Made by a program: the position numbers and the translations under genes. Positions 1 through 24,980 of a DNA stretch of 24,980 nt are shown piece after piece. The number at the start of each line of letters is the position of its first letter. Within the stretch, counting starts at the first letter, position 1. The stretch covers positions 1 through 24,980 of the forward strand of contig JASLMH010000067.1 in NCBI GenBank assembly GCA_030746635.1. The letters run 5' to 3'. This DNA comes from Alphaproteobacteria bacterium (GTDB taxonomy: Bacteria > Pseudomonadota > Alphaproteobacteria > GCA-2731375). The notes below the pieces were generated by a model. The model worked only from the letters and a program-made list of their open reading frames with translations, was not told where the DNA came from and did not search any database.

Positions 1-714
1 ACCGCCGCCGGCTATGGCTCCAGCCCGCATTTCCTCTATTCCGGCGTCGACCAGGACGGCCGGCCGTTCCAGTTGATGGAGATCCTCTACGGCGGCATTC
101 CCGGCCGTCCGGTCGGCGACGGCATGGACGGCCATTCCTGGTGGCCGCTGTTCGAGAACATTCCGACCGAATACCTGGAAAGCTACTACCCGATGGTGAT
201 CGAGAATTACGCCTCGATCGCCGATACCGGCGGCGCCGGCCAGCATCGCGGCGGCAACGGGGTGGAGAAGGTGTATCTGCTGCTGGAGGAAGGCGATGTC
301 TCGATCCACGACGACCGCCACGCCTCGCAGCCCTGGGGCATCCTCGGCGGCAAGCCCGGTGCCTGCTCCGAGAAATGGCTGATCCGCAAGGATGGTGAGA
401 GGCAACCGCTGCCTTCGAAAATCGACAACGTCCGGGTGCGGCCGGGCGATCGGGTGGTCTTCCGCACCGCCGGCGGCGGCGGCTGGGGCGACCCGTTGCA
501 ACGGGACCCGATGCGGGTGCGCAACGACGTGGCGCGCCGGCTGATCAGCGCCGATCTGGCACGCAGCGACTACGGCGTCGTCCTGCACGGCAGGGAGCAG
601 GCCGTCGACCTGCGCGCCACCCAGGATTTGCGCGACGGCATGGGGCGGAACCGCAAACAATCGCCGCTGTTTGATTTCGGCGAACGGCCGGCCGGTGCCG
701 GTGCTAAGCTGTAG
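1..714 (+). CDS. hyuB: Hydantoinase B / 5-oxoprolinase (HyuB family), C-terminal part. The gene starts upstream of the window; the frame is open from nt 1.
   Basis: Frame 1 is open from position 1 (…GYGSSPHFLYSGVDQDGRPFQLMEILYGGIPGRPVGDGMDGHSWWPLFENIPTEYLESYYP…GGNGVEK…). These are HyuB/oxoprolinase C-terminal motifs. Stop TAG at 712-714. Confidence 0.8.
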   Translation, partial: TAAGYGSSPHFLYSGVDQDGRPFQLMEILYGGIPGRPVGDGMDGHSWWPLFENIPTEYLESYYPMVIENYASIADTGGAGQHRGGNGVEKVYLLLEEGDVSIHDDRHASQPWGILGGKPGACSEKWLIRKDGERQPLPSKIDNVRVRPGDRVVFRTAGGGGWGDPLQRDPMRVRNDVARRLISADLARSDYGVVLHGREQAVDLRATQDLRDGMGRNRKQSPLFDFGERPAGAGAKL

Positions 715-732
715 ACTGGGTCCGACAGGGAG

Positions 733-748
733 CATTGCCCGGGCAATG
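733..748. promoter_or_regulatory. Perfect 16-bp palindrome CATTGCCCGGGCAATG in the hyuB-flotillin intergenic region. Candidate operator site.
   Basis: Read directly from the sequence, about 47 bp upstream of the flotillin ATG. It has no loop, so it is unlikely to be a terminator. Confidence 0.25.
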
Positions 749-794
749 AACGGGACCCGCAGGGAACGAACACGACAACAAGGGTGCTTGCACG

Positions 795-3611
795 ATGTTT
801 GAAGCTGGAATTGCGCTGCTGATCACGATCATTATCGTCATCGCGATCCTCTACATCATCTCGATCTGGATCTACAAAAGGGCGCCGGCCAACATGTGCT
901 TCATCCGCACCGGCTTCCTGGGCACCAAGGTCTGCCTGGGTCAGGGGGCGCTGGTGCTGCCGGTGTTCCACGAAGTGACCTGGGTGTCGCTGGAGATCCT
1001 GAAACTGATCATCAGCCGGGCTCGGGAACAGGCGATCCTGACCTCGGACAACATCCGCGTCGACGTAGTGGCGGAACTCTATACCCATGTCGGTCATGCC
1101 GAGGACGACGTGCTGACCGCCTCCCGCAGCCTGGGCGAGAAGACCTTCGATTCCGACAAGGTGCGCAATCTGCTGGAAGCCAAGGTGGTCAGTGCCCTGC
1201 GCAGCTATGCCGCGACCAAGACCCTGAAGGAACTGCACGAGAACCGGGACGCCTTCGCCCGCGACATCAAGGCCAACGTGATCGAAAGCTTCTCCGCCAA
1301 CGGCCTGATGCTGGAGGAAGTCACCATCGTCACCATGGAACAGACGGCGAAGGAGTACTTCCGCACCGACAACGTGTTCGACGCCGAGGGCCTGAAGGTG
1401 ATCACCGAGATCACCTCGGATGCCCGGCGCAAGGTGCACGACACCGAGAAGCGCACCACCGTCTCGATCCGCCAGAAGGAACTGGACACGCAACTGGAAC
1501 TGCTGGAAATCGAGCGTCACGAGGCCGTCGCCCGAGCCAACCAGGACAAGGAAGTGGCCAACGAGCAGGCCAACCAGTTGGGTCAGAAGCAGATCTACGT
1601 CCTCGACCAGCGGATGAGCGTGGAAGAAAAGGAAATCGAGAACGATCAGGCGCTTGAACGCATGCGCACCGAGCGTGATCTGGCCGTCACCGAGGAAGCC
1701 AAGCGCCGGGAAACCGCCGAGATCCAGAAGGAGCTGGCCCTGGAGCAGGAACGGCGGGACCGCGAGATCGAACTGATCGCCAAGGCCCGGCAGGAGGAAC
1801 TGGCCAACATCGAACGCAACCTGAGCCTGGAGAAGGCCGAAAAGGACCGGCAGATCGAGCTGGTCGCCAAGGCCAAGGAGGCGGAACTGGCGGAAATCTC
1901 GCGCGCCCTGGCCCGTGAACAAGCGGAGAAGGAGCGCGAAATCGAACTGTCGGCCAAGGAACGCGAGCGCCAGCAGGCCGAGATTACCCGCATCACCGCC
2001 GTCATGTCGGACGAGGAACAGGCCCGTGACGAGCGCCATCAGGCGGCCGAGGATGCCGCCCTGGCGGTGCGCCGGCGCAGCCTGGAAACCCGCCTGGCGA
2101 TGCTGGATTTGGACAAGGAAGAGGCCTTCGCCGCCACCCAGCAGGAACAGGAGGTGGCCAACGAGAAGGCCCGGGTGCTGGCCGAACAGCAGCGCTTTAT
2201 CCTGGATCGGCGTTGGGAGGTCGAGGAGGAGGAGATCAACAAGGCGGCGGCGCTGGAGAAGGCGCAGATCCAAAAGGACGCCGCGGTGATCGAGGAAAGC
2301 AAGTCCCGCGAGGCGGCCGAGATCCAACGGGCCCTGGCCCGCGAACAGGAGGAACGCGACCGCGATATTGCCCTGGTGGCCAAGGCCGAGGAGTTGGAGC
2401 GGGCGGAAATCAAACGCGGACTGGCCCGCGAGCAGGAGGAACGGGACCGTCAGATCGCCCTGGTGGTGAAGGACTCCGAATTGCGCCAGACCGAGGTGCA
2501 AAAGGACCTGGCCGTGGAGCTGGAACAGCGCGAGCGCGATATCGCCCTGATCGAAAAGGAGAAGCAACGCGAGGCGGCCGACATCCAGCGCTTCCTGGCC
2601 CGCGAACAGGAAGAGCGGGACCGCGAGATCGCCATGGTCGAGAAGACCCGCGAGTTGGAAGAGGCCGAGGTGCGCCGGCTGGCGACCACGGTGGAAAAGG
2701 AAGGCGCCGAGCACCGGGTGGAATCGGTGCGGCTGGTGGCCGACGCCGAGCGGCAGAAGGAGATCGACCGCATCGACGCCGAGAAGCTGGCCGAAAGTCG
2801 CCGCATCGACGAGGAGAACAAGGCGGCGATCACCCGCATGCACATGGTCACCCAATCGGAGGCCCGCAAGCAGGCGGCGGAGCAGGAACACGACGCCACC
2901 CTGATCCGGGCCAAGGCGACCTCCGAGGCGCAGAAGATCACCGCCGACGGCATCGAACGCGAGGCCGGCGCCCAGGGCCGGGCCGAGGCCGAGGTCGAGG
3001 CACTGCGGGCGGAGAACGCCCAGCGCATGCTGGAGGCCGAGGCCGGCGGCCTGGAGGCCAAGGCCGACGCCCTGAAAAAATACAACGAGGCGGCGACCTT
3101 CCTGGAACTGGCGAAATTGTCGATCGAGGCCGACCGCGACGTCCATATCGACCAGGCCAAGGCCATGGGCAGCGCCCTGGAAGGCGCGCAGATCCGCATG
3201 TACGGCGGCGGCGACGGCACCGTGGAGACCATCCGCGGCCTGTTCACCCAGGGCTTCGGCGTCGGCGAGGTGCTGGAAGGTTTCGCCCAGTCGATGCCCG
3301 AGGGCCTGCGCCAGCGCTTCACCGCCAACGGCCTGCGCGGCCTGTTCGGCCGGCCCTACAGCGCCGGCAATCTGAGGGAATCGGTGGAGCACCTGGCGAC
3401 CCTGGTCGAACGCGGCCTGAAGTCCAAGAAGGCGCGGGAAGCACCGTTCCCCGAGGCGGCCGCGAAGCTGCTGGAAGCCGCCGGCGACGACGAGACCATG
3501 ACCCGGGCCGTGGCCATGTTGCAGGAACTGAACCGTCAGGGCGTGTTCGACGAGGTGCCGTTCGACAGCGTCTGGAACATCATGCAGGCGGCGGCGAAAC
3601 TTGCAGATTGA
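795..3611 (+). CDS. Flotillin-like SPFH/band-7 protein (YqiK-like), 938 aa. Unusually long because of an expanded coiled-coil repeat region.
   Basis: N-terminal TM helix (IALLITIIIVIAILYIISIWIY) followed by SPFH-domain motifs (CFIRTGFLGTKV…LPVFHEV…LEILKL…DNIRVDVVAELY). Long E/R/A-rich coiled coil, then a flotillin C-terminal region (…KKYNEAATFLELAKL…). RBS-like AAGGG about 9 nt upstream. Stop TGA at 3609-3611. Confidence 0.85.
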   Translation: MFEAGIALLITIIIVIAILYIISIWIYKRAPANMCFIRTGFLGTKVCLGQGALVLPVFHEVTWVSLEILKLIISRAREQAILTSDNIRVDVVAELYTHVGHAEDDVLTASRSLGEKTFDSDKVRNLLEAKVVSALRSYAATKTLKELHENRDAFARDIKANVIESFSANGLMLEEVTIVTMEQTAKEYFRTDNVFDAEGLKVITEITSDARRKVHDTEKRTTVSIRQKELDTQLELLEIERHEAVARANQDKEVANEQANQLGQKQIYVLDQRMSVEEKEIENDQALERMRTERDLAVTEEAKRRETAEIQKELALEQERRDREIELIAKARQEELANIERNLSLEKAEKDRQIELVAKAKEAELAEISRALAREQAEKEREIELSAKERERQQAEITRITAVMSDEEQARDERHQAAEDAALAVRRRSLETRLAMLDLDKEEAFAATQQEQEVANEKARVLAEQQRFILDRRWEVEEEEINKAAALEKAQIQKDAAVIEESKSREAAEIQRALAREQEERDRDIALVAKAEELERAEIKRGLAREQEERDRQIALVVKDSELRQTEVQKDLAVELEQRERDIALIEKEKQREAADIQRFLAREQEERDREIAMVEKTRELEEAEVRRLATTVEKEGAEHRVESVRLVADAERQKEIDRIDAEKLAESRRIDEENKAAITRMHMVTQSEARKQAAEQEHDATLIRAKATSEAQKITADGIEREAGAQGRAEAEVEALRAENAQRMLEAEAGGLEAKADALKKYNEAATFLELAKLSIEADRDVHIDQAKAMGSALEGAQIRMYGGGDGTVETIRGLFTQGFGVGEVLEGFAQSMPEGLRQRFTANGLRGLFGRPYSAGNLRESVEHLATLVERGLKSKKAREAPFPEAAAKLLEAAGDDETMTRAVAMLQELNRQGVFDEVPFDSVWNIMQAAAKLAD
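1629..2003 (+). repeat. In-frame tandem repeats, period 87 bp (29 aa), about 4 copies, first block. Consensus AEIxRxLAREQEERDREIALVAKAxELEx.
   Basis: Protein residues about 279-403 contain AEIQKELALEQERRDREIELIAKARQEEL / ANIERNLSLEKAEKDRQIELVAKAKEAEL / AEISRALAREQAEKEREIELSAKERERQQ. Confidence 0.7.
2316..2714 (+). repeat. In-frame tandem repeats, period 87 bp (29 aa), about 4.5 copies, second block. This block is part of a roughly 600-bp internal segmental duplication of the first block.
   Basis: Residues about 508-640 contain AEIQRALAREQEERDRDIALVAKAEELER / AEIKRGLAREQEERDRQIALVVKDSELRQ / TEVQKDLAVELEQRERDIALIEKEKQREA / ADIQRFLAREQEERDREIAMVEKTRELEE. The flanking residues 440-507 (QEVANEKARVLAEQQRFILDRRWEVEEEEI) parallel residues 250-281 (KEVANEQANQLGQKQIYVLDQRMSVEEKEI). 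Confidence 0.7.
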
Positions 3612-3619
3612 TGCCGATG

Positions 3620-3715
3620 AATAATTTCGGGGACAGGATATTTAATTACGGCGATGGCTCAGAGTGGATGGTCTCGGTGATCGGCGTAATTAAGTATCCT
3701 GTCCCCGAAATTATC
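3620..3715. repeat. 96-bp hairpin element. 31-bp inverted-repeat arms (2 mismatches) flank a 34-nt loop. The element is AT-rich relative to the genome and looks MITE/REP-like.
   Basis: Arm 1 (3620-3650) is AATAATTTCGGGGACAGGATATTTAATTACG. Arm 2 (3685-3715) is CGTAATTAAGTATCCTGTCCCCGAAATTATC. It lies between the flotillin stop (3611) and the ABC ATPase start (3733). Confidence 0.6.
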
Positions 3716-3732
3716 TAGGCGCCGACCCCAAG

Positions 3733-4848
3733 ATGGCCGATCTCGACGTCGTATTGGAGCATGTCGACAAGACCTTCGCCGGCGAAACCCGGGCGGTGAT
3801 CGATTTCACCGCCGAGTTCGAGCGTGGCGAATTCGTCGCCATGCTGGGACCGTCGGGCTGCGGCAAGACCACCACGCTGCGGATGATCGGCGGCCTGGAG
3901 GAGGTCACGGCCGGCCGCATCTATATCGCCGGCCAGGATGTCACCGACCTGCCGCCCTCGCACCGCGATACCTCGATGATGTTCCAGAGCTTCGCCCTGT
4001 TTCCTCACCGCACGGTGTTCCAGAACGTCGAATTCAGCCTGAAGATGCAGGGCCTGGATCGCGACGCGCGCCATCGCCGGGTCTGGGAAATGGTCGAGAT
4101 GGTCGGCCTGTCGGAACTGGCCAGCCGCCGCCCCTCGGACCTCTCGGGCGGTCAGCAACAGCGCGTCGCCCTGGCCCGGGCCCTGATCAGCCGGCCGACG
4201 GTGCTGCTCCTCGACGAACCGCTGGGCTCCCTGGACTACAACCTGCGTCAGACCATGATGGTGGAGTTGAAGAAGATCCAGCAGGAGACCGGCATCACCT
4301 TCATCATGGTCACCCATTCCCAGCAGGAGGCCATGTCCATGGCCGACAAGGTCATCGTGATGAGCGACGCGATGATCCAGCAGATCGGCACCTCGCGCGA
4401 AATCCACGAGAATCCCCGCAACCGCTTCGTCGCCGACTTCATCGGCAACAACAACCTGTTCCGCGGCACCATCCGGTCGCGCAGCGGCTCGGTGGTGTTC
4501 GTCGAATCCGATACCCAGCTCTATTATGTGAAAATCCCGGAACATATCCGCCAGGTCAGACCCGGTAGCGAGGCGTATTTTTCCGTGCGCGCGGATCTGA
4601 TGCACACCGGCGAGCAGCCGAACATGGCCAACAAGGTGATGGGCAGCTACATCGCCACCGAGTTCATGGGCACCCTGGAGACCGACGTTTTCGAGATCGA
4701 GCCCGGACATTTCGTGCATGTCGAGCAGCACCGGCACCTCTCGGACCGGGTCTACCAGGTGGGCGAGAGAGAAACCGTCTGCTGGGCCGCCGACAGCGGC
4801 GTGCTGCTGGAGGCGACCCGCCGGCCCGAGGACCTGGAGGTGGCCTGA
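3733..4848 (+). CDS. ABC transporter ATP-binding protein, PotA/PotG type (polyamine/opine-family importer ATPase), with a C-terminal TOBE-like domain.
   Basis: Walker A GPSGCGKTT, Q-loop, ABC signature LSGGQQQRVALARAL, Walker B LLLDEPLGSLD, H-loop VTHSQ. Confidence 0.9.
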   Translation: MADLDVVLEHVDKTFAGETRAVIDFTAEFERGEFVAMLGPSGCGKTTTLRMIGGLEEVTAGRIYIAGQDVTDLPPSHRDTSMMFQSFALFPHRTVFQNVEFSLKMQGLDRDARHRRVWEMVEMVGLSELASRRPSDLSGGQQQRVALARALISRPTVLLLDEPLGSLDYNLRQTMMVELKKIQQETGITFIMVTHSQQEAMSMADKVIVMSDAMIQQIGTSREIHENPRNRFVADFIGNNNLFRGTIRSRSGSVVFVESDTQLYYVKIPEHIRQVRPGSEAYFSVRADLMHTGEQPNMANKVMGSYIATEFMGTLETDVFEIEPGHFVHVEQHRHLSDRVYQVGERETVCWAADSGVLLEATRRPEDLEVA

Positions 4849-4860
4849 CGGCGGCAGCAA

Positions 4861-6141
4861 ATGGATCGTAGCGCGGATATCGTGATCATCGGCGCCGGTA
4901 TCGCCGGCGCCGCCAGTGCCTATTACCTGGCCAAGGGCGGCGCCAAGGTGGTGGTCTGCGAAAAGGGCGAGGTCGCCGGCGAGCAATCCAGCCGCAATTG
5001 GGGCTTCGTCCGCCAACAGGGCCGCGACCCGGCGGAAATCCCCCTGATGATGGCGTGCAACAGGATCTGGCGCGAGCTGGAGCGGGAGTTGAACGCCGAT
5101 CTGGAATGGCTGGCCAACGGCAACGTCGTCACCTTCGCCGACGAGGCGGAACGGGCCGCCTGGGAAGGCTGGCGCGACACCGCCAGGGACTTCGGCCTGC
5201 ATGCCGAATTGCTGGACCGGAGCGGACTGGATCGGCTCATCCCCGGTCATGCTTTCGACTGCCTGGGCGGCATCCACACCGAAAGCGACGGCCAGGCGGA
5301 ACCGACCAAGGTGACGGCCGCCTTTCGCCGCGCCGCCGAGGGCCGGGGGGCGGAATTCCTCACCCACTGCGCCGCCTACGAAGTCGAAACCGAGGCCGGC
5401 GCAGTGGCCGGCGTGCTGACCGAGCGGGGCGGCATCCGGGCCCCGGTGGTGGTCTGCGCCGCCGGCGCCTGGTCGGGCCGGCTGTTGCGCACCCTGGGCC
5501 TGAAACTGCCGCAGATCTGGCTGAAGGGATCGGTGGCACGCACCACCGCGGCGCCGATCATCTCCCACACCGCGACCTGGACAGGGGTCGCCTTCCGCCA
5601 GCGCCGCGACGGCACCATGAACCTCGCCACCCGCTCCACCGACCACGACCTGACCATCGACAGCCTGCTCAATCTGCCGGCCTTCACGGGCGGCTATCTA
5701 CGGAACCGCCGGGGCGTCCACTTGCACCTGAACCGGCTGTTCCTGGATCTGTTCGCCGGCCGCTTTTCGAAGGCGGCGCTGCGCCGCGAGCTGACCCGTC
5801 ACCGCATTCTGGATCCGGAACCGAACCACCGCATGCTGGCCCAGACCCTGACCGAACTGCGCCGCATCCTGCCGCCGGCCGCCGAGGTGGAGATCGACCG
5901 CAGCTGGGCCGGCTATGTGGATCTAACGCCGGACATGCTGCCGACCATAGACCGCCTGGAGCAGCCGGCCGGCCTGGTGCTGGCCACCGGTTTCAGCGGC
6001 CACGGCTTCGGCATGGGCCCGATCGTCGGCAAGCTGGTCTCGGAGCTGATCCTGGACGGCGAGCCGTCCCTGGATCTTTCGGCCTTCCGCTTCTCACGCT
6101 TCAACGACGGCAGCAAACTGACGCCCCATAGCGTGATCTGA
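4861..6141 (+). CDS. FAD-dependent oxidoreductase of the DAO/DadA family (amine or amino-acid oxidase/dehydrogenase type).
   Basis: N-terminal dinucleotide-binding motif DIVIIGAGIAGAASAYYLA. C-terminal GFSGHGFGMGP motif. 12 nt downstream of the ATPase gene. Confidence 0.85.
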   Translation: MDRSADIVIIGAGIAGAASAYYLAKGGAKVVVCEKGEVAGEQSSRNWGFVRQQGRDPAEIPLMMACNRIWRELERELNADLEWLANGNVVTFADEAERAAWEGWRDTARDFGLHAELLDRSGLDRLIPGHAFDCLGGIHTESDGQAEPTKVTAAFRRAAEGRGAEFLTHCAAYEVETEAGAVAGVLTERGGIRAPVVVCAAGAWSGRLLRTLGLKLPQIWLKGSVARTTAAPIISHTATWTGVAFRQRRDGTMNLATRSTDHDLTIDSLLNLPAFTGGYLRNRRGVHLHLNRLFLDLFAGRFSKAALRRELTRHRILDPEPNHRMLAQTLTELRRILPPAAEVEIDRSWAGYVDLTPDMLPTIDRLEQPAGLVLATGFSGHGFGMGPIVGKLVSELILDGEPSLDLSAFRFSRFNDGSKLTPHSVI

Positions 6142-6156
6142 CCGGGAAGAACCGAC

Positions 6157-6978
6157 ATGGCAGACCTGAACACCGTCCTGATCACCGGCGCGGCGGGCGG
6201 TATCGGTGGGCGTCTGCGCAAACTGCTCAAGGGGGCCTATCCGCGCCTGTTGCTGAGTGACCGCGAGAGGCCCGCCGATCTGGCGGATGACGAAGAATTC
6301 ATCGCCGCCGAGCTATCGGATATGACCCAGGTCGAGGCGCTGCTGCGGGGCGTCGACGGCGTCATACATCTGGGCGGCCGCGCCTTCGAGGACGAATGGG
6401 CGGTGATCCACCAGGCCAACATCGTCGGCTGCCACAATCTGTTCGAGGCGGCGCGCCTGAACGGCACGGCAAGGGTGGTCTTCGCCTCCTCGAACCACGC
6501 GATCGGCTTCTATCCCCGTCACCGCCGGATCGGCGTCGACCACAAGGTCCGCCCCGACAGCCGCTATGGCGTCTCGAAGGCCTTTGGCGAGGCCCTGGGC
6601 GCCTTCTATGCCGAGAAATACGGCCTCGGCGTGCTGGCCATCCGCATTGGCAACGTCGACGACCATCCGGTCGACCTGCGCCGCCTGTCGATCTGGATCA
6701 GCCCGCGCGATCTGGTGCAACTGATCCGCATCGGCCTGGAACATCCCGATCTGCGCTACGAGGTGGTCTGGGGTGTTTCCGACAACGCCCGCGGCTGGTG
6801 GGACAACGAACCGGCCTATCGCCTGGGCTATCGCCCGGCCGACCGGGCCGAGGACCATCGCGAACGCGCCCTGGCCGCCGAGGCCGAGCGGCAACCGGAC
6901 CCGGTGGGCGACCATTTCCAGGGCGGCGATGCCTGCAGCCTCGAATTCGCCGGGCCGCCGCCCGGCGACGGCGACTGA
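6157..6978 (+). CDS. udh: Uronate dehydrogenase-like NAD-dependent epimerase/dehydratase (short-chain dehydrogenase fold).
   Basis: The motifs TGAAGGIG, VIHLGG, RVVFASSNHAIGFYP, RPDSRYGVSKAFGEALG (YxxxK), VVWGVSDNARGWWDN and FQGG match those of characterised Udh enzymes, as I recall them. 15 nt after the preceding gene. Confidence 0.75.
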   Translation: MADLNTVLITGAAGGIGGRLRKLLKGAYPRLLLSDRERPADLADDEEFIAAELSDMTQVEALLRGVDGVIHLGGRAFEDEWAVIHQANIVGCHNLFEAARLNGTARVVFASSNHAIGFYPRHRRIGVDHKVRPDSRYGVSKAFGEALGAFYAEKYGLGVLAIRIGNVDDHPVDLRRLSIWISPRDLVQLIRIGLEHPDLRYEVVWGVSDNARGWWDNEPAYRLGYRPADRAEDHRERALAAEAERQPDPVGDHFQGGDACSLEFAGPPPGDGD

Positions 6979-7018
6979 TCCCACGAATCAACGGGCCTAT
7001 CTCGCGCCATCCACCCTT

Positions 7019-7121
7019 CGAGACGCGCCTACGGCGCTCCTCAGGGTGAGGACGAGCAAGGATTTTCGGACCCCTCTCATACTGAGGAGGGCGCGCAACG
7101 CCCGTCTCGAAGCATGTTTTT
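7019..7121 (+). terminator. Putative intrinsic terminator. A long imperfect stem-loop followed by a TTTTT tract, between the convergent udh and permease genes.
   Basis: CGAGACGCGCC…TCCTCAG pairs with CTGAGGAGGGCGCGC…CCCGTCTCG, followed by GCATGTTTTTGG at about 7113-7123. Confidence 0.3.
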
Positions 7122-7156
7122 GGCTCGATCTTCCGACGGATCGTAGGCGCACCCAA

Positions 7157-7984
7157 CTACCGCGAGCGGCGGTAGAGGACTGTGTAGATGGCCAGGAACA
7201 GGCCGATCATCGCCAGGGAAAACACCGTCGAGGCGGTGCCCAGCGCGAACAGGGTCGGGCGGATGCGCTGGGTCATCGAGGCGTTGATGTCCAAGGGCAG
7301 GGTGTTCTCGGCCCCGGCCAGCAGGGTGGTACGGGCGAACTCGTCGTAGGACAGGGTGAAGCCGAACAGCCCGGCGGCGACGATGCCCGGGGTGATCAGG
7401 GGCAGGGTGATCTCCTTGAACACCGTCCATTCATCGGCACCCATATCCCGGGCGGCCTCCTCCAGGCTGCTGTCGAAGCGGTTGAACACCGCCATCATCA
7501 CCAGGAAGCCGAACGGCAAGGTCCAGACCACGTGCACGCCGAGGGCCGACGACCACCAGGCGGCCGGGATACCCATTTGCCGCATCAGGGTGGCCAGACC
7601 CAGGCTGAGCAGGATGCCGGGCACCATCAGGCCGGCCATCACCGTGTAGAACAGCAGGCCCGAGCCGTAGAATTTCTTGCGGAAGGCCATCGCCAGCATG
7701 GTCGAGAACAGGGCGGTGATGACCATGACGATCAGCGCCAGCATCAACGACCGCATCATCGCCCCTTGCAGATCGCCCACCGTCGACGGTTCGATCAACT
7801 TGCCCCACCAGTACAACGAGGTGCCGCGCATGGGGAACGAGGTGCCACCCCGCCGGCCCTGAAACGACAGGATGAACATGGCGATCATCGGGCCGTAAAT
7901 GAACACCACGAAGATCATGTAGTAGACGCTGAAACCGGTCTTCACCCAGGCCTTGCGGCGGCGTTCCGGGGTCCAGCGGGCCAT
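7157..7984 (-). CDS. ABC transporter permease, PotC/PotI type.
   Basis: Multi-TM protein with a binding-protein-dependent transport inner-membrane signature. Starts 4 nt after the upstream permease stop. Confidence 0.85.
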   Translation of the reverse strand: MARWTPERRRKAWVKTGFSVYYMIFVVFIYGPMIAMFILSFQGRRGGTSFPMRGTSLYWWGKLIEPSTVGDLQGAMMRSLMLALIVMVITALFSTMLAMAFRKKFYGSGLLFYTVMAGLMVPGILLSLGLATLMRQMGIPAAWWSSALGVHVVWTLPFGFLVMMAVFNRFDSSLEEAARDMGADEWTVFKEITLPLITPGIVAAGLFGFTLSYDEFARTTLLAGAENTLPLDINASMTQRIRPTLFALGTASTVFSLAMIGLFLAIYTVLYRRSR

Positions 7985-7987
7985 CCC

Positions 7988-8968
7988 TCAAAGCTCCTTG
8001 CGGATGTCGACGATGCGCAGGATGACGACGACGCCGATCATCATCGACAGCATCAGCATCAAGGCGTTCACCGCCGCGAAGGGATAGTTGGCGATGGCGT
8101 AGTAGTTCAGGATCACCGTGCCGGTGGTCGAGGTCTTGCCGCCATAGACCACCACGGCGGTGGCGAATTCGCCCATCAGTATGACGAAGATGAAGATCAT
8201 GCCGATGGCCACGCCGGGCAGCGACAACGGGCCGATAATCTCGCGAAAGATCTGGAACGGCGTCGCCCCCATGTCGCGGGCCGCCTCCAGGATCGCCGGG
8301 TCGATCTTGGACAACGAAAAAAAGATCGGCCCGACGCACAGCACCACGTAGATCTGCACCAGCGCCATGGTATAGCCGAATTCGGAATAGAGCAGGAAGC
8401 TCACCGGCTTGTCGACTATGTCCAGGTTGATCAGCAGGCTGTTCAACAGGCCCCGCCGGCCCAGCATCGGCAGCCAGGCCACGGCGCGGATCAGATACGA
8501 GGTCCAGAACGGCACCATGCAGACCAGGAACAGCGCCATCTGCCACTTGAACGACTGCACCTGCATGGCCAGGAAATAGGCGATCGGGTAACCGACGATC
8601 AGGCACAACACCATGACCACGGCGGTGAAATAGAAAGTCGAGCCAAGGGTGCGGATGAACACGCTGAGGGTCAGGAAGTTGCGGTGTTCCTGATCGAAGA
8701 AGCCCTCGTTGTAGAAATAGCCAGCGTAATATTGCAGCGTCAGGTCAGGGACGAGCCCCCCCTTGGCCGAGGTCCAGAAACTGAAGACGATGATGCTGAT
8801 CAGCGGCAGTACCAGGAACACCAGCAGCCAAAGCGTCGCCGGCGCCACCAGCCAGCCCACCGGGAAGCCCACCTCGCGCCTGGTCTTGCGGGCCTCCGCC
8901 ACCTGCGACGGCCCGACCGGCTGGCCGCCGATCAATCCGCTGTGCTGGGCCTGGGCGAAATCCTGCAT
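7988..8968 (-). CDS. ABC transporter permease, PotB/PotH type.
   Basis: Six predicted TM helices. Lies between the binding-protein and PotC-like genes. The start could instead be an internal GTG, since the SD at the ATG is weak. Confidence 0.8.
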   Translation of the reverse strand: MQDFAQAQHSGLIGGQPVGPSQVAEARKTRREVGFPVGWLVAPATLWLLVFLVLPLISIIVFSFWTSAKGGLVPDLTLQYYAGYFYNEGFFDQEHRNFLTLSVFIRTLGSTFYFTAVVMVLCLIVGYPIAYFLAMQVQSFKWQMALFLVCMVPFWTSYLIRAVAWLPMLGRRGLLNSLLINLDIVDKPVSFLLYSEFGYTMALVQIYVVLCVGPIFFSLSKIDPAILEAARDMGATPFQIFREIIGPLSLPGVAIGMIFIFVILMGEFATAVVVYGGKTSTTGTVILNYYAIANYPFAAVNALMLMLSMMIGVVVILRIVDIRKEL

Positions 8969-9066
8969 GCCGGTCCGTGGCCAGATTCAGTTGGAGTGGG
9001 CCGGCACGGCAATCGCCGCCCGGCCCATCCAATCGTGGCCGTATCCGCTAGCGGACACGGCGGGTT

Positions 9067-10353
9067 CTAGGCGCTGAGGAATTCGGTCCAGCGCTTCACC
9101 AGGTAATCGTTCTCGTCCATCAACGAGTTCCAGACGGCGATATTGGCGAACCGGTTCCAGTACGATCCGCCATCACGAACCTCGCCCTTCTCGACGATGA
9201 TGGTGCCGAACGGGTCGGGCAGTTCCTTGGCCGCCGGCTTGCCCTCGTACCAGAAGTCCCACTCCTCGGGCTCCAGGTGTTTCTTGACGTTTTCGGGCAC
9301 CGACATGTAGTAGCCCTGGCGGGCAACAAAGGCGCCGGGCCAGCCGCTGAGCCACCAGTTGATGTACTCATAGCACTGATCCAGCTTCTTGCCGGTGACC
9401 TTGGCGGAAATCGCGCAGCCGCCGTGCCAACCGCGCATGCCTTCCTTCAGGTAGGCGTAGACGCAGGGCACGCCCTCGGCCTTGATGGCCGTGACCGCCG
9501 GCGACCACATGCTTTCCAGCACCACCTCGCCGCTGACCATCAGGTTGACCGACTGGCCGAAGGTCTCCCAGAAGGCGCGGAAATGGCCTTCCTGCTTCTT
9601 CTTGATTAGGAAGTCGATCAGGAAATCGATCTCCGGCTTGGTCATGTTGCCCTTGTCCTTGAACTTGAACAGTCCCAGGGCCTCGATCGCCAGGGAAGCG
9701 TCCATGACGCCGATCTGCGGCACGTTCAACAGGGCCACCTTGCCCTTGAAGTCCGGGCTGAACAATTCGCCCCAGCTTTCGATCTTGCGGCCGGTGTCCT
9801 TGGGGTTGTAGCCCAGGGAATCGGCGTTGTGCCAACCCGGCAACATAGAGATGTAGCGCGAGGGACCCTTGACCCGATTGCCGTCCTCGTCCAGCCACAG
9901 CTGCCGGAATGGGGCATCGCCTTGACCCTGGCTCGAATCCGGGGTCAGACGGCCGGTCTTGCTTAGATTGGTGACCTTGTCCCACTCCTTGATCCGCTTG
10001 GTGTCGATCGGCTGCCAGACCTTGGACGGGATGAACACATCCATGTCGTTGTAATAGCCCTCGGCGATCTCGTACTGATCGTTCTGGTTCAGCATCTTGC
10101 CGAACATGGCGCCATAGCCCAGCGCCTGGCCCCGCACCGGGAAGCCCAGGTCCTTCGAGGCCCTGCCCTGGATCTCGTTGATGATGCTGACGCCCAGGCC
10201 GATGGTGCGGATCGGATCGGCGGCCTGAACGATATTCGGGAAACCGGCGACGCTGCCCGCCGCCACCGCGCCGGCGGCGGTCCCCATGAATTGCCGGCGG
10301 CTTACGCCCCCGTTCGCCACACCTATATGTTTGCTGCCATTCTTCGCGGTCAT
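9067..10353 (-). CDS. Periplasmic substrate-binding protein of a PotD/PotF-family ABC transporter, with a Tat/Sec signal peptide.
   Basis: Real start is MTAKNGSK…SRRQFMGTAAGAVAAGSVAGFPNIVQA (signal peptide). Strong RBS AAAGGGAGG 7 nt upstream of the ATG at 10351-10353. The 1225-aa track ORF is an upstream run-on and was rejected. Confidence 0.85.
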   Translation of the reverse strand: MTAKNGSKHIGVANGGVSRRQFMGTAAGAVAAGSVAGFPNIVQAADPIRTIGLGVSIINEIQGRASKDLGFPVRGQALGYGAMFGKMLNQNDQYEIAEGYYNDMDVFIPSKVWQPIDTKRIKEWDKVTNLSKTGRLTPDSSQGQGDAPFRQLWLDEDGNRVKGPSRYISMLPGWHNADSLGYNPKDTGRKIESWGELFSPDFKGKVALLNVPQIGVMDASLAIEALGLFKFKDKGNMTKPEIDFLIDFLIKKKQEGHFRAFWETFGQSVNLMVSGEVVLESMWSPAVTAIKAEGVPCVYAYLKEGMRGWHGGCAISAKVTGKKLDQCYEYINWWLSGWPGAFVARQGYYMSVPENVKKHLEPEEWDFWYEGKPAAKELPDPFGTIIVEKGEVRDGGSYWNRFANIAVWNSLMDENDYLVKRWTEFLSA

Positions 10354-10476
10354 TCCCAGCCTCCCTTTGGTTTGTCGTGCCGCGCCGCGATCCCCTGTAG
10401 CCTTGGCGCAAAGGACCGCCATTGATGATACATTACGATTTCCGGCCATGAAACGAAAACCACCGGGGAGGACGCC

Positions 10477-11946
10477 TTGAGCGTGTTGATCAAAAACGGC
10501 CGTATCGTGACGGCGGTGGACGACTACCAGGCGGACGTCTTCGTCAGTGGCGACACCGTGGCCGTGATCGGGCGCAACCTGGCGATCGAGGCCGATCAGG
10601 TGATCGACGCCGCCGGCAAGCTGGTGATCCCCGGCGGCGTCGACCCGCATACCCACCTGGAGATGCCGTTCGGCGGCACCACCACCTCCGACACCTTCGA
10701 GACCGGCACCCGGGCGGCGGCCTTCGGCGGCACCACCTGCATCGTCGATTTCGCCATCCAGACCAAAGGCACCTCGACCCTGGAAGCGCTGGAGACCTGG
10801 CACGGCAAGGCGGCCGGCCGGACCGCCATCGACTATGCCTTCCACATGGTCATCACCGATATGCCGGACGAGCGGGTGCCGGAGATGCGGCGCCTGGCCG
10901 ACGAGGGCGTCACCTCGTACAAGCTGTTCATGGCCTATCCGGGCGTGCTGCTGTCCGACGACGGCACCATCTTCCGGGCCATGCGCAAGGCCGGCGAGGA
11001 CGGCACCCTGGTCTGCATGCATGCCGAGAACGGCATCGTCATCGACGAACTGGTCAAGATCGCCCTGGCGCAAGGCCATATCGAACCGAAGTACCACGCC
11101 CTCACCCGGCCGACCCGGTTGGAGGCGGAGGGCGCGCACCGGGCCCTGGCGATCGCCGAGGTGGCCCGCGCACCGGTCTATATCGTCCACCTCAGTTGCT
11201 ATGACGCCCTGCAGGAACTGCGCATGGCCCAGGCCCGCGGCGTCATGGCCCATGCCGAGACCTGCCCGCAGTATTTGTTGCTGGACGTCGATTGCTATGA
11301 CGAGCCGGGCTTCGACGGCGCCAAGTACGTGCTGACGCCGCCGCTGCGGGAGAAGTGGAACCAGGACGAATTGTGGGGCGGGCTGCGGACCAGCGCCCTG
11401 GACGTGATCTCGACCGACCATTGCCCGTTCTGCATCCGGGAGCAGAAGGAGTTGGGCCGCGACGATTTCAGCCAGATCCCCAACGGCGGGCCGGGCGTCG
11501 AGAACCGCATGAGCCTGATCTATCACCACGGCGTCAGCGGCGGCAACATCACCCTGAACCGGTTCGTCGAGCTGACCTCGACCTCGCCGGCGAAGATCTT
11601 CGGCCTGTTCCCGCGCAAGGGCACCATCGCCGTCGGCAGCGATGCCGACATCGTGATCTTCGATCCGAACCAGGAAGAGACCATCAGCCGCCACAACGCC
11701 CGCACCCACCACATGAACATCGACTACAGCGCCTACGAGGGTTTCAAGGTCAAGGGCTATACCGAGACCGTGCTCTCGCGCGGCAAGATCATCGTCGACA
11801 AGGGCGAGTACCTCGGCCGGCCCGGCGACGGCTCGTTCGTCAAGCGGGGGCCCTACGGCGGGCTCTATTCGGCGACACGGGACGCCGCCCGGCGCGATAT
11901 CCTGGCCGGCGGACCGGTGCTGGGTTCGCCCGGTGCCCGGGGATGA
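10477..11946 (+). CDS. D-hydantoinase / dihydropyrimidinase (cyclic amidohydrolase).
   Basis: MSVLIKNGRIV…VIDAAGKLVIPGGVDPHTHLEMPFGGT…GGTT…DF…YKLFMAY…HAENG…STDHCPF. TTG start with GGAGG 7 nt upstream. Confidence 0.9.
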   Translation: MSVLIKNGRIVTAVDDYQADVFVSGDTVAVIGRNLAIEADQVIDAAGKLVIPGGVDPHTHLEMPFGGTTTSDTFETGTRAAAFGGTTCIVDFAIQTKGTSTLEALETWHGKAAGRTAIDYAFHMVITDMPDERVPEMRRLADEGVTSYKLFMAYPGVLLSDDGTIFRAMRKAGEDGTLVCMHAENGIVIDELVKIALAQGHIEPKYHALTRPTRLEAEGAHRALAIAEVARAPVYIVHLSCYDALQELRMAQARGVMAHAETCPQYLLLDVDCYDEPGFDGAKYVLTPPLREKWNQDELWGGLRTSALDVISTDHCPFCIREQKELGRDDFSQIPNGGPGVENRMSLIYHHGVSGGNITLNRFVELTSTSPAKIFGLFPRKGTIAVGSDADIVIFDPNQEETISRHNARTHHMNIDYSAYEGFKVKGYTETVLSRGKIIVDKGEYLGRPGDGSFVKRGPYGGLYSATRDAARRDILAGGPVLGSPGARG

Positions 11947-11969
11947 AGAACGCGGCCGAGTAAACTCGA

Positions 11970-13130
11970 TCAGGACACCGCGTCGATGCCTCTCTGGTAG
12001 GTGGAGGGCGTCAGTTCCTCTACCGCCTTGGCCCGTTTCGACAGCCAGAAGCTGTAGGCCGGGGGCATCAGCTCGTAGGCGTCCTCCACCCCCAGCTTGA
12101 GGGCCGCGTCCAGCGGCCAGTTCGGGTTGTAGAGCAGTTCGCGGGCCAGGGCGATCAGGTCGGCCTGGCCCCGTTGCAGGATCTCCTCGGCCTGGTCGGC
12201 ATGCACGATCAGGCCGACCGCCATGCTCATCAACCCGGCCTCGGCGCGGATCTTCTCGGCATAAGGCACCTGGTAGCCGTAGCCGACCGGACCGGTACCG
12301 ACCACCGGCGAGCCGCGCATGCCGCCCGAAGAGCAATCGATGACGTCGATGCCCAGATCCTTGACGATGCGGGCCAGGGCGACGTTCTCGTCCGGCCCCC
12401 AGCCGGCGTCGTCCTCCACCGACAGGCGCAGGAAGAGGGGCTTGTGTTGCGGCCAGTTGGCGCGCACGCATTCGGTGACCTCGATGGCGAAGCGCCGGCG
12501 GTTTTCCTCCGTGCCGCCATAATCGTCGTTGCGCCGGTTGGCCATGGGCGAGAGGAACTGATGGATCAGGTAGCCGTGCGCGCCATGGATTTCCAGCATA
12601 TCGAAACCGGCGGCATCGGCTCGCGCCGCCGCCCGGCCCCAGGCCTCGACCACGTCCGGGATTTCGGCCCGGCTCAGGGCCCTGGGCTCGGGGTCGCCGG
12701 GATCGGCCAGGGCGGAGGGCGCCACCAGTTCCCAGGCCTCCCAATCGTCGATCTCGGGGCTCGGCACCAGCGGCTTGGCGCCCTCCCAGGGGCGGAAGCG
12801 CCGCGCCTTGCGGCCGCTATGGCCAATCTGGATGCCCGGGACGGAACCGTGCGCACGGATGAAATCGCTCAGCCGGCGGAACTGCGGCACCACGGCATCG
12901 TCCCACAAGCCCAGATCGCCCACCGTGCCGCAGCCGCGCCGCTCAACCTTGGTGGATTCGACGATCACCAGGCCGGCTCCGCCGACGGCGAAGCGGCCCG
13001 CGTTCATCAGGTGCCAGTCGGTGGGAAAGCCCTTCTCGCCGGCGTATTGATGCATCGGCGCCACGACGACGCGGTTCTTCAGGGTGACATCACGCAGGGT
13101 CAACGGGGAAAACAACATCGGTGCCGTCAT
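11970..13130 (-). CDS. NADH:flavin oxidoreductase of the Old Yellow Enzyme family.
   Basis: TLKNRVVVAPM…HGAHGYLIHQFLSP…NRRNDDYGG…RLS. The track ORF extends to 13163; the ATG at 13130 (MTAPMLFSPL) is the more likely start. Confidence 0.85.
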   Translation of the reverse strand: MTAPMLFSPLTLRDVTLKNRVVVAPMHQYAGEKGFPTDWHLMNAGRFAVGGAGLVIVESTKVERRGCGTVGDLGLWDDAVVPQFRRLSDFIRAHGSVPGIQIGHSGRKARRFRPWEGAKPLVPSPEIDDWEAWELVAPSALADPGDPEPRALSRAEIPDVVEAWGRAAARADAAGFDMLEIHGAHGYLIHQFLSPMANRRNDDYGGTEENRRRFAIEVTECVRANWPQHKPLFLRLSVEDDAGWGPDENVALARIVKDLGIDVIDCSSGGMRGSPVVGTGPVGYGYQVPYAEKIRAEAGLMSMAVGLIVHADQAEEILQRGQADLIALARELLYNPNWPLDAALKLGVEDAYELMPPAYSFWLSKRAKAVEELTPSTYQRGIDAVS

Positions 13131-13203
13131 TGTCGGACTGCCTTTCGCTCGCGCGCGTTTCATTCAACCAGGCCCACTCTAGCAGACAGTCAGCGGGAGT
13201 GAC

Positions 13204-13767
13204 TTATTGCTCCTCCGACCAGTCGCCGCGAACGAAGGCGACGGTGCTGGCATAGCCCTCCCGGTGCAGGCGCTCGACCGTGCCGGCCAGCTTGTCCGGG
13301 CCGTGGGCGGGGATGCCCAGGCCGTTGATGATCCGGTTGTTCATGTTGAACAGGGCGCAGACGGCGGCGGCGTGGTAGAGGGCGATATCGTCCCAGCCGG
13401 CGGCGAACACCGCATCGGCGTCTGCCTGGCTCATCCGTTCCGGGGTGTCGTTGAGCTTGCGGACGTATTTCAGGATCGCCTTCAGCCGATCGGGCAGCGC
13501 CGCCCCATCGATATCGTGCAACAGGGGTTCCAGCACGCCGGGCGCCATGCCGAAGGCCTCGGCCACCGCCGCGTGCTCGCCGTAGCAGAATTCGCAGGCG
13601 TTCAGGCCGGAGACAAAGGCGCCGATCAGCTCCCGCTCGGCCACCGAAAGCGGTGACGGTCCGCGCAACAGGGCCTGGTGATAGGCGGCGAAGGGCAGAC
13701 CGAGTTCCGGATCCAGCTTCAGAACCGCCTTCAGGTCCGCCCGCGGTTGGCTTTTCAGAAAACTCAT
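13204..13767 (-). CDS. Carboxymuconolactone-decarboxylase/AhpD-like peroxidase-related protein (CxxC).
   Basis: Starts MSFLKSQPRADLK with AAGGAG 5 nt upstream. Has the CEFCYGEH motif typical of AhpD-like proteins. The N-terminal extension in the track ORF was rejected. Confidence 0.75.
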   Translation of the reverse strand: MSFLKSQPRADLKAVLKLDPELGLPFAAYHQALLRGPSPLSVAERELIGAFVSGLNACEFCYGEHAAVAEAFGMAPGVLEPLLHDIDGAALPDRLKAILKYVRKLNDTPERMSQADADAVFAAGWDDIALYHAAAVCALFNMNNRIINGLGIPAHGPDKLAGTVERLHREGYASTVAFVRGDWSEEQ

Positions 13768-13777
13768 TGTGGCTCCT

Positions 13778-14512
13778 TTACCTTGACCGATCGGGGGCGG
13801 CGAGAAATCGCAGCAGCCAGGCGGCCATTTCGTCCTCGTGGGTCGGTTGCGCCAGGCTATCCAGGGCATTGTCGACGATAGCCCGGCCGAATTGGTCGCG
13901 CCGCATGGCGTAGAGGTCGGCGGCGAACGCCTTGGTCATTTCCGGATGGCCCTGCAAGGCGACGATGTTGTCGCCGAGCTGGAACAGGCCATAGGGGCAG
14001 AAATCGCTACCGGCCAACAACTCGGCGCCGTCCGGCAGCCGCGTCACCTGATCCTGGTGCGATGCCAGCAAGGCGATTTCGTCCAACGCCGGCGTCATCC
14101 AGTCGCGCCGTCGGCCGACCTGGTAGCTATGGACACCGATACCCCAGCCCCGCGACGAACGTTCGACGGCGCCGCCGAAGGCCTGGGCGACGAGCTGGTG
14201 ACCGAAGCAGATGCCGACGACGGGCCGCGCCTCGGCCGCCGCCCGCGCGAAGGCGGCCAAATCGGCGATCCAGGGATCGTCGTCGAAGGCGCTGTAACGA
14301 CTGCCGGTGATCAACCAGCCGTCGCAGGCCGAGACCGACGCGGGCAACTCGCCCAGGTAGCTGCGGTAGACCCGGAAGGCCGGCTGTTCGTCGCCCCGGC
14401 CGAGGAAGCGCCGGCAGGCATCGGCGAAGCTGCCGTGGCGGGCGGCCAGTTGCTCGGCCACCGCCCCCGCCTCCAGGATACCGATGGTGATCGGCGACGG
14501 AGGAGGCGCCAT
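13778..14512 (-). CDS. Class I glutamine amidotransferase-like protein.
   Basis: Nucleophile elbow GICFGHQL and catalytic LQGHPE. Begins MAPPPSPITIGILEAG. The upstream part of the 436-aa track ORF overlaps the next gene and was rejected. Confidence 0.75.
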   Translation of the reverse strand: MAPPPSPITIGILEAGAVAEQLAARHGSFADACRRFLGRGDEQPAFRVYRSYLGELPASVSACDGWLITGSRYSAFDDDPWIADLAAFARAAAEARPVVGICFGHQLVAQAFGGAVERSSRGWGIGVHSYQVGRRRDWMTPALDEIALLASHQDQVTRLPDGAELLAGSDFCPYGLFQLGDNIVALQGHPEMTKAFAADLYAMRRDQFGRAIVDNALDSLAQPTHEDEMAAWLLRFLAAPDRSR

Positions 14513-14538
14513 CGAAGAGTCCGATTCGCCGTAGGCGA

Positions 14539-15012
14539 TCAGGCCCGGCGGGCCGGGCGCATCACCTTCAACAGCCAGAAGATGACGCAGAAGATGCCGG
14601 TCAGCACCACCAGCGCCACCACCGCCGCCAGCCGTTTGCCGAAGGCCTCGCCCAGGGTATAGCCGTCCTGCAGCAGATAGACGCAGAGGATCTGCACCGA
14701 TTGCAGGGCGGCGCCGGCACTGAGCAGGATGGCGGCGAAGGTCGAGCCGCGCAGCGAGGTTAGGACCATGGATTCGACGCTGCGCTGCTGCACGATATGG
14801 GTGCGATAGGCGCGCCAATGATAGCCGCAGAAGCCGACGATGCCGACGATCAGCACCACCCAGAAGATGGCGTTGTGGTGGCTGAGGCCGTTCAGCACCA
14901 GGGTGAAGAGGTCCTCGAACGGCTGGTAGAAATACAGGAAGATCAGGACGACGATGTAGATGATGAAGCCGACCAGGGTCCAGAACCACTGCCAACCGCT
15001 CATATCCCGCAT
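14539..15012 (-). CDS. Small integral membrane protein (about 4 TM), function unknown.
   Basis: Hydrophobic helices (WFWTLVGFIIYIVVLIFLYF, IFWVVLIVGIVGFCGY, FAAILLSAGAAL, LAAVVALVVLTGIFCVIFWLL). The start is uncertain: ATG at 15012 or 15003, or the longer Arg-rich extension to 15093. Confidence 0.5.
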   Translation of the reverse strand: MRDMSGWQWFWTLVGFIIYIVVLIFLYFYQPFEDLFTLVLNGLSHHNAIFWVVLIVGIVGFCGYHWRAYRTHIVQQRSVESMVLTSLRGSTFAAILLSAGAALQSVQILCVYLLQDGYTLGEAFGKRLAAVVALVVLTGIFCVIFWLLKVMRPARRA

Positions 15013-15120
15013 CCCCTGTTGTCGATACCGCGCCGCTGCCGGCCGGCGATCCGATTTTCTTGTACCCGATCGGCGACGGGCAAGGCAATGCATCGGCCCA
15101 TGGCGGTCATCCCTTCCCCC

Positions 15121-16539
15121 TCACGATGCCAGGGGCGGCCGTCGACGGTGCCATTCGGTGGCCCCCTCGTAGGCCGACGCCACCCGCAGCAGGGTCGGCT
15201 CCTCGAACCAGCCGGCCAGCAATTGCAGGCCCACCGGCAGGCCGTCGGCGGTGAAGCCGCAAGGCACCGAGATCGCCGGTTGCCCGGTGAAACAGGCCAG
15301 CCGGGTCAACTGTCCCAGGGCGCGCCAGCCCTCCACCTTGCGATCGCCGACCCACAGGGCGCCGGTTTCGATCGGCACCGCCGGCAGCGCCGTCGTCGGC
15401 AGCGCCAGCACCGGCGTCTCCGCCAGTACCGCCGCCATCTCCCGGTTGATCCGCATCCGGCTGTCGCGGGCCCGCAGGTACTGGTTGGCGGTGAGGTCCC
15501 GGCCCAGCAACAGCCGCTCGGCGACGTCGGGCGACAATTCATCGCCGTGCCGTGTCAGGTGCCCTTCATGGGTGGCGTAAGCCTCGGCCTGGGCCATGAC
15601 GTTCCAGGCGTCGATGGCCTCGCGATTGAAGGGCAGGACCACCTCCTCGACGGCGGCGCCGAGATCGCTCAACTGGCCGATCGCCGCCTGCACCGCCACC
15701 GCCACCTCCGCGTGCAGGCGATCGAAATAGAAATCCCTGGGCACGCCGATGCGCAAACCGTCCAGGGGTTGCGCCAACGCCGCCGTGTAGTCACGCGCCA
15801 CCGCGCCCGTGGTGGTCGGATCGTCGTCATCGGCGCCGGCGATGGCGCCCAGCAGCAGGGCGGCATCGCGCACCGTGCGGGTCAGCGGGCCGCCATGGTC
15901 GAGGCTGGCGCAGAGCGGATAGATACCGGCCCGGCTGGCCAGGCCATAGGTCTGCTTCAGGCCGACCACGCCGCACAGGGCGGCCGGAATGCGGATCGAG
16001 CCGCCGGTATCGCTGCCCAGCGCGCCGGCGGCCAGCGAGGCCGCCACGGCGCAGCCCGAACCACTGGAGGAGCCGCCGCAGACCCGGTCCCGGCTCCAGG
16101 GGTTTCGCGCCGTGCCGACATGGGGGTTGATGCCGGTGGGGCCGAAGGCGAATTCATGCAGGTTCAGCAGGCCCAGGATGATGGCGCCGGCCCGGCGCAA
16201 CCGGGCGACGGAGGTGGCGTCGCTGTCGGCCACCCCTTCGTCCAGGATCTTCGAGCCGCAGGTCCGCCGCATGCCGGCGACCTGGAACAGATCCTTCACC
16301 GCCAGGGGAATGCCGTGCAACGGGCCGCGATAGGCGCCGGCGGCGATCTCCCGTTCCGCCTGGCTGGCGGCATCCATCGCCTGTTCGGGGTAGAGCGAGA
16401 CGTAGGCGCGCAAGCCACCGTCCAGCGCCTCGATCCGATCCAGTTGCGCCCGCACCAATTCGACCGGCGACAATTCACCGGCGGCGATCCGTTCGCCCAT
16501 GGCGGCGATATCCAGAAGCTCGGGTGCCGCCCCGTTCAT
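15121..16539 (-). CDS. Amidase-signature family amidase.
   Basis: GGSSSGSGCAVAASLAAGALGSDTGGSIRIPAALCG plus the catalytic Lys region GIPLAVKDLF. GGAGG 7 nt upstream. The ATG overlaps the upstream gene's stop (ATGA). Confidence 0.9.
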   Translation of the reverse strand: MNGAAPELLDIAAMGERIAAGELSPVELVRAQLDRIEALDGGLRAYVSLYPEQAMDAASQAEREIAAGAYRGPLHGIPLAVKDLFQVAGMRRTCGSKILDEGVADSDATSVARLRRAGAIILGLLNLHEFAFGPTGINPHVGTARNPWSRDRVCGGSSSGSGCAVAASLAAGALGSDTGGSIRIPAALCGVVGLKQTYGLASRAGIYPLCASLDHGGPLTRTVRDAALLLGAIAGADDDDPTTTGAVARDYTAALAQPLDGLRIGVPRDFYFDRLHAEVAVAVQAAIGQLSDLGAAVEEVVLPFNREAIDAWNVMAQAEAYATHEGHLTRHGDELSPDVAERLLLGRDLTANQYLRARDSRMRINREMAAVLAETPVLALPTTALPAVPIETGALWVGDRKVEGWRALGQLTRLACFTGQPAISVPCGFTADGLPVGLQLLAGWFEEPTLLRVASAYEGATEWHRRRPPLAS

Positions 16540-17606
16540 GCCGCCGCCTCCGGGATCGCCACGATCAGCAGGACGCCGTAGATTACCAGGTACAGGGCAT
16601 CCTTGATGGTTGGGATGACCTGCCGCTCGCCGCTGCCCGGCAGCAACAGGATGATGACCTCCAGCACCAAGGCGATGATGGCCAGGAAGAAGAACGGCCA
16701 AACGCTGCTCCACCAGGACAGGGTTTCCGGCAGTACCACCCCCTGCACCGCCCGCCAGATCAGCAACAGGATCGGCAGGGCGATGAAATAGGCATGCACG
16801 ACGAGGAAACGGTACCGCGTCAGCTTGCGGTCCAGCAGCCAGAAGACCACGAAGAACAGCGCCACGTACAGCACGTCCCAGAACATCGAAGCGTATTTCT
16901 CGCCGCCGCCGTCGCGTTGCAGGTTCAGGAAGCCGAGGAACAGCAGGAACACCATGGCATCGCCCAACAGCCACTCCCGCAAATTTTCCGTCGCGCCCTT
17001 GACGTTCCAGGTGCGCGAGGCCTTGTCGAACAACAACACCAGCGCCACCGCCAGGCTGGCCGGATACAGAAGCCGCAGCACCAGGGCGTACTGTTCGGCC
17101 CGGTCCAGATAGATCCAGTTCAGCAACAGGAAGGCGGCCAGCAGCAGCAACAGGCCCAACAGCCGCACTCCGGACGGCGTCTGCACGGCCGGTTGCGACG
17201 CCGTCGGTTCGGCCGTCGGCGCGGCCACCGGCTCGACCGCGACGGTCCCGGCGCGTGACGATTCCGCGATCAGATAGATCAGGAAGGCCACCAGCCCCAG
17301 GCCGGCGACGATCAGCATGACGACGAAAAACAGGATGGCGCGATCGTCGGCCCGCCAATCCACCGCCTGGGCCAACAGGCCGTCGGCCGAGAACTGCCAG
17401 ACCGCCAGCACCACCACCGCCAGCAGCAGGATCAGGGCGAGCAGGAATTCATACCAGCGCGGGCCGTGCAGAGCCTGCACACCAGCCGCCGCCGCGCCCA
17501 GGGGCCGGCGCAGATAGCGGCTGACCAGGAAGACCAGGAACGCCAGCACGCCGACCACGGCGATGGCGATCATTACCTCCAAAAAGACGACCGATCTGCT
17601 ATCCAC
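16536..17606 (-). CDS. Polytopic (about 10 TM) membrane protein of unknown function, translationally coupled to the amidase gene.
   Basis: Ten hydrophobic segments with an Ala/Pro-rich loop after TM3. Alternative start ATG at 17573 (MIAIAVVG) with GGAGG just upstream. The track start at 17606 is GTG. Confidence 0.6.
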   Translation of the reverse strand: MDSRSVVFLEVMIAIAVVGVLAFLVFLVSRYLRRPLGAAAAGVQALHGPRWYEFLLALILLLAVVVLAVWQFSADGLLAQAVDWRADDRAILFFVVMLIVAGLGLVAFLIYLIAESSRAGTVAVEPVAAPTAEPTASQPAVQTPSGVRLLGLLLLLAAFLLLNWIYLDRAEQYALVLRLLYPASLAVALVLLFDKASRTWNVKGATENLREWLLGDAMVFLLFLGFLNLQRDGGGEKYASMFWDVLYVALFFVVFWLLDRKLTRYRFLVVHAYFIALPILLLIWRAVQGVVLPETLSWWSSVWPFFFLAIIALVLEVIILLLPGSGERQVIPTIKDALYLVIYGVLLIVAIPEAAA

Positions 17607-17722
17607 AACTCATCCCATGCGGCCCGGCGGCGGGCCTACGGTGCCACCGAAAGCCGTTGATTTCAAAGACAACTTGCCATGCCGGAAGTCTGGAGCGTGG
17701 TCCGCTTCCGTCCTTGCCTTGC

Positions 17723-18409
17723 CTAGCGGTTGCGCAGCGGCAGCTTGTCCAGATAGGCCAGGACGTTCTCCAGCGGTTCCACGTCGCCGAACTTGGCGTC
17801 GATATCGAACAGGTTCCACTCGACGACGCCGGCCACCCGGTCGCCGACCGCCTCGCGCACGACGATCGGGCGGAAACCCTCGGCGATGGCATCCTCCACC
17901 GTGTGGCGGACACAACCGGCCATGGTGACGCCGGTGACGATCACCGTGTCGACGCCGGCGGCGCGCAGGAAGCCGGCCAGATAGGTGCCGTGAAAGGCGC
18001 TGGCCCGCTTCTTGATGATCACCTGCTCGTCCGGGCGCGGGGCGATGCGGTCGTCGATCTGCACCGCCTCGGTGCCGACCTGTAGGACCTCGGCCGGGAT
18101 TTTCAGATGCCACAGGCCCATGTCGGTGTTCGGGCCCTGGGTTACCTCGTAGGCGGTCGAGGTATAGACGATGGGGATGCTCTTCTCCCGCGACGCCGCC
18201 AGCAGGTCCTGCACCGCCGGGATGATCACGTCCATATCATCGCAGGTGAAGGCGTGGCCCGGCCGGGTCCAGGCATTCGCCAGATCGATATTGATCAGCG
18301 CCGGCCGCTCGCCATAGCCGATGCGGCGCTGGAAGCCGCGCGATTGGTAGAGTTCGCTGTCGGCGGAAAAGATCTTCTCCAACGCTTCCTTCAATTCGCT
18401 GCTGGTCAT
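17723..18409 (-). CDS. Isochorismatase-family cysteine hydrolase (N-carbamoylsarcosine amidase / maleamate amidohydrolase-like).
   Basis: D-K-C catalytic arrangement: INIDLANAW, KKRASAF, VTGVTMAGCVRHTVEDA. RBS GAGGTGG 6 nt upstream. Confidence 0.85.
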   Translation of the reverse strand: MTSSELKEALEKIFSADSELYQSRGFQRRIGYGERPALINIDLANAWTRPGHAFTCDDMDVIIPAVQDLLAASREKSIPIVYTSTAYEVTQGPNTDMGLWHLKIPAEVLQVGTEAVQIDDRIAPRPDEQVIIKKRASAFHGTYLAGFLRAAGVDTVIVTGVTMAGCVRHTVEDAIAEGFRPIVVREAVGDRVAGVVEWNLFDIDAKFGDVEPLENVLAYLDKLPLRNR

Positions 18410-18483
18410 CGCCCCACCTCGCCGTTCGGATGGCCAAGGCTAGCGCGGAATCCTCGCCCTGGCCATGGTTCGCGAGCCCCGCC

Positions 18484-19416
18484 CTAAGGTCGGGCCTGCC
18501 AGCCGTAGTCCAGGTACTGCCAGGCGATGCGGTCGTGGTCGAGAGTGATGGTGTTGAAGCCTTCCACGGTGCCGTGGTTGGGGCCGGTCCACCAGCGGCC
18601 GCAGATGGCGCCGCCCATGATGAAGGTGGTGCCCCGCCAGCGCAGCAGCTCCTTCACGTGCAGGTGCCCTTGCAGCACCAGCACGAGATTGTGATCGGCG
18701 AACAGCTCCAGCACCGGCAGATTGTTGACCACCACCCGGTTGGGCGGCGGCGTGACGGTGCCGCCCTCGACGGCGCCGTAGTAGGCGGTCAGCAGGGGTA
18801 TGTGGAGGACCACGACGATCGGTTTGGCGCGCGGGAGGCCCGACAATTCGCGGTGGATCCACTCCCGCTGCCGGCGGGAAATCCAGCCGTAATACTGGTA
18901 GTCGTCGCCGGAGACGCGGACCGAATCCAGCAGCATGAAGTGATAGCCGAGGGCATCGAACGACCAAAAGGTGCGCGACCGGCCGAGCCGCCGCCGGTAT
19001 TCGGCCTTGGGATCGGCGATTGGCGGAGAACCGTCGTCGGGCCGGGCCGCCACCAGATCGTGGTTGCCGATCACCGCATGATGCTCGCCCCTGATGGCGT
19101 CGTGCATGGCCATGTAGAGATCCCAGCGCGGCGCCGCCTCGGCCATCGTGGCGTTGAAGCCGCCATGGATCAGGTCGCCGCCACCGAACACCAGATCCGG
19201 CTGTTGGGCATTGATCGCCGCCGCCGCCTGCATCACCGCCTGCGGCGCCCCCCGCCCCAGGTGCGCATGCACATCGGAATAGAACGCCAGCCGCAACCGA
19301 CCCTGTTCCGAGCCCCGCACCGTCCATTCAGTGCGTGCCAGGGCCGGGGCGGCGAGCAGGCCGCCACCGGCGGCCAGGGAATACAACAGGCGGCGCCGGG
19401 AAAGGGCTTGTGACAT
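18484..19416 (-). CDS. Calcineurin-like metallophosphoesterase with a twin-arginine (Tat) signal peptide.
   Basis: Start MSQALSRRRLLYSLAAGGGLLAAPALA, with GGGAG about 8 nt upstream. Motifs DVHAH, GGDLIHGG, GNHD, VLQGHLH. Confidence 0.8.
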   Translation of the reverse strand: MSQALSRRRLLYSLAAGGGLLAAPALARTEWTVRGSEQGRLRLAFYSDVHAHLGRGAPQAVMQAAAAINAQQPDLVFGGGDLIHGGFNATMAEAAPRWDLYMAMHDAIRGEHHAVIGNHDLVAARPDDGSPPIADPKAEYRRRLGRSRTFWSFDALGYHFMLLDSVRVSGDDYQYYGWISRRQREWIHRELSGLPRAKPIVVVLHIPLLTAYYGAVEGGTVTPPPNRVVVNNLPVLELFADHNLVLVLQGHLHVKELLRWRGTTFIMGGAICGRWWTGPNHGTVEGFNTITLDHDRIAWQYLDYGWQARP

Positions 19417-19433
19417 CTCTCTCGCTCCCACGC

Positions 19434-20696
19434 CTACGCCGCCGACGCGGCGCGGCGGCGGGTCCAGCGGCCGCAGATCCATCCCGCCAGCAACAAGACA
19501 ACGACGGTGGCGAGGAAATACCCGGCAAGGGTCGATCGGCTATGGCGGGTGATCAGGTTCTCGCTGACCCGGCTGTCAAACGCCATCCCGACCTGGAGGT
19601 TGGCTTCGACCTGTTCTTTTGACGCGGCGGGCCAGGGGTAGCCGGACGATCGCAAGATATTGCCGAAGTATTTCTCGACGATTTGGTTCTCCCGGTAGGC
19701 CCTGGTGTAGCGCATACGGCGCACGTCCGCGTCCTTGGCCTCGCGCGCCAGTTCAAGATTGCTGTCGCGGCTGAAGAGATGCACCCGCGCCTCGTGCAGG
19801 AAGGGATCGGTGCCGGGGCCATGAATCAACAGAAACTCCCGGTATTTCTCGATTTGCCTGTATTGATCAACGATCCGCCCGACTTCGCTTGCCCGCCGGC
19901 GGTCCAGTCGACTGAGTTCTTCAACGGTAAATCGGGAACGGAACACCCCAATATCCGGGTCACGGTGCAAATGCCCGTATTCGACCATGATGCCGGACCC
20001 CGCGGGCACGATGTCGAGCAGCGGAAAACGCTGGGTGTACCAGGCGATACGGTCCGGCGTATTGAGATAGCAAAGGCCCAGATAGGCGACGCCCGCGGCG
20101 GCACCGAGACACAGCCGACGCAGCCCCCGGCCGTCCGGCCAGCCGACAATCATCTTCGGCCGGATGCCCGCGGCCAGGGCCAGTTGGACCAAGGCGATCG
20201 CCAGCAGATTCAGCCCAATGTCGCGGGCATCGAAGTACCTCTTGGGTGTCAGCCATTGAATGGTCTCATCCAGCATGCCGACCATGGCGCCAACAATGGC
20301 AGCCGCGACATAGATGCTGTAGTCGCGAATACGGCAGGCCAGGGCGCGGAAGATCAACACGCCGAGGGGCCCGTATTCCAGGAAATGGATGGCTTCCTCG
20401 GGACTGCCCGACCCCAGACCGAAGGTCAGATAGATGAAGGCCAAGGTGACGGCGAACAGCCATGCATAGCCGACGGTCGATGTCTGCGCCCGGGTCAATA
20501 GACGGGCCAGGATCGCCACCGCCAGCACCACCACCACGGCGATCACCGTGTAGGTGTAGGTCTCGCGCCCCCAGGCCGCGTTGATTTGTTCGGTGATGCC
20601 GCGCACGAAGGGAATGGTCAGGAAAATGATCCCCGCCCAGAGGGCGACCTGCACCCAGCAGACCCATTCGCGCTGTCGCGGTGGTTGGTCGAACAT
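19434..20696 (-). CDS. VanZ-like domain membrane protein with an additional about 200-aa extramembrane domain and a C-terminal TM anchor.
   Basis: VanZ signature region GMLDETIQWLTPKRYFDARDIGLNLLAIALV after 3-4 TM helices. Start MFDQPP at ATG 20696, with GGAGGGAGG immediately upstream. The stop lies 17 nt before the phosphoesterase start. Confidence 0.7.
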   Translation of the reverse strand: MFDQPPRQREWVCWVQVALWAGIIFLTIPFVRGITEQINAAWGRETYTYTVIAVVVVLAVAILARLLTRAQTSTVGYAWLFAVTLAFIYLTFGLGSGSPEEAIHFLEYGPLGVLIFRALACRIRDYSIYVAAAIVGAMVGMLDETIQWLTPKRYFDARDIGLNLLAIALVQLALAAGIRPKMIVGWPDGRGLRRLCLGAAAGVAYLGLCYLNTPDRIAWYTQRFPLLDIVPAGSGIMVEYGHLHRDPDIGVFRSRFTVEELSRLDRRRASEVGRIVDQYRQIEKYREFLLIHGPGTDPFLHEARVHLFSRDSNLELAREAKDADVRRMRYTRAYRENQIVEKYFGNILRSSGYPWPAASKEQVEANLQVGMAFDSRVSENLITRHSRSTLAGYFLATVVVLLLAGWICGRWTRRRAASAA

Positions 20697-20870
20697 CCTC
20701 CCTCCAACCTCGTTTTCCACCGGTGCGGAAGCGAATCCCTTGAACGCCAGAGTTTACCGCCGGCAACTCCAGCAGGGTAGCAGCCAGCCTGAAAATGCGC
20801 CTATCATCCGTGGCGAGACGGGCCATGCCCGTCGCACCCTGTTGCCTTCAACGAATTCAGCGGATCTCCC

Positions 20871-21464
20871 ATGCCCAGATCGACAGGCTTCCTCGCAGTA
20901 TCGTTGCTTCTGATGGCCCTATGGTCAGCGCCCGCCGGCGCGGCCGACGTCCACCAGCTCGCCCCGGCCGAACCGCAGCCCGACGCCAAGAGCCTGAAAC
21001 CGGGCCTTGCGGTCGAGTACGTCTACCGGGAGGCCAAGTCCCTGCACGATGCCGAGAGCTACCGCGGCTACAACCTGGAAAGCCGGGGCGAACCGTTGAA
21101 GGGGTTCGTCTATGGCGACACCAACCCGGGCGACGGGGCACTCACGTCGGGGGCCAGCGAACTGGTGATCGCCTACATCAAGGGCTACATGCGGTTCGAG
21201 GCAGGCCAGCACGAGCTGGAGTTCCAATCGAACGACGGGCTTCGCGTCATCCTCGGCGGCGTTCAGGTGTACGAGCACGACCTGCGCCACCCGTGCGTGA
21301 GCAACGGCGCGGTGACGGTGAAGGCACCGCAGGCCGGCTGGTATCCGGTCGAGGCGCTCTACTTCCAGCGTCTGGGCACCTCCTGCCTGGATCTCAGCAT
21401 CCGGCGGCCGGGCGGCGAATGGGATTGGACCGAGCCCGAGATCTACGCCCACCTGCCGGGCTGA
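20871..21464 (+). CDS. Secreted hypothetical protein (Sec signal peptide; possibly a beta-sandwich/PA14-like fold).
   Basis: Signal peptide MPRSTGFLAVSLLLMALWSAPAGAA. No strong SD. Divergent from the VanZ-like gene. Confidence 0.55.
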   Translation: MPRSTGFLAVSLLLMALWSAPAGAADVHQLAPAEPQPDAKSLKPGLAVEYVYREAKSLHDAESYRGYNLESRGEPLKGFVYGDTNPGDGALTSGASELVIAYIKGYMRFEAGQHELEFQSNDGLRVILGGVQVYEHDLRHPCVSNGAVTVKAPQAGWYPVEALYFQRLGTSCLDLSIRRPGGEWDWTEPEIYAHLPG

Positions 21465-21467
21465 GCC

Positions 21468-21565
21468 GGAACAAAGGGGCAGTTAAGGGGACACCATGTT
21501 TCCCTTGGCCGAGAAGCGGTCATGGCAGGGGAAGAATGGTGTCCCCTTAACTGCCCCTTTGTTCC
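21468..21565. repeat. 98-bp hairpin element. Perfect 30-bp inverted-repeat arms with a 38-nt loop. Either a MITE/REP-like element or an unusually long bidirectional terminator.
   Basis: 21468-21497 is GGAACAAAGGGGCAGTTAAGGGGACACCAT. 21536-21565 is its exact reverse complement. It lies between convergent genes ending at 21464 and 21588. Confidence 0.65.
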
Positions 21566-21587
21566 GCCGCGGGCCGTGTCAAGAAAC

Positions 21588-22229
21588 CTAGCTGTTGCGT
21601 TTGCGGACGTCGTCCAGGTAGCCCAGCACCTCGTCCAGGGTGACCACGTCGGCATAGCGGCGGTGGACGTCGGTCAGGTTGGCGACGTGCGGTCCCTCCT
21701 CGACGTCGCCGACGCAATCCTCGGGCACCGCCACGCGATAGCCGTAGGAAAAGGCGTCGATGATCGAGGCGCGGATGCAGCCCGACGTGTTGCAGCCGGC
21801 GATGATCACGGTGTCCACCCGCTCCTTGACGAAGAATTGCGTGATCGCCGTTTGGAAGAAGATCGACGGCCCGGTCTTGCAATAGACCACGTCGTAGTCG
21901 CGGTCGTAGATGCGCGGCTCCAGTTCGGTGCAGGGATGGCCGTGGTGGAATTCCTCCACCACCGGCGGGATTTTCCAATACGGCGCGTCCCGGGCCGAAC
22001 TGTAAGCGGTGTAGCAGGTGGCCACGGGTATGTTGCCGGCCCGGGCCAGTTCCAGCAGGCGGGCGGTATTTTCCACCGCCCGCTCCACCAGTGGCCGGCC
22101 GCCCAGCGGGAATTCGCTATCGGTGAAGCCGCGCTGGAAGTCGACCACGGCGATCGCCGGCCGTTCGCCGAAACCGATGCGATGGGCCTCGAAGCCGATT
22201 TGCTTGTAGATATCGCCAGCGTCGCTCAT
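21588..22229 (-). CDS. Isochorismatase-family cysteine hydrolase, paralog of 17723..18409.
   Basis: Shares RIGFGERPAIAVVDF, IPVATCYTAY, …VDTVIIAGCNTSGCIRASIIDA… and the C-terminal LDEVLGYLDDVRKRN with the other copy. Confidence 0.85.
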   Translation of the reverse strand: MSDAGDIYKQIGFEAHRIGFGERPAIAVVDFQRGFTDSEFPLGGRPLVERAVENTARLLELARAGNIPVATCYTAYSSARDAPYWKIPPVVEEFHHGHPCTELEPRIYDRDYDVVYCKTGPSIFFQTAITQFFVKERVDTVIIAGCNTSGCIRASIIDAFSYGYRVAVPEDCVGDVEEGPHVANLTDVHRRYADVVTLDEVLGYLDDVRKRNS

Positions 22230-22301
22230 GGCTCTTGTCCCCTATTGGCAATGGTCCCTGAAATTGACCGCTCTCACCGGCCGCGTCGCGTGTTGCCGCC
22301 G

Positions 22302-22934
22302 CTACTTGGTGCCGTACAGCCGGTCGCCGGCATCGCCCAGGCCCGGCAGGATGTAGCCGATGTCGTTGAGTTGCCGGTCGATGGCGGCGGTCAGGATCGG
22401 CACGTCGGGATGGGCCGCGCCGAACGCTTCGATGCCCTCGGGCGCGGCGACCAGGGCGACGAACTTGATCCGTCGGGCGCCGGCCTCCTTCAGGCGGTGC
22501 ACGGCCGCGGCGGCCGAATTGCCCGTCGCCAGCATCGGATCGACGACGATCACCAGCCGCTCGCCGATATCCTCGGGCAGCTTCAGATAATATTCCACCG
22601 CCTCCAGGGTGTCGTGGTCGCGATACAGGCCGATATGGCCGACCCGGGCCGAGGGGATCAGGTCAAGCATCCCCTCCAACAGGCCGTTGCCGGCCCGCAG
22701 CACCGAGACCAGGCAGAGTTTCTTGCCGGCCAGGGCCGGCGCCCGCATGGTCTCCAATGGCGTGGCGATCTCCACCTCTTCGAGGTCGAGATCGCGGGTC
22801 GCCTCGAACGCCAGCAACAGGCTGATCTCGCGCAGCAACTGCCGGAACTCGGCGGTCGAGGTCTCGACCCGGCGCAACAGCGTCAATTTGTGCTGAATCA
22901 GAGGGTGGTCGGCCACCGTTGCCTTCGCCGCCAT
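22302..22934 (-). CDS. upp: Uracil phosphoribosyltransferase.
   Basis: [72 protein letters not shown]. Confidence 0.9.
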
Positions 22935-23014
22935 TTGCGCTGCCTCCCGTCAATTCGCCTCCCACCGAGTTTAACGCGGGCAGCAGCCGGGGCAATGGCC
23001 GGGAAGAAAGGACC

Positions 23015-23680
23015 TCAGACTTGGCGCAGCCGGTTTCGACGGACCCTGTACAGGCCCATCAGACCGGCCAGTAGCGTCGCCAGCGGCGCCGGCTCGGGTA
23101 TCACCAGGGTGCCGCTGACCTGGATCGAATAGGTCCGGGGGTTGGTGTCCCAGACCGTACCGGCGAAGAAGGCGCCGCCGTTCAGATCGTCTATGCTGCC
23201 CTTGAATTCCCCATCCAGCCGGGCCTGGGTGATCGGCTCCCAGGGCCAGTCATGGTTGTTGATGGTCTCGCCACCGTCACTGAAGGCGATCGACGGCTGG
23301 GTCGGTTCCGGGTACCACCAGGCAATGATGTCGTCGGTCTCGACCGTGATCGGACTGGCCAGGGCAAAGGTGTTGACCCCCAGGCTGTTCACCGCCTCCA
23401 AGCCGCTCTCGCCGACGAAATCCCAATTCGCGCCGTTATCGCGATAGATCAGCAGTTTCACCTCGCCGCCGGTGGCGTTGGCGTAGATACTCCAGGAATC
23501 GATCTCGCCGTTGCCGCTGATGCGGCCGTTCAGGTCGAAGAACAGAACGCCGTCGGCGCCGTCCAAGTAGGGCCGGGCAATTACGTCGTTGCCGCCCAGG
23601 ATGGTCGAGGCCAGCGCCGGAACCGGTTGAACCAATAGGGCGAGAGCGACAAGCACCGCCCGTGTACGATGAAAAGTCAT
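23015..23680 (-). CDS. PEP-CTERM sorting-domain protein (predicted exosortase substrate) with an N-terminal signal peptide.
   Basis: Start MTFHRTRAVLVALALLVQPVPALA (AGGAGGGAG upstream). C-terminus …VIPEPAPLATLLAGLMGLYRVRRNRLRQV is PEP, then a hydrophobic helix, then an Arg-rich tail. The upstream TTG extension of the track ORF was rejected. Confidence 0.75.
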   Translation of the reverse strand: MTFHRTRAVLVALALLVQPVPALASTILGGNDVIARPYLDGADGVLFFDLNGRISGNGEIDSWSIYANATGGEVKLLIYRDNGANWDFVGESGLEAVNSLGVNTFALASPITVETDDIIAWWYPEPTQPSIAFSDGGETINNHDWPWEPITQARLDGEFKGSIDDLNGGAFFAGTVWDTNPRTYSIQVSGTLVIPEPAPLATLLAGLMGLYRVRRNRLRQV

Positions 23681-23769
23681 CGACAACACTCCCTCCTTGC
23701 CGATCGGGTCTCTCGACGCATTTCGCGATTCAACGCACCTGCGACCTGCCGCCGGTTTTCTTGTCCATA

Positions 23770-23792
23770 ACCATGCAAGTTTTGTGCCAACC
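23770..23792 (-). promoter_or_regulatory. Sigma-54 (RpoN) -24/-12 promoter driving the PEP-CTERM gene.
   Basis: The minus strand reads TTGGCACAAAACTTGCATG, a perfect TGGCAC-N5-TTGCA, about 90 nt upstream of the ATG at 23680. Confidence 0.6.
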
Positions 23793-23993
23793 AAGAAGCT
23801 TGGGGAAAATCAATGGCTTACACCCGGGCCATCACGGCAAGAACAGGGAATCTGTAAAAACCACCGACACTACTGGTGACTCTTCGGCCATCGGCGCCCG
23901 TTTCGGGAAACTTGCCTGGCAGCCTGAGCCCGGCCTAGGCTCGCCTCCGGACGATGCCCCAGGGGCACGAGATGACAATGGGAGAGCCGAGGC

Positions 23994-24647
23994 ATGGTGG
24001 AAATCAGCTATCCGGCGGACTGGCGCGATATACCGCCCGAAAACTGGTCCAAGATGCGCATGACACCCGAAGCATACACGGCGATGCGGGACGAGCGGCT
24101 GCGACGGGAGGCGGCGGCGCCGGCGGTGGGCGACCCGGCGCCCGATTTCCATCTGGAACGGCTGTCGCCCGAAGGTCGGCGCACGGGCCAAATGTTCCGC
24201 CTGTCCGAAGGGCGGGGCCGGCCCATCGCCCTGGTCTTCGGCTCCTATACCTGACCGCCTTTCCGCATTCAGGCCGTGCGCCTGAACGAGATCGCCGCCA
24301 CCTACCGGGAACAAGTGGATTTCTATTGCGTCTATATCCAGGAGGCACATCCGGACGATGGCTGGCAGGTGCAGCACAACATCGACGACGGCATCATCCA
24401 CGACCGGCCGACCAGCATCGAACAACGCGCCGAACTGGCGGAAGTCTGCGCCCTGCGCCTGAACATGAAAATGCCGATGCTGCTCGACGACATGAGCGAC
24501 CAGGCGGATCGCCTGTATAACGCCCTGCCGGAACGGCTGTACCTGATCGACGCGGATGGCGTCGTTCGGTTCAAGACGGTGGCGGGGTCGATGGGCTTCG
24601 ATCCGGAAGCCTGGACCGCGGCAATTGCCGCCCTGATCAAAGGTTAG
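23994..24647 (+). CDS. Iodothyronine deiodinase-family thioredoxin-fold protein with an in-frame TGA (24252-24254) at the active-site position. Candidate selenoprotein (Sec). The track splits it into ORFs 23994..24254 and 24276..24647.
   Basis: Both track ORFs are in the same frame, 21 nt apart. Read-through gives …RPIALVFGSYT-U-PPFRIQAVRLNEIAATYREQVDFYCVYIQEAHPDDGWQV…LYNALPERLYLIDADGVVRFKT. This matches deiodinase motifs (FGSCTUPPF…VIYIEEAHASDGW…LYAALPERLYII…). Conservation continues through the 21 nt between the two ORFs. Confidence 0.6.
24268..24286 (+). other. Candidate bacterial SECIS-like hairpin 13 nt downstream of the in-frame UGA.
   Basis: UUCAGGC-CGUGC-GCCUGAA. 7-bp stem, 5-nt loop containing GU, with the loop about 21-25 nt after the UGA. 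Confidence 0.35.
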
Positions 24648-24650
24648 CCG

Positions 24651-24839
24651 TCAGGGACGGTCGTTCCGTAGGCGGATCAAACTGCCGATCAGGCGCACCA
24701 GGAGTGACTTGGCGGACCCATCGTCGTAGTCCCAATCCCCTCCGTCGCAATCGTCCAGCATGAACAGCAGCGCCTTGTCGCCATGGCGGTCGACGTAATC
24801 GCGGGCGGTGTGCGCCAGGTCGGCATCGTCGGCGGTCAT
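24651..24839 (-). CDS. Small acidic hypothetical protein (62 aa), sigma-54-dependent.
   Basis: Start MTADDADLAHTARDYVDRHGDK with GGAGG 8 nt upstream. The track ORF extends to the window end, but that extension overlaps the promoter. Confidence 0.45.
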   Translation of the reverse strand: MTADDADLAHTARDYVDRHGDKALLFMLDDCDGGDWDYDDGSAKSLLVRLIGSLIRLRNDRP

Positions 24840-24959
24840 GGCCTCACGCCTCCGCGAAGGCGCCGGACGGGCGGGTCCGATACCTGAAATCGGTTGGATC
24901 GTCGTTGAAAAAAGCCATCTGGCCGGAATTCCCAAGATTGCACCAACAACTTGCCGAAT

Positions 24960-24980
24960 GCCGTGCAAGAGCCGTGCCAA
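24960..24980 (-). promoter_or_regulatory. Sigma-54 -24/-12 promoter upstream of the 62-aa gene.
   Basis: The minus strand reads TTGGCACGGCTCTTGCACGG, a perfect TGGCAC-N5-TTGCA. It lies at the window edge, about 120 nt upstream of the ATG at 24839. Confidence 0.55.

Follow-up and report, generated by a model that had tools for sequence, protein, structure and literature searches.

The described systems closest to the element reported here are RAYT-like genes that carry long terminal inverted repeats (TIRs) instead of REPs and are known as TIRtrons or TIRYTs (Di Nocera, De Gregorio, and Rocco, 2013; PMC3733652). The name TIRYT denotes a TIR-associated tyrosine transposase, an enzyme of the HUH/Y1 type. 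According to that study, the TIRs share the motif GGGGWSAS, whose distance from the gene is roughly constant, and the TIR families are “moderately abundant” in a few cultured species, where the repeats occur as singles, dimers, and clusters. Assays of TIRYT activity on the repeats were proposed there as future work; the RAYT/TIRYT literature examined contained no account of TIRYT activity being tested on repeats of this kind, and a literature search with the core 13-mers returned no papers. Most TIRYTs belong to TnpA-Y1 subclass 2.1, which is characterized by the motifs NHVH and YIELNP and a median length of 238 aa and corresponds to Bertels group 1 (Quentin et al., 2018; PMC6006769). The same authors quoted the consensus GGGG[AT][CG]A[CG], their own searches gave no REP-like structures beside subclass 2.1 genes, and no REP-like partners were reported there for group 1/subclass 2.1. 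Among the RAYT groups, group 1 is the most widely distributed, its flanking 16-mers averaging about 12 copies per replicon, and REPINs have been linked to RAYT groups 2 and 3 (Bertels et al.; PMC5581495).

The hairpin element studied here, designated E1, occupies positions 3620–3715 (3621–3714 as delimited by the repeat finder) of the window, which is the whole 24,980-nt stretch of contig JASLMH010000067.1 that was analyzed. A preliminary description of this DNA had reported at these positions an AT-rich hairpin with 31-nt arms and two mismatches, located between a flotillin gene and an ABC ATPase gene, 17 nt before the ATG of the latter, and capable of forming a very stable stem-loop if transcribed. 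All these features were recovered. The two 31-nt strings were located at 3620–3650 and 3685–3715 and pair as described, the mismatches being the outermost A/C and a T3641–G3694 wobble; a repeat finder delimited arms of 35 nt each, 94% complementary, with 24 nt between them. On the plus strand, the core of the right arm reads TATCCTGTCCCC (3695–3706). The motif GGGGACAG, which fits GGGGWSAS, is present at 3629–3636 and, on the other strand, at 3699–3706. The GC content across E1 is 0.46–0.50 versus 0.64–0.72 in the upstream/flanking region. By Pfam, the neighboring genes encode an SPFH/Band_7 protein and an ABC ATPase; E1 begins 9 nt past the TGA stop codon of the upstream gene and ends 17 nt ahead of the downstream ATG. 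Together with a second palindrome, E2, it is by far the longest inverted repeat of the whole window. The coordinates of the features are given in Table 1.

Table 1. Position of E1, E2, and the neighboring genes in the window
Feature	Positions	Strand	Description	Basis
SPFH/Band_7 (flotillin-like) gene	795–3611	+	938 aa; upstream of E1	Pfam PF01145
E1 left arm	3621–3655	+	outer AT-rich repeat ATAATTTC, core GGGGACAGGATA (3629–3640), TTTAATTAC, inner extension	inverted repeat
E1 left arm, match to the arm profile	3623–3650	+	19.4 bits, E = 1.5e-4	profile search
E1 loop/central spacer	3656–3679	+	partly self-pairing; unconserved across the family	RNA and ssDNA folds
E1 right arm	3680–3714	-	reverse complement ATAATTTC GGGGACAGGATAC TTAATTAC	inverted repeat
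E1 right arm, match to the arm profile	3712–3685	-	23.2 bits, E = 9e-6	profile search
ABC transporter ATPase gene	3733–4848	+	downstream of E1	Pfam PF00005
E2	21457–21576		51-nt arms, 86% complementary; core GGGGACACCAT	

The predicted RNA fold of E1 (3612–3725) has an energy of -68.1 kcal/mol versus -31.8 +/- 3.2 kcal/mol in dinucleotide shuffles (z = -11.2), and the fold of the single-stranded DNA reaches -37.2 kcal/mol (z = -10.5). The JGI gene caller placed a 35-aa ORF straight across E1 (L002, 9879–9986, corresponding to 3611–3718 of the window); given the family evidence presented below, this ORF is almost certainly spurious.

The search for further copies started from a scan of 185,579 species-representative genomes with the exact arm 18-mer AATTTCGGGGACAGGATA. 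It gave 12 one-armed matches and no two-armed copy of E1; thus, close siblings of E1 are rare or absent among those representative genomes. One of the matches, in the Aminicenantes MAG contig CAVQXL010000005.1 (L016), is one arm of a 93-nt palindrome, and this locus contains three doublets in three consecutive intergenic regions (238–330, 2156–2253, and 4686–4791) with the arms AAATCGGGGACACAATACCAATTTCC. The core GGGGACANNAT is common to E1, E2, and the doublets of this MAG. A metagenome collection was then scanned with the pattern GGGGACANNATA-N40-70-TATNNTGTCCCC, which matched at least 120 stretches and yielded at least 121 distinct doublets; nearly all of the matches listed were genuine palindromes. 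In these doublets, an AT-rich outer repeat of 5–9 nt is followed by GGGGACA-NN-ATAC-nnATTTC and then by an unconserved loop, the span from GGGG to CCCC is 64–92 nt (median 77 nt; 78 nt in E1), and the identical architecture was seen in unrelated gene contexts. The preliminary description had assigned E1 to a small family of palindromic elements and had proposed a search with both arm sequences. E1 does belong to a palindromic repeat family, but with at least 121 doublets the family is not small, and the search with the arm core revealed doublets of the same build in metagenomes.

The alignment of copies, also proposed in the preliminary description, provided a consensus arm of about 26 nt from 291 arms, aAaTnC GGGGACA Cn ATAC nnATTTC. 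Counted from the first G, and at positions that were not fixed by the search pattern, the logo showed A at -5 (62%), T at -3 (68%), C at -1 (54%), C at +7 (63%), C at +12 (83%), A at +15 (77%), T at +17 (78%), T at +18 (70%), and C at +19 (65%). E1 matches the unfixed conserved positions of the logo (C +12, A +15, T +17, and T -3); its right arm, ATAATTTC GGGGACA GG ATAC TTAATTAC, fits the consensus, and so does its left arm. No conserved flanking target was found in the family, positions -12 to -7 carrying almost no information across the 291 arms. The two arms of one doublet agreed with each other much more often than arms of different doublets did (87% versus 30% at +8, 77% versus 31% at +13, and 64% versus 31% at -2), and both values fell to background past about +27 from the first G. 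The arms therefore co-vary within a doublet, which indicates that the evolving unit is the hairpin-forming doublet.

An HMM profile built from 283 family arms was searched against the window and control loci. Both E1 arms scored (Table 1) like the arms that flank the TIRYT genes described below (20–25 bits in L163, L164, L166, and L065); because of this, judged from its sequence, E1 is a member of the TIR doublet family. E1 and the doubtful E2 were the only repeats seen in the 39 kb of source contig, with no further E1- or E2-type copy; about 8 kb of new sequence along the source contig contained no element, and a BLAST search of E1 against plasmids gave no match. The single copy in 39 kb would be in keeping with a chance or locally generated palindrome, or with a dimeric operator to which a regulator of the ABC transporter genes binds, unrelated to mobile DNA. 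However, none of the 200 shuffles folded as well as the E1 RNA, the arms match a profile derived from unrelated metagenomes with E = 9e-6 and 1.5e-4, and the architecture recurs in unrelated gene contexts. Such an origin of E1 thus appears extremely improbable.

Several peculiar arms were observed in the course of the scans. The Aminicenantes locus contains a hybrid doublet, in which an E1-like arm (GGGGACAGGATA) is combined with an arm of the GGGGACACAATA type. At least two of the single-arm matches continue in a family-like manner, namely those in a Sphingomonadales MAG (L012, 3123–3140; ATACTTATCTC) and in a Desulfobulbus MAG (L010, 3429–3446; ATACGCAAC), and are probably real solitary arms. 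In L099 (10876–11045), L091 (1339–1465), L050, L159, L109, and L115, the arms are nested or in tandem, at least two left arms preceding at least two right arms; these multiples correspond to the “clusters” of the published TIR description. In some doublets (L070, L081, L118, L136, and L162), each arm forms a small hairpin of its own (GGGGACACAATAC-TGTGTCCC), followed by a T-run in L070 and L118; such arms resemble true REPs or terminators nested within a larger palindrome. In addition, the inner part of the arms in a subfamily of the form GGGGACAC[AC]ATACGCAA... (L061 181–248, L052, L119, L130, and L077) has GTTGGCACG...TTGCG. The inner arm of L061, TGGCACG-CTAG-TTGCG, has perfect sigma-54 -24/-12 spacing, the others being one base longer, and this likeness may be coincidental.

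The 710 kb of family loci were also searched for inverted arms that lie far apart. Only two inverted arm pairs were separated by 300 nt or more. The arms of one of them (L072), 890 nt apart, enclose a rhomboid protease gene and no transposase, and this pair, apparently two independent single arms, was rejected. The arms of the other pair (L065) bracket an ORF of 226 aa on the minus strand (10313–10993), whose product contains a Y1_Tnp domain (PF01797, E = 3e-12) with the HUH motif NHVH and the tyrosine motif YIEQNP. This protein has at least 8,000 homologues at E <= 1e-10, many of them about 75% identical, and several were named “REP-associated tyrosine transposase” by JGI. With three homologues chosen on long contigs (L163, L164/L165, and L166), Y1_Tnp genes of 222–226 aa bracketed by inverted arms were found in four independent contigs. 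The GGGG of the upstream arm lies 52–56 nt before the start codon (52 nt in gene orientation in L065), and in the three chosen contigs the “<” arm, sometimes degenerate, is located directly past the stop codon. Doublets are also present in two nearby intergenic regions of L164, and in L087 a partial transposase homologue adjoins a doublet. In L163, two Y1_Tnp genes are arranged in tandem (9389–9991 and 10001–10681); the product of the first is 45% identical to the L065 protein, and the arm that precedes the second gene falls within the 3′-terminal part of the first.

The transposases scored 63–71 bits with the NCBIfam model REP_Tyr_transpos, below its 80-bit equivalog cut-off, and at most 21.7 bits with the IS200 model; the match to the E. 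coli TnpA-REP structure (PDB 4ER8) had E = 1e-4. Their motifs and length, together with the TIR consensus rather than a phylogeny, lead us to infer that the clade corresponds to TnpA-Y1 subclass 2.1/Bertels group 1. A tblastn search detected no TIRYT gene in the 39 kb of source contig (the window, L001, and L040), and searches of plasmids with the TIRYT protein gave distant matches only (<46% identity).

In several respects, E1 and its family agree with the TIRtrons described by Di Nocera et al. (PMC3733652): the E1 arms carry a motif that fits GGGGWSAS, arms of the same type bracket Y1 genes of 222–226 aa with the motifs NHVH and YIEQNP at a near-constant distance, and the intergenic repeats occur as single copies, dimers, and clusters. 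However, the published consensus comprises 8 nt, whereas the conserved arm found here comprises about 26 nt; the published families were recorded in a few cultured species, whereas at least 121 dimers from many environmental metagenomes were found here; and the cognate transposase was not seen in the 39 kb of source contig. E1 also resembles REPINs (Bertels and Rainey, 2011; PMC3116915; PMC3337134) in that the elements are extragenic, the same repeats flank a single Y1 gene, and the doublet, with co-varying arms, is the evolving unit. Unlike REPINs, the family lacks a GT[AG]G tetranucleotide at the hairpin foot, individual arms are usually not palindromes themselves, and the enzyme belongs to another RAYT group (group 1 versus groups 2 and 3; PMC5581495). 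A canonical GTAG-tagged REP or REPIN, which has a 5′ GT[AG]G tetranucleotide at the base of a 20–40-nt hairpin, was rejected as a description of E1: neither GTAG nor GTGG is found at either foot of E1, the arm begins with ATAATTTCGGGG, and the family logo has no such tag.

The IS200/IS605 elements, with their subterminal hairpins, and their miniature derivatives likewise involve a relative of the HUH/Y1 transposase, for which recognition of folded single-stranded DNA would be expected, and share with E1 the lack of a target-site duplication. The IS200/IS605 elements differ in that their ends are two different small hairpins, in contrast to the long shared inverted repeat here, and the transposase found here fits the RAYT model much better than the IS200 model. 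The bacterial MITEs Correia/NEMIS, RUP, and ERIC resemble E1 in size, in the long imperfect palindrome, in the position next to genes, and in the stable RNA hairpin that is co-transcribed with them, but they are associated with insertion sequences of the DDE type and, as a rule, are flanked by target duplications; for E1, neither was seen.

The likeness to MITEs raises the question of whether a DDE transposase, such as an IS630/Tc1-like enzyme with a TA target, and not a Y1 enzyme has moved E1, which would then be a classical MITE derived from an insertion sequence by internal deletion. Its size, long terminal inverted repeats, and AT-rich ends would suit this origin, as would the TA dinucleotides at 3621–3622 and 3712–3713, just inside the repeat ends. 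These dinucleotides, however, are part of the inverted repeat and are not accompanied by a flanking direct duplication, and the flanks of the family have no conserved target. Moreover, a Y1 HUH transposase, seen in four independent contigs with constant spacing to the upstream arm, is the sole coding element found between such arms, and the 710 kb of family loci contained no arm pair enclosing a DDE transposase. We consider mobilization by a DDE enzyme very unlikely.

The locus was further compared with its relatives. The closest SPFH orthologues, 80% identical, come from two other MAGs in which the gene order is the same as in the window (hydantoinase A/B, SPFH, ABC ATPase, FAD oxidoreductase, and so on). 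The gap between the SPFH stop codon and the ATPase start codon is 23 nt in L019 and 36 nt in L020, L021, and L022, and that in the window is 121 nt, or 25 nt once 3620–3715 is removed. Because the relatives keep the gene pair with only 23–36 nt between the genes, E1 is, by comparison of the orthologous junctions, a lineage-specific insertion of about 96 nt in a short operon spacer. Its absence at the orthologous junction in L019, L020, and L022 represents a presence/absence polymorphism consistent with mobility, and no long palindromes were found in about 22 kb of each of the two relatives. No direct repeat or target-site duplication was found around E1, whose flanks TGCCGATGA and CTAGGCGCC share nothing direct. 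In the relative MAG GCA_021776235.1 (L019, 12841–13950), the ABC ATPase orthologue was called as two ORFs of 128 and 219 aa, which suggests a frameshift or an assembly error.

An identical ABC ATPase protein is encoded in the marine MAG GCA_030744475.1 (87.5-kb contig), in a JGI metagenome contig, and in TARA contigs. Five contigs, each from a different marine sample, agree fully in the intergenic region with E1 and in the flanking coding sequence; the identity of E1 across the samples is thus explained by their origin from one population. This bears on the possibility that E1 is primarily a selected cis-regulatory RNA, which would either stabilize the SPFH mRNA at its 3′ end or, as a terminator or attenuator, separate expression of the ATPase gene from that of the SPFH gene, and that its likeness to the repeats is secondary. 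Such a role would be compatible with the very stable hairpin, with its location close to the stop and start codons on the transcribed strand of both genes, with the U-G wobble that one of the two arm mismatches forms on this strand, and with the identity among the five contigs. In E. coli, both the stability and the translation of an mRNA can be altered by REP hairpins near stop codons.

Other results speak against this role. The stem of E1 is followed by CUAGGCGCC and not by a U-tract, and a terminator and promoter scan of 3300–4000 gave 0 sites; the missing U-tract and the empty scan rule out a canonical intrinsic (Rho-independent) terminator. A search of Rfam 15 at gathering thresholds gave no match to E1, and a permissive search returned generic miRNA-precursor hairpins only, with at most 37 bits versus cut-offs of 70–130 bits. 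In addition, the relatives run the same gene pair without E1. Finally, what is conserved in the family is the arm sequence itself; this conservation does not differ between the strands and is seen in unrelated gene contexts and around a transposase gene. It points to recognition at the DNA level rather than an RNA function specific to this locus. A regulatory RNA as the primary identity of E1 is therefore unlikely.

Taken together, E1 is likely to be a non-autonomous, REPIN-like TIR doublet of the TIRYT type that was inserted into the SPFH–ATPase spacer and mobilized in trans. This reading builds on what was established in the analysis, namely the structure of E1, the membership of its arms in the family, the insertion, the co-variation of the arms, and the association of the arms with transposase genes in other genomes. 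Set against it are the lack of a TIRYT gene and of a second E1-type copy in the 39 kb of source contig, the lack of a two-armed 18-mer copy among the 185,579 genomes, and the lack of a visible target-site duplication or conserved target motif. According to the proposed scheme, two inverted copies of the approximately 26–33-nt TIR that flanks TIRYT genes, with a short unconserved spacer between them, would make up E1, which would have landed in the spacer of about 25 nt between the SPFH and ABC ATPase genes in this lineage. On single-stranded DNA, both arms may pair to give a long hairpin in which the conserved GGGGACA-NN-ATAC box is displayed; a TIRYT whose gene lies at another place in the genome would recognize, cut, and rejoin the hairpin, and the doublet would be copied or moved as a unit. 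The TnpA of IS200/IS605 and the TnpA-REP of E. coli recognize folded single-stranded DNA and cut and rejoin it without target duplication. By analogy with these enzymes, we infer mobilization by a TIRYT in this genome and a single-strand mechanism, which agrees with the lack of a target-site duplication at E1 and of a conserved flanking target in the family. When transcribed with the operon, E1 would form an RNA hairpin of -68 kcal/mol, which may incidentally stabilize the SPFH message or reduce read-through into, or translation of, the ATPase gene; these local effects on expression are speculative.

Elements of the kind to which E1 belongs, that is, TIRYT-associated TIR repeats and REPIN-like dimers, are already described but little studied, and E1 itself is an ordinary addition to them. 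If it is a TIR doublet, the AT-rich hairpin in the operon spacer would be explained as an insertion of mobile DNA and not as a dedicated regulatory device, and the insertion may exert a polar effect on the ABC ATPase gene. The results also provide an extended consensus for the TIRYT inverted repeat and demonstrate that dimers of this repeat are numerous in environmental metagenomes. The four clean TIRtron examples, with an arm-to-start distance of 52–56 nt, may be useful for annotating the repeats and for choosing TIRYT substrates. The arm type was found in a marine alphaproteobacterium, in the Aminicenantes MAG, and in many environmental metagenome contigs. As a tentative suggestion, the GGGGACA-NN-ATAC doublets could be the REPIN-equivalent population of group 1/subclass 2.1, the largest and most widespread RAYT group, with an arm of about 26 nt kept across distant phyla. 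If so, this would imply a strongly constrained code of protein–DNA recognition and frequent horizontal spread; the REPIN–RAYT pairs studied so far, by contrast, are specific to their lineages and inherited vertically.

The second element that the preliminary description had noted near 21468–21565 is also present in the window; E2 is one of the two longest inverted repeats there. It is flanked by two convergent genes, one for a PA14-domain protein and one for an isochorismatase, its fold has an energy of -86.5 kcal/mol, and each of its arms contains two G-runs (GGGGCAGTTAAGGGGACACCAT). The preliminary description had taken GGGGACA as common to both elements and had suggested that E1 and E2 are two diverged members of one family. 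The motif is indeed found in both and corresponds to the defining GGGGWSAS motif, but the evidence for the kinship of E2 is weak. In the search with the arm profile, the E2 arms scored 8.0 bits (E = 0.75), with a match in the core only, and the direct similarity between the E1 and E2 arms, an ungapped stretch of 15 nt with 12 matches, was equalled by 76 of 5000 random windows and 194 of 5000 shuffles and is thus marginal. The assignment of both elements to one family as diverged members was therefore not upheld. E2 shares the hallmark motif and architecture, the link to E1 is suggestive only, and E2 is possibly a distant relative or a member of a different TIR subfamily.

Viral contigs were also scanned. 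The first scan gave one match, which was attributed to chance; the second gave chance matches, an assembly palindrome, and some real GGGGACA hairpins. The palindrome, IMG/VR contig 3300026572_000995 (L039), is perfectly palindromic around the match (44 of the 44 inner and 25 of the 25 outer pairs checked) and most likely represents a fold-back artefact of the assembly. The E2 arm type (AAGGGGACACCAT) was seen repeatedly on one IMG/VR contig, and E2 may therefore belong to a sister subfamily. The predicted viral contig 3300025030_000440 (L028, L034) contains many nested, E2-like GGGGACACC hairpins, several of which end in a T-run and are terminator-like.

Follow-up and report, generated by a model that had tools for sequence, protein, structure and literature searches.

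We found that the nine minus-strand genes at positions 11970-20696 of the window (the whole stretch of 24,980 nucleotides analysed) are not one conserved operon. The run is probably a three-part mosaic that shares a strand by chance, with its central block lying within a hydantoin-type catabolic island. This type of island was assigned because the conserved neighbours of the block are HyuA/HyuB, a D-hydantoinase and an ABC importer. We read the entire window as a rearranged island whose products would break down hydantoin, N-methylhydantoin or N-carbamoyl amino acids.

The interval is filled by nine open reading frames with coding-type GC3 values of 0.78-0.89, which confirmed the existence of nine minus-strand genes separated by short gaps. 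All nine domain assignments of a preliminary description of this DNA were also supported by Pfam and NCBIfam profile matches and by motifs. In transcription order, the gaps are 17, 74, 116, -4, 117, 26, 10 and 40-73 nt. The gap of 117 nt between the amidase and 4-TM genes becomes 108 nt with an earlier ATG of the 4-TM gene, and the last value depends on whether the OYE gene starts at 13130 or 13163. The preliminary description had given a range of 17-115 nt; the gaps are short as described, but both ends of the range had to be corrected, to 10 and 117 nt. The run is bordered upstream by a divergent PA14-domain gene and downstream by the convergent D-hydantoinase gene. Nine genes on one strand are statistically unremarkable for a bacterial genome. 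When the run was scanned for promoters and terminators, the signals were at background level only, and no terminator was predicted between any of the nine genes by a scan that itself stood at background.

The neighbourhood of the 10-TM gene was compared across 80 genomic loci with a 10-TM homologue, all from uncultured MAGs and 53 of them of full size. A gene was scored as present at an identity of at least 35% and a coverage of at least 50%. The 4-TM gene was found in 52 of the 53 full-size loci, adjoining the 10-TM gene or the amidase gene. Among the same 53 loci, the SBP gene of the ABC importer was present in 45, the two ABC permease genes in 43 and 41, HyuA in 38, the D-hydantoinase in 37, a second isochorismatase-fold hydrolase (ISO2) in 35 and the amidase in 31. 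In 32, a homologue of the isochorismatase-fold hydrolase of the run (ISO) lay no more than 10 kb from the 10-TM gene. Locus maps showed recurrent gene orders, such as ISO, HyuA, HyuB, 10-TM, 4-TM, D-hydantoinase on the reverse strand, SBP and permeases. The gap from HyuB to the 10-TM gene, measured in 21 loci, was mostly 5-58 nt, with three longer gaps of up to 250 nt. No HyuAB lay less than 10 kb from the 10-TM gene in the closest marine relatives. The VanZ-like, phosphoesterase, AhpD and OYE genes were present in none of the 80 loci, and the PA14 gene in none of the 53 full-size loci. The preliminary description had treated the nine genes as one functional unit and had proposed gene-neighbourhood conservation as a check; over the 80 loci, these four genes were not co-conserved with the rest, and the single unit was abandoned.

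ISO (17723-18409, minus strand, 228 aa; PF00857, E 2e-31) is of the N-carbamoylsarcosine amidase type. It matched the Arthrobacter N-carbamoylsarcosine amidase (PDB 1NBA; E 8.4e-82) with about 58% identity over 220 residues, and the Asp, Lys and Cys positions align. An ISO homologue with 83-84% identity lies directly 5' of the 10-TM gene in two loci. Convergent with the OYE gene is a D-hydantoinase/dihydropyrimidinase (10477-11946, plus strand, 489 aa; PDB 1YNY and 3SFW, E ~1e-166). By Pfam annotation, the ABC importer (7157-10353, minus strand) consists of an SBP_bac_8 protein (9067-10353) and permeases at 7988-8968 and 7157-7984, and its genes are 73-81% identical across 41-45 of the 53 full-size loci. 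Pfam also identified, on the plus strand, the C-terminus of HyuB (1-714), an SPFH-domain membrane protein of 938 aa (795-3611) and an ABC ATPase (3733-4848). The order of ABC ATPase, SPFH-type protein and HyuB recurs in two loci, with 72% identity for the SPFH-type protein. Just left of the window, the source contig carries HyuA (684 aa) and the full-length HyuB, together with a polysaccharide-deacetylase-family gene, CobW and a third isochorismatase. ISO2 (21588-22229, minus strand; Pfam) is 32% identical to ISO. The window also encodes an FAD oxidase, which is not a sarcosine oxidase specifically and was present in only one of the 80 loci. The conserved HyuA/HyuB, D-hydantoinase and ABC importer genes, together with the similarity of ISO to N-carbamoylsarcosine amidase, indicate that the earlier statement of "no known pathway assignment" was too strong.

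The amidase-signature amidase (15121-16539, minus strand, 472 aa; PF01425, E 2.5e-116) carries a GGSSSGS motif. Among the NCBIfam models, that of the AtzE family fits best, but with 345 bits against a cutoff of 461 bits the protein was rejected as a member. The ATGA overlap between the 10-TM and amidase genes that had been described was read directly as GCGGCATGAACGGG. The amidase gene lies 3' of the 10-TM gene in 34 loci, and a 4-nt ATGA/GTGA overlap is retained in 28 of these. The class-I GATase-like hydrolase (13778-14512, minus strand, 244 aa; PF00117) is a stand-alone protein with GICFGHQ and HPE motifs. It scored 220 bits against the PRK05665 model, under the 309-bit cutoff, and its nearest solved structure is gamma-glutamyl peptidase 1. 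The GATase gene was found in 14 of the 80 loci, in the closest marine clade only, where it follows the 4-TM gene and an enoyl-CoA hydratase gene.

From this gene content, we propose that the central block (isochorismatase, 10-TM, amidase, 4-TM and GATase) is part of a conserved and widespread proteobacterial island for the uptake and hydrolysis of cyclic ureides related to hydantoin, N-methylhydantoin or dihydropyrimidines. This island would cover most of the window, extend leftward beyond it, and contain HyuA/HyuB, the D-hydantoinase, the ABC importer, two or three isochorismatase-fold carbamoylases and uracil phosphoribosyltransferase (UPRT). The ring compound would be imported and then opened by ATP-dependent HyuAB or the metal-dependent D-hydantoinase to an N-carbamoyl amino acid, which the N-carbamoylsarcosine-amidase-type isochorismatase would convert to the amino acid, NH3 and CO2. 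Further amide bonds may be cut by the amidase-signature enzyme and the GATase-like hydrolase. The uptake and stepwise deamidation of an amide compound suggested in the preliminary description fits these central genes.

It is possible, but on balance unlikely, that the island serves mainly reductive pyrimidine catabolism and salvage, and not creatinine-derived N-methylhydantoin. Dihydrouracil or dihydrothymine would then be converted to N-carbamoyl-beta-amino acids, and the role of beta-ureidopropionase would fall to the isochorismatase-fold enzymes or the amidase. This is consistent with the D-hydantoinase/dihydropyrimidinase being the most conserved enzyme of the island (median identity 82%), with the linkage of UPRT (22302-22934, minus strand; Pfam) in 22 of the 80 loci at 87% identity, and with the Pfam annotation of the window, in which no creatinine/cytosine deaminase was seen. 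However, the close similarity of ISO to a bona fide N-carbamoylsarcosine amidase and the ATP-dependent HyuAB of the N-methylhydantoinase type in 38 of the 53 full-size loci argue against it, and a dihydropyrimidine dehydrogenase was not seen among the genes of the window. Dihydropyrimidines are indicated to an equal degree by the high conservation of the D-hydantoinase and UPRT. The pyrimidine and N-methylhydantoin readings are compatible and not mutually exclusive.

The 10-TM protein (16536-17606, minus strand, 356 aa) has ten predicted hydrophobic segments and a GTG start, as in its homologues. Three variable N-terminal segments are followed by an Ala/Pro-rich linker and a conserved C-terminal half of seven helices. 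The 4-TM protein (14539-15003, minus strand, 154 aa) has four hydrophobic segments. As described earlier, both belong to orphan families, with no relative in Pfam, NCBIfam or PDB. They are nevertheless the components of the island that vary least in occurrence. The 4-TM protein has 599 homologues, mostly at an identity of at least 72%. Among the surveyed loci its identity was 63-87% (median about 70%), and E33, N47, C62, H65, Q104, Q107, C142 and R152 are invariant. A divergently oriented 4-TM paralogue adjoins HyuA in the source MAG and was found in 21 other loci. The structure and profile comparison proposed in the preliminary description yielded models of moderate quality (pLDDT 65.6 for the 10-TM protein and 79 for the four-helix AlphaFold2 model of the 4-TM protein), but no family assignment.

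By guilt by association, we infer that the pair most likely forms a complex for membrane transport that is coupled to the amidase, such as a permease or channel for the substrate or product of the pathway. The conserved start/stop overlap may fix the ratio of the 10-TM subunit to the amidase. An ABC importer is present in 45 of the 53 full-size loci, and a second importer would be partly redundant. It is less probable that the island is correctly read and that the pair is instead an anchor or scaffold for the amidase or HyuAB, a sensor or a membrane-embedded enzyme. Such a role would agree with the ABC importer already beside the pair, the conserved translational coupling with a soluble amidase, the 4-TM paralogue beside HyuA without a 10-TM partner, and the models, in which no known transporter fold was matched. 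A cofactor or catalytic site would likewise be in keeping with the strong conservation of the 4-TM protein and with its invariant Cys, His, Glu and Arg. However, the whole family has no catalytic, signalling or soluble domain and no fusion to a known domain, and numerous invariant residues, charged or polar, are located within or beside the predicted helices of the C-terminal half, as is typical of permeases.

The outer genes behaved differently from the central block. The VanZ-like membrane protein (19434-20696, minus strand, 420 aa) matched PF04892 with 32.9 bits (cutoff 30.1) and also NF037970. It has five N-terminal TM segments, a soluble part of about 200 aa and a C-terminal TM segment, and full-length homologues of about 414 aa exist. 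Its gene has the lowest GC3 of the run (0.78). The metallophosphoesterase (18484-19416, minus strand, 310 aa; PF00149, E 2.5e-12) carries a Tat signal, SRRRLL...ALA. In three of three unrelated loci, a metallophosphoesterase gene follows the VanZ homologue, and the window protein is 60-62% identical to these. In a related MAG, the VanZ/phosphoesterase pair and the 10-TM gene lie on different contigs. The VanZ-like and phosphoesterase genes are a separate, independently conserved two-gene module. We suggest that it is an independent envelope module inserted upstream, and the envelope detoxification once considered for the run would apply to this pair only and not to the other genes. The AhpD/CMD-family protein (13204-13767, minus strand, 187 aa; TIGR01926, 92.9 bits, cutoff 81.8) has a CEFC motif, and the OYE flavin oxidoreductase (11970-13163 or 13130, minus strand) has 386-397 aa (PF00724, E 2.5e-64). 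Homologues of AhpD in 31 metagenome loci never adjoined the OYE, GATase, 4-TM or other cluster genes. The AhpD and OYE genes are probably lineage-specific additions downstream of the central block.

A promoter-like motif, TTGCCT-N18-TACAAG (15059-15088, minus strand), was read directly in the spacer 5' of the 4-TM gene. In 12 of 75 loci, the similar pattern TTGnnn-N18-TAnnnn precedes the 4-TM start by 70-107 nt, compared to 4.6 +/- 2.0 in shuffles; this is no more than suggestive of a promoter. That all nine genes form one operon for a single new pathway (amide uptake, deamidation and reduction, or envelope detoxification) is very improbable: the co-directional arrangement, the short gaps (10-117 nt) and the single overlap, the lack of a convincing internal terminator in the scan, and the divergent and convergent flanking genes agree with it, but four of the nine genes are missing from every related locus, the VanZ/phosphoesterase pair moves on its own, the AhpD homologues are unlinked to the run, and a possible promoter precedes the 4-TM gene. 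The nine genes could nonetheless be co-transcribed in this organism.

The mosaic resembles several known systems in part. The VanZ-like protein is similar to the VanZ family in its N-terminal TM domain, which is above the PF04892 and NF037970 cutoffs. Unlike that family, it has about 250 extra residues (the soluble domain and C-terminal TM segment), has no link to a glycopeptide-resistance gene, and is paired with a Tat-exported metallophosphoesterase in every context examined. The DUF969/DUF979 membrane pair adjoins 5-oxoprolinase genes and has been proposed to be a two-subunit 5-oxoproline transporter. As with the 10-TM/4-TM pair, a small and a larger polytopic protein lie side by side at a lactam or cyclic-amide hydrolase locus, and a role in transport is proposed. 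The likeness is an analogy only: no sequence similarity was detected, and neither DUF969 nor DUF979 was matched when all 42 aligned members were scanned with Pfam. The amidase shares its fold, the GGSSSGS motif and a ureido/carbamoyl catabolism setting with AtzE and other amidase-signature ureide hydrolases (1-carboxybiuret hydrolase and allophanate hydrolase). Unlike AtzE, it is uniquely coupled to a 10-TM protein, and an AtzG-like small subunit was not identified here.

Bacterial hyu clusters contain a hydantoinase, an N-carbamoyl-amino-acid amidohydrolase, a racemase and a permease, for example Mhp1/HyuP of the NCS1 type. The island likewise groups a ring-opening hydantoinase, a carbamoylase and a dedicated transporter. 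However, the carbamoylase is of the isochorismatase type and not of the peptidase M20 or nitrilase type, and a racemase was not seen. An NCS1 permease is also missing, and its place is taken by an ABC system and the orphan pair. The creatinine/N-methylhydantoin genes of Arthrobacter, Pseudomonas putida and Corynebacterium glutamicum ATCC 14067 include HyuA/HyuB and CshA, and in C. glutamicum cshA is paired with hyuB in the conversion of creatinine via N-methylhydantoin and N-carbamoylsarcosine to sarcosine (PMC8864220). As in those clusters, a CSHase-like carbamoylase (about 58% identity) is linked here to ATP-dependent HyuA/HyuB, with an FAD amine oxidase nearby. In contrast to them, the window has no creatinine/cytosine deaminase or creatininase. 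Beyond the content of those clusters, the island also carries the D-hydantoinase, the amidase-signature amidase, the GATase-like hydrolase, the ABC importer and the orphan 10-TM and 4-TM proteins; an MFS-type transporter is used instead in the C. glutamicum and Pseudomonas clusters.

The G+C content of the window is 62-70%, and mechanical ORF lists were therefore noisy. After a third-position G+C filter, nine minus-strand genes remained at 11970-20696, with start codons picked by ribosome-binding sites and homologue alignments. In transcription order, these genes encode a VanZ-like protein (19434-20696; PF04892), a metallophosphoesterase (18484-19416; PF00149), an isochorismatase-fold protein designated ISO (17723-18409), a protein with ten transmembrane (TM) segments by hydropathy (10-TM, 16536-17606), an amidase (15121-16539; PF01425), a protein with four TM segments by hydropathy (4-TM, 14539-15003), a GATase (13778-14512; PF00117), an AhpD/CMD protein (13204-13767), and an Old-yellow-enzyme flavin oxidoreductase (OYE, 11970-13130 or 13163). 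The intergenic gaps were 10-117 nt, with one 4-nt overlap, in which the amidase start overlaps the 10-TM stop as ATGA. Both the ORF filter and direct reading confirmed the preliminary description of nine co-directional genes with short gaps and an ATGA overlap. All of the domains named in it were recovered with Pfam and NCBIfam, and the two polytopic proteins that it had left without a recognisable family gave zero matches in either database. Exactly these proteins are also encoded by one contig from an uncultured alphaproteobacterial MAG (GCA_030744475.1) and, in identical gene order, by two contigs of JGI metagenomes.

At least 306 full-length homologues of the 10-TM protein exist, every one of them unannotated. 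A profile (A1) was built from 21 of these homologues and searched in a species-representative collection of 185,579 species genomes, giving 111 genomic matches encoding a 10-TM relative. We kept 80 loci, each with up to 10 kb of flank per side, 53 of them with full flanks, and compared every window protein with these loci by tblastn. The loci were mainly from Alphaproteobacteria/Rhodospirillaceae, with some from Gamma- and Betaproteobacteria. All 80 (L005-L084) were MAGs, and a cultured organism was absent among the kept 10-TM hits. The 4-TM gene was present in 52/53 full-flank loci (74/80 overall) at 63-87% identity, always just downstream of the 10-TM gene. The amidase was found in 31/53 full-flank loci (45/80 overall) and ISO in 32/53 (37/80 overall), and these three were the only ones of the nine genes that recurred. 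The GATase was confined to the closest marine clade, in 8/53 full-flank loci (14/80 overall). By tblastn, the VanZ-like, phosphoesterase, AhpD, and OYE genes were found in 0/80 loci. The nine genes had been regarded as a single unassigned cluster, to be refuted by a lack of co-conservation. On these locus counts, the claim is refuted for the cluster as a whole, and a sub-cluster of the run survives the co-conservation test. The earlier interpretation thus stands for a conserved core sub-cluster and falls for nine genes as one unit.

The nine-gene run is a mosaic of three parts. The VanZ-like and phosphoesterase genes would form an independent envelope pair; ISO, 10-TM, amidase, 4-TM, and GATase would constitute the conserved catabolic core of a hydantoin-type utilisation island; and AhpD and OYE may be accessory redox genes. 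The VanZ architecture of 414-420 aa is a conserved family by itself. In three loci of otherwise unrelated context (GntR/amino-acid ABC, creatinase-like, and two-component-system), a Metallophos gene (313-314 aa) with 60-62% identity to that of the window comes directly after the VanZ-like gene, at a spacing of -8 to +64 nt. One of these loci came from the same MAG as L036, one of the related loci, and the 10-TM gene of this MAG lies on a different contig. Since the pair is kept in unrelated contexts and apart from the 10-TM gene, we regard VanZ/phosphoesterase as a separate module, of which we found no description in the literature. The phosphoesterase matched PF00149 with 48 bits against a cutoff of 21.5. 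Its N-terminus reads MSQALSRRRLLYSLAAGGGLLAAPALA, a twin-arginine signal by inspection of sequence and hydropathy, and the product is predicted to be a Tat-exported metallophosphoesterase. An assignment as an anti-phage phosphoesterase was rejected (NCBIfam, 18 bits against a cutoff of 420). AhpD homologues of 28-68% identity were examined in 31 metagenome loci, and none of the cluster's genes was alongside. An adjoining OYE was missing from all 31, and AhpD-OYE was rejected as a conserved redox pair. Because AhpD and OYE were absent beside the core genes, and AhpD homologues elsewhere stood apart from the cluster's genes, the two are best regarded as lineage-specific additions.

Recurrent neighbours of the 10-TM and 4-TM genes, hereafter the membrane pair, were found by all-against-all ORF clustering of the loci, followed by Pfam on cluster representatives. 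HyuA, which with HyuB forms an ATP-dependent hydantoinase, lay no more than 10 kb from the 10-TM gene in 38/53 loci, and HyuB was likewise a recurrent neighbour. An ABC importer was represented by an SBP_bac_8 binding protein (SBP, 45/53 loci), two permeases (43/53 and 41/53), and an ABC ATPase. A 489-aa amidohydrolase (37/53, median identity 82%), a second isochorismatase paralogue designated ISO2 (35/53), and a YrdC/Sua5-like protein (31/53) also recurred, as did a uracil phosphoribosyltransferase (UPRT), a polysaccharide-deacetylase-family protein, CobW, and an SPFH-type protein of 600-950 aa. One typical order was ISO-HyuA-HyuB-10TM-4TM-(D-hydantoinase, reverse strand)-SBP-permease-permease, and another was (HyuB, HyuA, ISO on the reverse strand)-10TM-4TM-SBP etc. 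The HyuB-to-10-TM gap was mostly 5-58 nt, and 3 of 21 measured gaps were longer, up to 250 nt. The window carries the HyuB C-terminus (1-714), the SPFH protein (795-3611), the ABC ATPase (3733-4848), SBP and permeases (7157-10353), the D-hydantoinase (10477-11946), and ISO2 with UPRT (21588-22934). Immediately left of it, the source contig encodes HyuA, full-length HyuB, a polysaccharide-deacetylase-family gene, CobW, and a third isochorismatase. As these neighbour families occur in or beside the window, the window is one conserved island in rearranged form.

Several features of the islands were observed in addition. The SPFH protein of the window (plus strand) is 938 aa long and combines a single TM segment at the N-terminus with an SPFH/Band-7 domain. 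It is 72% identical to cluster c34, which several islands keep with the ABC ATPase on one side and HyuB on the other. The YrdC/Sua5-like protein, of the threonylcarbamoyl-AMP synthase fold, is missing from the window and occurs, for example, in L005 (upstream of the 10-TM gene), L053, and L075 (4011-4706). Its presence intriguingly connects carbamoyl-amino-acid catabolism with a fold that forms carbamoyl-adenylates. Two further genes are not in the window: a Pfam-less 300-aa ORF between the amidase and 4-TM in seven marine-clade loci (L008:12425-13327 and six others), and an enoyl-CoA hydratase that separates 4-TM from GATase in 14 loci.

The enzymes of the island were then considered for their identity. 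ISO residues 5-224 aligned with residues 14-235 of the Arthrobacter N-carbamoylsarcosine amidase (PDB 1NBA; E 8.4e-82, 277 bits, ~58% identity over 220 residues). Both proteins share the Asp in NIDLANAW, the Lys in IKKRASAF, and the Cys in AGCVRHT at aligned positions, and we take these residues to be the Asp-Lys-Cys catalytic triad of 1NBA. The predicted activity of ISO is that of an N-carbamoylsarcosine amidase type enzyme (EC 3.5.1.59) of the isochorismatase fold. HyuA and HyuB lie ~17 kb from the ISO gene on the source contig, and ISO-HyuA-HyuB orders occur in related loci. ISO2 (21588-22229) is a distinct paralogue with 32% identity to ISO, and its closest structures are also of the N-carbamoylsarcosine-amidase type. 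The 489-aa amidohydrolase is of the D-hydantoinase/dihydropyrimidinase type (E ~1e-166), and its presence together with UPRT would fit dihydropyrimidines as island substrates as well as the creatinine route. The SBP showed just remote similarity to PotD-type proteins, which was uninformative as to its ligand. An FAD oxidase of the window was not decisively a sarcosine oxidase, as an L-amino acid deaminase was its best match, ahead of sarcosine and glycine oxidases.

Although AtzE-family models scored best for the amidase, they were below their cutoffs (NF006631, 345 bits against 461; TIGR02715, 331 bits against 425.75), and this assignment was rejected. The predicted product is a generic amidase-signature member (PF01425, 390 bits). 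The GATase matched PF00117 (E 1e-14), and its translation carries the GICFGHQ and GHPE motifs of a Cys-His-Glu triad. The 244-aa protein stands alone, as the run encodes no partner synthase, and its closest solved structure is a gamma-glutamyl peptidase. For these reasons, its product is more likely a hydrolase than an amidotransferase.

We found zero Pfam, NCBIfam, or PDB sequence relatives for 10-TM and 4-TM at permissive thresholds with 21 members each. Family profiles gave zero matches against PDB sequences for both, and member-wise Pfam scans (E up to 5) returned no consistent family. When 1.84 billion representative proteins were searched with a profile, only 132 clusters were recovered, which were the family itself or its fragments; their length did not exceed 438 aa, and none carried a fused domain. 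The AlphaFold2 models were moderate, with a pLDDT of 65.6 for 10-TM, better in the conserved C-terminal seven-helix half, and 79 for 4-TM, whose model gave nothing at E <1 in Foldseek against the PDB. The HMM and structure prediction that had been suggested for both proteins thus recovered no known families or folds. The 4-TM protein is unusually conserved, with Glu, Asn, Cys, His, Gln, and Arg among its invariant residues, and the C-terminal half of 10-TM has many invariant charged residues and Trp.

The amidase followed 10-TM in 34 loci, and the 4-nt start/stop overlap was kept in 28 of them. As the overlap is kept across amidase identities of 54-73%, a stoichiometric functional link between 10-TM and the amidase can be argued. 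A 4-TM paralogue of 175 aa (34% identity, E 6e-24) was found on the source contig just left of the window (L119 4784-5311, minus strand), divergent from HyuA-HyuB and lacking a 10-TM partner. It recurs in 21 other islands at 63-72% identity (e.g. L051, L053, and L081). Because this paralogue adjoins HyuA, the small-subunit family appears tied to the ATP-dependent hydantoinase too.

From this we infer that 10-TM and 4-TM form a membrane complex serving the island pathway, most likely as a permease or channel. A scaffold, sensor, or enzyme is a serious rival, favoured by the ABC importer usually already present in the same islands. With the permease or channel still preferred, we tentatively suggest, at somewhat less than even chances, that 10-TM, 4-TM, and the stand-alone 4-TM paralogue belong to an undescribed heteromeric membrane-complex family for hydantoin/N-carbamoyl-compound metabolism, acting as a new permease type or as a platform channelling substrate to the translationally coupled amidase/hydantoinase. 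This family appears to be confined to uncultured marine and soil Proteobacteria.

A consensus scan for promoters and terminators scored no differently from shuffled sequence, and Rfam at gathering thresholds gave 0 hits across the whole window. A spacer of ~90-155 nt before the 4-TM gene was a constant feature of the loci, and in the window it contains a promoter-like TTGCCT-N18-TACAAG. Similar motifs with the same 18-nt spacing were located 70-107 nt upstream of 4-TM in 12/75 loci, compared to 4.6 +/- 2.0 in shuffled sequence, which hints at an internal promoter before this gene.

Outside the run, one gene at 23994-24647 (plus strand) is split by an in-frame TGA at 24252-24254 and annotated in the MAG as two ORFs (86 aa and 123-126 aa). 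In its translation, ALVFGSYT*PPFR, the stop takes the place of selenocysteine in the active-site motif of the deiodinase/thioredoxin fold, and the downstream half matched PF00837 T4_deiodinase (E 4.6e-15). A 7-bp hairpin (TTCAGGC-CGTGC-GCCTGAA) begins ~15 nt past the TGA, as for bacterial SECIS, and the gene is probably an unannotated selenoprotein gene. Homologues were present in 10-11/80 loci. Two small secreted proteins are also encoded: one of 221 aa (23015-23680, minus strand) with the C-terminus ...VIPEPAPLATLLAGLMGLYRVRRNR, a PEP-CTERM-like sorting signal, and one of 183 aa with a PA14 domain (20913-21464, plus strand), divergent from the VanZ-like gene. Neither was conserved in the related loci, and the PA14 gene was found by tblastn in 0/53 full-flank loci.

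The packed co-directional genes are here three evolutionarily independent pieces, which calls for caution with operons read from spacing alone. The central genes, labelled "hypothetical" or "isochorismatase", can be re-read as part of a hydantoin/N-carbamoyl-amino-acid catabolic island, with two Pfam-less membrane families as its most faithful markers, one of them translationally coupled to an amidase. The hydantoin/N-carbamoyl route matters for the recycling of organic nitrogen of creatinine, pyrimidine, or purine origin in ocean and soil. As cited in PMC6742649 and PMC12623156, Wyss and Kaddurah-Daouk describe creatinine degradation that joins an ATP-dependent N-methylhydantoinase with N-carbamoylsarcosine amidase. 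For C. glutamicum CshA, which acts with HyuB in creatinine degradation, the same identity level as for ISO (~58%) has been reported (PMC8864220). We found no description in the literature of membrane proteins linked to hyuA/hyuB. What is new is an orphan pair of membrane proteins, coupled to the amidase, rather than a nine-gene pathway. These proteins are concrete candidates for the transporter still missing from such pathways, or for a new membrane partner of them.

Follow-up and report, generated by a model that had tools for sequence, protein, structure and literature searches.

The stretch of DNA analysed here (24,980 nt of contig JASLMH010000067.1, assembly GCA_030746635.1; hereafter the window) contains a pair of convergent genes separated by a long inverted repeat. 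On the plus strand lies a gene for a PA14-domain protein (20871–21464), and on the minus strand a gene for a NicF-like protein of the isochorismatase family (21588–22229), close homologues of which carry the JGI name 'maleamate amidohydrolase'. The upp gene (22302–22934, minus strand) is upstream of the isochorismatase-family gene. The 123-nt gap between the convergent genes (21465–21587) is filled by the repeat, which we call E1. Its perfect stem begins 2 nt past the PA14 stop codon and ends 21 nt from the isochorismatase stop codon, a position typical of a terminator. Alignments place the C-termini of both flanking proteins at the same position as those of their homologues, indicating that both coding ends are intact. 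Two other convergent gene pairs in the window are separated by gaps of 23 and 3 nt and have no hairpin, so an element of the E1 type is not required where genes converge.

The surrounding genes have several features of their own. Gene callers dispute start codons on otherwise identical contigs: the PA14 gene is called as 183 or 197 aa (window 20871 / 20913), and a VanZ-like gene (19434–20720) as 390, 420, or 428 aa. Genes for amide and N-heterocycle catabolism are abundant at window positions 13204–22229 and at positions 1–10000 of contig L114. They include three isochorismatase-family paralogues (one of them NicF-like), an amidase, hydantoinase A/B, an amidohydrolase, an OYE-type flavin reductase, and an ABC uptake system. 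This neighbourhood has the look of a catabolic island; two related contigs, L118 and L120, are syntenic with part of it.

E1 is a perfect inverted repeat with 31-bp arms (21467–21497 and 21536–21566) and a 38-nt spacer. A preliminary description of this DNA had reported convergent flanking genes, a perfect 30-bp inverted repeat with a 38-nt spacer, and arms that are AT-richer than their surroundings, and all three observations hold. The 30-bp arm, GGAACAAAGGGGCAGTTAAGGGGACACCAT, is found at 21468–21497 on the plus strand and at 21536–21565 on the minus strand with 0 mismatches, and the GC content is 55% in the arm, 57% in the whole element, and 65% in the window. The actual pairing extends to 31 bp, with C21467 and G21566 forming a further pair beyond the 30-bp arm; the left arm is then CGGAACAAAGGGGCAGTTAAGGGGACACCAT, and the right arm is its exact reverse complement. 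By parts, the arm reads C-GG-AACAAA-GGGGCAG-TTAA-GGGGACA-CCAT, and the 30-bp arm contains no internal palindrome except TTAA. The total length of E1 is 98–100 bp, and the 30-bp arms are bordered by a direct repeat of 3 bp (GCC), which overlaps the 31st base pair. The spacer (21498–21535) is partly self-complementary and pairs imperfectly, carrying the hairpin up to a small terminal loop. It is also asymmetric, so that the two strands differ within it. Outside the perfect arms, a weaker extended inverted repeat (21457–21576) with 51-nt arms that are 86% complementary overlaps the PA14 stop codon. Together, the perfect arms, the weaker extension, and the spacer pairing make the whole 120 nt nearly a single continuous hairpin.

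Such a repeat far exceeds what the composition of the window would produce. When the window was simulated 60 times with a first-order Markov model, the longest perfect inverted repeat with closely spaced arms was 12.5 bp on average and 15 bp at most; the analytic expectation for a perfect repeat of at least 31 bp is ∼1 × 10^-11. Chance is thus excluded as the source of the E1 repeat. Predicted RNA folds are correspondingly stable, at −94.6 kcal/mol on the plus strand and −86.5 kcal/mol on the minus strand (z = −10.9 and −10.6), and no other intergenic region of the window is as structured as E1 (−0.68 and −0.63 kcal/mol per nt).

Examination of the arms highlights a terminator-like layout on both strands. 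A GC clamp, GGGGCAG (21476–21482), forms the base of the inner stem and pairs with CTGCCCC (21551–21557). Immediately outside the clamp are an A-tract, AACAAA (21470–21475), and a T-tract, TTTGTT (21558–21563), which lies directly 3′ of the clamp on the plus strand; read on the minus strand, the A-tract is itself a TTTGTT tail following the clamp. Thus, the outer 9 bp of the repeat flank the GGGGCAG/CTGCCCC clamp with an A-tract to its left and TTTGTTCC to its right, and both strands would yield a GC-clamped RNA hairpin (21476–21557) followed directly by UUUGUUCC. The perfect repetition of the 9 bp beyond the clamp is explained by this arrangement, because what one strand reads as an A-tract the other reads as a U-tract. 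We interpret the layout as that of a predicted bidirectional intrinsic terminator.

When the stem is taken as 21476–21557, the TTTGTTCC tails have T-scores of 3.19 on the plus strand and 3.21 on the minus strand, values that no more than 0.13% of the 15-nt windows of this DNA (65% GC) attain. In both directions the d'Aubenton-Carafa discriminant is above zero (+16.7 and +9.4), as computed by a Carafa-type formula with the modern energy parameters of ViennaRNA and for an element whose size is well outside the training range. It is strongly negative for the other two long hairpins of the window (E2 and the hairpin at 7016–7112, see below). A generic terminator scan of the window did not call E1. 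The usual intrinsic terminator has a stem of about 5–15 bp and a loop of 3–10 nt. E1 is not compact in this sense: its stem is 22–31 bp long, its interior measures 38 nt, and its hairpin spans 82–100 nt. Under the terminator reading, the hairpin consists of a 22-bp perfect lower stem and an imperfect upper part, 82 nt in all. The preliminary description was therefore right that the stem is far longer than that of a normal intrinsic terminator, but it overlooked the A-tract and T-tract around the GC clamp, which make E1 terminator-like in both directions. With 5 U in 6, the U-tract is short, and the minimum-free-energy fold pairs it with the A-tract. In sum, E1 resembles a bidirectional intrinsic terminator in lying directly after both stop codons, in its symmetric order of A-tract, GC-rich stem, and T-tract, and in its positive discriminant both ways; it differs in a stem two to three times longer, the 38-nt interior, the short U-tract, and a composition AT-richer than the genome.

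The same locus is found in assemblies of several origins. Contigs encoding the proteins that flank E1 come from GCA_030744475.1 and GCA_030743425.1, two NCBI MAGs with the label Alphaproteobacteria, as well as from marine metagenomes of JGI, ENA assemblies including those of TARA, and Logan. Eighteen of the 20 loci fetched contain a complete E1, one of them (L017) with a single mismatch in one arm, and the other two are Logan contigs that end inside an arm. The presence of E1 in 18 contigs of NCBI, JGI, ENA/TARA, and Logan origin rules out an assembly artefact. We considered whether the breaks in the two Logan contigs (L010 and L019; window positions 21496 / 21537) signal a sequence repeated elsewhere, and rejected this, since a 31-bp inverted repeat collapses to one canonical node at k = 31 and forces a branch in the assembly graph. 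All 20 loci are 99.9–100% identical to the window; they represent one population and say nothing about selection.

Beyond this population, the gene arrangement is not retained. By upp, the nearest species-representative genome is MAG ANT-29, at 84% identity and with no synteny. Homologues of the PA14 protein reach at most 62% identity, and the three that we examined (P0003, P0005, and P0009) are all in unrelated gene contexts. Homologues of the isochorismatase-family protein at 82–88% identity, one of them in a MAG named as Minwuiales, are followed by different, co-directional downstream genes across short unstructured gaps with no hairpin. Judging from these comparisons, the junction of the PA14 and isochorismatase genes is lineage-specific.

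Searches for further copies of E1 returned none. The window holds no second copy of the arm even with up to 3 mismatches allowed. A separate search of the 41 kb of contiguous genome formed by L114, the window, and L001, which amounts to ∼1% of the host genome, gave none either. Exact 20-mers of the arm have 0 matches in 185,579 species-representative genomes (GTDB) and 0 matches in the JGI metagenome collection; both sets are without E1's own locus, and both are therefore weak negatives. No copy of the arm was found in the plasmid collection. Seven 16-mer matches in viral contigs were attributed to chance: none has a hairpin, the similarity extends over at most 17 nt, and three of them are the same phage. 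At the protein level, six-frame peptides of E1 and of a second hairpin, E2, returned nothing from an index of 5.8 billion proteins, a search that likewise missed a control 35-aa ORF lying over E2 (contig L115) and so carries no information. Rfam gave nothing at gathering score for E1, and in E-value mode only generic miRNA-precursor models far below threshold.

Two other long hairpins occur in the window. E2 (3621–3714) is built of 35-nt arms (2 mismatches) around a 24-nt spacer; its GC content is 45%, and it lies in the 121-nt gap between the co-directional genes for an SPFH/Band_7 protein (795–3611) and an ABC ATPase (3733–4848). It has no U-tract. At the orthologous SPFH–ABC junction of L118 and L120, E2 is not present: the two genes are adjacent, with an unrelated gap of 60 nt, and no long hairpins were found in the 20 kb of either contig. 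We considered and rejected a relationship between E1 and E2, which have only the 7-mer GGGGACA in common, a match compatible with chance. A 35-aa ORF across E2 is called in one assembly. The adjacent SPFH/Band_7 gene (938 aa) contains seven in-frame 87-nt (29-aa) repeats in two blocks (1710–1970 and 2310–2657), which are 62–79% identical to the reference copy; its orthologue in L118 and L120 is of similar length (941 aa). The third long hairpin (7016–7112) is imperfect and GC-rich. It occupies the other wide convergent gap of the window, between an epimerase gene (ending at 6978, plus strand) and a permease gene (ending at 7157, minus strand), and is followed after 4 nt by a T5 run on the plus strand.

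Repeats of this general kind are also found in another contig. L122, a TARA contig that encodes an isochorismatase homologue of 84% identity, has its own multicopy hairpins. One family, 75–93 nt long and of the sequence CTTGACCC[A/G]TCCC[G/A]CTCCCCCACCC..., has two copies within ∼3 kb (5429–5521 and 8305–8379), one of which lies between convergent genes; in addition, positions 9497–9646 hold an inverted array of 22-nt units (ATAGGGGTCAAGTCTTGTCTGC). Multicopy palindromic repeats are thus clearly present in the genome from which L122 derives.

The absence of E2 in relatives hints that such hairpins may be gained by insertion. AT-rich hairpins that are lineage-specific, unrelated in sequence, and variable among relatives are in keeping with how small palindromic repeat elements behave. 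A stem shaped by selection alone would be expected to hold mismatches, as the hairpin at 7016–7112 does; the flawless 31 bp of E1, AT-richer than the genome, make it look young. Three features, namely the perfect stem, a composition richer in AT than the genome, and the lack of E2 at the orthologous site in relatives, suggest with less certainty that E1 arrived recently as a small palindromic repeat (SPRITE-, REP-, or MITE-like) rather than by slow local evolution.

Hairpins that share the stem base of E1 are found elsewhere. Among metagenome contigs retrieved with the base CAAAGGGGCAG...CTGCCCCTTTG, all 15 of 15 loci are true long hairpins, and those with readable flanking ORFs are mostly just past gene 3′ ends, at least six of them between convergent ORFs. 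Their similarity to E1 reaches only 0–4 nt past the anchor, and we rejected them as members of an E1 family. This supports the view that the base CAAAGGGGCAG...CTGCCCCTTTG is a common 3′-end device rather than a family signature. The hairpin-anchored pattern search recovered an unrelated hairpin family made of GGGGCARA octamers. Its members (L125, L126, L129, L132, L133, L134, L137, and L138, from JGI contigs Ga0105091/92/104 and Ga0209593) are 85–130 nt long, and their arms consist of tandem 8-nt units (GGGGCAGA / GGGGCAAA / GGAACAAA / GGGAAAAG) opposite their complements. They follow directly on gene 3′ ends; of the eight, at least four lie between convergent ORFs. The loci have 57–60% GC, and we did not recognise them as any described repeat family. 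A separate hairpin at the end of a short contig of 32% GC (L136, 1178–1272; GGGACAAAGGGGCAGATAATGTACTGGTGAGAAAGC...) is perfect over ∼44 bp and was retrieved solely through an 11-nt anchor shared with the search pattern.

Several described classes of element resemble E1 in part. The Caulobacter intergenic repeat (CIR; Chen and Shapiro 2003) is reportedly an intergenic palindrome of ∼110 nt associated with GANTC (CcrM) sites. E1 resembles it in length, intergenic position, and alphaproteobacterial host. We rejected CIR identity on the GANTC association, since neither E1 nor E2 contains such a site. A tRNA or tmRNA was likewise rejected by direct sequence check.

Further parallels are found among small repeats of other bacteria. 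SPRITE, a 30-copy pneumococcal family, is AT-rich with AAAA/TTTT termini, has an 18-bp stem and a U-rich tract, and is enriched between convergent genes; no target duplication is detectable for it, and its co-option as a terminator has been proposed (PMC3049150). By the definition given there, E1 is SPRITE-like in composition, termini, stem, and location: it is ∼100 nt long, AT-rich relative to its genome, bounded by an A-run and a T-run, built on an over-long stem with a U-rich tract, placed near CDS 3′ ends between convergent genes, and without a demonstrable target-site duplication. It differs in being alphaproteobacterial, unrelated in sequence, and known from one copy. REP-type elements are biased towards convergent gene pairs (PMC3184786; bioRxiv 10.64898/2026.03.23.713779), and REPs have been described as combined terminators and mRNA stabilisers that are linked to higher expression of convergent pairs (bioRxiv 10.64898/2026.03.23.713779). 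E1 shares with REP, BIME, and REPIN elements an extragenic palindrome at gene 3′ ends, where stabilisation of the upstream mRNA and attenuation of read-through would be expected. REP units, however, are imperfect GC-rich palindromes of ∼20–40 nt (typically ∼35 nt), a REPIN being two of them in inverted order; they occur in hundreds of copies and are linked to RAYT transposases, whereas the E1 arms lack an internal palindrome and are AT-richer than the genome (55% GC against 65%), and the 41 kb contain no RAYT gene or further copy; E1 is not a REP or REPIN unit by composition or by arm structure. E1 is an ordinary, familiar kind of feature and not a new system. We do not claim that it belongs to the MITE, REP, or SPRITE families.

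Our preferred reading, held with somewhat more belief than doubt, is that E1 is a lineage-specific palindromic element that serves as a predicted bidirectional factor-independent terminator and 3′-end protective hairpin for two convergent units. A selfish MITE is a live rival, and the two readings overlap, because the origin of an element and its present function are separate questions. According to the rival, E1 belongs to a multicopy MITE or another small mobile palindromic repeat; it would persist between the convergent gene ends because an insertion there does little damage, and it would have no selected function at this site. We take this seriously and still place it on the unlikely side. 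The anatomy is suggestive: like bacterial MITEs such as Correia, RUP, and Chunjie (reviewed in PMC3184786), E1 combines long perfect terminal inverted repeats (30/31 bp) with a short non-coding, non-palindromic core and forms a long hairpin, and at ∼100 bp it falls under the limit of about 200–400 bp for such elements (<200 bp in these examples). It has no coding capacity and is AT-richer than its host, its perfect stem argues for a recent origin, and small repeats are known to gather between convergent genes (PMC3049150; PMC3184786). E2, an AT-rich hairpin of similar size missing from the orthologous junction in relatives, and the multicopy hairpin repeats of L122 point the same way. Beyond its structure, a MITE is marked by multiple copies, by a target-site duplication, and by a parent IS whose ends match its own. 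Searches for the arm of E1 in the window, the 41 kb, species representatives, metagenomes, viral contigs, and plasmids gave no second copy, a weak negative with ∼1% of the host genome covered. The GCC repeat could be read as a target-site duplication, but it is weak evidence because it overlaps the 31st base pair. No transposase, integrase, recombinase, or RAYT gene is among the called genes of the 41 kb, and E1 and E2 share just the one 7-mer. The A-tract/T-tract symmetry, moreover, is better explained by terminator function. The main reading of the preliminary description, a MITE or a REP/ERIC-like mobile element, finds no confirmation on either count in the sequence covered, and the arms have no REP-type internal palindrome. 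The RNA structure serving both convergent transcripts that it also raised is the best fit to the anatomy of E1.

Two further alternatives would give E1 a role as DNA or as a gene. That it acts at the DNA level, as an operator pair, an attC site, a recombinase target, or a cruciform-forming element, seems very unlikely to us. Perfect Watson–Crick symmetry would suit a dimeric DNA-binding protein or a cruciform, but E1 lies at the 3′ ends of both neighbours, where no promoter-like sites were found, and half-sites of 31 bp placed 38 nt apart are atypical of operators. GANTC methylation sites are absent from it, and the called genes of the 41 kb include neither an integrase nor a recombinase. Sites of the attC type carry the core sites RYYYAAC / GTTRRRY, pair imperfectly so that extrahelical bases remain, and sit in a cassette context with an integrase. 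The ends of E1, CCGGAAC / GTTCCGC, misfit these core sites, its pairing is perfect with no extrahelical bases, and its neighbours are convergent with no integrase called; we rejected attC identity on these grounds. We give still less credence to the idea that E1 encodes a 31-aa peptide or a small RNA. An AAGGGGA Shine–Dalgarno-like motif does lie 4 nt before an ATG in the left arm, which opens an ORF that the preliminary description counted as 36 codons and considered fortuitous. The ORF has 31 codons plus a stop (21496–21591, plus strand), and its dismissal as fortuitous is reasonable: the motif and start codon are buried in the 31-bp perfect stem, the peptide is hydrophilic and featureless, no homologues of it were found, and no gene caller called the ORF in any of the 20 contigs. 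Searched in full with HMMER against 1.84 billion representatives, the open frame that runs through E1 matched only four unrelated tandem-repeat proteins, and the Rfam matches were confined to the generic miRNA-precursor models noted above.

The terminator and protective-hairpin reading of E1 can be set out as a mechanism. The units served would be the PA14 gene on the plus strand and the upp–isochorismatase genes on the minus strand. RNA polymerase arriving from either side would meet the same order of elements (AACAAA, GGGGCAG, an AU-richer stem, CUGCCCC, and UUUGUUCC). The GC-clamped hairpin would close just upstream of the U-rich stretch, and the transcript may then be released as at an intrinsic terminator. 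At the 3′ end of the RNA, the long stem that remains would block 3′-to-5′ exonucleases, as REP hairpins do. A ribosome terminating at the PA14 stop codon would have to melt the base of the E1 stem, because the stem begins 2 nt past that codon; by analogy with REPs near stop codons, this may damp PA14 expression. E1 itself was plausibly acquired as a small palindromic element. It is tempting to speculate further that an uncultured marine alphaproteobacterial lineage has its own families of AT-rich, ∼100-nt perfect-hairpin mobile elements, of which E1 and E2 would be the first members sampled. Such elements would spread by insertion just after stop codons, and E1 would bring with it a ready-made bidirectional terminator, which would make them a proteobacterial counterpart of pneumococcal SPRITE. 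We advance this conjecture tentatively and with more doubt than the MITE reading.

E1 raises no new biological question. It does bear on whether terminator-carrying mobile hairpins, so far represented by pneumococcal SPRITE, occur in marine Alphaproteobacteria too. If the terminator reading is right, E1 would be one more case of convergent units ended by a single symmetric hairpin, and possibly a case of small palindromic repeats recruited as terminators. For this uncultured marine alphaproteobacterium, with a GC-rich genome that otherwise has few canonical terminators, it would also aid 3′-end annotation.

Follow-up and report, generated by a model that had tools for sequence, protein, structure and literature searches.

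The element TGGCACAAAACTTGCA on the minus strand of the window, as the whole analysed stretch of 24,980 bases is called here, is very probably a real sigma-54 promoter, accompanied by an upstream activator site and a DNA-bending site as judged from their sequences. We consider it likely, and hold with some confidence, that these elements together make up an entire enhancer-dependent promoter, of the PEP-CTERM box type known from the literature, situated 5' of a PEP-CTERM gene. A control region of this kind was already described in 2006, and the present one is a clean but ordinary example. The modest additions made here are the fixed position of the IHF site and the phasing of the box along the helix, a further promoter built in the same way that precedes an orphan 62-aa protein, and a jelly-roll cargo family that lies outside Pfam and NCBIfam.

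The core promoter

The core promoter and the start site predicted from it are located as follows.

23774-23789, minus strand: sigma-54 core promoter TGGCACAAAACTTGCA, with the -24 element TGGCAC at 23784-23789 and the -12 element TTGCA at 23774-23778
23761-23765, minus strand: predicted transcription start, at about 23763, placed 12 nt past the C of the GC

On the minus strand the DNA reads TTGGCACAAAACTTGCATGG, in which TGGCAC (23789-23784), the spacer AAAAC (23783-23779) and TTGCA (23778-23774) follow one another. An earlier note on this DNA had reported an exact RpoN -24/-12 consensus within 23765-23795, with GG and GC at the correct spacing and in a position to transcribe the gene whose ATG is at 23680. 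This description holds. The core is an exact match to TGGCAC-N5-TTGCW, its GG (23788-23787) and GC (23776-23775) have the canonical spacing, and the ATG (23680-23678) lies 93 nt downstream on the same strand. Sigma-54 promoters initiate transcription about 12 nt downstream of the GC, a geometry that would place the start near 23763.

Two matches to the pattern TGGCACNNNNNTTGCW are present in the window, where 0.04 are expected; a count of two was reached in 0 of 100 dinucleotide shuffles, and the expectation from base composition is 0.019 per window. Each of them occupies intergenic DNA on the minus strand, 5' of a minus-strand ORF. The matrix scan that the earlier note had called for returned the flagged site and the second promoter as the two best sites of the window, with 18.8 and 18.9 bits for the two matches and 14.1 bits for the next site, which is intragenic. 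The matrix used is rough, its frequencies being based on the Barrios 1999 consensus. A search of 22900-24980 for a sigma-70-like promoter found none.

The predicted IHF site and activator box

Upstream of the core, three further elements were recognised, all within the 313-nt intergenic region (23681-23993) that holds the whole module.

23808-23820, plus strand: predicted IHF site AATCAATGGCTTA, an exact match to the consensus WATCAANNNNTTR, reading TAAGCCATTGATT on the gene strand, at about -57 to -45
23853-23869, minus strand: motif 1 or PEP-CTERM box TGTCGGTGGTTTTTACA, the predicted PrsR site, at about -106 to -90
23901-23917, plus strand: possible weak second motif 1, inverted, TTTCGGGAAACTTGCCT, 31 nt upstream of the main box

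The predicted IHF site, for which TAAGCCATTGATT is the reverse complement of AATCAATGGCTTA, falls between the activator box and the core promoter. The -24/-12 element begins 17 nt past ATTGATTT, the conserved 3' block of this site, and the gap from the box to ATTGATTT amounts to 38 nt. The box itself is a 17-nt TGT-N11-ACA dyad ending in TTTACA, separated from the sigma-54 element by a spacer of 62-63 nt. Neither the box nor the IHF site figured in the earlier note, and their presence strengthens its sigma-54 reading. For the composite of box, IHF site and sigma-54 element, about 1e-11 chance occurrences are expected per window.

The box was scored with two matrices. In a 19-site matrix derived from unrelated genome loci, the seeds of which were partly picked by resemblance, TGTCGGTGGTTTTTACA is the best match of the window with 16.7 bits (runner-up 10.7), and the chance of a score of at least 16.7 bits is 7.8e-7 per position. 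It is again the top of the window, with 15.3 bits, in a 12-locus matrix whose loci were picked by their downstream PEP-CTERM ORF. This second matrix and a leave-one-out test, described below, reduce the bias of seed choice without removing it. The two best motif-1 matches in the overlapping sequence L001 are the following.

L001 9812-9828: box of the PEP-CTERM gene promoter, 16.8 bits (19-site matrix) and 15.4 bits (12-site matrix)
L001 8623-8639: box of the second promoter, 18.7 bits (19-site matrix) and 17.9 bits (12-site matrix)

Since the motif-1 logo is published as a figure only, the match to it rests on the text description and on the rebuilt matrix. The element TTTCGGGAAACTTGCCT obtains the second-best motif-1 score of the window with the PEP-defined matrix (10.1 bits; 8.7 bits with the 19-site matrix) and is tentatively regarded as a second copy of motif 1; Haft et al. 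(2006, PMC1569441) describe motif 1 as sometimes repeated.

The PEP-CTERM gene and its product

The gene downstream of the promoter, its leader and the parts of its product are listed below.

23015-23680, minus strand: PEP-CTERM protein gene, 221 aa, comprising a signal peptide, a jelly-roll domain and a sorting tail
23681-23760, minus strand: 5' untranslated leader, about 83 nt long, in which AAGGAGG (23692-23698) is the Shine-Dalgarno sequence
aa 1-24: Sec signal peptide MTFHRTRAVLVALALLVQPVPALA/S (...PALA/S), assigned by inspection and seen as an N-terminal helix in the structure model
aa ~25-192: beta-sandwich jelly-roll domain, a predicted fold
aa 194-217, 23030-23101, minus strand: PEP-CTERM sorting tail VIPEPAPLATLLAGLMGLYRVRRNR

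The assignment of this gene to the PEP-CTERM proteins, already made in the earlier note, is supported by its tail. TIGR02595 aligns to VIPEPAPLATLLAGLMGLYRVRRNR over 24/24 model positions and gives 20.7 bits for the tail alone, whereas the whole protein, at 14.9 bits, stays just below the cutoff of 16. Ten NCBIfam PEP-CTERM family models match the protein at the tail only, and the sorting signal is canonical by eye. The homologues P0002 and P0003 end in a similar PEP-CTERM tail, and a further homologue, P0004, has lost it.

A Pfam search of the 221-aa protein returned no domain. The predicted fold of the cargo is a jelly roll like those of CBM32, discoidin and PHR domains, and the protein may be viewed as a candidate matrix-binding protein. 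An exhaustive HMMER search yielded 277 cluster representatives at E <= 1e-3; the domain family that they represent has no model in Pfam or NCBIfam. By a strict rule, a PEP-CTERM tail ends 33 of the 67 listed members of 170-260 aa, and more of them when VPxP-type variants are counted. The cargo domain has the conserved motifs GGN...DSW...IYR...WWYP...NPRTYSI (P0002-P0152) and occurs either alone with a PEP-CTERM tail or as one module of larger proteins, the longest of 2,337 aa.

The 221-aa ORF is intact and identical in six assemblies from different samples and has a coding-type GC3. An identical protein is encoded on contig JASLQL010000140.1 (MAG GCA_030744475.1) and on TARA Oceans, JGI and Logan contigs. 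The longest ORF (TTG 23794, 259 aa) would engulf the promoter; it was rejected as the gene because homologues align from the signal peptide onward only and the gene callers choose ATG 23680. The fold of the 5' leader is unremarkable (z = -0.49). An Rfam scan of the whole window returned no family, and hence no riboswitch or known RNA in the leader of either promoter. Between the PEP-CTERM gene and upp, 80 nt downstream, a terminator was sought and none was found, so that read-through into upp could occur.

The second promoter and its 62-aa ORF

The second exact match to the core pattern lies at the edge of the window, and its upstream elements were located in L001.

24964-24979, minus strand: second sigma-54 core TGGCACGGCTCTTGCA, at the window edge, 1.2 kb from the PEP-CTERM promoter
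L001 8661-8673 and 8623-8639: IHF site and motif 1 of the second promoter, 28-78 nt past the window end
24651-24839, minus strand: 62-aa acidic orphan ORF, found 125 nt past the second promoter; it lacks both a signal peptide and a PEP-CTERM tail

In an alignment, the blocks of the second promoter (L001 8623-8717) correspond one by one to those of the PEP-CTERM promoter, and the functional blocks alone are shared: TGTCGGT...TTACA-ATTC, 37-38 nt, TAAG-YY-ATTGATTT, 17 nt and TTGGCAC-N5-CTTGCA, at the same spacing in both. The spacer sequences of the two promoters differ, so that a recent duplication is rejected. The 62-aa ORF has a GC content by codon position of 0.70/0.41/0.81, resembling that of the real genes of the window. 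It matches no entry in Pfam or NCBIfam, and a search among 5.8 billion proteins found no homologue outside its own species. The ORF is probably a non-PEP-CTERM member of the same regulon. Its end is separated by 3 nt from a convergent gene, the probable selenoprotein gene described in the next section, so a 62-aa ORF transcript that is not terminated would be antisense to that gene.

Genomic neighbourhood

The window (record positions 19245-44224), L001 and L138 together cover about 40 kb of the 87.5-kb contig, namely record positions 12977-52924. Within this interval, none of rpoN, prsK (TIGR02916), prsR (TIGR02915), prsT (TIGR02917), ihfA/B and an exosortase gene was found. The neighbours are ordinary metabolic genes, including upp and genes for an isochorismatase family member, an amidase, ABC transport and a hydantoinase. 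The absence of an exosortase from the window, stated previously, thus applies to about 40 kb of the contig, and the proposal of a dispersed regulon fits the lack of exosortase, prsK/prsR and rpoN in that interval as well as the second promoter of the same design 1.2 kb away.

The convergent gene at 23994-24647 on the plus strand encodes a deiodinase-like thioredoxin-fold protein and contains an in-frame TGA (24252-24254) within FGSYT-U-PPF. When this TGA is translated as Cys, the product hits Pfam T4_deiodinase at 4.5e-25, and from its sequence the gene probably encodes a selenoprotein. Gene callers split it into ORFs of 86 aa and 123/126 aa in 6/6 assemblies. About 12 nt past the TGA, the centroid fold has a perfect 7-bp hairpin, UUCAGGC-CGUGC-GCCUGAA, which could, as a modelled structure, be a bacterial SECIS element; the region of this candidate folds no better than shuffled sequence (z = -0.12). 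At a distance of about 2-3 kb from the PEP-CTERM gene, a gene for a small secreted PA14-domain protein (20871-21464, plus strand) is divergent from that for a 428-aa VanZ-like membrane protein (19434-20720, minus strand). The matrix scan found no sigma-54 motif before the PA14 or the VanZ-like gene.

Conservation among homologous loci

Six same-species contigs are identical across the promoter region and are therefore uninformative on its conservation. A search for related loci with a 9-sequence alignment returned four loci. One homologous locus, L012, which comes from an organism of 52% GC and was found again as L137, has a box, TGTCAGGATATTATACA, that scores 17.4 bits and is the best of that locus. 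The IHF element is also kept there, as TAACCCATTGATT, and so are the 17-nt gap and a core that reads GGGCTT-N5-TTGCATGGTT, while the DNA between these elements and their flanks has diverged. The PEP-CTERM promoter, the second promoter and L012 thus agree in placing the IHF element 17 nt from TGGCAC. Between box and IHF element, L012 has 27 nt, one turn less than the window.

The gene that follows (L012 9709-10471; L137 174-537) is the closest proteobacterial homologue. It is split over two frames and is without the C-terminal third, including the sorting tail. The apparent frameshift and truncation are seen in two independent assemblies, and the homologue may be a recent pseudogene. Elsewhere in L012, a sigma-54-like site TGGCTCGTTCCTTGCT of 15.1 bits (14252-14267, plus strand) lies just 5' of a Gcw_chp (PF09694) gene.

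Five more distant homologues (L007, L008, L013, L134 and L136) have hosts of 41-63% GC. The DNA upstream of the genes in L007, L008-L011, L013, L134 and L136 was found to contain no sigma-54 core, box or IHF site. Conservation of the promoter across the protein family was accordingly rejected, the module being common only to the window and L012/L137. Control by the module is thus specific to a lineage and not to the protein family, which fits the restriction of the module given in PMC1569441.

Distribution of the IHF and sigma-54 pattern

One genome per species, 596 Gb of sequence, was scanned with the pattern ATTGATTT-N16-18-TGGCAC-N5-TTGCW. At least 120 loci (L014-L133) were found, against about 26 chance matches estimated from the number of specified bases. 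The full IHF consensus, with YAA in place, is completed in 90/120 (75%) of the matches listed, where about 3% would be expected; most of the listed loci sit before flagellar, regulatory or other genes, in many Proteobacteria. On the strength of these 90 loci, sigma-54 promoters appear to have, as a general design, an IHF site held in a fixed place beside the -24 element, as far as can be read from such patterns.

Among the matches listed, about 20 loci carry TGTCGGnAAnnnTTTACA upstream, and all of these belong to Alpha-, Beta- or Gammaproteobacteria. The sole criterion for sorting the loci was the presence or absence of a PEP-CTERM tail at the end of the downstream ORF. Among the matches listed, motif 1 is present in 12/12 loci with a PEP-CTERM ORF versus 8/107 others (Fisher p = 1.3e-11). 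With leave-one-out matrices, again for the matches listed, the figures are 11/12 versus 8/107 (p = 8e-10). Four of the eight box-bearing loci in the second group are on truncated contigs, and others have variant tails.

The gap from the box to ATTGATTT falls, among the matches listed, into classes of 26/27, 36-38 and 48 nt, which are about one helical turn (~10.5 nt) apart (L016, L018, L036, L044, L056, L066, L082, L083, L087, L101, L107, L108 and L122). Such discrete classes point to helical phasing, in which the activator must occupy a particular face of the helix. The locus L104, where a box-like site lies 5' of a gene for a GAFTGA activator, was considered as a candidate PrsR gene and set aside, since the fragment matches NtrC, FlbD, NifA and PrsR models about equally and is therefore uninformative.

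A more far-reaching interpretation, which we find conceivable though somewhat short of probable, is that the PEP-CTERM box region is, across Alpha-, Beta- and Gammaproteobacteria, a rigid module of three parts and not just the pair of motifs reported in 2006. The IHF site would keep a fixed place 16-18 nt before the -24 element, with the PrsR box held on one helix face, 26/27, 36-38 or 48 nt from the IHF site. The same module would here also drive the orphan 62-aa acidic cytoplasmic protein, with a transcript that, if unterminated, is antisense to the gene of the deiodinase-like selenoprotein. If this interpretation is true, the exosortase regulon would reach past cargo proteins.

Proposed mechanism and alternative explanations

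For the mechanism of the PEP-CTERM promoter, we infer which proteins bind, where transcription starts and that the genome contains rpoN, prsK/R, ihf and exosortase genes. Sigma-54 RNA polymerase would form a closed complex on TGGCAC-N5-TTGCA at 23774-23789. PrsK kinase would phosphorylate an activator of the NtrC family, most likely PrsR, and the phosphorylated PrsR would oligomerise on the TGT-N11-ACA box TGTCGGTGGTTTTTACA at about -100. IHF bound at AATCAATGGCTTA, at about -50, is predicted to bend the DNA so that the activator contacts the polymerase. PrsR would then remodel the sigma-54 holoenzyme and open the promoter at the expense of ATP hydrolysis, with transcription starting near 23763. 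The mRNA would have a leader of about 83 nt with the ribosome site AAGGAGG and would code for a Sec-exported jelly-roll protein resembling carbohydrate-binding modules. After export, an exosortase whose gene lies elsewhere would cleave the PEP-CTERM tail, and the PEP-CTERM gene would represent a dispersed member of an exosortase/exopolysaccharide regulon.

A genuine sigma-54 promoter may also be present whose box serves a different enhancer-binding protein in place of PrsR, for instance a lineage-specific activator that resembles NtrC or NifA and recognises TGT-N11-ACA. TGT-N-ACA dyads are used by other members of this family, NifA binding TGT-N10-ACA; the second promoter drives a protein without a PEP-CTERM tail, and no prsR lies near the gene in the ~40 kb of contig. 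In addition, the assignment of motif 1 to PrsR derives from a phylogenetic profile and is backed by one DAP-chip study in a deltaproteobacterium. A different activator is nevertheless unlikely, as the box accompanies PEP-CTERM genes in 11-12 of the 12 independent alpha-, beta- and gammaproteobacterial loci listed and conforms to the length, ending and spacing given in PMC1569441, in which a few sites before non-PEP-CTERM genes are reported too.

The promoter of the PEP-CTERM box type could alternatively be a relic, in which the elements are intact while the exosortase, PrsK/PrsR or RpoN has been lost, so that the promoter is silent or the protein unsorted. The L012/L137 homologue, apparently frameshifted and truncated with its promoter elements kept, would agree with such decay, as would P0004 without its tail and the ~40 kb without partner genes. 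Two perfect cores with perfect IHF sites and strong boxes are, however, unlikely to last unselected in a genome of 65% GC, and the ORF is intact, identical across six assemblies and of coding-type GC3; we thus regard a relic as quite improbable. Still less credible is a functionless chance match to sigma-54 in AT-rich intergenic DNA. A single exact 11-base match is possible somewhere in a multi-megabase genome, but the window has two, against an expectation of 0.02-0.04, and both lie between genes in the correct orientation. Upstream of each core there is an IHF consensus, at exactly 17 nt, and beyond it motif 1 at a further 37-38 nt; the elements are conserved in another organism (L012), and chance would yield the composite about 1e-11 times per window.

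The promoter of the PEP-CTERM box type that we favour would extend the sigma-54/PrsR scheme for exosortase substrates to an uncultured marine alphaproteobacterium, known from TARA and JGI ocean metagenomes. Base-level coordinates are now at hand for the predicted activator, IHF and polymerase sites, which makes them directly testable. The fixed IHF position and the phasing of the box refine the scheme in a small way and could make genome-wide predictions of PEP-CTERM regulons more precise. As a whole, the promoter finding is a well-supported annotation that leaves current understanding unchanged.

Comparison with known systems

The layout of upstream activator site, IHF site and sigma-54 core is that of the nifH promoter, where NifA binds a TGT-N10-ACA site, and Caulobacter flagellar promoters combine ftr elements with IHF and sigma-54. 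The present promoter shares with these classical promoters the dyad at about -100, the IHF bend at about -50 and the -24/-12 core. It differs from nifH-type promoters in the N11 of its dyad, in contrast to N10, in the box TGTCGG...TTTACA and in the PEP-CTERM genes downstream.

The closest counterparts are the regions described by Haft et al. (2006, BMC Biol 4:29; PMC1569441). There, 99 of 167 proteobacterial PEP-CTERM genes are preceded by motif 1 and a sigma-54 motif. Motif 1 is 17 nt long, ends in TTTACA and is the predicted site of PrsR; it is followed by a spacer of 62.8 +/- 10.6 nt and then by a 17-nt sigma-54 motif located 71 +/- 38.5 nt before the start codon. The non-coding upstream regions are large (>200 nt), a few extra sites precede genes without PEP-CTERM tails, and the DNA motif had a phylogenetic profile like that of PrsK, PrsR and PrsT. 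Only Proteobacteria have the module, and only some of their PEP-CTERM genes carry it. The region studied here agrees in its 17-nt box with the TTTACA end, the 62-63 nt spacer, the 93 nt to the ATG, the 313-nt intergenic region, the leader of about 70-90 nt and the position of the PEP-CTERM gene away from an exosortase locus. As in that article, an additional site is found 5' of a gene without a PEP-CTERM tail. The earlier note's statement that PEP-CTERM genes are frequently controlled by the sigma-54-dependent PrsK/PrsR system is thus in line with published work, which the box, spacer and ATG distance of the window fit. Two differences concern detail: the available text of PMC1569441 makes no mention of an IHF site, which is here an exact consensus fixed 17 nt from the -24 element, and it gives the mean and range of the spacer only, whereas in the loci listed here the distance from box to IHF site is quantised in steps of about 10.5 nt.

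In the case of pepA of Aquincola tertiaricarbonis RN12 (PMC9850573), dependence on RpoN1 was reported and the start site was mapped just downstream of TGGCAC/CTGCTT. Both pepA and the present gene are structural genes of PEP-CTERM proteins with a TGGCAC -24 element and a predicted upstream enhancer, the RpoN dependence being experimental for pepA. The -12 element is CTGCTT in pepA and the consensus TTGCA here, and the host is a betaproteobacterium in the former case in contrast to an alphaproteobacterium in the latter. The two cargo proteins are unrelated, the tail alone of the present protein matching floc_PepA with 17.8 bits against a cutoff of 80.

Follow-up and report, generated by a model that had tools for sequence, protein, structure and literature searches.

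To our knowledge, animal thyroid-hormone deiodinases have no other bacterial counterpart than the prokaryotic deiodinase-like family. This selenoprotein family was introduced as the 'deiodinase-like protein' in the 2005 Sargasso Sea study of Zhang, Fomenko and Gladyshev (PMC1088965), and it is found again in the GOS study of 2008 (PMC2398784) and in two reviews (PMC9312934; PMC13188914). In the available text of these papers, its members match PF00837, carry an in-frame UGA at the selenocysteine (Sec) position of animal deiodinases, contain within the ORF a bacterial SECIS element whose small apical loop includes a G, have Cys-containing homologues and come from marine bacteria. The gene described here shares these traits and shows no essential difference from the family, of which it is a member. 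According to the accessible part of a 2026 review, Se incorporation has been measured for none of the bacterial members.

Vertebrate DIO1-3, with structures available for Dio3 (4TR3) and Dio2 (9H48), have in common with the bacterial protein the thioredoxin fold and the Dio insertion, the active site FGSxT-U-PPF, the blocks YI(E/Q)EAHPxDGW and LPERLY, the relay residues Ser, Thr, Tyr, Glu and His plus a Trp, and Sec as the nucleophile. They differ from it in having an N-terminal membrane anchor, which the bacterial protein lacks, and in the location of the SECIS element, which lies in the 3'UTR in eukaryotes but within the ORF, right after the UGA, in the bacterial gene. Moreover, Dio3 residues His219, Arg275 and Cys239 are replaced in the bacterial protein, whose helix alpha2 in turn bears a conserved Cys152 without equivalent in the animal enzymes. 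Nor would these bacteria be expected to contain thyroid hormones. Peroxiredoxins of the AhpC/TSA-Redoxin type (AhpE, ResA/DsbE) share the fold, a nucleophile at the start of helix alpha1 and a second Cys able to resolve, but their PxxxT/SxxC signature is absent here, the Dio insertion is present, and their profile scores 34 bits against 89 bits for PF00837. The NCBIfam model NF038285 ('deiodinase_rel', 347 positions) is homologous in its C-terminal catalytic domain, whereas its N-terminal part of about 170 residues is missing from our protein, which represents a different, shorter subfamily with no NCBIfam equivalog of its own. Membership in NF038285 was rejected, given a score of 170.9 bits against a curated cut-off of 250, over profile positions 173-341 of 347 only.

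Here we analyse the window, namely the whole stretch of 24,980 nucleotides, in which a preliminary description had proposed a candidate bacterial deiodinase-like selenoprotein. Our results support this interpretation, and we consider it very probable that 23994-24647 is a Sec-encoding deiodinase-like gene with a SECIS element inside its ORF (Table 1). The soluble product of 217 residues belongs to the prokaryotic 'deiodinase-like' family and combines a thioredoxin/peroxiredoxin-type fold with a deiodinase-specific insertion. The gene is thus a further, typically mis-annotated member of an established family and not a new kind. The preliminary view that such bacterial selenoproteins are rare did not hold: they have been catalogued since 2005 in the papers cited above, and relatives number 367 among GTDB species representatives, and 482 as 50%-identity clusters (E<=1e-10).

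Table 1. Features of the deiodinase-like locus, with positions in the window.
Feature	Position	Strand	Basis
Shine-Dalgarno-like GGGAGAG	23980..23986	+	Read off the sequence; 7 nt 5' of the ATG
Complete deiodinase-like selenoprotein gene (predicted)	23994..24647	+	217 codons including Sec87; TAG stop at 24645-24647
Active-site motif G83-S-Y-T-U87-P-P-F-R91	24240..24266	+	Counterpart of vertebrate FGSxT-U-PPF; aligned to FGSCTCPPF of 4TR3
UGA codon for Sec, residue 87 (predicted)	24252..24254	+	TGA in relatives and assemblies; Cys in full-length homologues
Bacterial SECIS hairpin UUCAGGC-CGUGC-GCCUGAA (predicted)	24268..24286	+	MFE, bSECIS constraints, covariation, RNAalifold, codon-level coupling
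Y114 and E117-A-H-P-D-D-G-W-Q125, edge of the Dio-specific insertion (loop-D) with proton-relay residues	24333..24368	+	
Cys152 on helix 142-155, candidate resolving cysteine	24447..24449	+	Conservation; helix from AF2 model
L178-P-E-R-L-Y-L-I-D186, conserved deiodinase block	24525..24551	+	Aligned to Dio3 ERLYVI

A single reading frame interrupted by TGA

The locus comprises two ORFs in a common frame, one of 86 aa (23994-24254, from ATG to TGA) and one of 123 aa (24276-24647, from GTG to TAG), separated by 21 nt. These were said to be co-linear and split only by a TGA, and translation of the 217 codons confirmed it, since the TGA is the sole interruption of the frame. The read-through product is ...PIALVFGSYT-[TGA]-PPFRIQAVRLNEI..., then YIQEAHPDDGW, then LYNALPERLYLID, exactly the FGSYT-U-PPF motif and deiodinase blocks previously claimed. 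The gene was also correctly described as missed by ORF calling: gene callers take UGA as a stop, so that annotation by pipelines splits the gene at its Sec codon into fragments of 86 aa and 123 aa, the latter a 'hypothetical protein'.

Homology extends across the whole unit. The tblastn matches of relatives begin at residues 1-4 of the 86-aa ORF, and the alignments cross the TGA and cover residues 1-215. Upstream of the UGA the identity to the window is 0.59; it rises to 0.84 in the eight residues from the UGA to the 'GTG start' of the second ORF and is 0.53 thereafter. Within the 21-nt gap, column identity at codon positions 1, 2 and 3 is 0.88, 0.91 and 0.63, respectively. The conservation across the stop that had been put forward against a random pseudogene is therefore seen both in identity and in codon-position pattern. 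More than 20 relatives have GGG or a different non-start codon in place of this 'GTG start'.

When Cys is substituted for the stop, the product matches T4_deiodinase (PF00837) with 88.8 bits (cut-off 27) and an E value of 4.5e-25, over residues 16-205 and profile positions 47-227 of 237, and thus across the stop, in keeping with the deiodinase assignment and the Pfam alignment suggested for it. Mouse Dio3 (4TR3; E 6.4e-20) and Dio2 (E 2.8e-11) are the top PDB matches by sequence. The TGA aligns with the Sec-to-Cys position of the Dio3 crystal construct, so the codon does occupy the vertebrate Sec position, as proposed. The AF2 model (pLDDT 88) has Dio3 (4TR3) and Dio2 (9H48) as its best PDB fold matches, with ResA, DsbE, AhpE and Prx ranked below them. 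Secondary Pfam matches were to Redoxin and to AhpC/TSA (PF00578; 34.3 bits, cut-off 26), the latter overlapping the far stronger PF00837 match.

The genetic code is not reassigned for UGA, as had been stated. Many Pfam-supported genes of the window end in TGA, among them those at 795-3611, 3733-4848, 4861-6141, 6157-6978, 10477-11946 and 11970-13163, and TGA is therefore a normal stop here.

Conservation of the TGA codon

The preliminary description raised two checks on the codon, namely whether orthologs carry Cys or TGA, and whether the TGA could be a sequencing error. From 80 retrieved GTDB loci we obtained 79 motif-matched gene copies, spanning several phyla, and all 79 have TGA at the catalytic codon. 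These metagenome-assembled (MAG) copies belong to the Alphaproteobacteria, Gammaproteobacteria, Myxococcota/'Deltaproteobacteria', Acidobacteriota, Chloroflexota and Verrucomicrobiota. The same TGA is kept in seven independent assemblies of the window's sequence, namely five short-read assemblies, which differ from the window gene by 0-1 nt, an NCBI MAG and a JGI contig. It is thus neither an error nor a product of decay. In a Rickettsiales MAG copy (L071) the frame is interrupted a second time, by a TAA 17 codons past the TGA, and the gene may be decaying in that relative.

Database proteins tell of the same codon from the other side. About 110 of the 120 closest are C-terminal fragments of 121-133 aa, and the ten that are full-length have Cys (eight), Trp (one) or Ala (one) at the site; remoter full-length representatives mostly have Cys and occasionally Ser. 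The locus is a textbook case of mis-annotation, with public copies of the window gene, together with the roughly 110 fragmentary close relatives, stored as 'hypothetical proteins' of about 125 aa.

A predicted SECIS hairpin inside the ORF

The hairpin at 24268-24286 lies inside the interval 24255-24310, for which a SECIS prediction had been suggested. It starts 13 nt 3' of the TGA and consists of a 7-bp stem and a loop of 5 nt, CGUGC, whose second and third positions are G and U; the UGA-to-loop spacing is 20 nt and the MFE -9.2 kcal/mol. The consensus bSECIS model, as quoted in the available text of PMC13188914, has an apical loop of 3-9 nt, a stem of 4-16 bp and a G in the first two loop positions, together with a UGA-to-loop distance of 16-37 nt and an MFE <= -7.5 kcal/mol; our hairpin agrees with four of the four constraints of that model.

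Comparison among relatives argues for the same structure. The conserved core stem pairs 24270-24274 with 24280-24284 around a loop at 24275-24279, in which the G at 24276 is invariant, and RNAalifold predicts the identical 5-bp core. Across relatives 84% of the hairpin cells are paired, against 22-38% in slid registers, and the stem contains 46 double-change cells, against 6.4 in shuffles, none of 500 reaching as high. This covariation is visible at synonymous sites, where the Arg codons CGC, CGU, CGG and CGA track Ala (GCC), Thr (ACC) and Ser (UCC), and in further coupled codons, namely His (CAU) with Met (AUG), Glu (GAG) with Leu (CUC), and Gln (CAA) with Leu (UUG). Part of the stem conservation comes from the protein, because the stem lies within conserved coding sequence, and the two outer U-A pairs of the window hairpin are kept in just 39-60% of relatives. 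Folding of a single 81-nt sequence did no better than shuffles (z = 0.26), which is uninformative in a GC-rich coding context, and comparative analysis was used instead. An Rfam scan of 23800-24980 (E<=10) returned chance-level matches only and no SECIS family.

Linkage to the selenocysteine machinery

In nine relatives' loci a tRNA-Sec lies within about 4 kb of the gene, with selA-selB-tRNA-Sec on the gene's strand. Eight of these nine have the order dio-like, selA, selB, tRNA-Sec on one strand, and in the ninth selA-selB-selC is upstream of the dio-like gene. For the window's own organism we walked outward by exact-protein look-ups along one contig (JASLQL010000140.1 / Ga0373649_0000306), and found no selA, selB, selD or tRNA-Sec in the window or in the approximately 43 kb around the gene. 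Clustering of the gene neighbourhoods of 79 loci gave no partner kept beyond lineage-level synteny. The recurrent neighbours are an EamA transporter, an enoyl-CoA hydratase, an SDR, a UPRTase and a flagellin, the most widespread of them present in 17 of the 79 loci. With no conserved neighbour gene, guilt-by-association gives no hint of the substrate.

Active-site and conserved residues

Among 80 Sec-type sequences, G83, S84, T86, U87, P88, P89, F90 and R91 are 100% conserved, Y114, E117, H119, G123, W124 and Q125 are 99-100% conserved, and P179, R181 and L182 are 99% conserved. Y114, E117, H119 and W124 align with Dio3 Y197, E200, H202 and W207, and EAHPxDGW, at the border of the insertion, is invariant. 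The proton-relay roles of loop-D residues are taken from PMC11592359, and the relay set of Dio3 (S167, T169, Y197, E200, H202 and H219) was defined by correspondence with the Dio2 residues named there. Five of the six positions are kept in the bacterial protein (S84, T86, Y114, E117 and H119, 99-100% conserved), and the position of the distal His is occupied by an invariant Pro139.

By alignment, the thyronine carboxylate clamp (Dio3 Arg275) and the distal/resolving Cys (Dio3 Cys239) are absent, with Ala197 and Met160 in their places, as Pro139 is in that of His219. Residue 152, on the other hand, is Cys in 79 of the 80 Sec-type sequences and, as read by eye, in most full-length Cys-type cluster representatives, which suggests that it may form a Sec/Cys redox pair with Sec87. 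No N-terminal membrane anchor was found: the maximum Kyte-Doolittle mean over 19 residues is 0.89 for the whole protein and -0.03 for windows that begin within residues 1-45, where the AF2 model places amphipathic helices at 15-21 and 25-41.

This residue map, with a retained relay, a lost thyronine clamp and a new near-invariant Cys152, offers concrete hypotheses for a first biochemical characterisation, to which the compact covarying SECIS and the dio-selA-selB-selC order of some relatives add. None of these features changes the classification, as the protein is of a known kind of selenoprotein. Neither the selA-selB-selC linkage, nor the near-invariant Cys152, nor the codon-level SECIS covariation was found in the available text of the family literature (PMC1088965, PMC2398784, PMC9312934, PMC13188914). 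The motif is given as 'UxxC' in the accessible parts of two reviews (PMC9312934, PMC13188914), whereas U-P-P-F, which lacks a Cys at +3, is the motif of the window gene and of 79 of 79 relatives; the available part of the GOS table (PMC2398784) lists '-' as the redox motif of the family.

Alternative readings of the stop codon

That a Cys-type deiodinase-like gene was killed by a nonsense mutation, or that the TGA is a sequencing error, could be argued from the two fragments of standard gene calling and from the second stop in the Rickettsiales relative. Against this stand the TGA in 79 of 79 copies from several phyla and in the independent assemblies, coding-type conservation in both halves and in the 21 nt between them, and a covarying hairpin 3' of the codon; we regard this explanation as effectively refuted, its probability being negligible. 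Only marginally less improbable are two separate small proteins (86 aa, and 123 aa from GTG 24276) that make up a split thioredoxin-fold protein free of Sec. Pipelines do call both ORFs, the 123-aa product is held in databases as a 'hypothetical protein', and one MAG contig (L045, P0011) has the C-terminal part only, behind unrelated DNA. Yet the catalytic position would be lost in such a protein, the PPFR encoded between the ORFs shows 100% conservation together with wobble at third positions, and Cys-type homologues are single polypeptides. Furthermore, GTG 24276 is within the hairpin loop, is preceded by no ribosome-binding site, and corresponds in many relatives to GGG, GGC, GUC or a different non-start codon.

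Downstream hairpins are in general able to stimulate read-through, which counts in favour of decoding of the UGA as something other than Sec, either by reassignment in the lineage (to Trp or Gly) or by hairpin-stimulated near-cognate read-through (Trp, Cys or Arg). One full-length homologue (P0002) indeed has Trp recorded at the site. However, many Pfam-complete genes of the window terminate at TGA, homologues have Cys, the standard replacement of Sec, at the catalytic position, the hairpin agrees with the bSECIS model down to the loop G, and the gene stands beside selA-selB-tRNA-Sec in nine relatives. We therefore judge this explanation highly unlikely, if a little less so than the preceding two, and retain the reading of the UGA as Sec.

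Proposed mechanism and substrate

Following established bacterial Sec biology, SelB-GTP-Sec-tRNA(Sec) would bind the hairpin during translation, and Sec would be inserted at UGA 24252-24254 in place of termination. Positioned at the N-terminus of helix alpha1, the selenolate of Sec87 would then attack an electrophilic atom of the substrate. We favour, at slightly below even chances, a reaction in which a halogen is abstracted from a small halogenated aromatic and the ring carbon is protonated, because the relay (S84, T86, Y114, E117 and H119, plus W124) is retained and because Sec is strongly preferred over Cys in close relatives. A peroxide or disulfide substrate is almost as likely. The substrate is probably not a thyronine, given that the protein has neither the clamp Arg, nor the distal relay His, nor a membrane anchor. 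In either case, the oxidised selenium (Se-X or Se-OH) could be resolved by Cys152 to a selenenylsulfide, which may in turn be reduced by a thioredoxin or glutaredoxin-type reductant.

A selenoprotein with peroxiredoxin or thiol-disulfide oxidoreductase chemistry, based on a Sec87/Cys152 pair and not on dehalogenation, is accordingly a serious contender, to which we give somewhat less than an even chance. It draws on the fold, the above-cut-off AhpC/TSA match and the Redoxin match, on ResA, DsbE, AhpE and Prx as the structural neighbours after Dio3 and Dio2, and on a Cys152 that is near-invariant among Sec-type sequences and frequent among Cys-type ones, as expected of a resolving Cys; neither the thyronine-binding Arg nor the distal His is present, and a redox role was proposed when the family was first described, in the part of that paper available (PMC1088965). 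It has against it the Dio-specific insertion and the five invariant relay residues out of six, which are foreign to peroxiredoxins, the absence of PxxxT/SxxC, with Thr immediately before Sec (GSYT-U), and the near-exclusive occurrence of Sec forms in close relatives, as in animal deiodinases, while Cys forms dominate peroxiredoxins.

Returning to halogen abstraction, it is tempting to go further and imagine a Se-dependent reductive dehalogenase of small iodinated or brominated aromatics common in sea water, which would combine the Se-halogen chemistry of deiodinases with Sec87/Cys152 recycling. Together with its two corollaries this proposal is speculative and, as a whole, rather unlikely. If it were true, the protein would serve as a living model for the ancestor from which thyroid-hormone deiodinases arose. 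It could also be a principal client of the Sec machinery, and possibly the reason for which this is kept, in those alphaproteobacterial lineages where it is the first gene before selA-selB-selC.

Other stops and genes in the window

We scanned the window for all in-frame stops with 60 open codons on either side, and five of them had a coding-type GC3/GC2 signature on both flanks. Two (4846 and 7988) are ordinary gene boundaries, and another two (16579 and 19411) lie in plus-strand frames that we read as shadow frames, because the genes there are placed on the minus strand. The stop at 24252 is the only one of the five within a single homology unit, and this in-frame stop scan found no second selenoprotein gene in the window. 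Nothing informative came from scanning for promoters and terminators. As a separate observation, the AhpD-like protein encoded in the window at 13204-13869 is the CxxC (Cys) form.

An in-frame TGA within one deiodinase homology unit

In the deiodinase-like gene at 23994-24647, the codon for the catalytic residue 87 is a conserved UGA, followed by a covarying hairpin of the bacterial SECIS (bSECIS) type, and the gene encodes a protein of deiodinase fold. Gene calling in the window, which has a G+C content of 65%, gives two ORFs in one frame with a gap of 21 nt. Translation through the UGA yields 217 codons (...PIALVFGSYT-[UGA]-PPFRIQAVRLNEI...VYIQEAHPDDGWQ...LYNALPERLYLID...), exactly as in the preliminary description, which had pointed to a same-frame ORF pair parted by TGA, with FGSYT-U-PPF and conserved blocks. 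With Cys put at the stop, PF00837 (T4_deiodinase) matches residues 16-205, across the stop, with 88.8 bits (E 4.5e-25; cut-off 27 bits), an alignment that had been proposed there.

All in-frame stops with 60 open codons on each side were scanned for a coding-type GC3/GC2 signature, which was found on both flanks of five. Two of the five are ordinary gene boundaries, and two are read as shadow frames, namely, plus-strand frames over minus-strand genes, because the genes there are placed on the minus strand; only the stop at 24252 falls within a single homology unit. TGA ends many window genes with complete Pfam domains and serves as a normal stop codon here, so the earlier view that the genetic code is not reassigned holds.

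Coordinates of the features discussed in the window.
Feature	Position	Strand	Details
First called ORF	23994-24254	+	86 aa; ATG start, TGA stop
Shine-Dalgarno-like sequence	7 nt upstream of ATG	+	GGGAGAG
In-frame TGA	24252-24254	+	residue 87
Hairpin	24268-24286	+	UUCAGGC-CGUGC-GCCUGAA; 13 nt downstream of UGA
Second called ORF	24276-24647	+	123 aa; GTG start, TAG stop
AhpD-like / CMD protein	13204-13869	-	CEFC
Isochorismatase-family paralogue	17723-18409	-	
Isochorismatase-family paralogue	21588-22229	-	
Upstream neighbour, divergent	23015-23794	-	PEP-CTERM-like tail

Conservation of the TGA and of the frame across it

The TGA is genuine, old and under selection. The 654-nt gene sequence, TGA kept, recurs with 0-1 substitutions in five marine metagenome contigs from independent assemblies, Tara Oceans runs among them, and it is identical in the NCBI MAG GCA_030744475.1 (contig JASLQL010000140.1, 87.5 kb) and in JGI metagenome 3300035205, each of which overlaps the window exactly. 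A GTDB scan, with one genome per species, returned 367 relatives. The best 80 of these loci come in the majority from marine Alphaproteobacteria and Rhodospirillaceae MAGs, but also take in Gammaproteobacteria, Myxococcota/'Deltaproteobacteria', Thermoanaerobaculia, Terriglobia, Chloroflexota and Opitutales, and they align over residues 1-215, through the stop, at 41-77% identity. The codon separating GSxT from PPF is TGA in all 79 motif-matched copies among these 80. Comparison of TGA with Cys at this codon, as suggested earlier, gave Cys in eight, Trp in one and Ala in one of the ten full-length entries among the 120 closest in the protein database. The Trp and Ala belong to the close homologues P0002 and P0006, respectively; the former might reflect TGA translated under another code table.

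The 79 relatives agree with the window protein at a mean identity of 0.59 before the UGA (residues 40-85), 0.84 between the UGA and the GTG of the second called ORF (residues 87-94), and 0.53 after it (residues 95-217). P88, P89, F90 and R91 are invariant in the relatives, and column identity in the 21-nt gap is 0.88, 0.91 and 0.63 at codon positions 1, 2 and 3, which is a coding signature. More than 20 relatives have GGG, GGC, GUC or some other non-start codon in place of this GTG. Conservation thus runs straight across the stop, the gap included, as first proposed, and, judged from these alignments, translation runs on past the UGA.

Some copies depart from this arrangement. A Rickettsiales MAG (L071, 4476-5090) has, besides the usual TGA, an in-frame TAA 17 codons further on; either decay of this copy or an error in sequencing may account for it. 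The MAG SI074_bin97 holds both a full copy (L005) and a C-terminal-only copy without the N-terminal half (L045, 1325-1693; protein P0011, recorded on 7 contigs), whose homology starts exactly at QAVRLNEI, within the SECIS region, with unrelated AT-rich DNA upstream; an assembly join, a truncated paralogue and a rearrangement are all possible explanations. One alphaproteobacterial MAG (L013) has tandem Sec-type paralogues at 215-859 and about 895-1540, each with its own UGA (TGA at 470 and 1150) and its own hairpin.

A covarying bSECIS-type hairpin

The consensus bSECIS model, as given in PMC13188914, has an apical loop of 3-9 nt with G within the first two positions, then usually G or U, a stem of 4-16 bp, a UGA-to-loop distance of 16-37 nt and an MFE of -7.5 kcal/mol or lower. 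Within 24255-24310, where a search for a bacterial SECIS had been proposed, the window hairpin agrees with this model on every point (loop of 5 nt, C-G-U-G-C; stem of 7 bp; distance of 20 nt; MFE of -9.2 kcal/mol). No Rfam family covers 24268-24286, and single-sequence folding was uninformative here.

Among 80 sequences (77 distinct), 84% of the cells in the 7-bp helix are paired; shifting the 3' arm by 1-3 nt lowers this to 22-38%. Double changes appear in 46 cells, against 6.4 +/- 2.3 in shuffles, none of 500 reaching the observed value. RNAalifold independently gives the inner 5 bp, with compensatory changes in three of these pairs; the window's two outer U-A pairs are not general (paired in 39-60% of the 80 sequences). 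The coupling between codons is most telling, since the stem sits in coding sequence: a synonymous Arg codon tracks the first base of its partner codon (GCC(Ala)-CGC, ACC(Thr)-CGU, UCC(Ser)-CGG/CGA), Gln and Leu codons change together (CAG-CUG, CAA-UUG), and other amino-acid changes are coupled likewise (GAG(Glu)-CUC(Leu), AAG(Lys)-CUU(Leu), CAU(His)-AUG(Met)). Loop G 24276 is invariant.

Linkage to the selenocysteine machinery

Neither tRNA nor sel genes were found in the window, nor in its flanks on the same contig, approximately 9 kb on one side and 8 kb on the other. Relatives show a direct connection, with physical linkage of the gene to selA/selB/selC in some lineages. In 9 of the 80 loci, ARAGORN detects a tRNA-Sec with anticodon UCA no more than about 4 kb from the gene. 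On a 4.1-Mb alphaproteobacterial chromosome (L077), the deiodinase-like gene, SelA (PF03841, E 9e-165), SelB (GTP_EFTU and SelB winged-helix domains) and tRNA-Sec follow in this order on one strand at 10001-14093; tblastn gives the same order in L054, L057, L060, L069, L072, L073 and L078, and selA-selB-selC upstream of the gene in L079 (3704-7154). The gene is co-stranded with selA, selB and tRNA-Sec in nine relatives and immediately upstream of them in eight, as though it led a Sec-machinery operon.

Fold, residues and possible chemistry

The closest solved relatives by sequence are mouse Dio3 (4TR3, E 6.4e-20) and Dio2 (9H48, E 2.8e-11), and the UGA aligns to the Sec-to-Cys residue of both, which places it, as had been claimed, at the vertebrate selenocysteine position. 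The AlphaFold2 model (pLDDT 88, pTM 0.85) retrieves Dio3 and Dio2 as top Foldseek PDB matches, then DsbE, ResA, AhpE and peroxiredoxins. The deiodinase proton relay comprises Dio2 Ser127, Thr129, Tyr157, Glu160, His162 and His182 (PMC11592359), equivalent to S167, T169, Y197, E200, H202 and H219 of Dio3. The window protein retains S84, T86, Y114, E117, H119 and W124, each 99-100% conserved in 80 Sec-type sequences, whereas in the alignment the distal His of Dio3 (H219) is Pro139, its distal Cys (C239) Met160, and its thyronine carboxylate clamp (R275) Ala197. No N-terminal hydrophobic anchor was found in the window protein. The protein was not classed as an iodothyronine deiodinase proper, since anchor and clamp are absent; membership of NCBIfam NF038285 was also rejected, its score being under the cut-off. 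Cys152, on helix 142-155, is kept in 79 of 80 Sec-type sequences, with an equivalent visible in most Cys-type representatives inspected; N129 and R145 are also near-invariant.

By analogy with established bacterial Sec biology, SelB-GTP-Sec-tRNA(Sec) would bind the hairpin as the ribosome arrives at the UGA, and Sec87 would be inserted. Its selenolate would then attack an electrophile, Cys152 would resolve the oxidised selenium as a selenenylsulfide, and a thioredoxin or glutaredoxin-type system would presumably reduce the latter. We lean slightly, and tentatively, towards a halogen carried by a small aromatic molecule as the electrophile, because the Dio-specific relay is kept and Sec forms dominate the close relatives, as in animal deiodinases. 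A peroxide or a disulfide is an alternative of nearly equal likelihood; a 'redox function' was proposed at the first description of the family (PMC1088965). Gene neighbourhoods gave no pointer to the substrate.

Mis-annotation and relation to the known family

About 110 of the 120 closest protein-database entries are C-terminal fragments of 121-133 aa, as results when the same mis-call is made throughout. The C-terminal half, searched against 1.84 billion cluster representatives, matches 482 clusters (E<=1e-10); among the best 50, some three-fifths start at the residue directly after the Sec codon, and the longer representatives are mostly FG(S/N)(Y/F)T-C-(P/G)PFR proteins, some of them multidomain. 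The window gene is a genuine and conserved selenoprotein gene that has been mis-annotated, and it belongs to a known family: the ORF pair noted in the preliminary description is confirmed, and its interpretation as a bacterial selenoprotein missed by ORF calling is supported.

The 'Deiodinase-like protein' (pfam00837) was described in 2005, from Sargasso Sea data, as a selenoprotein family new to prokaryotes, with 4 Sec sequences, bacterial SECIS elements and Cys homologues (PMC1088965); it recurs in the GOS data set with 22 Sec and 21 Cys sequences (PMC2398784), and reviews of 2022 and 2026 (PMC9312934, PMC13188914) list it and describe the functions of such families as still largely unknown. 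Our literature search found no biochemical study of any bacterial deiodinase-like member. The window gene agrees with every sequence-level criterion of this family. Both reviews tabulate its motif as 'UxxC', and the GOS paper gives none, whereas U-P-P-F, the form seen in animal deiodinases, stands in the window gene (24252-24263) and in each of the 79 relatives. Novelty is limited to family membership and to details not found in the passages of the family literature consulted, namely, U-P-P-F, the near-invariant Cys152, codon-level SECIS covariation and the dio-selA-selB-selC order.

Other genes in the window

The AhpD-like / CMD protein (TIGR01926, 92 bits, above cut-off) represents the CxxC form in a family with CxxU selenoproteins among its members. 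The divergent upstream neighbour ends in a PEP-CTERM-like sorting tail (VIPEPAPLATLLAGLMGLYRVRRNR), with weak NCBIfam matches only and no Pfam domain. The isochorismatase-family paralogues share a block with calcineurin-like phosphoesterase, amidase and UPRTase genes, and the UPRTase synteny is common to the window and 10 related loci.

Follow-up and report, generated by a model that had tools for sequence, protein, structure and literature searches.

A predicted PrsR/sigma-54 PEP-CTERM box promoter upstream of a 62-codon orphan reading frame in an uncultured marine alphaproteobacterium

Classical sigma-54 promoters of the NtrC/NifA type, such as nifH and glnHp2, work by IHF-assisted looping: the activator binds some 80-100 nt upstream, and an IHF site lies between its binding site and the -24/-12 element. 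For proteobacterial PEP-CTERM genes, Haft et al. (2006, BMC Biol 4:29; PMC1569441) described the "PEP-CTERM box", a predicted PrsR enhancer combined with a sigma-54 promoter. Its motif 1, of 17 nt, has the 3' end TTTACA and is sometimes repeated; a spacer with a mean of 62.8 nt (SD 10.6) separates it from a 17-nt sigma-54 motif 2, and the leader that follows has a mean length of 71 nt (range 23-221) (PMC1569441). These promoters normally drive single genes and have long leaders, the gene downstream usually encodes a PEP-CTERM protein, with published exceptions, and the phylogenetic profile of the box matched those of the sigma-54 activator response regulator PrsR, the kinase PrsK and the TPR protein PrsT (PMC1569441). 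For one gene with a predicted enhancer of this kind, pepA of Aquincola tertiaricarbonis RN12, transcription is RpoN1-dependent and the start has been mapped (PMC9850573).

Here we describe a promoter, P2, which lies at the edge of a 24,980-nt stretch of DNA (the window) from an uncultured marine alphaproteobacterium and is a clean, fully assembled PrsR/sigma-54 PEP-CTERM box. P2 has the three-part layout in common with the classical NtrC/NifA-type promoters, whereas its activator site, TGTCGGT-N5-TTACA (TGT-N11-ACA), is neither the NifA site TGT-N10-ACA nor an NtrC site. With pepA it shares the TGGCAC -24 box and a predicted enhancer upstream (PMC9850573); pepA, however, is a betaproteobacterial gene with a flocculation PEP-CTERM target that was characterized by experiment, while P2 is described from sequence alone and faces an orphan open reading frame (ORF).

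The likeness to the PEP-CTERM box is closer. P2 shares the TGT...TTACA motif (17 nt, with one departure), the spacer, here of 62 nt, the sigma-54 motif 2 with its -24 GG and -12 GC, and a long stretch of 124 nt ahead of the start codon. It occupies a non-coding position in a large intergenic region, apparently heads a single-gene unit, and adjoins a bona fide PEP-CTERM gene that has the same box. It differs from the usual box in that the product it serves, which has neither a signal peptide nor a PEP/TM/Arg tail, is no PEP-CTERM protein, in that motif 1 ends in CTTACA, and in that the cognate prsK, prsR, prsT and exosortase genes are not found in the 44 kb around it. Since the architecture matches that of Haft et al. 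and recurs in our genome scan, we regard P2 as a bona fide member: judged by its sequence, it is one of the known PrsR/sigma-54 PEP-CTERM box class, and the promoter is no new kind of system. On balance, we favour the reading that P2 is a complete PrsR/sigma-54 enhancer-dependent promoter, that it would transcribe a 62-codon ORF, and that it would switch together with the PEP-CTERM gene.

Architecture and recurrence of the two promoters

The window edge cuts the P2 regulatory region exactly at the -24 box and leaves the remainder beyond it. The missing upstream DNA was supplied by L001 and L007, which are identical in sequence here. The features of P2 and of the second promoter, P1, are as follows.

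24964..24980, minus strand: P2 -24/-12 sigma-54 element TTGGCACGGCTCTTGCA, read from the sequence, with GG at 24978-24977 and GC at 24967-24966
L001 7961-7973, extrapolated to window 25010..24998, minus strand: P2 IHF-like site TAAGTTATTGATT, which matches YAANNNNTTGATW
L001 7913-7929, extrapolated to window 25058..25042, minus strand: P2 PrsR-type motif 1 TGTCGGTTTTCCTTACA, 17 nt, in the upstream sequence
24840..24953, minus strand: predicted 5' leader of P2, about 114 nt, placed by promoter geometry
23774..23790, minus strand: P1 -24/-12 sigma-54 element TTGGCACAAAACTTGCA, an exact consensus match that serves the PEP-CTERM gene
23808..23820, minus strand: P1 IHF-like site TAAGCCATTGATT, which matches YAANNNNTTGATW and starts 31 nt before TGGCAC, as in P2
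23853..23869, minus strand: P1 PrsR-type motif 1 TGTCGGTGGTTTTTACA (upstream activator site), 63 nt before TGGCAC
23015..23680, minus strand: PEP-CTERM protein gene, 221 aa, with a signal peptide and the tail ...IPEPAPLATLLAGLMGLYRVRRNRLRQV

The P2 element fits the extended sigma-54 consensus YTGGCACGR-N3-TTGCW at all specified positions. A preliminary description of this DNA had reported a perfect sigma-54 promoter at the window edge, and the statistics bear it out: exact matches to TGGCAC-N5-TTGCW number two in the window (24979..24964 and 23789..23774, both on the minus strand) against 0.04 expected, and none of 100 shuffles of the window contained two or more. When one mismatch is tolerated, the window has three matches compared with 0.68 expected. 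P1 and P2 are the sole exact sigma-54 matches in the reconstructed 44-kb contig, which also has no copies of the 17-nt site other than theirs.

The two promoters can be aligned element by element. They share the activator site TGTCGGT-N5-TTACA, which ends 62 nt (P2) or 63 nt (P1) before the TGGCAC of the -24 box, and their motifs 1 are identical at 13 of 17 positions. Motif 1 of P1 agrees with the published 17-nt motif ending in TTTACA and with the 62.8-nt mean spacer (PMC1569441). In P2, C replaces T in this end, for which the family strongly prefers TTTACA; it is the single departure at a strongly conserved position. The P1 and P2 units lie 1.2 kb apart and are expected to switch on together, because the same three elements recur at the same spacings. 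Since this arrangement is also the known PEP-CTERM box architecture and is found again in other genomes, the co-regulation with the PEP-CTERM promoter that had been suggested for P2 is now well supported. The last ~35 residues of the PEP-CTERM protein itself gave weak C-terminal matches to four PEP-CTERM NCBIfam models, all below the cut-offs.

We rejected the possibility that P2 arose from P1 by recent duplication. Outside the motifs, P1 and P2 have an identity of 0.40, compared with 0.28 ± 0.055 for unrelated pairs of the family, and the excess comes mostly from the IHF site.

TGTCGG occurs three times on the same strand within 93 nt upstream of P2, at extrapolated window positions 25058, 25131 and 25145 (L001 7913, ~7840 and ~7826), with spacings of 14 and 73 nt; P1 has one copy. 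The two extra copies, 73 and 87 nt upstream of the P2 17-nt site in the scan of the 44-kb contig, may by their sequence be additional activator half-sites.

The distance that normally separates a start site from the -12 GC places the predicted transcription start of P2 at ~24953 (minus strand). The ATG follows the end of TTGCA after 124 nt (about 120 in the preliminary description), within an intergenic region of 328 nt between a divergent CitE-like lyase gene and the 62-codon ORF. A structured leader or riboswitch at P2 was considered and rejected, the fold of the leader being ordinary (z = 0.25) and a search of Rfam giving no match.

Recurrence was assessed by scanning 596 Gb of genomes with the composite pattern TGTCGGT-N5-TTACA-N(55-70)-TGGCAC-N5-TTGC. 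The scan returned at least 116 matches, compared with about one by chance (our estimate, from 22 specified bases). As the pattern was derived from P1 and P2, conservation at the fixed positions is not judgeable from these matches, and both the choice of the downstream ORF and the test for a PEP-CTERM tail relied on heuristic regular expressions. The matches listed are nearly all from Proteobacteria and relatives, and 94 of these 116 have a spacer of 62-64 nt. An IHF-like TAAnnnnTTGAaa is also part of the family consensus, where its offset equals that of the sites in P1 and P2. A PEP-CTERM-type tail was seen on the downstream protein at 61-66 loci among the matches listed, with 19 further loci truncated and left unscored; by the strict pattern the tail is missing in 36 of 97 determinable loci, at least six of which have variant tails on inspection.

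The box thus also fronts genes that do not encode PEP-CTERM proteins. In Sphingomonadales and allies, the same promoter class is followed by a conserved mini-protein of 35-56 aa with a single TM segment and a glycine zipper, for example MPQGPHLAHSQPGQRGKRLWLWMGLSLGTAGGLLAGWLISG (loci L012, L023, L028, L034, L038, L041, L064, L075, L093, L098, L102 and L122). Its sequence and position suggest a small protein of the PrsR regulon that has escaped annotation. Since such mini-proteins are encoded directly downstream of the box, PrsR-box regulons would include small proteins. Like them, the ORF behind P2 is short, is not of PEP-CTERM type and directly follows the same promoter class; they form a conserved membrane family, however, whereas its product is predicted to be soluble, acidic, unrelated and not conserved. 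Together, P2 and the Sphingomonadales mini-protein genes suggest that the PrsK/PrsR regulon extends beyond what its name conveys.

In a metagenome scan with a lineage-specific pattern, four loci were found, none from the present organism. L133 3060-3278 (minus strand; JGI contig Ga0181579_10000359) carries a PrsR-box/sigma-54 promoter with the same IHF-like site, TAAGnnATTGATTT, and, 78 nt on, a 72-aa ORF. The product of this ORF is acidic and helical-looking, has no Pfam match and is unrelated in sequence to the 62-aa product.

Location of the regulator and proposed activation

The preliminary description had suggested that the activator gene might lie just beyond the window, which was not borne out: none lies in the 10 kb past the edge or anywhere in the 44-kb contig. 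Genes for a sigma-54 activator, rpoN, an exosortase, prsR, prsK and prsT are all lacking from these 44 kb, and no GAFTGA-type motif occurs there in any frame. The 10 kb past the edge encode the divergent CitE/HpcH-like lyase, EamA fragments, a globin, a guanylate cyclase, an unknown protein, GGACT and SnoaL proteins, two short-chain dehydrogenases, a DUF2889 protein and a molybdopterin oxidoreductase, while the window and 9 kb beyond its opposite end contain metabolic and transport genes. As the 44 kb hold no activator gene, the gene for the regulator of P1 and P2 is likely to lie in another part of the genome. The PEP-CTERM gene and the two boxes lead us to infer that PrsR and RpoN, PrsK, PrsT and EpsH are present in the organism.

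We propose the following mode of activation. Once phosphorylated by PrsK, PrsR (an NtrC-family response regulator with its gene elsewhere) would bind the 17-nt TGTCGGTTTTCCTTACA, and IHF would bend the DNA at TAAGTTATTGATT. The activator could then contact the sigma-54 RNA polymerase held at TTGGCACGGCTCTTGCA and open the promoter. Transcription would proceed from ~24953 on the minus strand through the 114-nt leader into the 62-codon ORF, and the P1 and P2 units would both be on when the PrsK/PrsR signal is present. In this scheme, the binding of PrsR and IHF, the transcription start, the translation of the ORF and the function of its product are predictions from the DNA.

The 62-codon reading frame and its origin

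The promoter part of the locus is textbook for the PEP-CTERM system, and a mild surprise lies only in the status and origin of the ORF. The features on this side of P2 are:

24651..24839, minus strand: acidic orphan ORF of 62 aa (MTADDADLAHTARDYVDRHGDK...), with an ATG start and a TGA stop, found in its own population only
24849..24853, minus strand: Shine-Dalgarno-like GGAGG, 9 nt before the ATG, read from the sequence
23994-24647, plus strand: deiodinase-like thioredoxin-fold gene (PF00837) with an in-frame TGA at 24252-24254, within ...FGSYT-U-PPF...

A longer, 109-aa version of the ORF starts at the TTG of P2's own TTGGCAC and adds 47 codons. That this N-terminal extension is unreal, as had been supposed, is confirmed by its flat GC profile by codon position (0.62/0.62/0.55, against 0.70/0.41/0.81 in the 62-aa part) and by a codon-usage log-likelihood ratio (LLR) of -0.75 bit/codon. 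The 62-aa ORF scores +0.46 bit/codon, which is at the 13th percentile of the real genes in the window (0.67 +/- 0.21) and is reached by 1.4% of spurious ORFs of 60-120 aa. The signal is uneven: codons 1-27 have 0.94 bit/codon and codons 28-62 have 0.09.

The 62-aa product has 14 Asp but lacks Glu altogether, which is an unusual kind of acidic bias for a genuine protein. Sequence inspection found neither a signal peptide nor a PEP/TM/Arg tail, and the product does not match the PEP-CTERM domain model TIGR02595; by these sequence features it is no exosortase substrate. A single-sequence AlphaFold2 prediction has three helices with a pLDDT of 64.7, a model too weak to use, and a Foldseek search with it against the PDB gave nothing below E = 7. 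The product would probably be a cytoplasmic, Asp-rich, three-helix peptide.

The exact 62-aa protein is encoded on at least 16 marine metagenome contigs, Tara Oceans and JGI included, and on three more, giving at least 19 in total. The ORF is called in every assembly that has it, identically on at least these 19 contigs, and the nine places retrieved are from separate samples. A 98%-identical form occurs in the MAG GCA_030744475.1 ('Alphaproteobacteria bacterium'). Outside this population, homologues were found neither by a word-indexed search of 5.8 billion clustered proteins nor by an exhaustive phmmer search of 1.84 billion representative proteins. No Pfam or NCBIfam model matched even at E <= 10, and there was no sequence match in the PDB and no plasmid or phage match by tblastn. 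The preliminary description had said that the small protein belongs to no recognisable family, which agrees with these empty searches.

Window and MAG differ at one position in 10,330 aligned nt, so few that dN/dS is without power. This sole difference, at 24736, is a non-synonymous change within the 62-aa ORF (GAT>GTT, Asp35Val). Apart from it, the Tara, JGI and Logan samples show a nearly clonal population.

The nearest relatives, L126 and L128, were traced via the deiodinase-like gene (76-77% protein identity). Their gene order is upp, the deiodinase-like gene, EamA or lipocalin, radical SAM, short-chain dehydrogenase(s) (adh_short) and DUF2889, and at this locus they have no PEP-CTERM gene, lyase, small ORF or sigma-54 motif. 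Because the relatives are without them, both PrsR-type units are lineage-specific insertions flanking the deiodinase-like gene. The earlier suggestion that the small protein may be a new member of the regulon is weakened: the cis-element places the ORF in the regulon, but the ORF is not conserved. Lack of conservation in related genomes had been named as a refuting result, and this is what was found, the ORF being absent from the syntenic relatives and confined to its own population in the exhaustive search.

An EamA-type transporter gene is intact beside the deiodinase-like gene in L128. Here about 200 of its middle codons are missing, and ORFs of 61 and 42 aa (L007 8479-8664 and 8661-8789; extrapolated window about 26050-26360) are its C- and N-terminal leftovers. 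As the EamA gene is reduced to two fragments, we consider the region a rearrangement hotspot.

These observations bear on the strongest alternative to our preferred reading, namely that P2 is stranded in front of a gene remnant. The box would then be real and might still fire, while the first ~27 codons of the ORF would be what is left of the radical SAM gene, joined to 35 codons that are open by chance. Besides the relatives' gene order, which lacks the PEP-CTERM gene, the lyase and the small ORF, and the EamA pseudogene fragments that adjoin the locus, this is suggested by a resemblance between ORF residues 3-27 (DDADLAHTARDYVDRHGDKALLFM) and residues 51-75 of the radical SAM protein, just before the enzyme's GGEP motif. 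The best family member (P0143) has 12 of 24 residues identical and a score of 65. Smith-Waterman scores are 53 with L128 and 49 with L126, compared with at most 29 for other neighbour proteins (24 proteins compared); 53 was reached by 5 of 20000 composition-preserving shuffles, and none of 1490 stop-free 62-aa windows in six frames of the 44-kb contig exceeded 47. The end of the similarity coincides with the drop in codon usage from 0.94 to 0.09 bit/codon, and the likeness extends in frame for seven residues ahead of the ATG.

Set against this, the segment scores only -2.2 bits with a profile HMM built from 120 family members, similarity to the radical SAM gene was not found at the DNA level, the CxxxCxxC region is unrecognisable, and there is no Pfam match to PF04055. 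The fragment would also need to be inverted relative to its position in the relatives, and an ATG, a Shine-Dalgarno sequence and an intact three-part promoter in register exceed what a random remnant needs. We therefore regard a stranded promoter in front of a remnant as possible, if doubtful. A radical SAM fragment as the origin of the ORF start, taken by itself from the sequence comparison, has about one chance in three; with that origin, the ORF would be a very young gene or else a chimera without function.

By its sequence, the ORF may be a young gene or a remnant, and not a new protein family; the first stretch of an antisense transcript is a third thing it may be. It is unlikely, on our estimate, that the peptide is an expressed, lineage-specific addition to the PrsK/PrsR regulon derived from the radical SAM fragment, for instance as a cytoplasmic modulator of the response and not a surface protein that is sorted. 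Expression of the ORF would make it a tractable example of a very young gene under a tightly regulated promoter; without expression, the locus would present a stranded regulatory module in a rearrangement hotspot.

The deiodinase-like gene and the wider neighbourhood

The ORF stop (24653..24651) and the end of the convergent, plus-strand deiodinase-like gene (24647) are 3 nt apart, with no terminator-like site between the two genes. The only downstream terminator-like site is inside the deiodinase-like gene and is at chance level, with two sites found and 2.0 expected. Since the genes are convergent and no terminator separates them, transcripts from P2 probably run antisense into this gene.

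Judging from its reading frame, the deiodinase-like gene very likely encodes a selenocysteine protein. Gene callers split it at the in-frame TGA into pieces of 86 and 123 aa. A 7-bp hairpin, UUCAGGC-CGUGC-GCCUGAA (24268-24286), lies 13 nt after the UGA in a SECIS-like position, with an unremarkable energy (z = 0.59). Among the homologues listed (120 of 237), nearly all are called as C-terminal fragments of about 121-133 aa, sizes consistent with a split at the same codon.

It could be proposed that interference is the role of P2, its transcript lowering expression of the selenoprotein gene when PrsR is active. The convergence of the genes (ends at 24651 and 24647), the lack of a terminator between them and the flanking of the selenoprotein gene by both PrsR-type promoters are in line with this. 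We nevertheless consider such a role improbable: no positive evidence for it was found, the ORF has its own Shine-Dalgarno sequence and coding-like codon usage, the syntenic relatives keep the deiodinase-like gene without such a promoter, and long-leader single-gene units are what this promoter class normally produces (PMC1569441). Least probable is that the sigma-54-like string of P2 is coincidental and without promoter function, for the P2 region is indeed known from one population only, in which L001 and L007 are identical, but the excess of exact matches, the 12-base upstream motif at 62 or 63 nt in each promoter (a per-promoter chance of roughly 2e-7), the identical offset of the IHF-like site and the intergenic placement of P1 and P2, each facing an ORF, speak strongly against it.

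In the wider neighbourhood, three paralogues of the isochorismatase family lie within ~30 kb (17723-18409, 21588-22229 and L130 147-779, all on the minus strand). They are interleaved with genes for an amidase, an amidohydrolase, a hydantoinase/oxoprolinase and a uracil phosphoribosyltransferase, which suggests a neighbourhood for the salvage of nitrogen heterocycles or amides.
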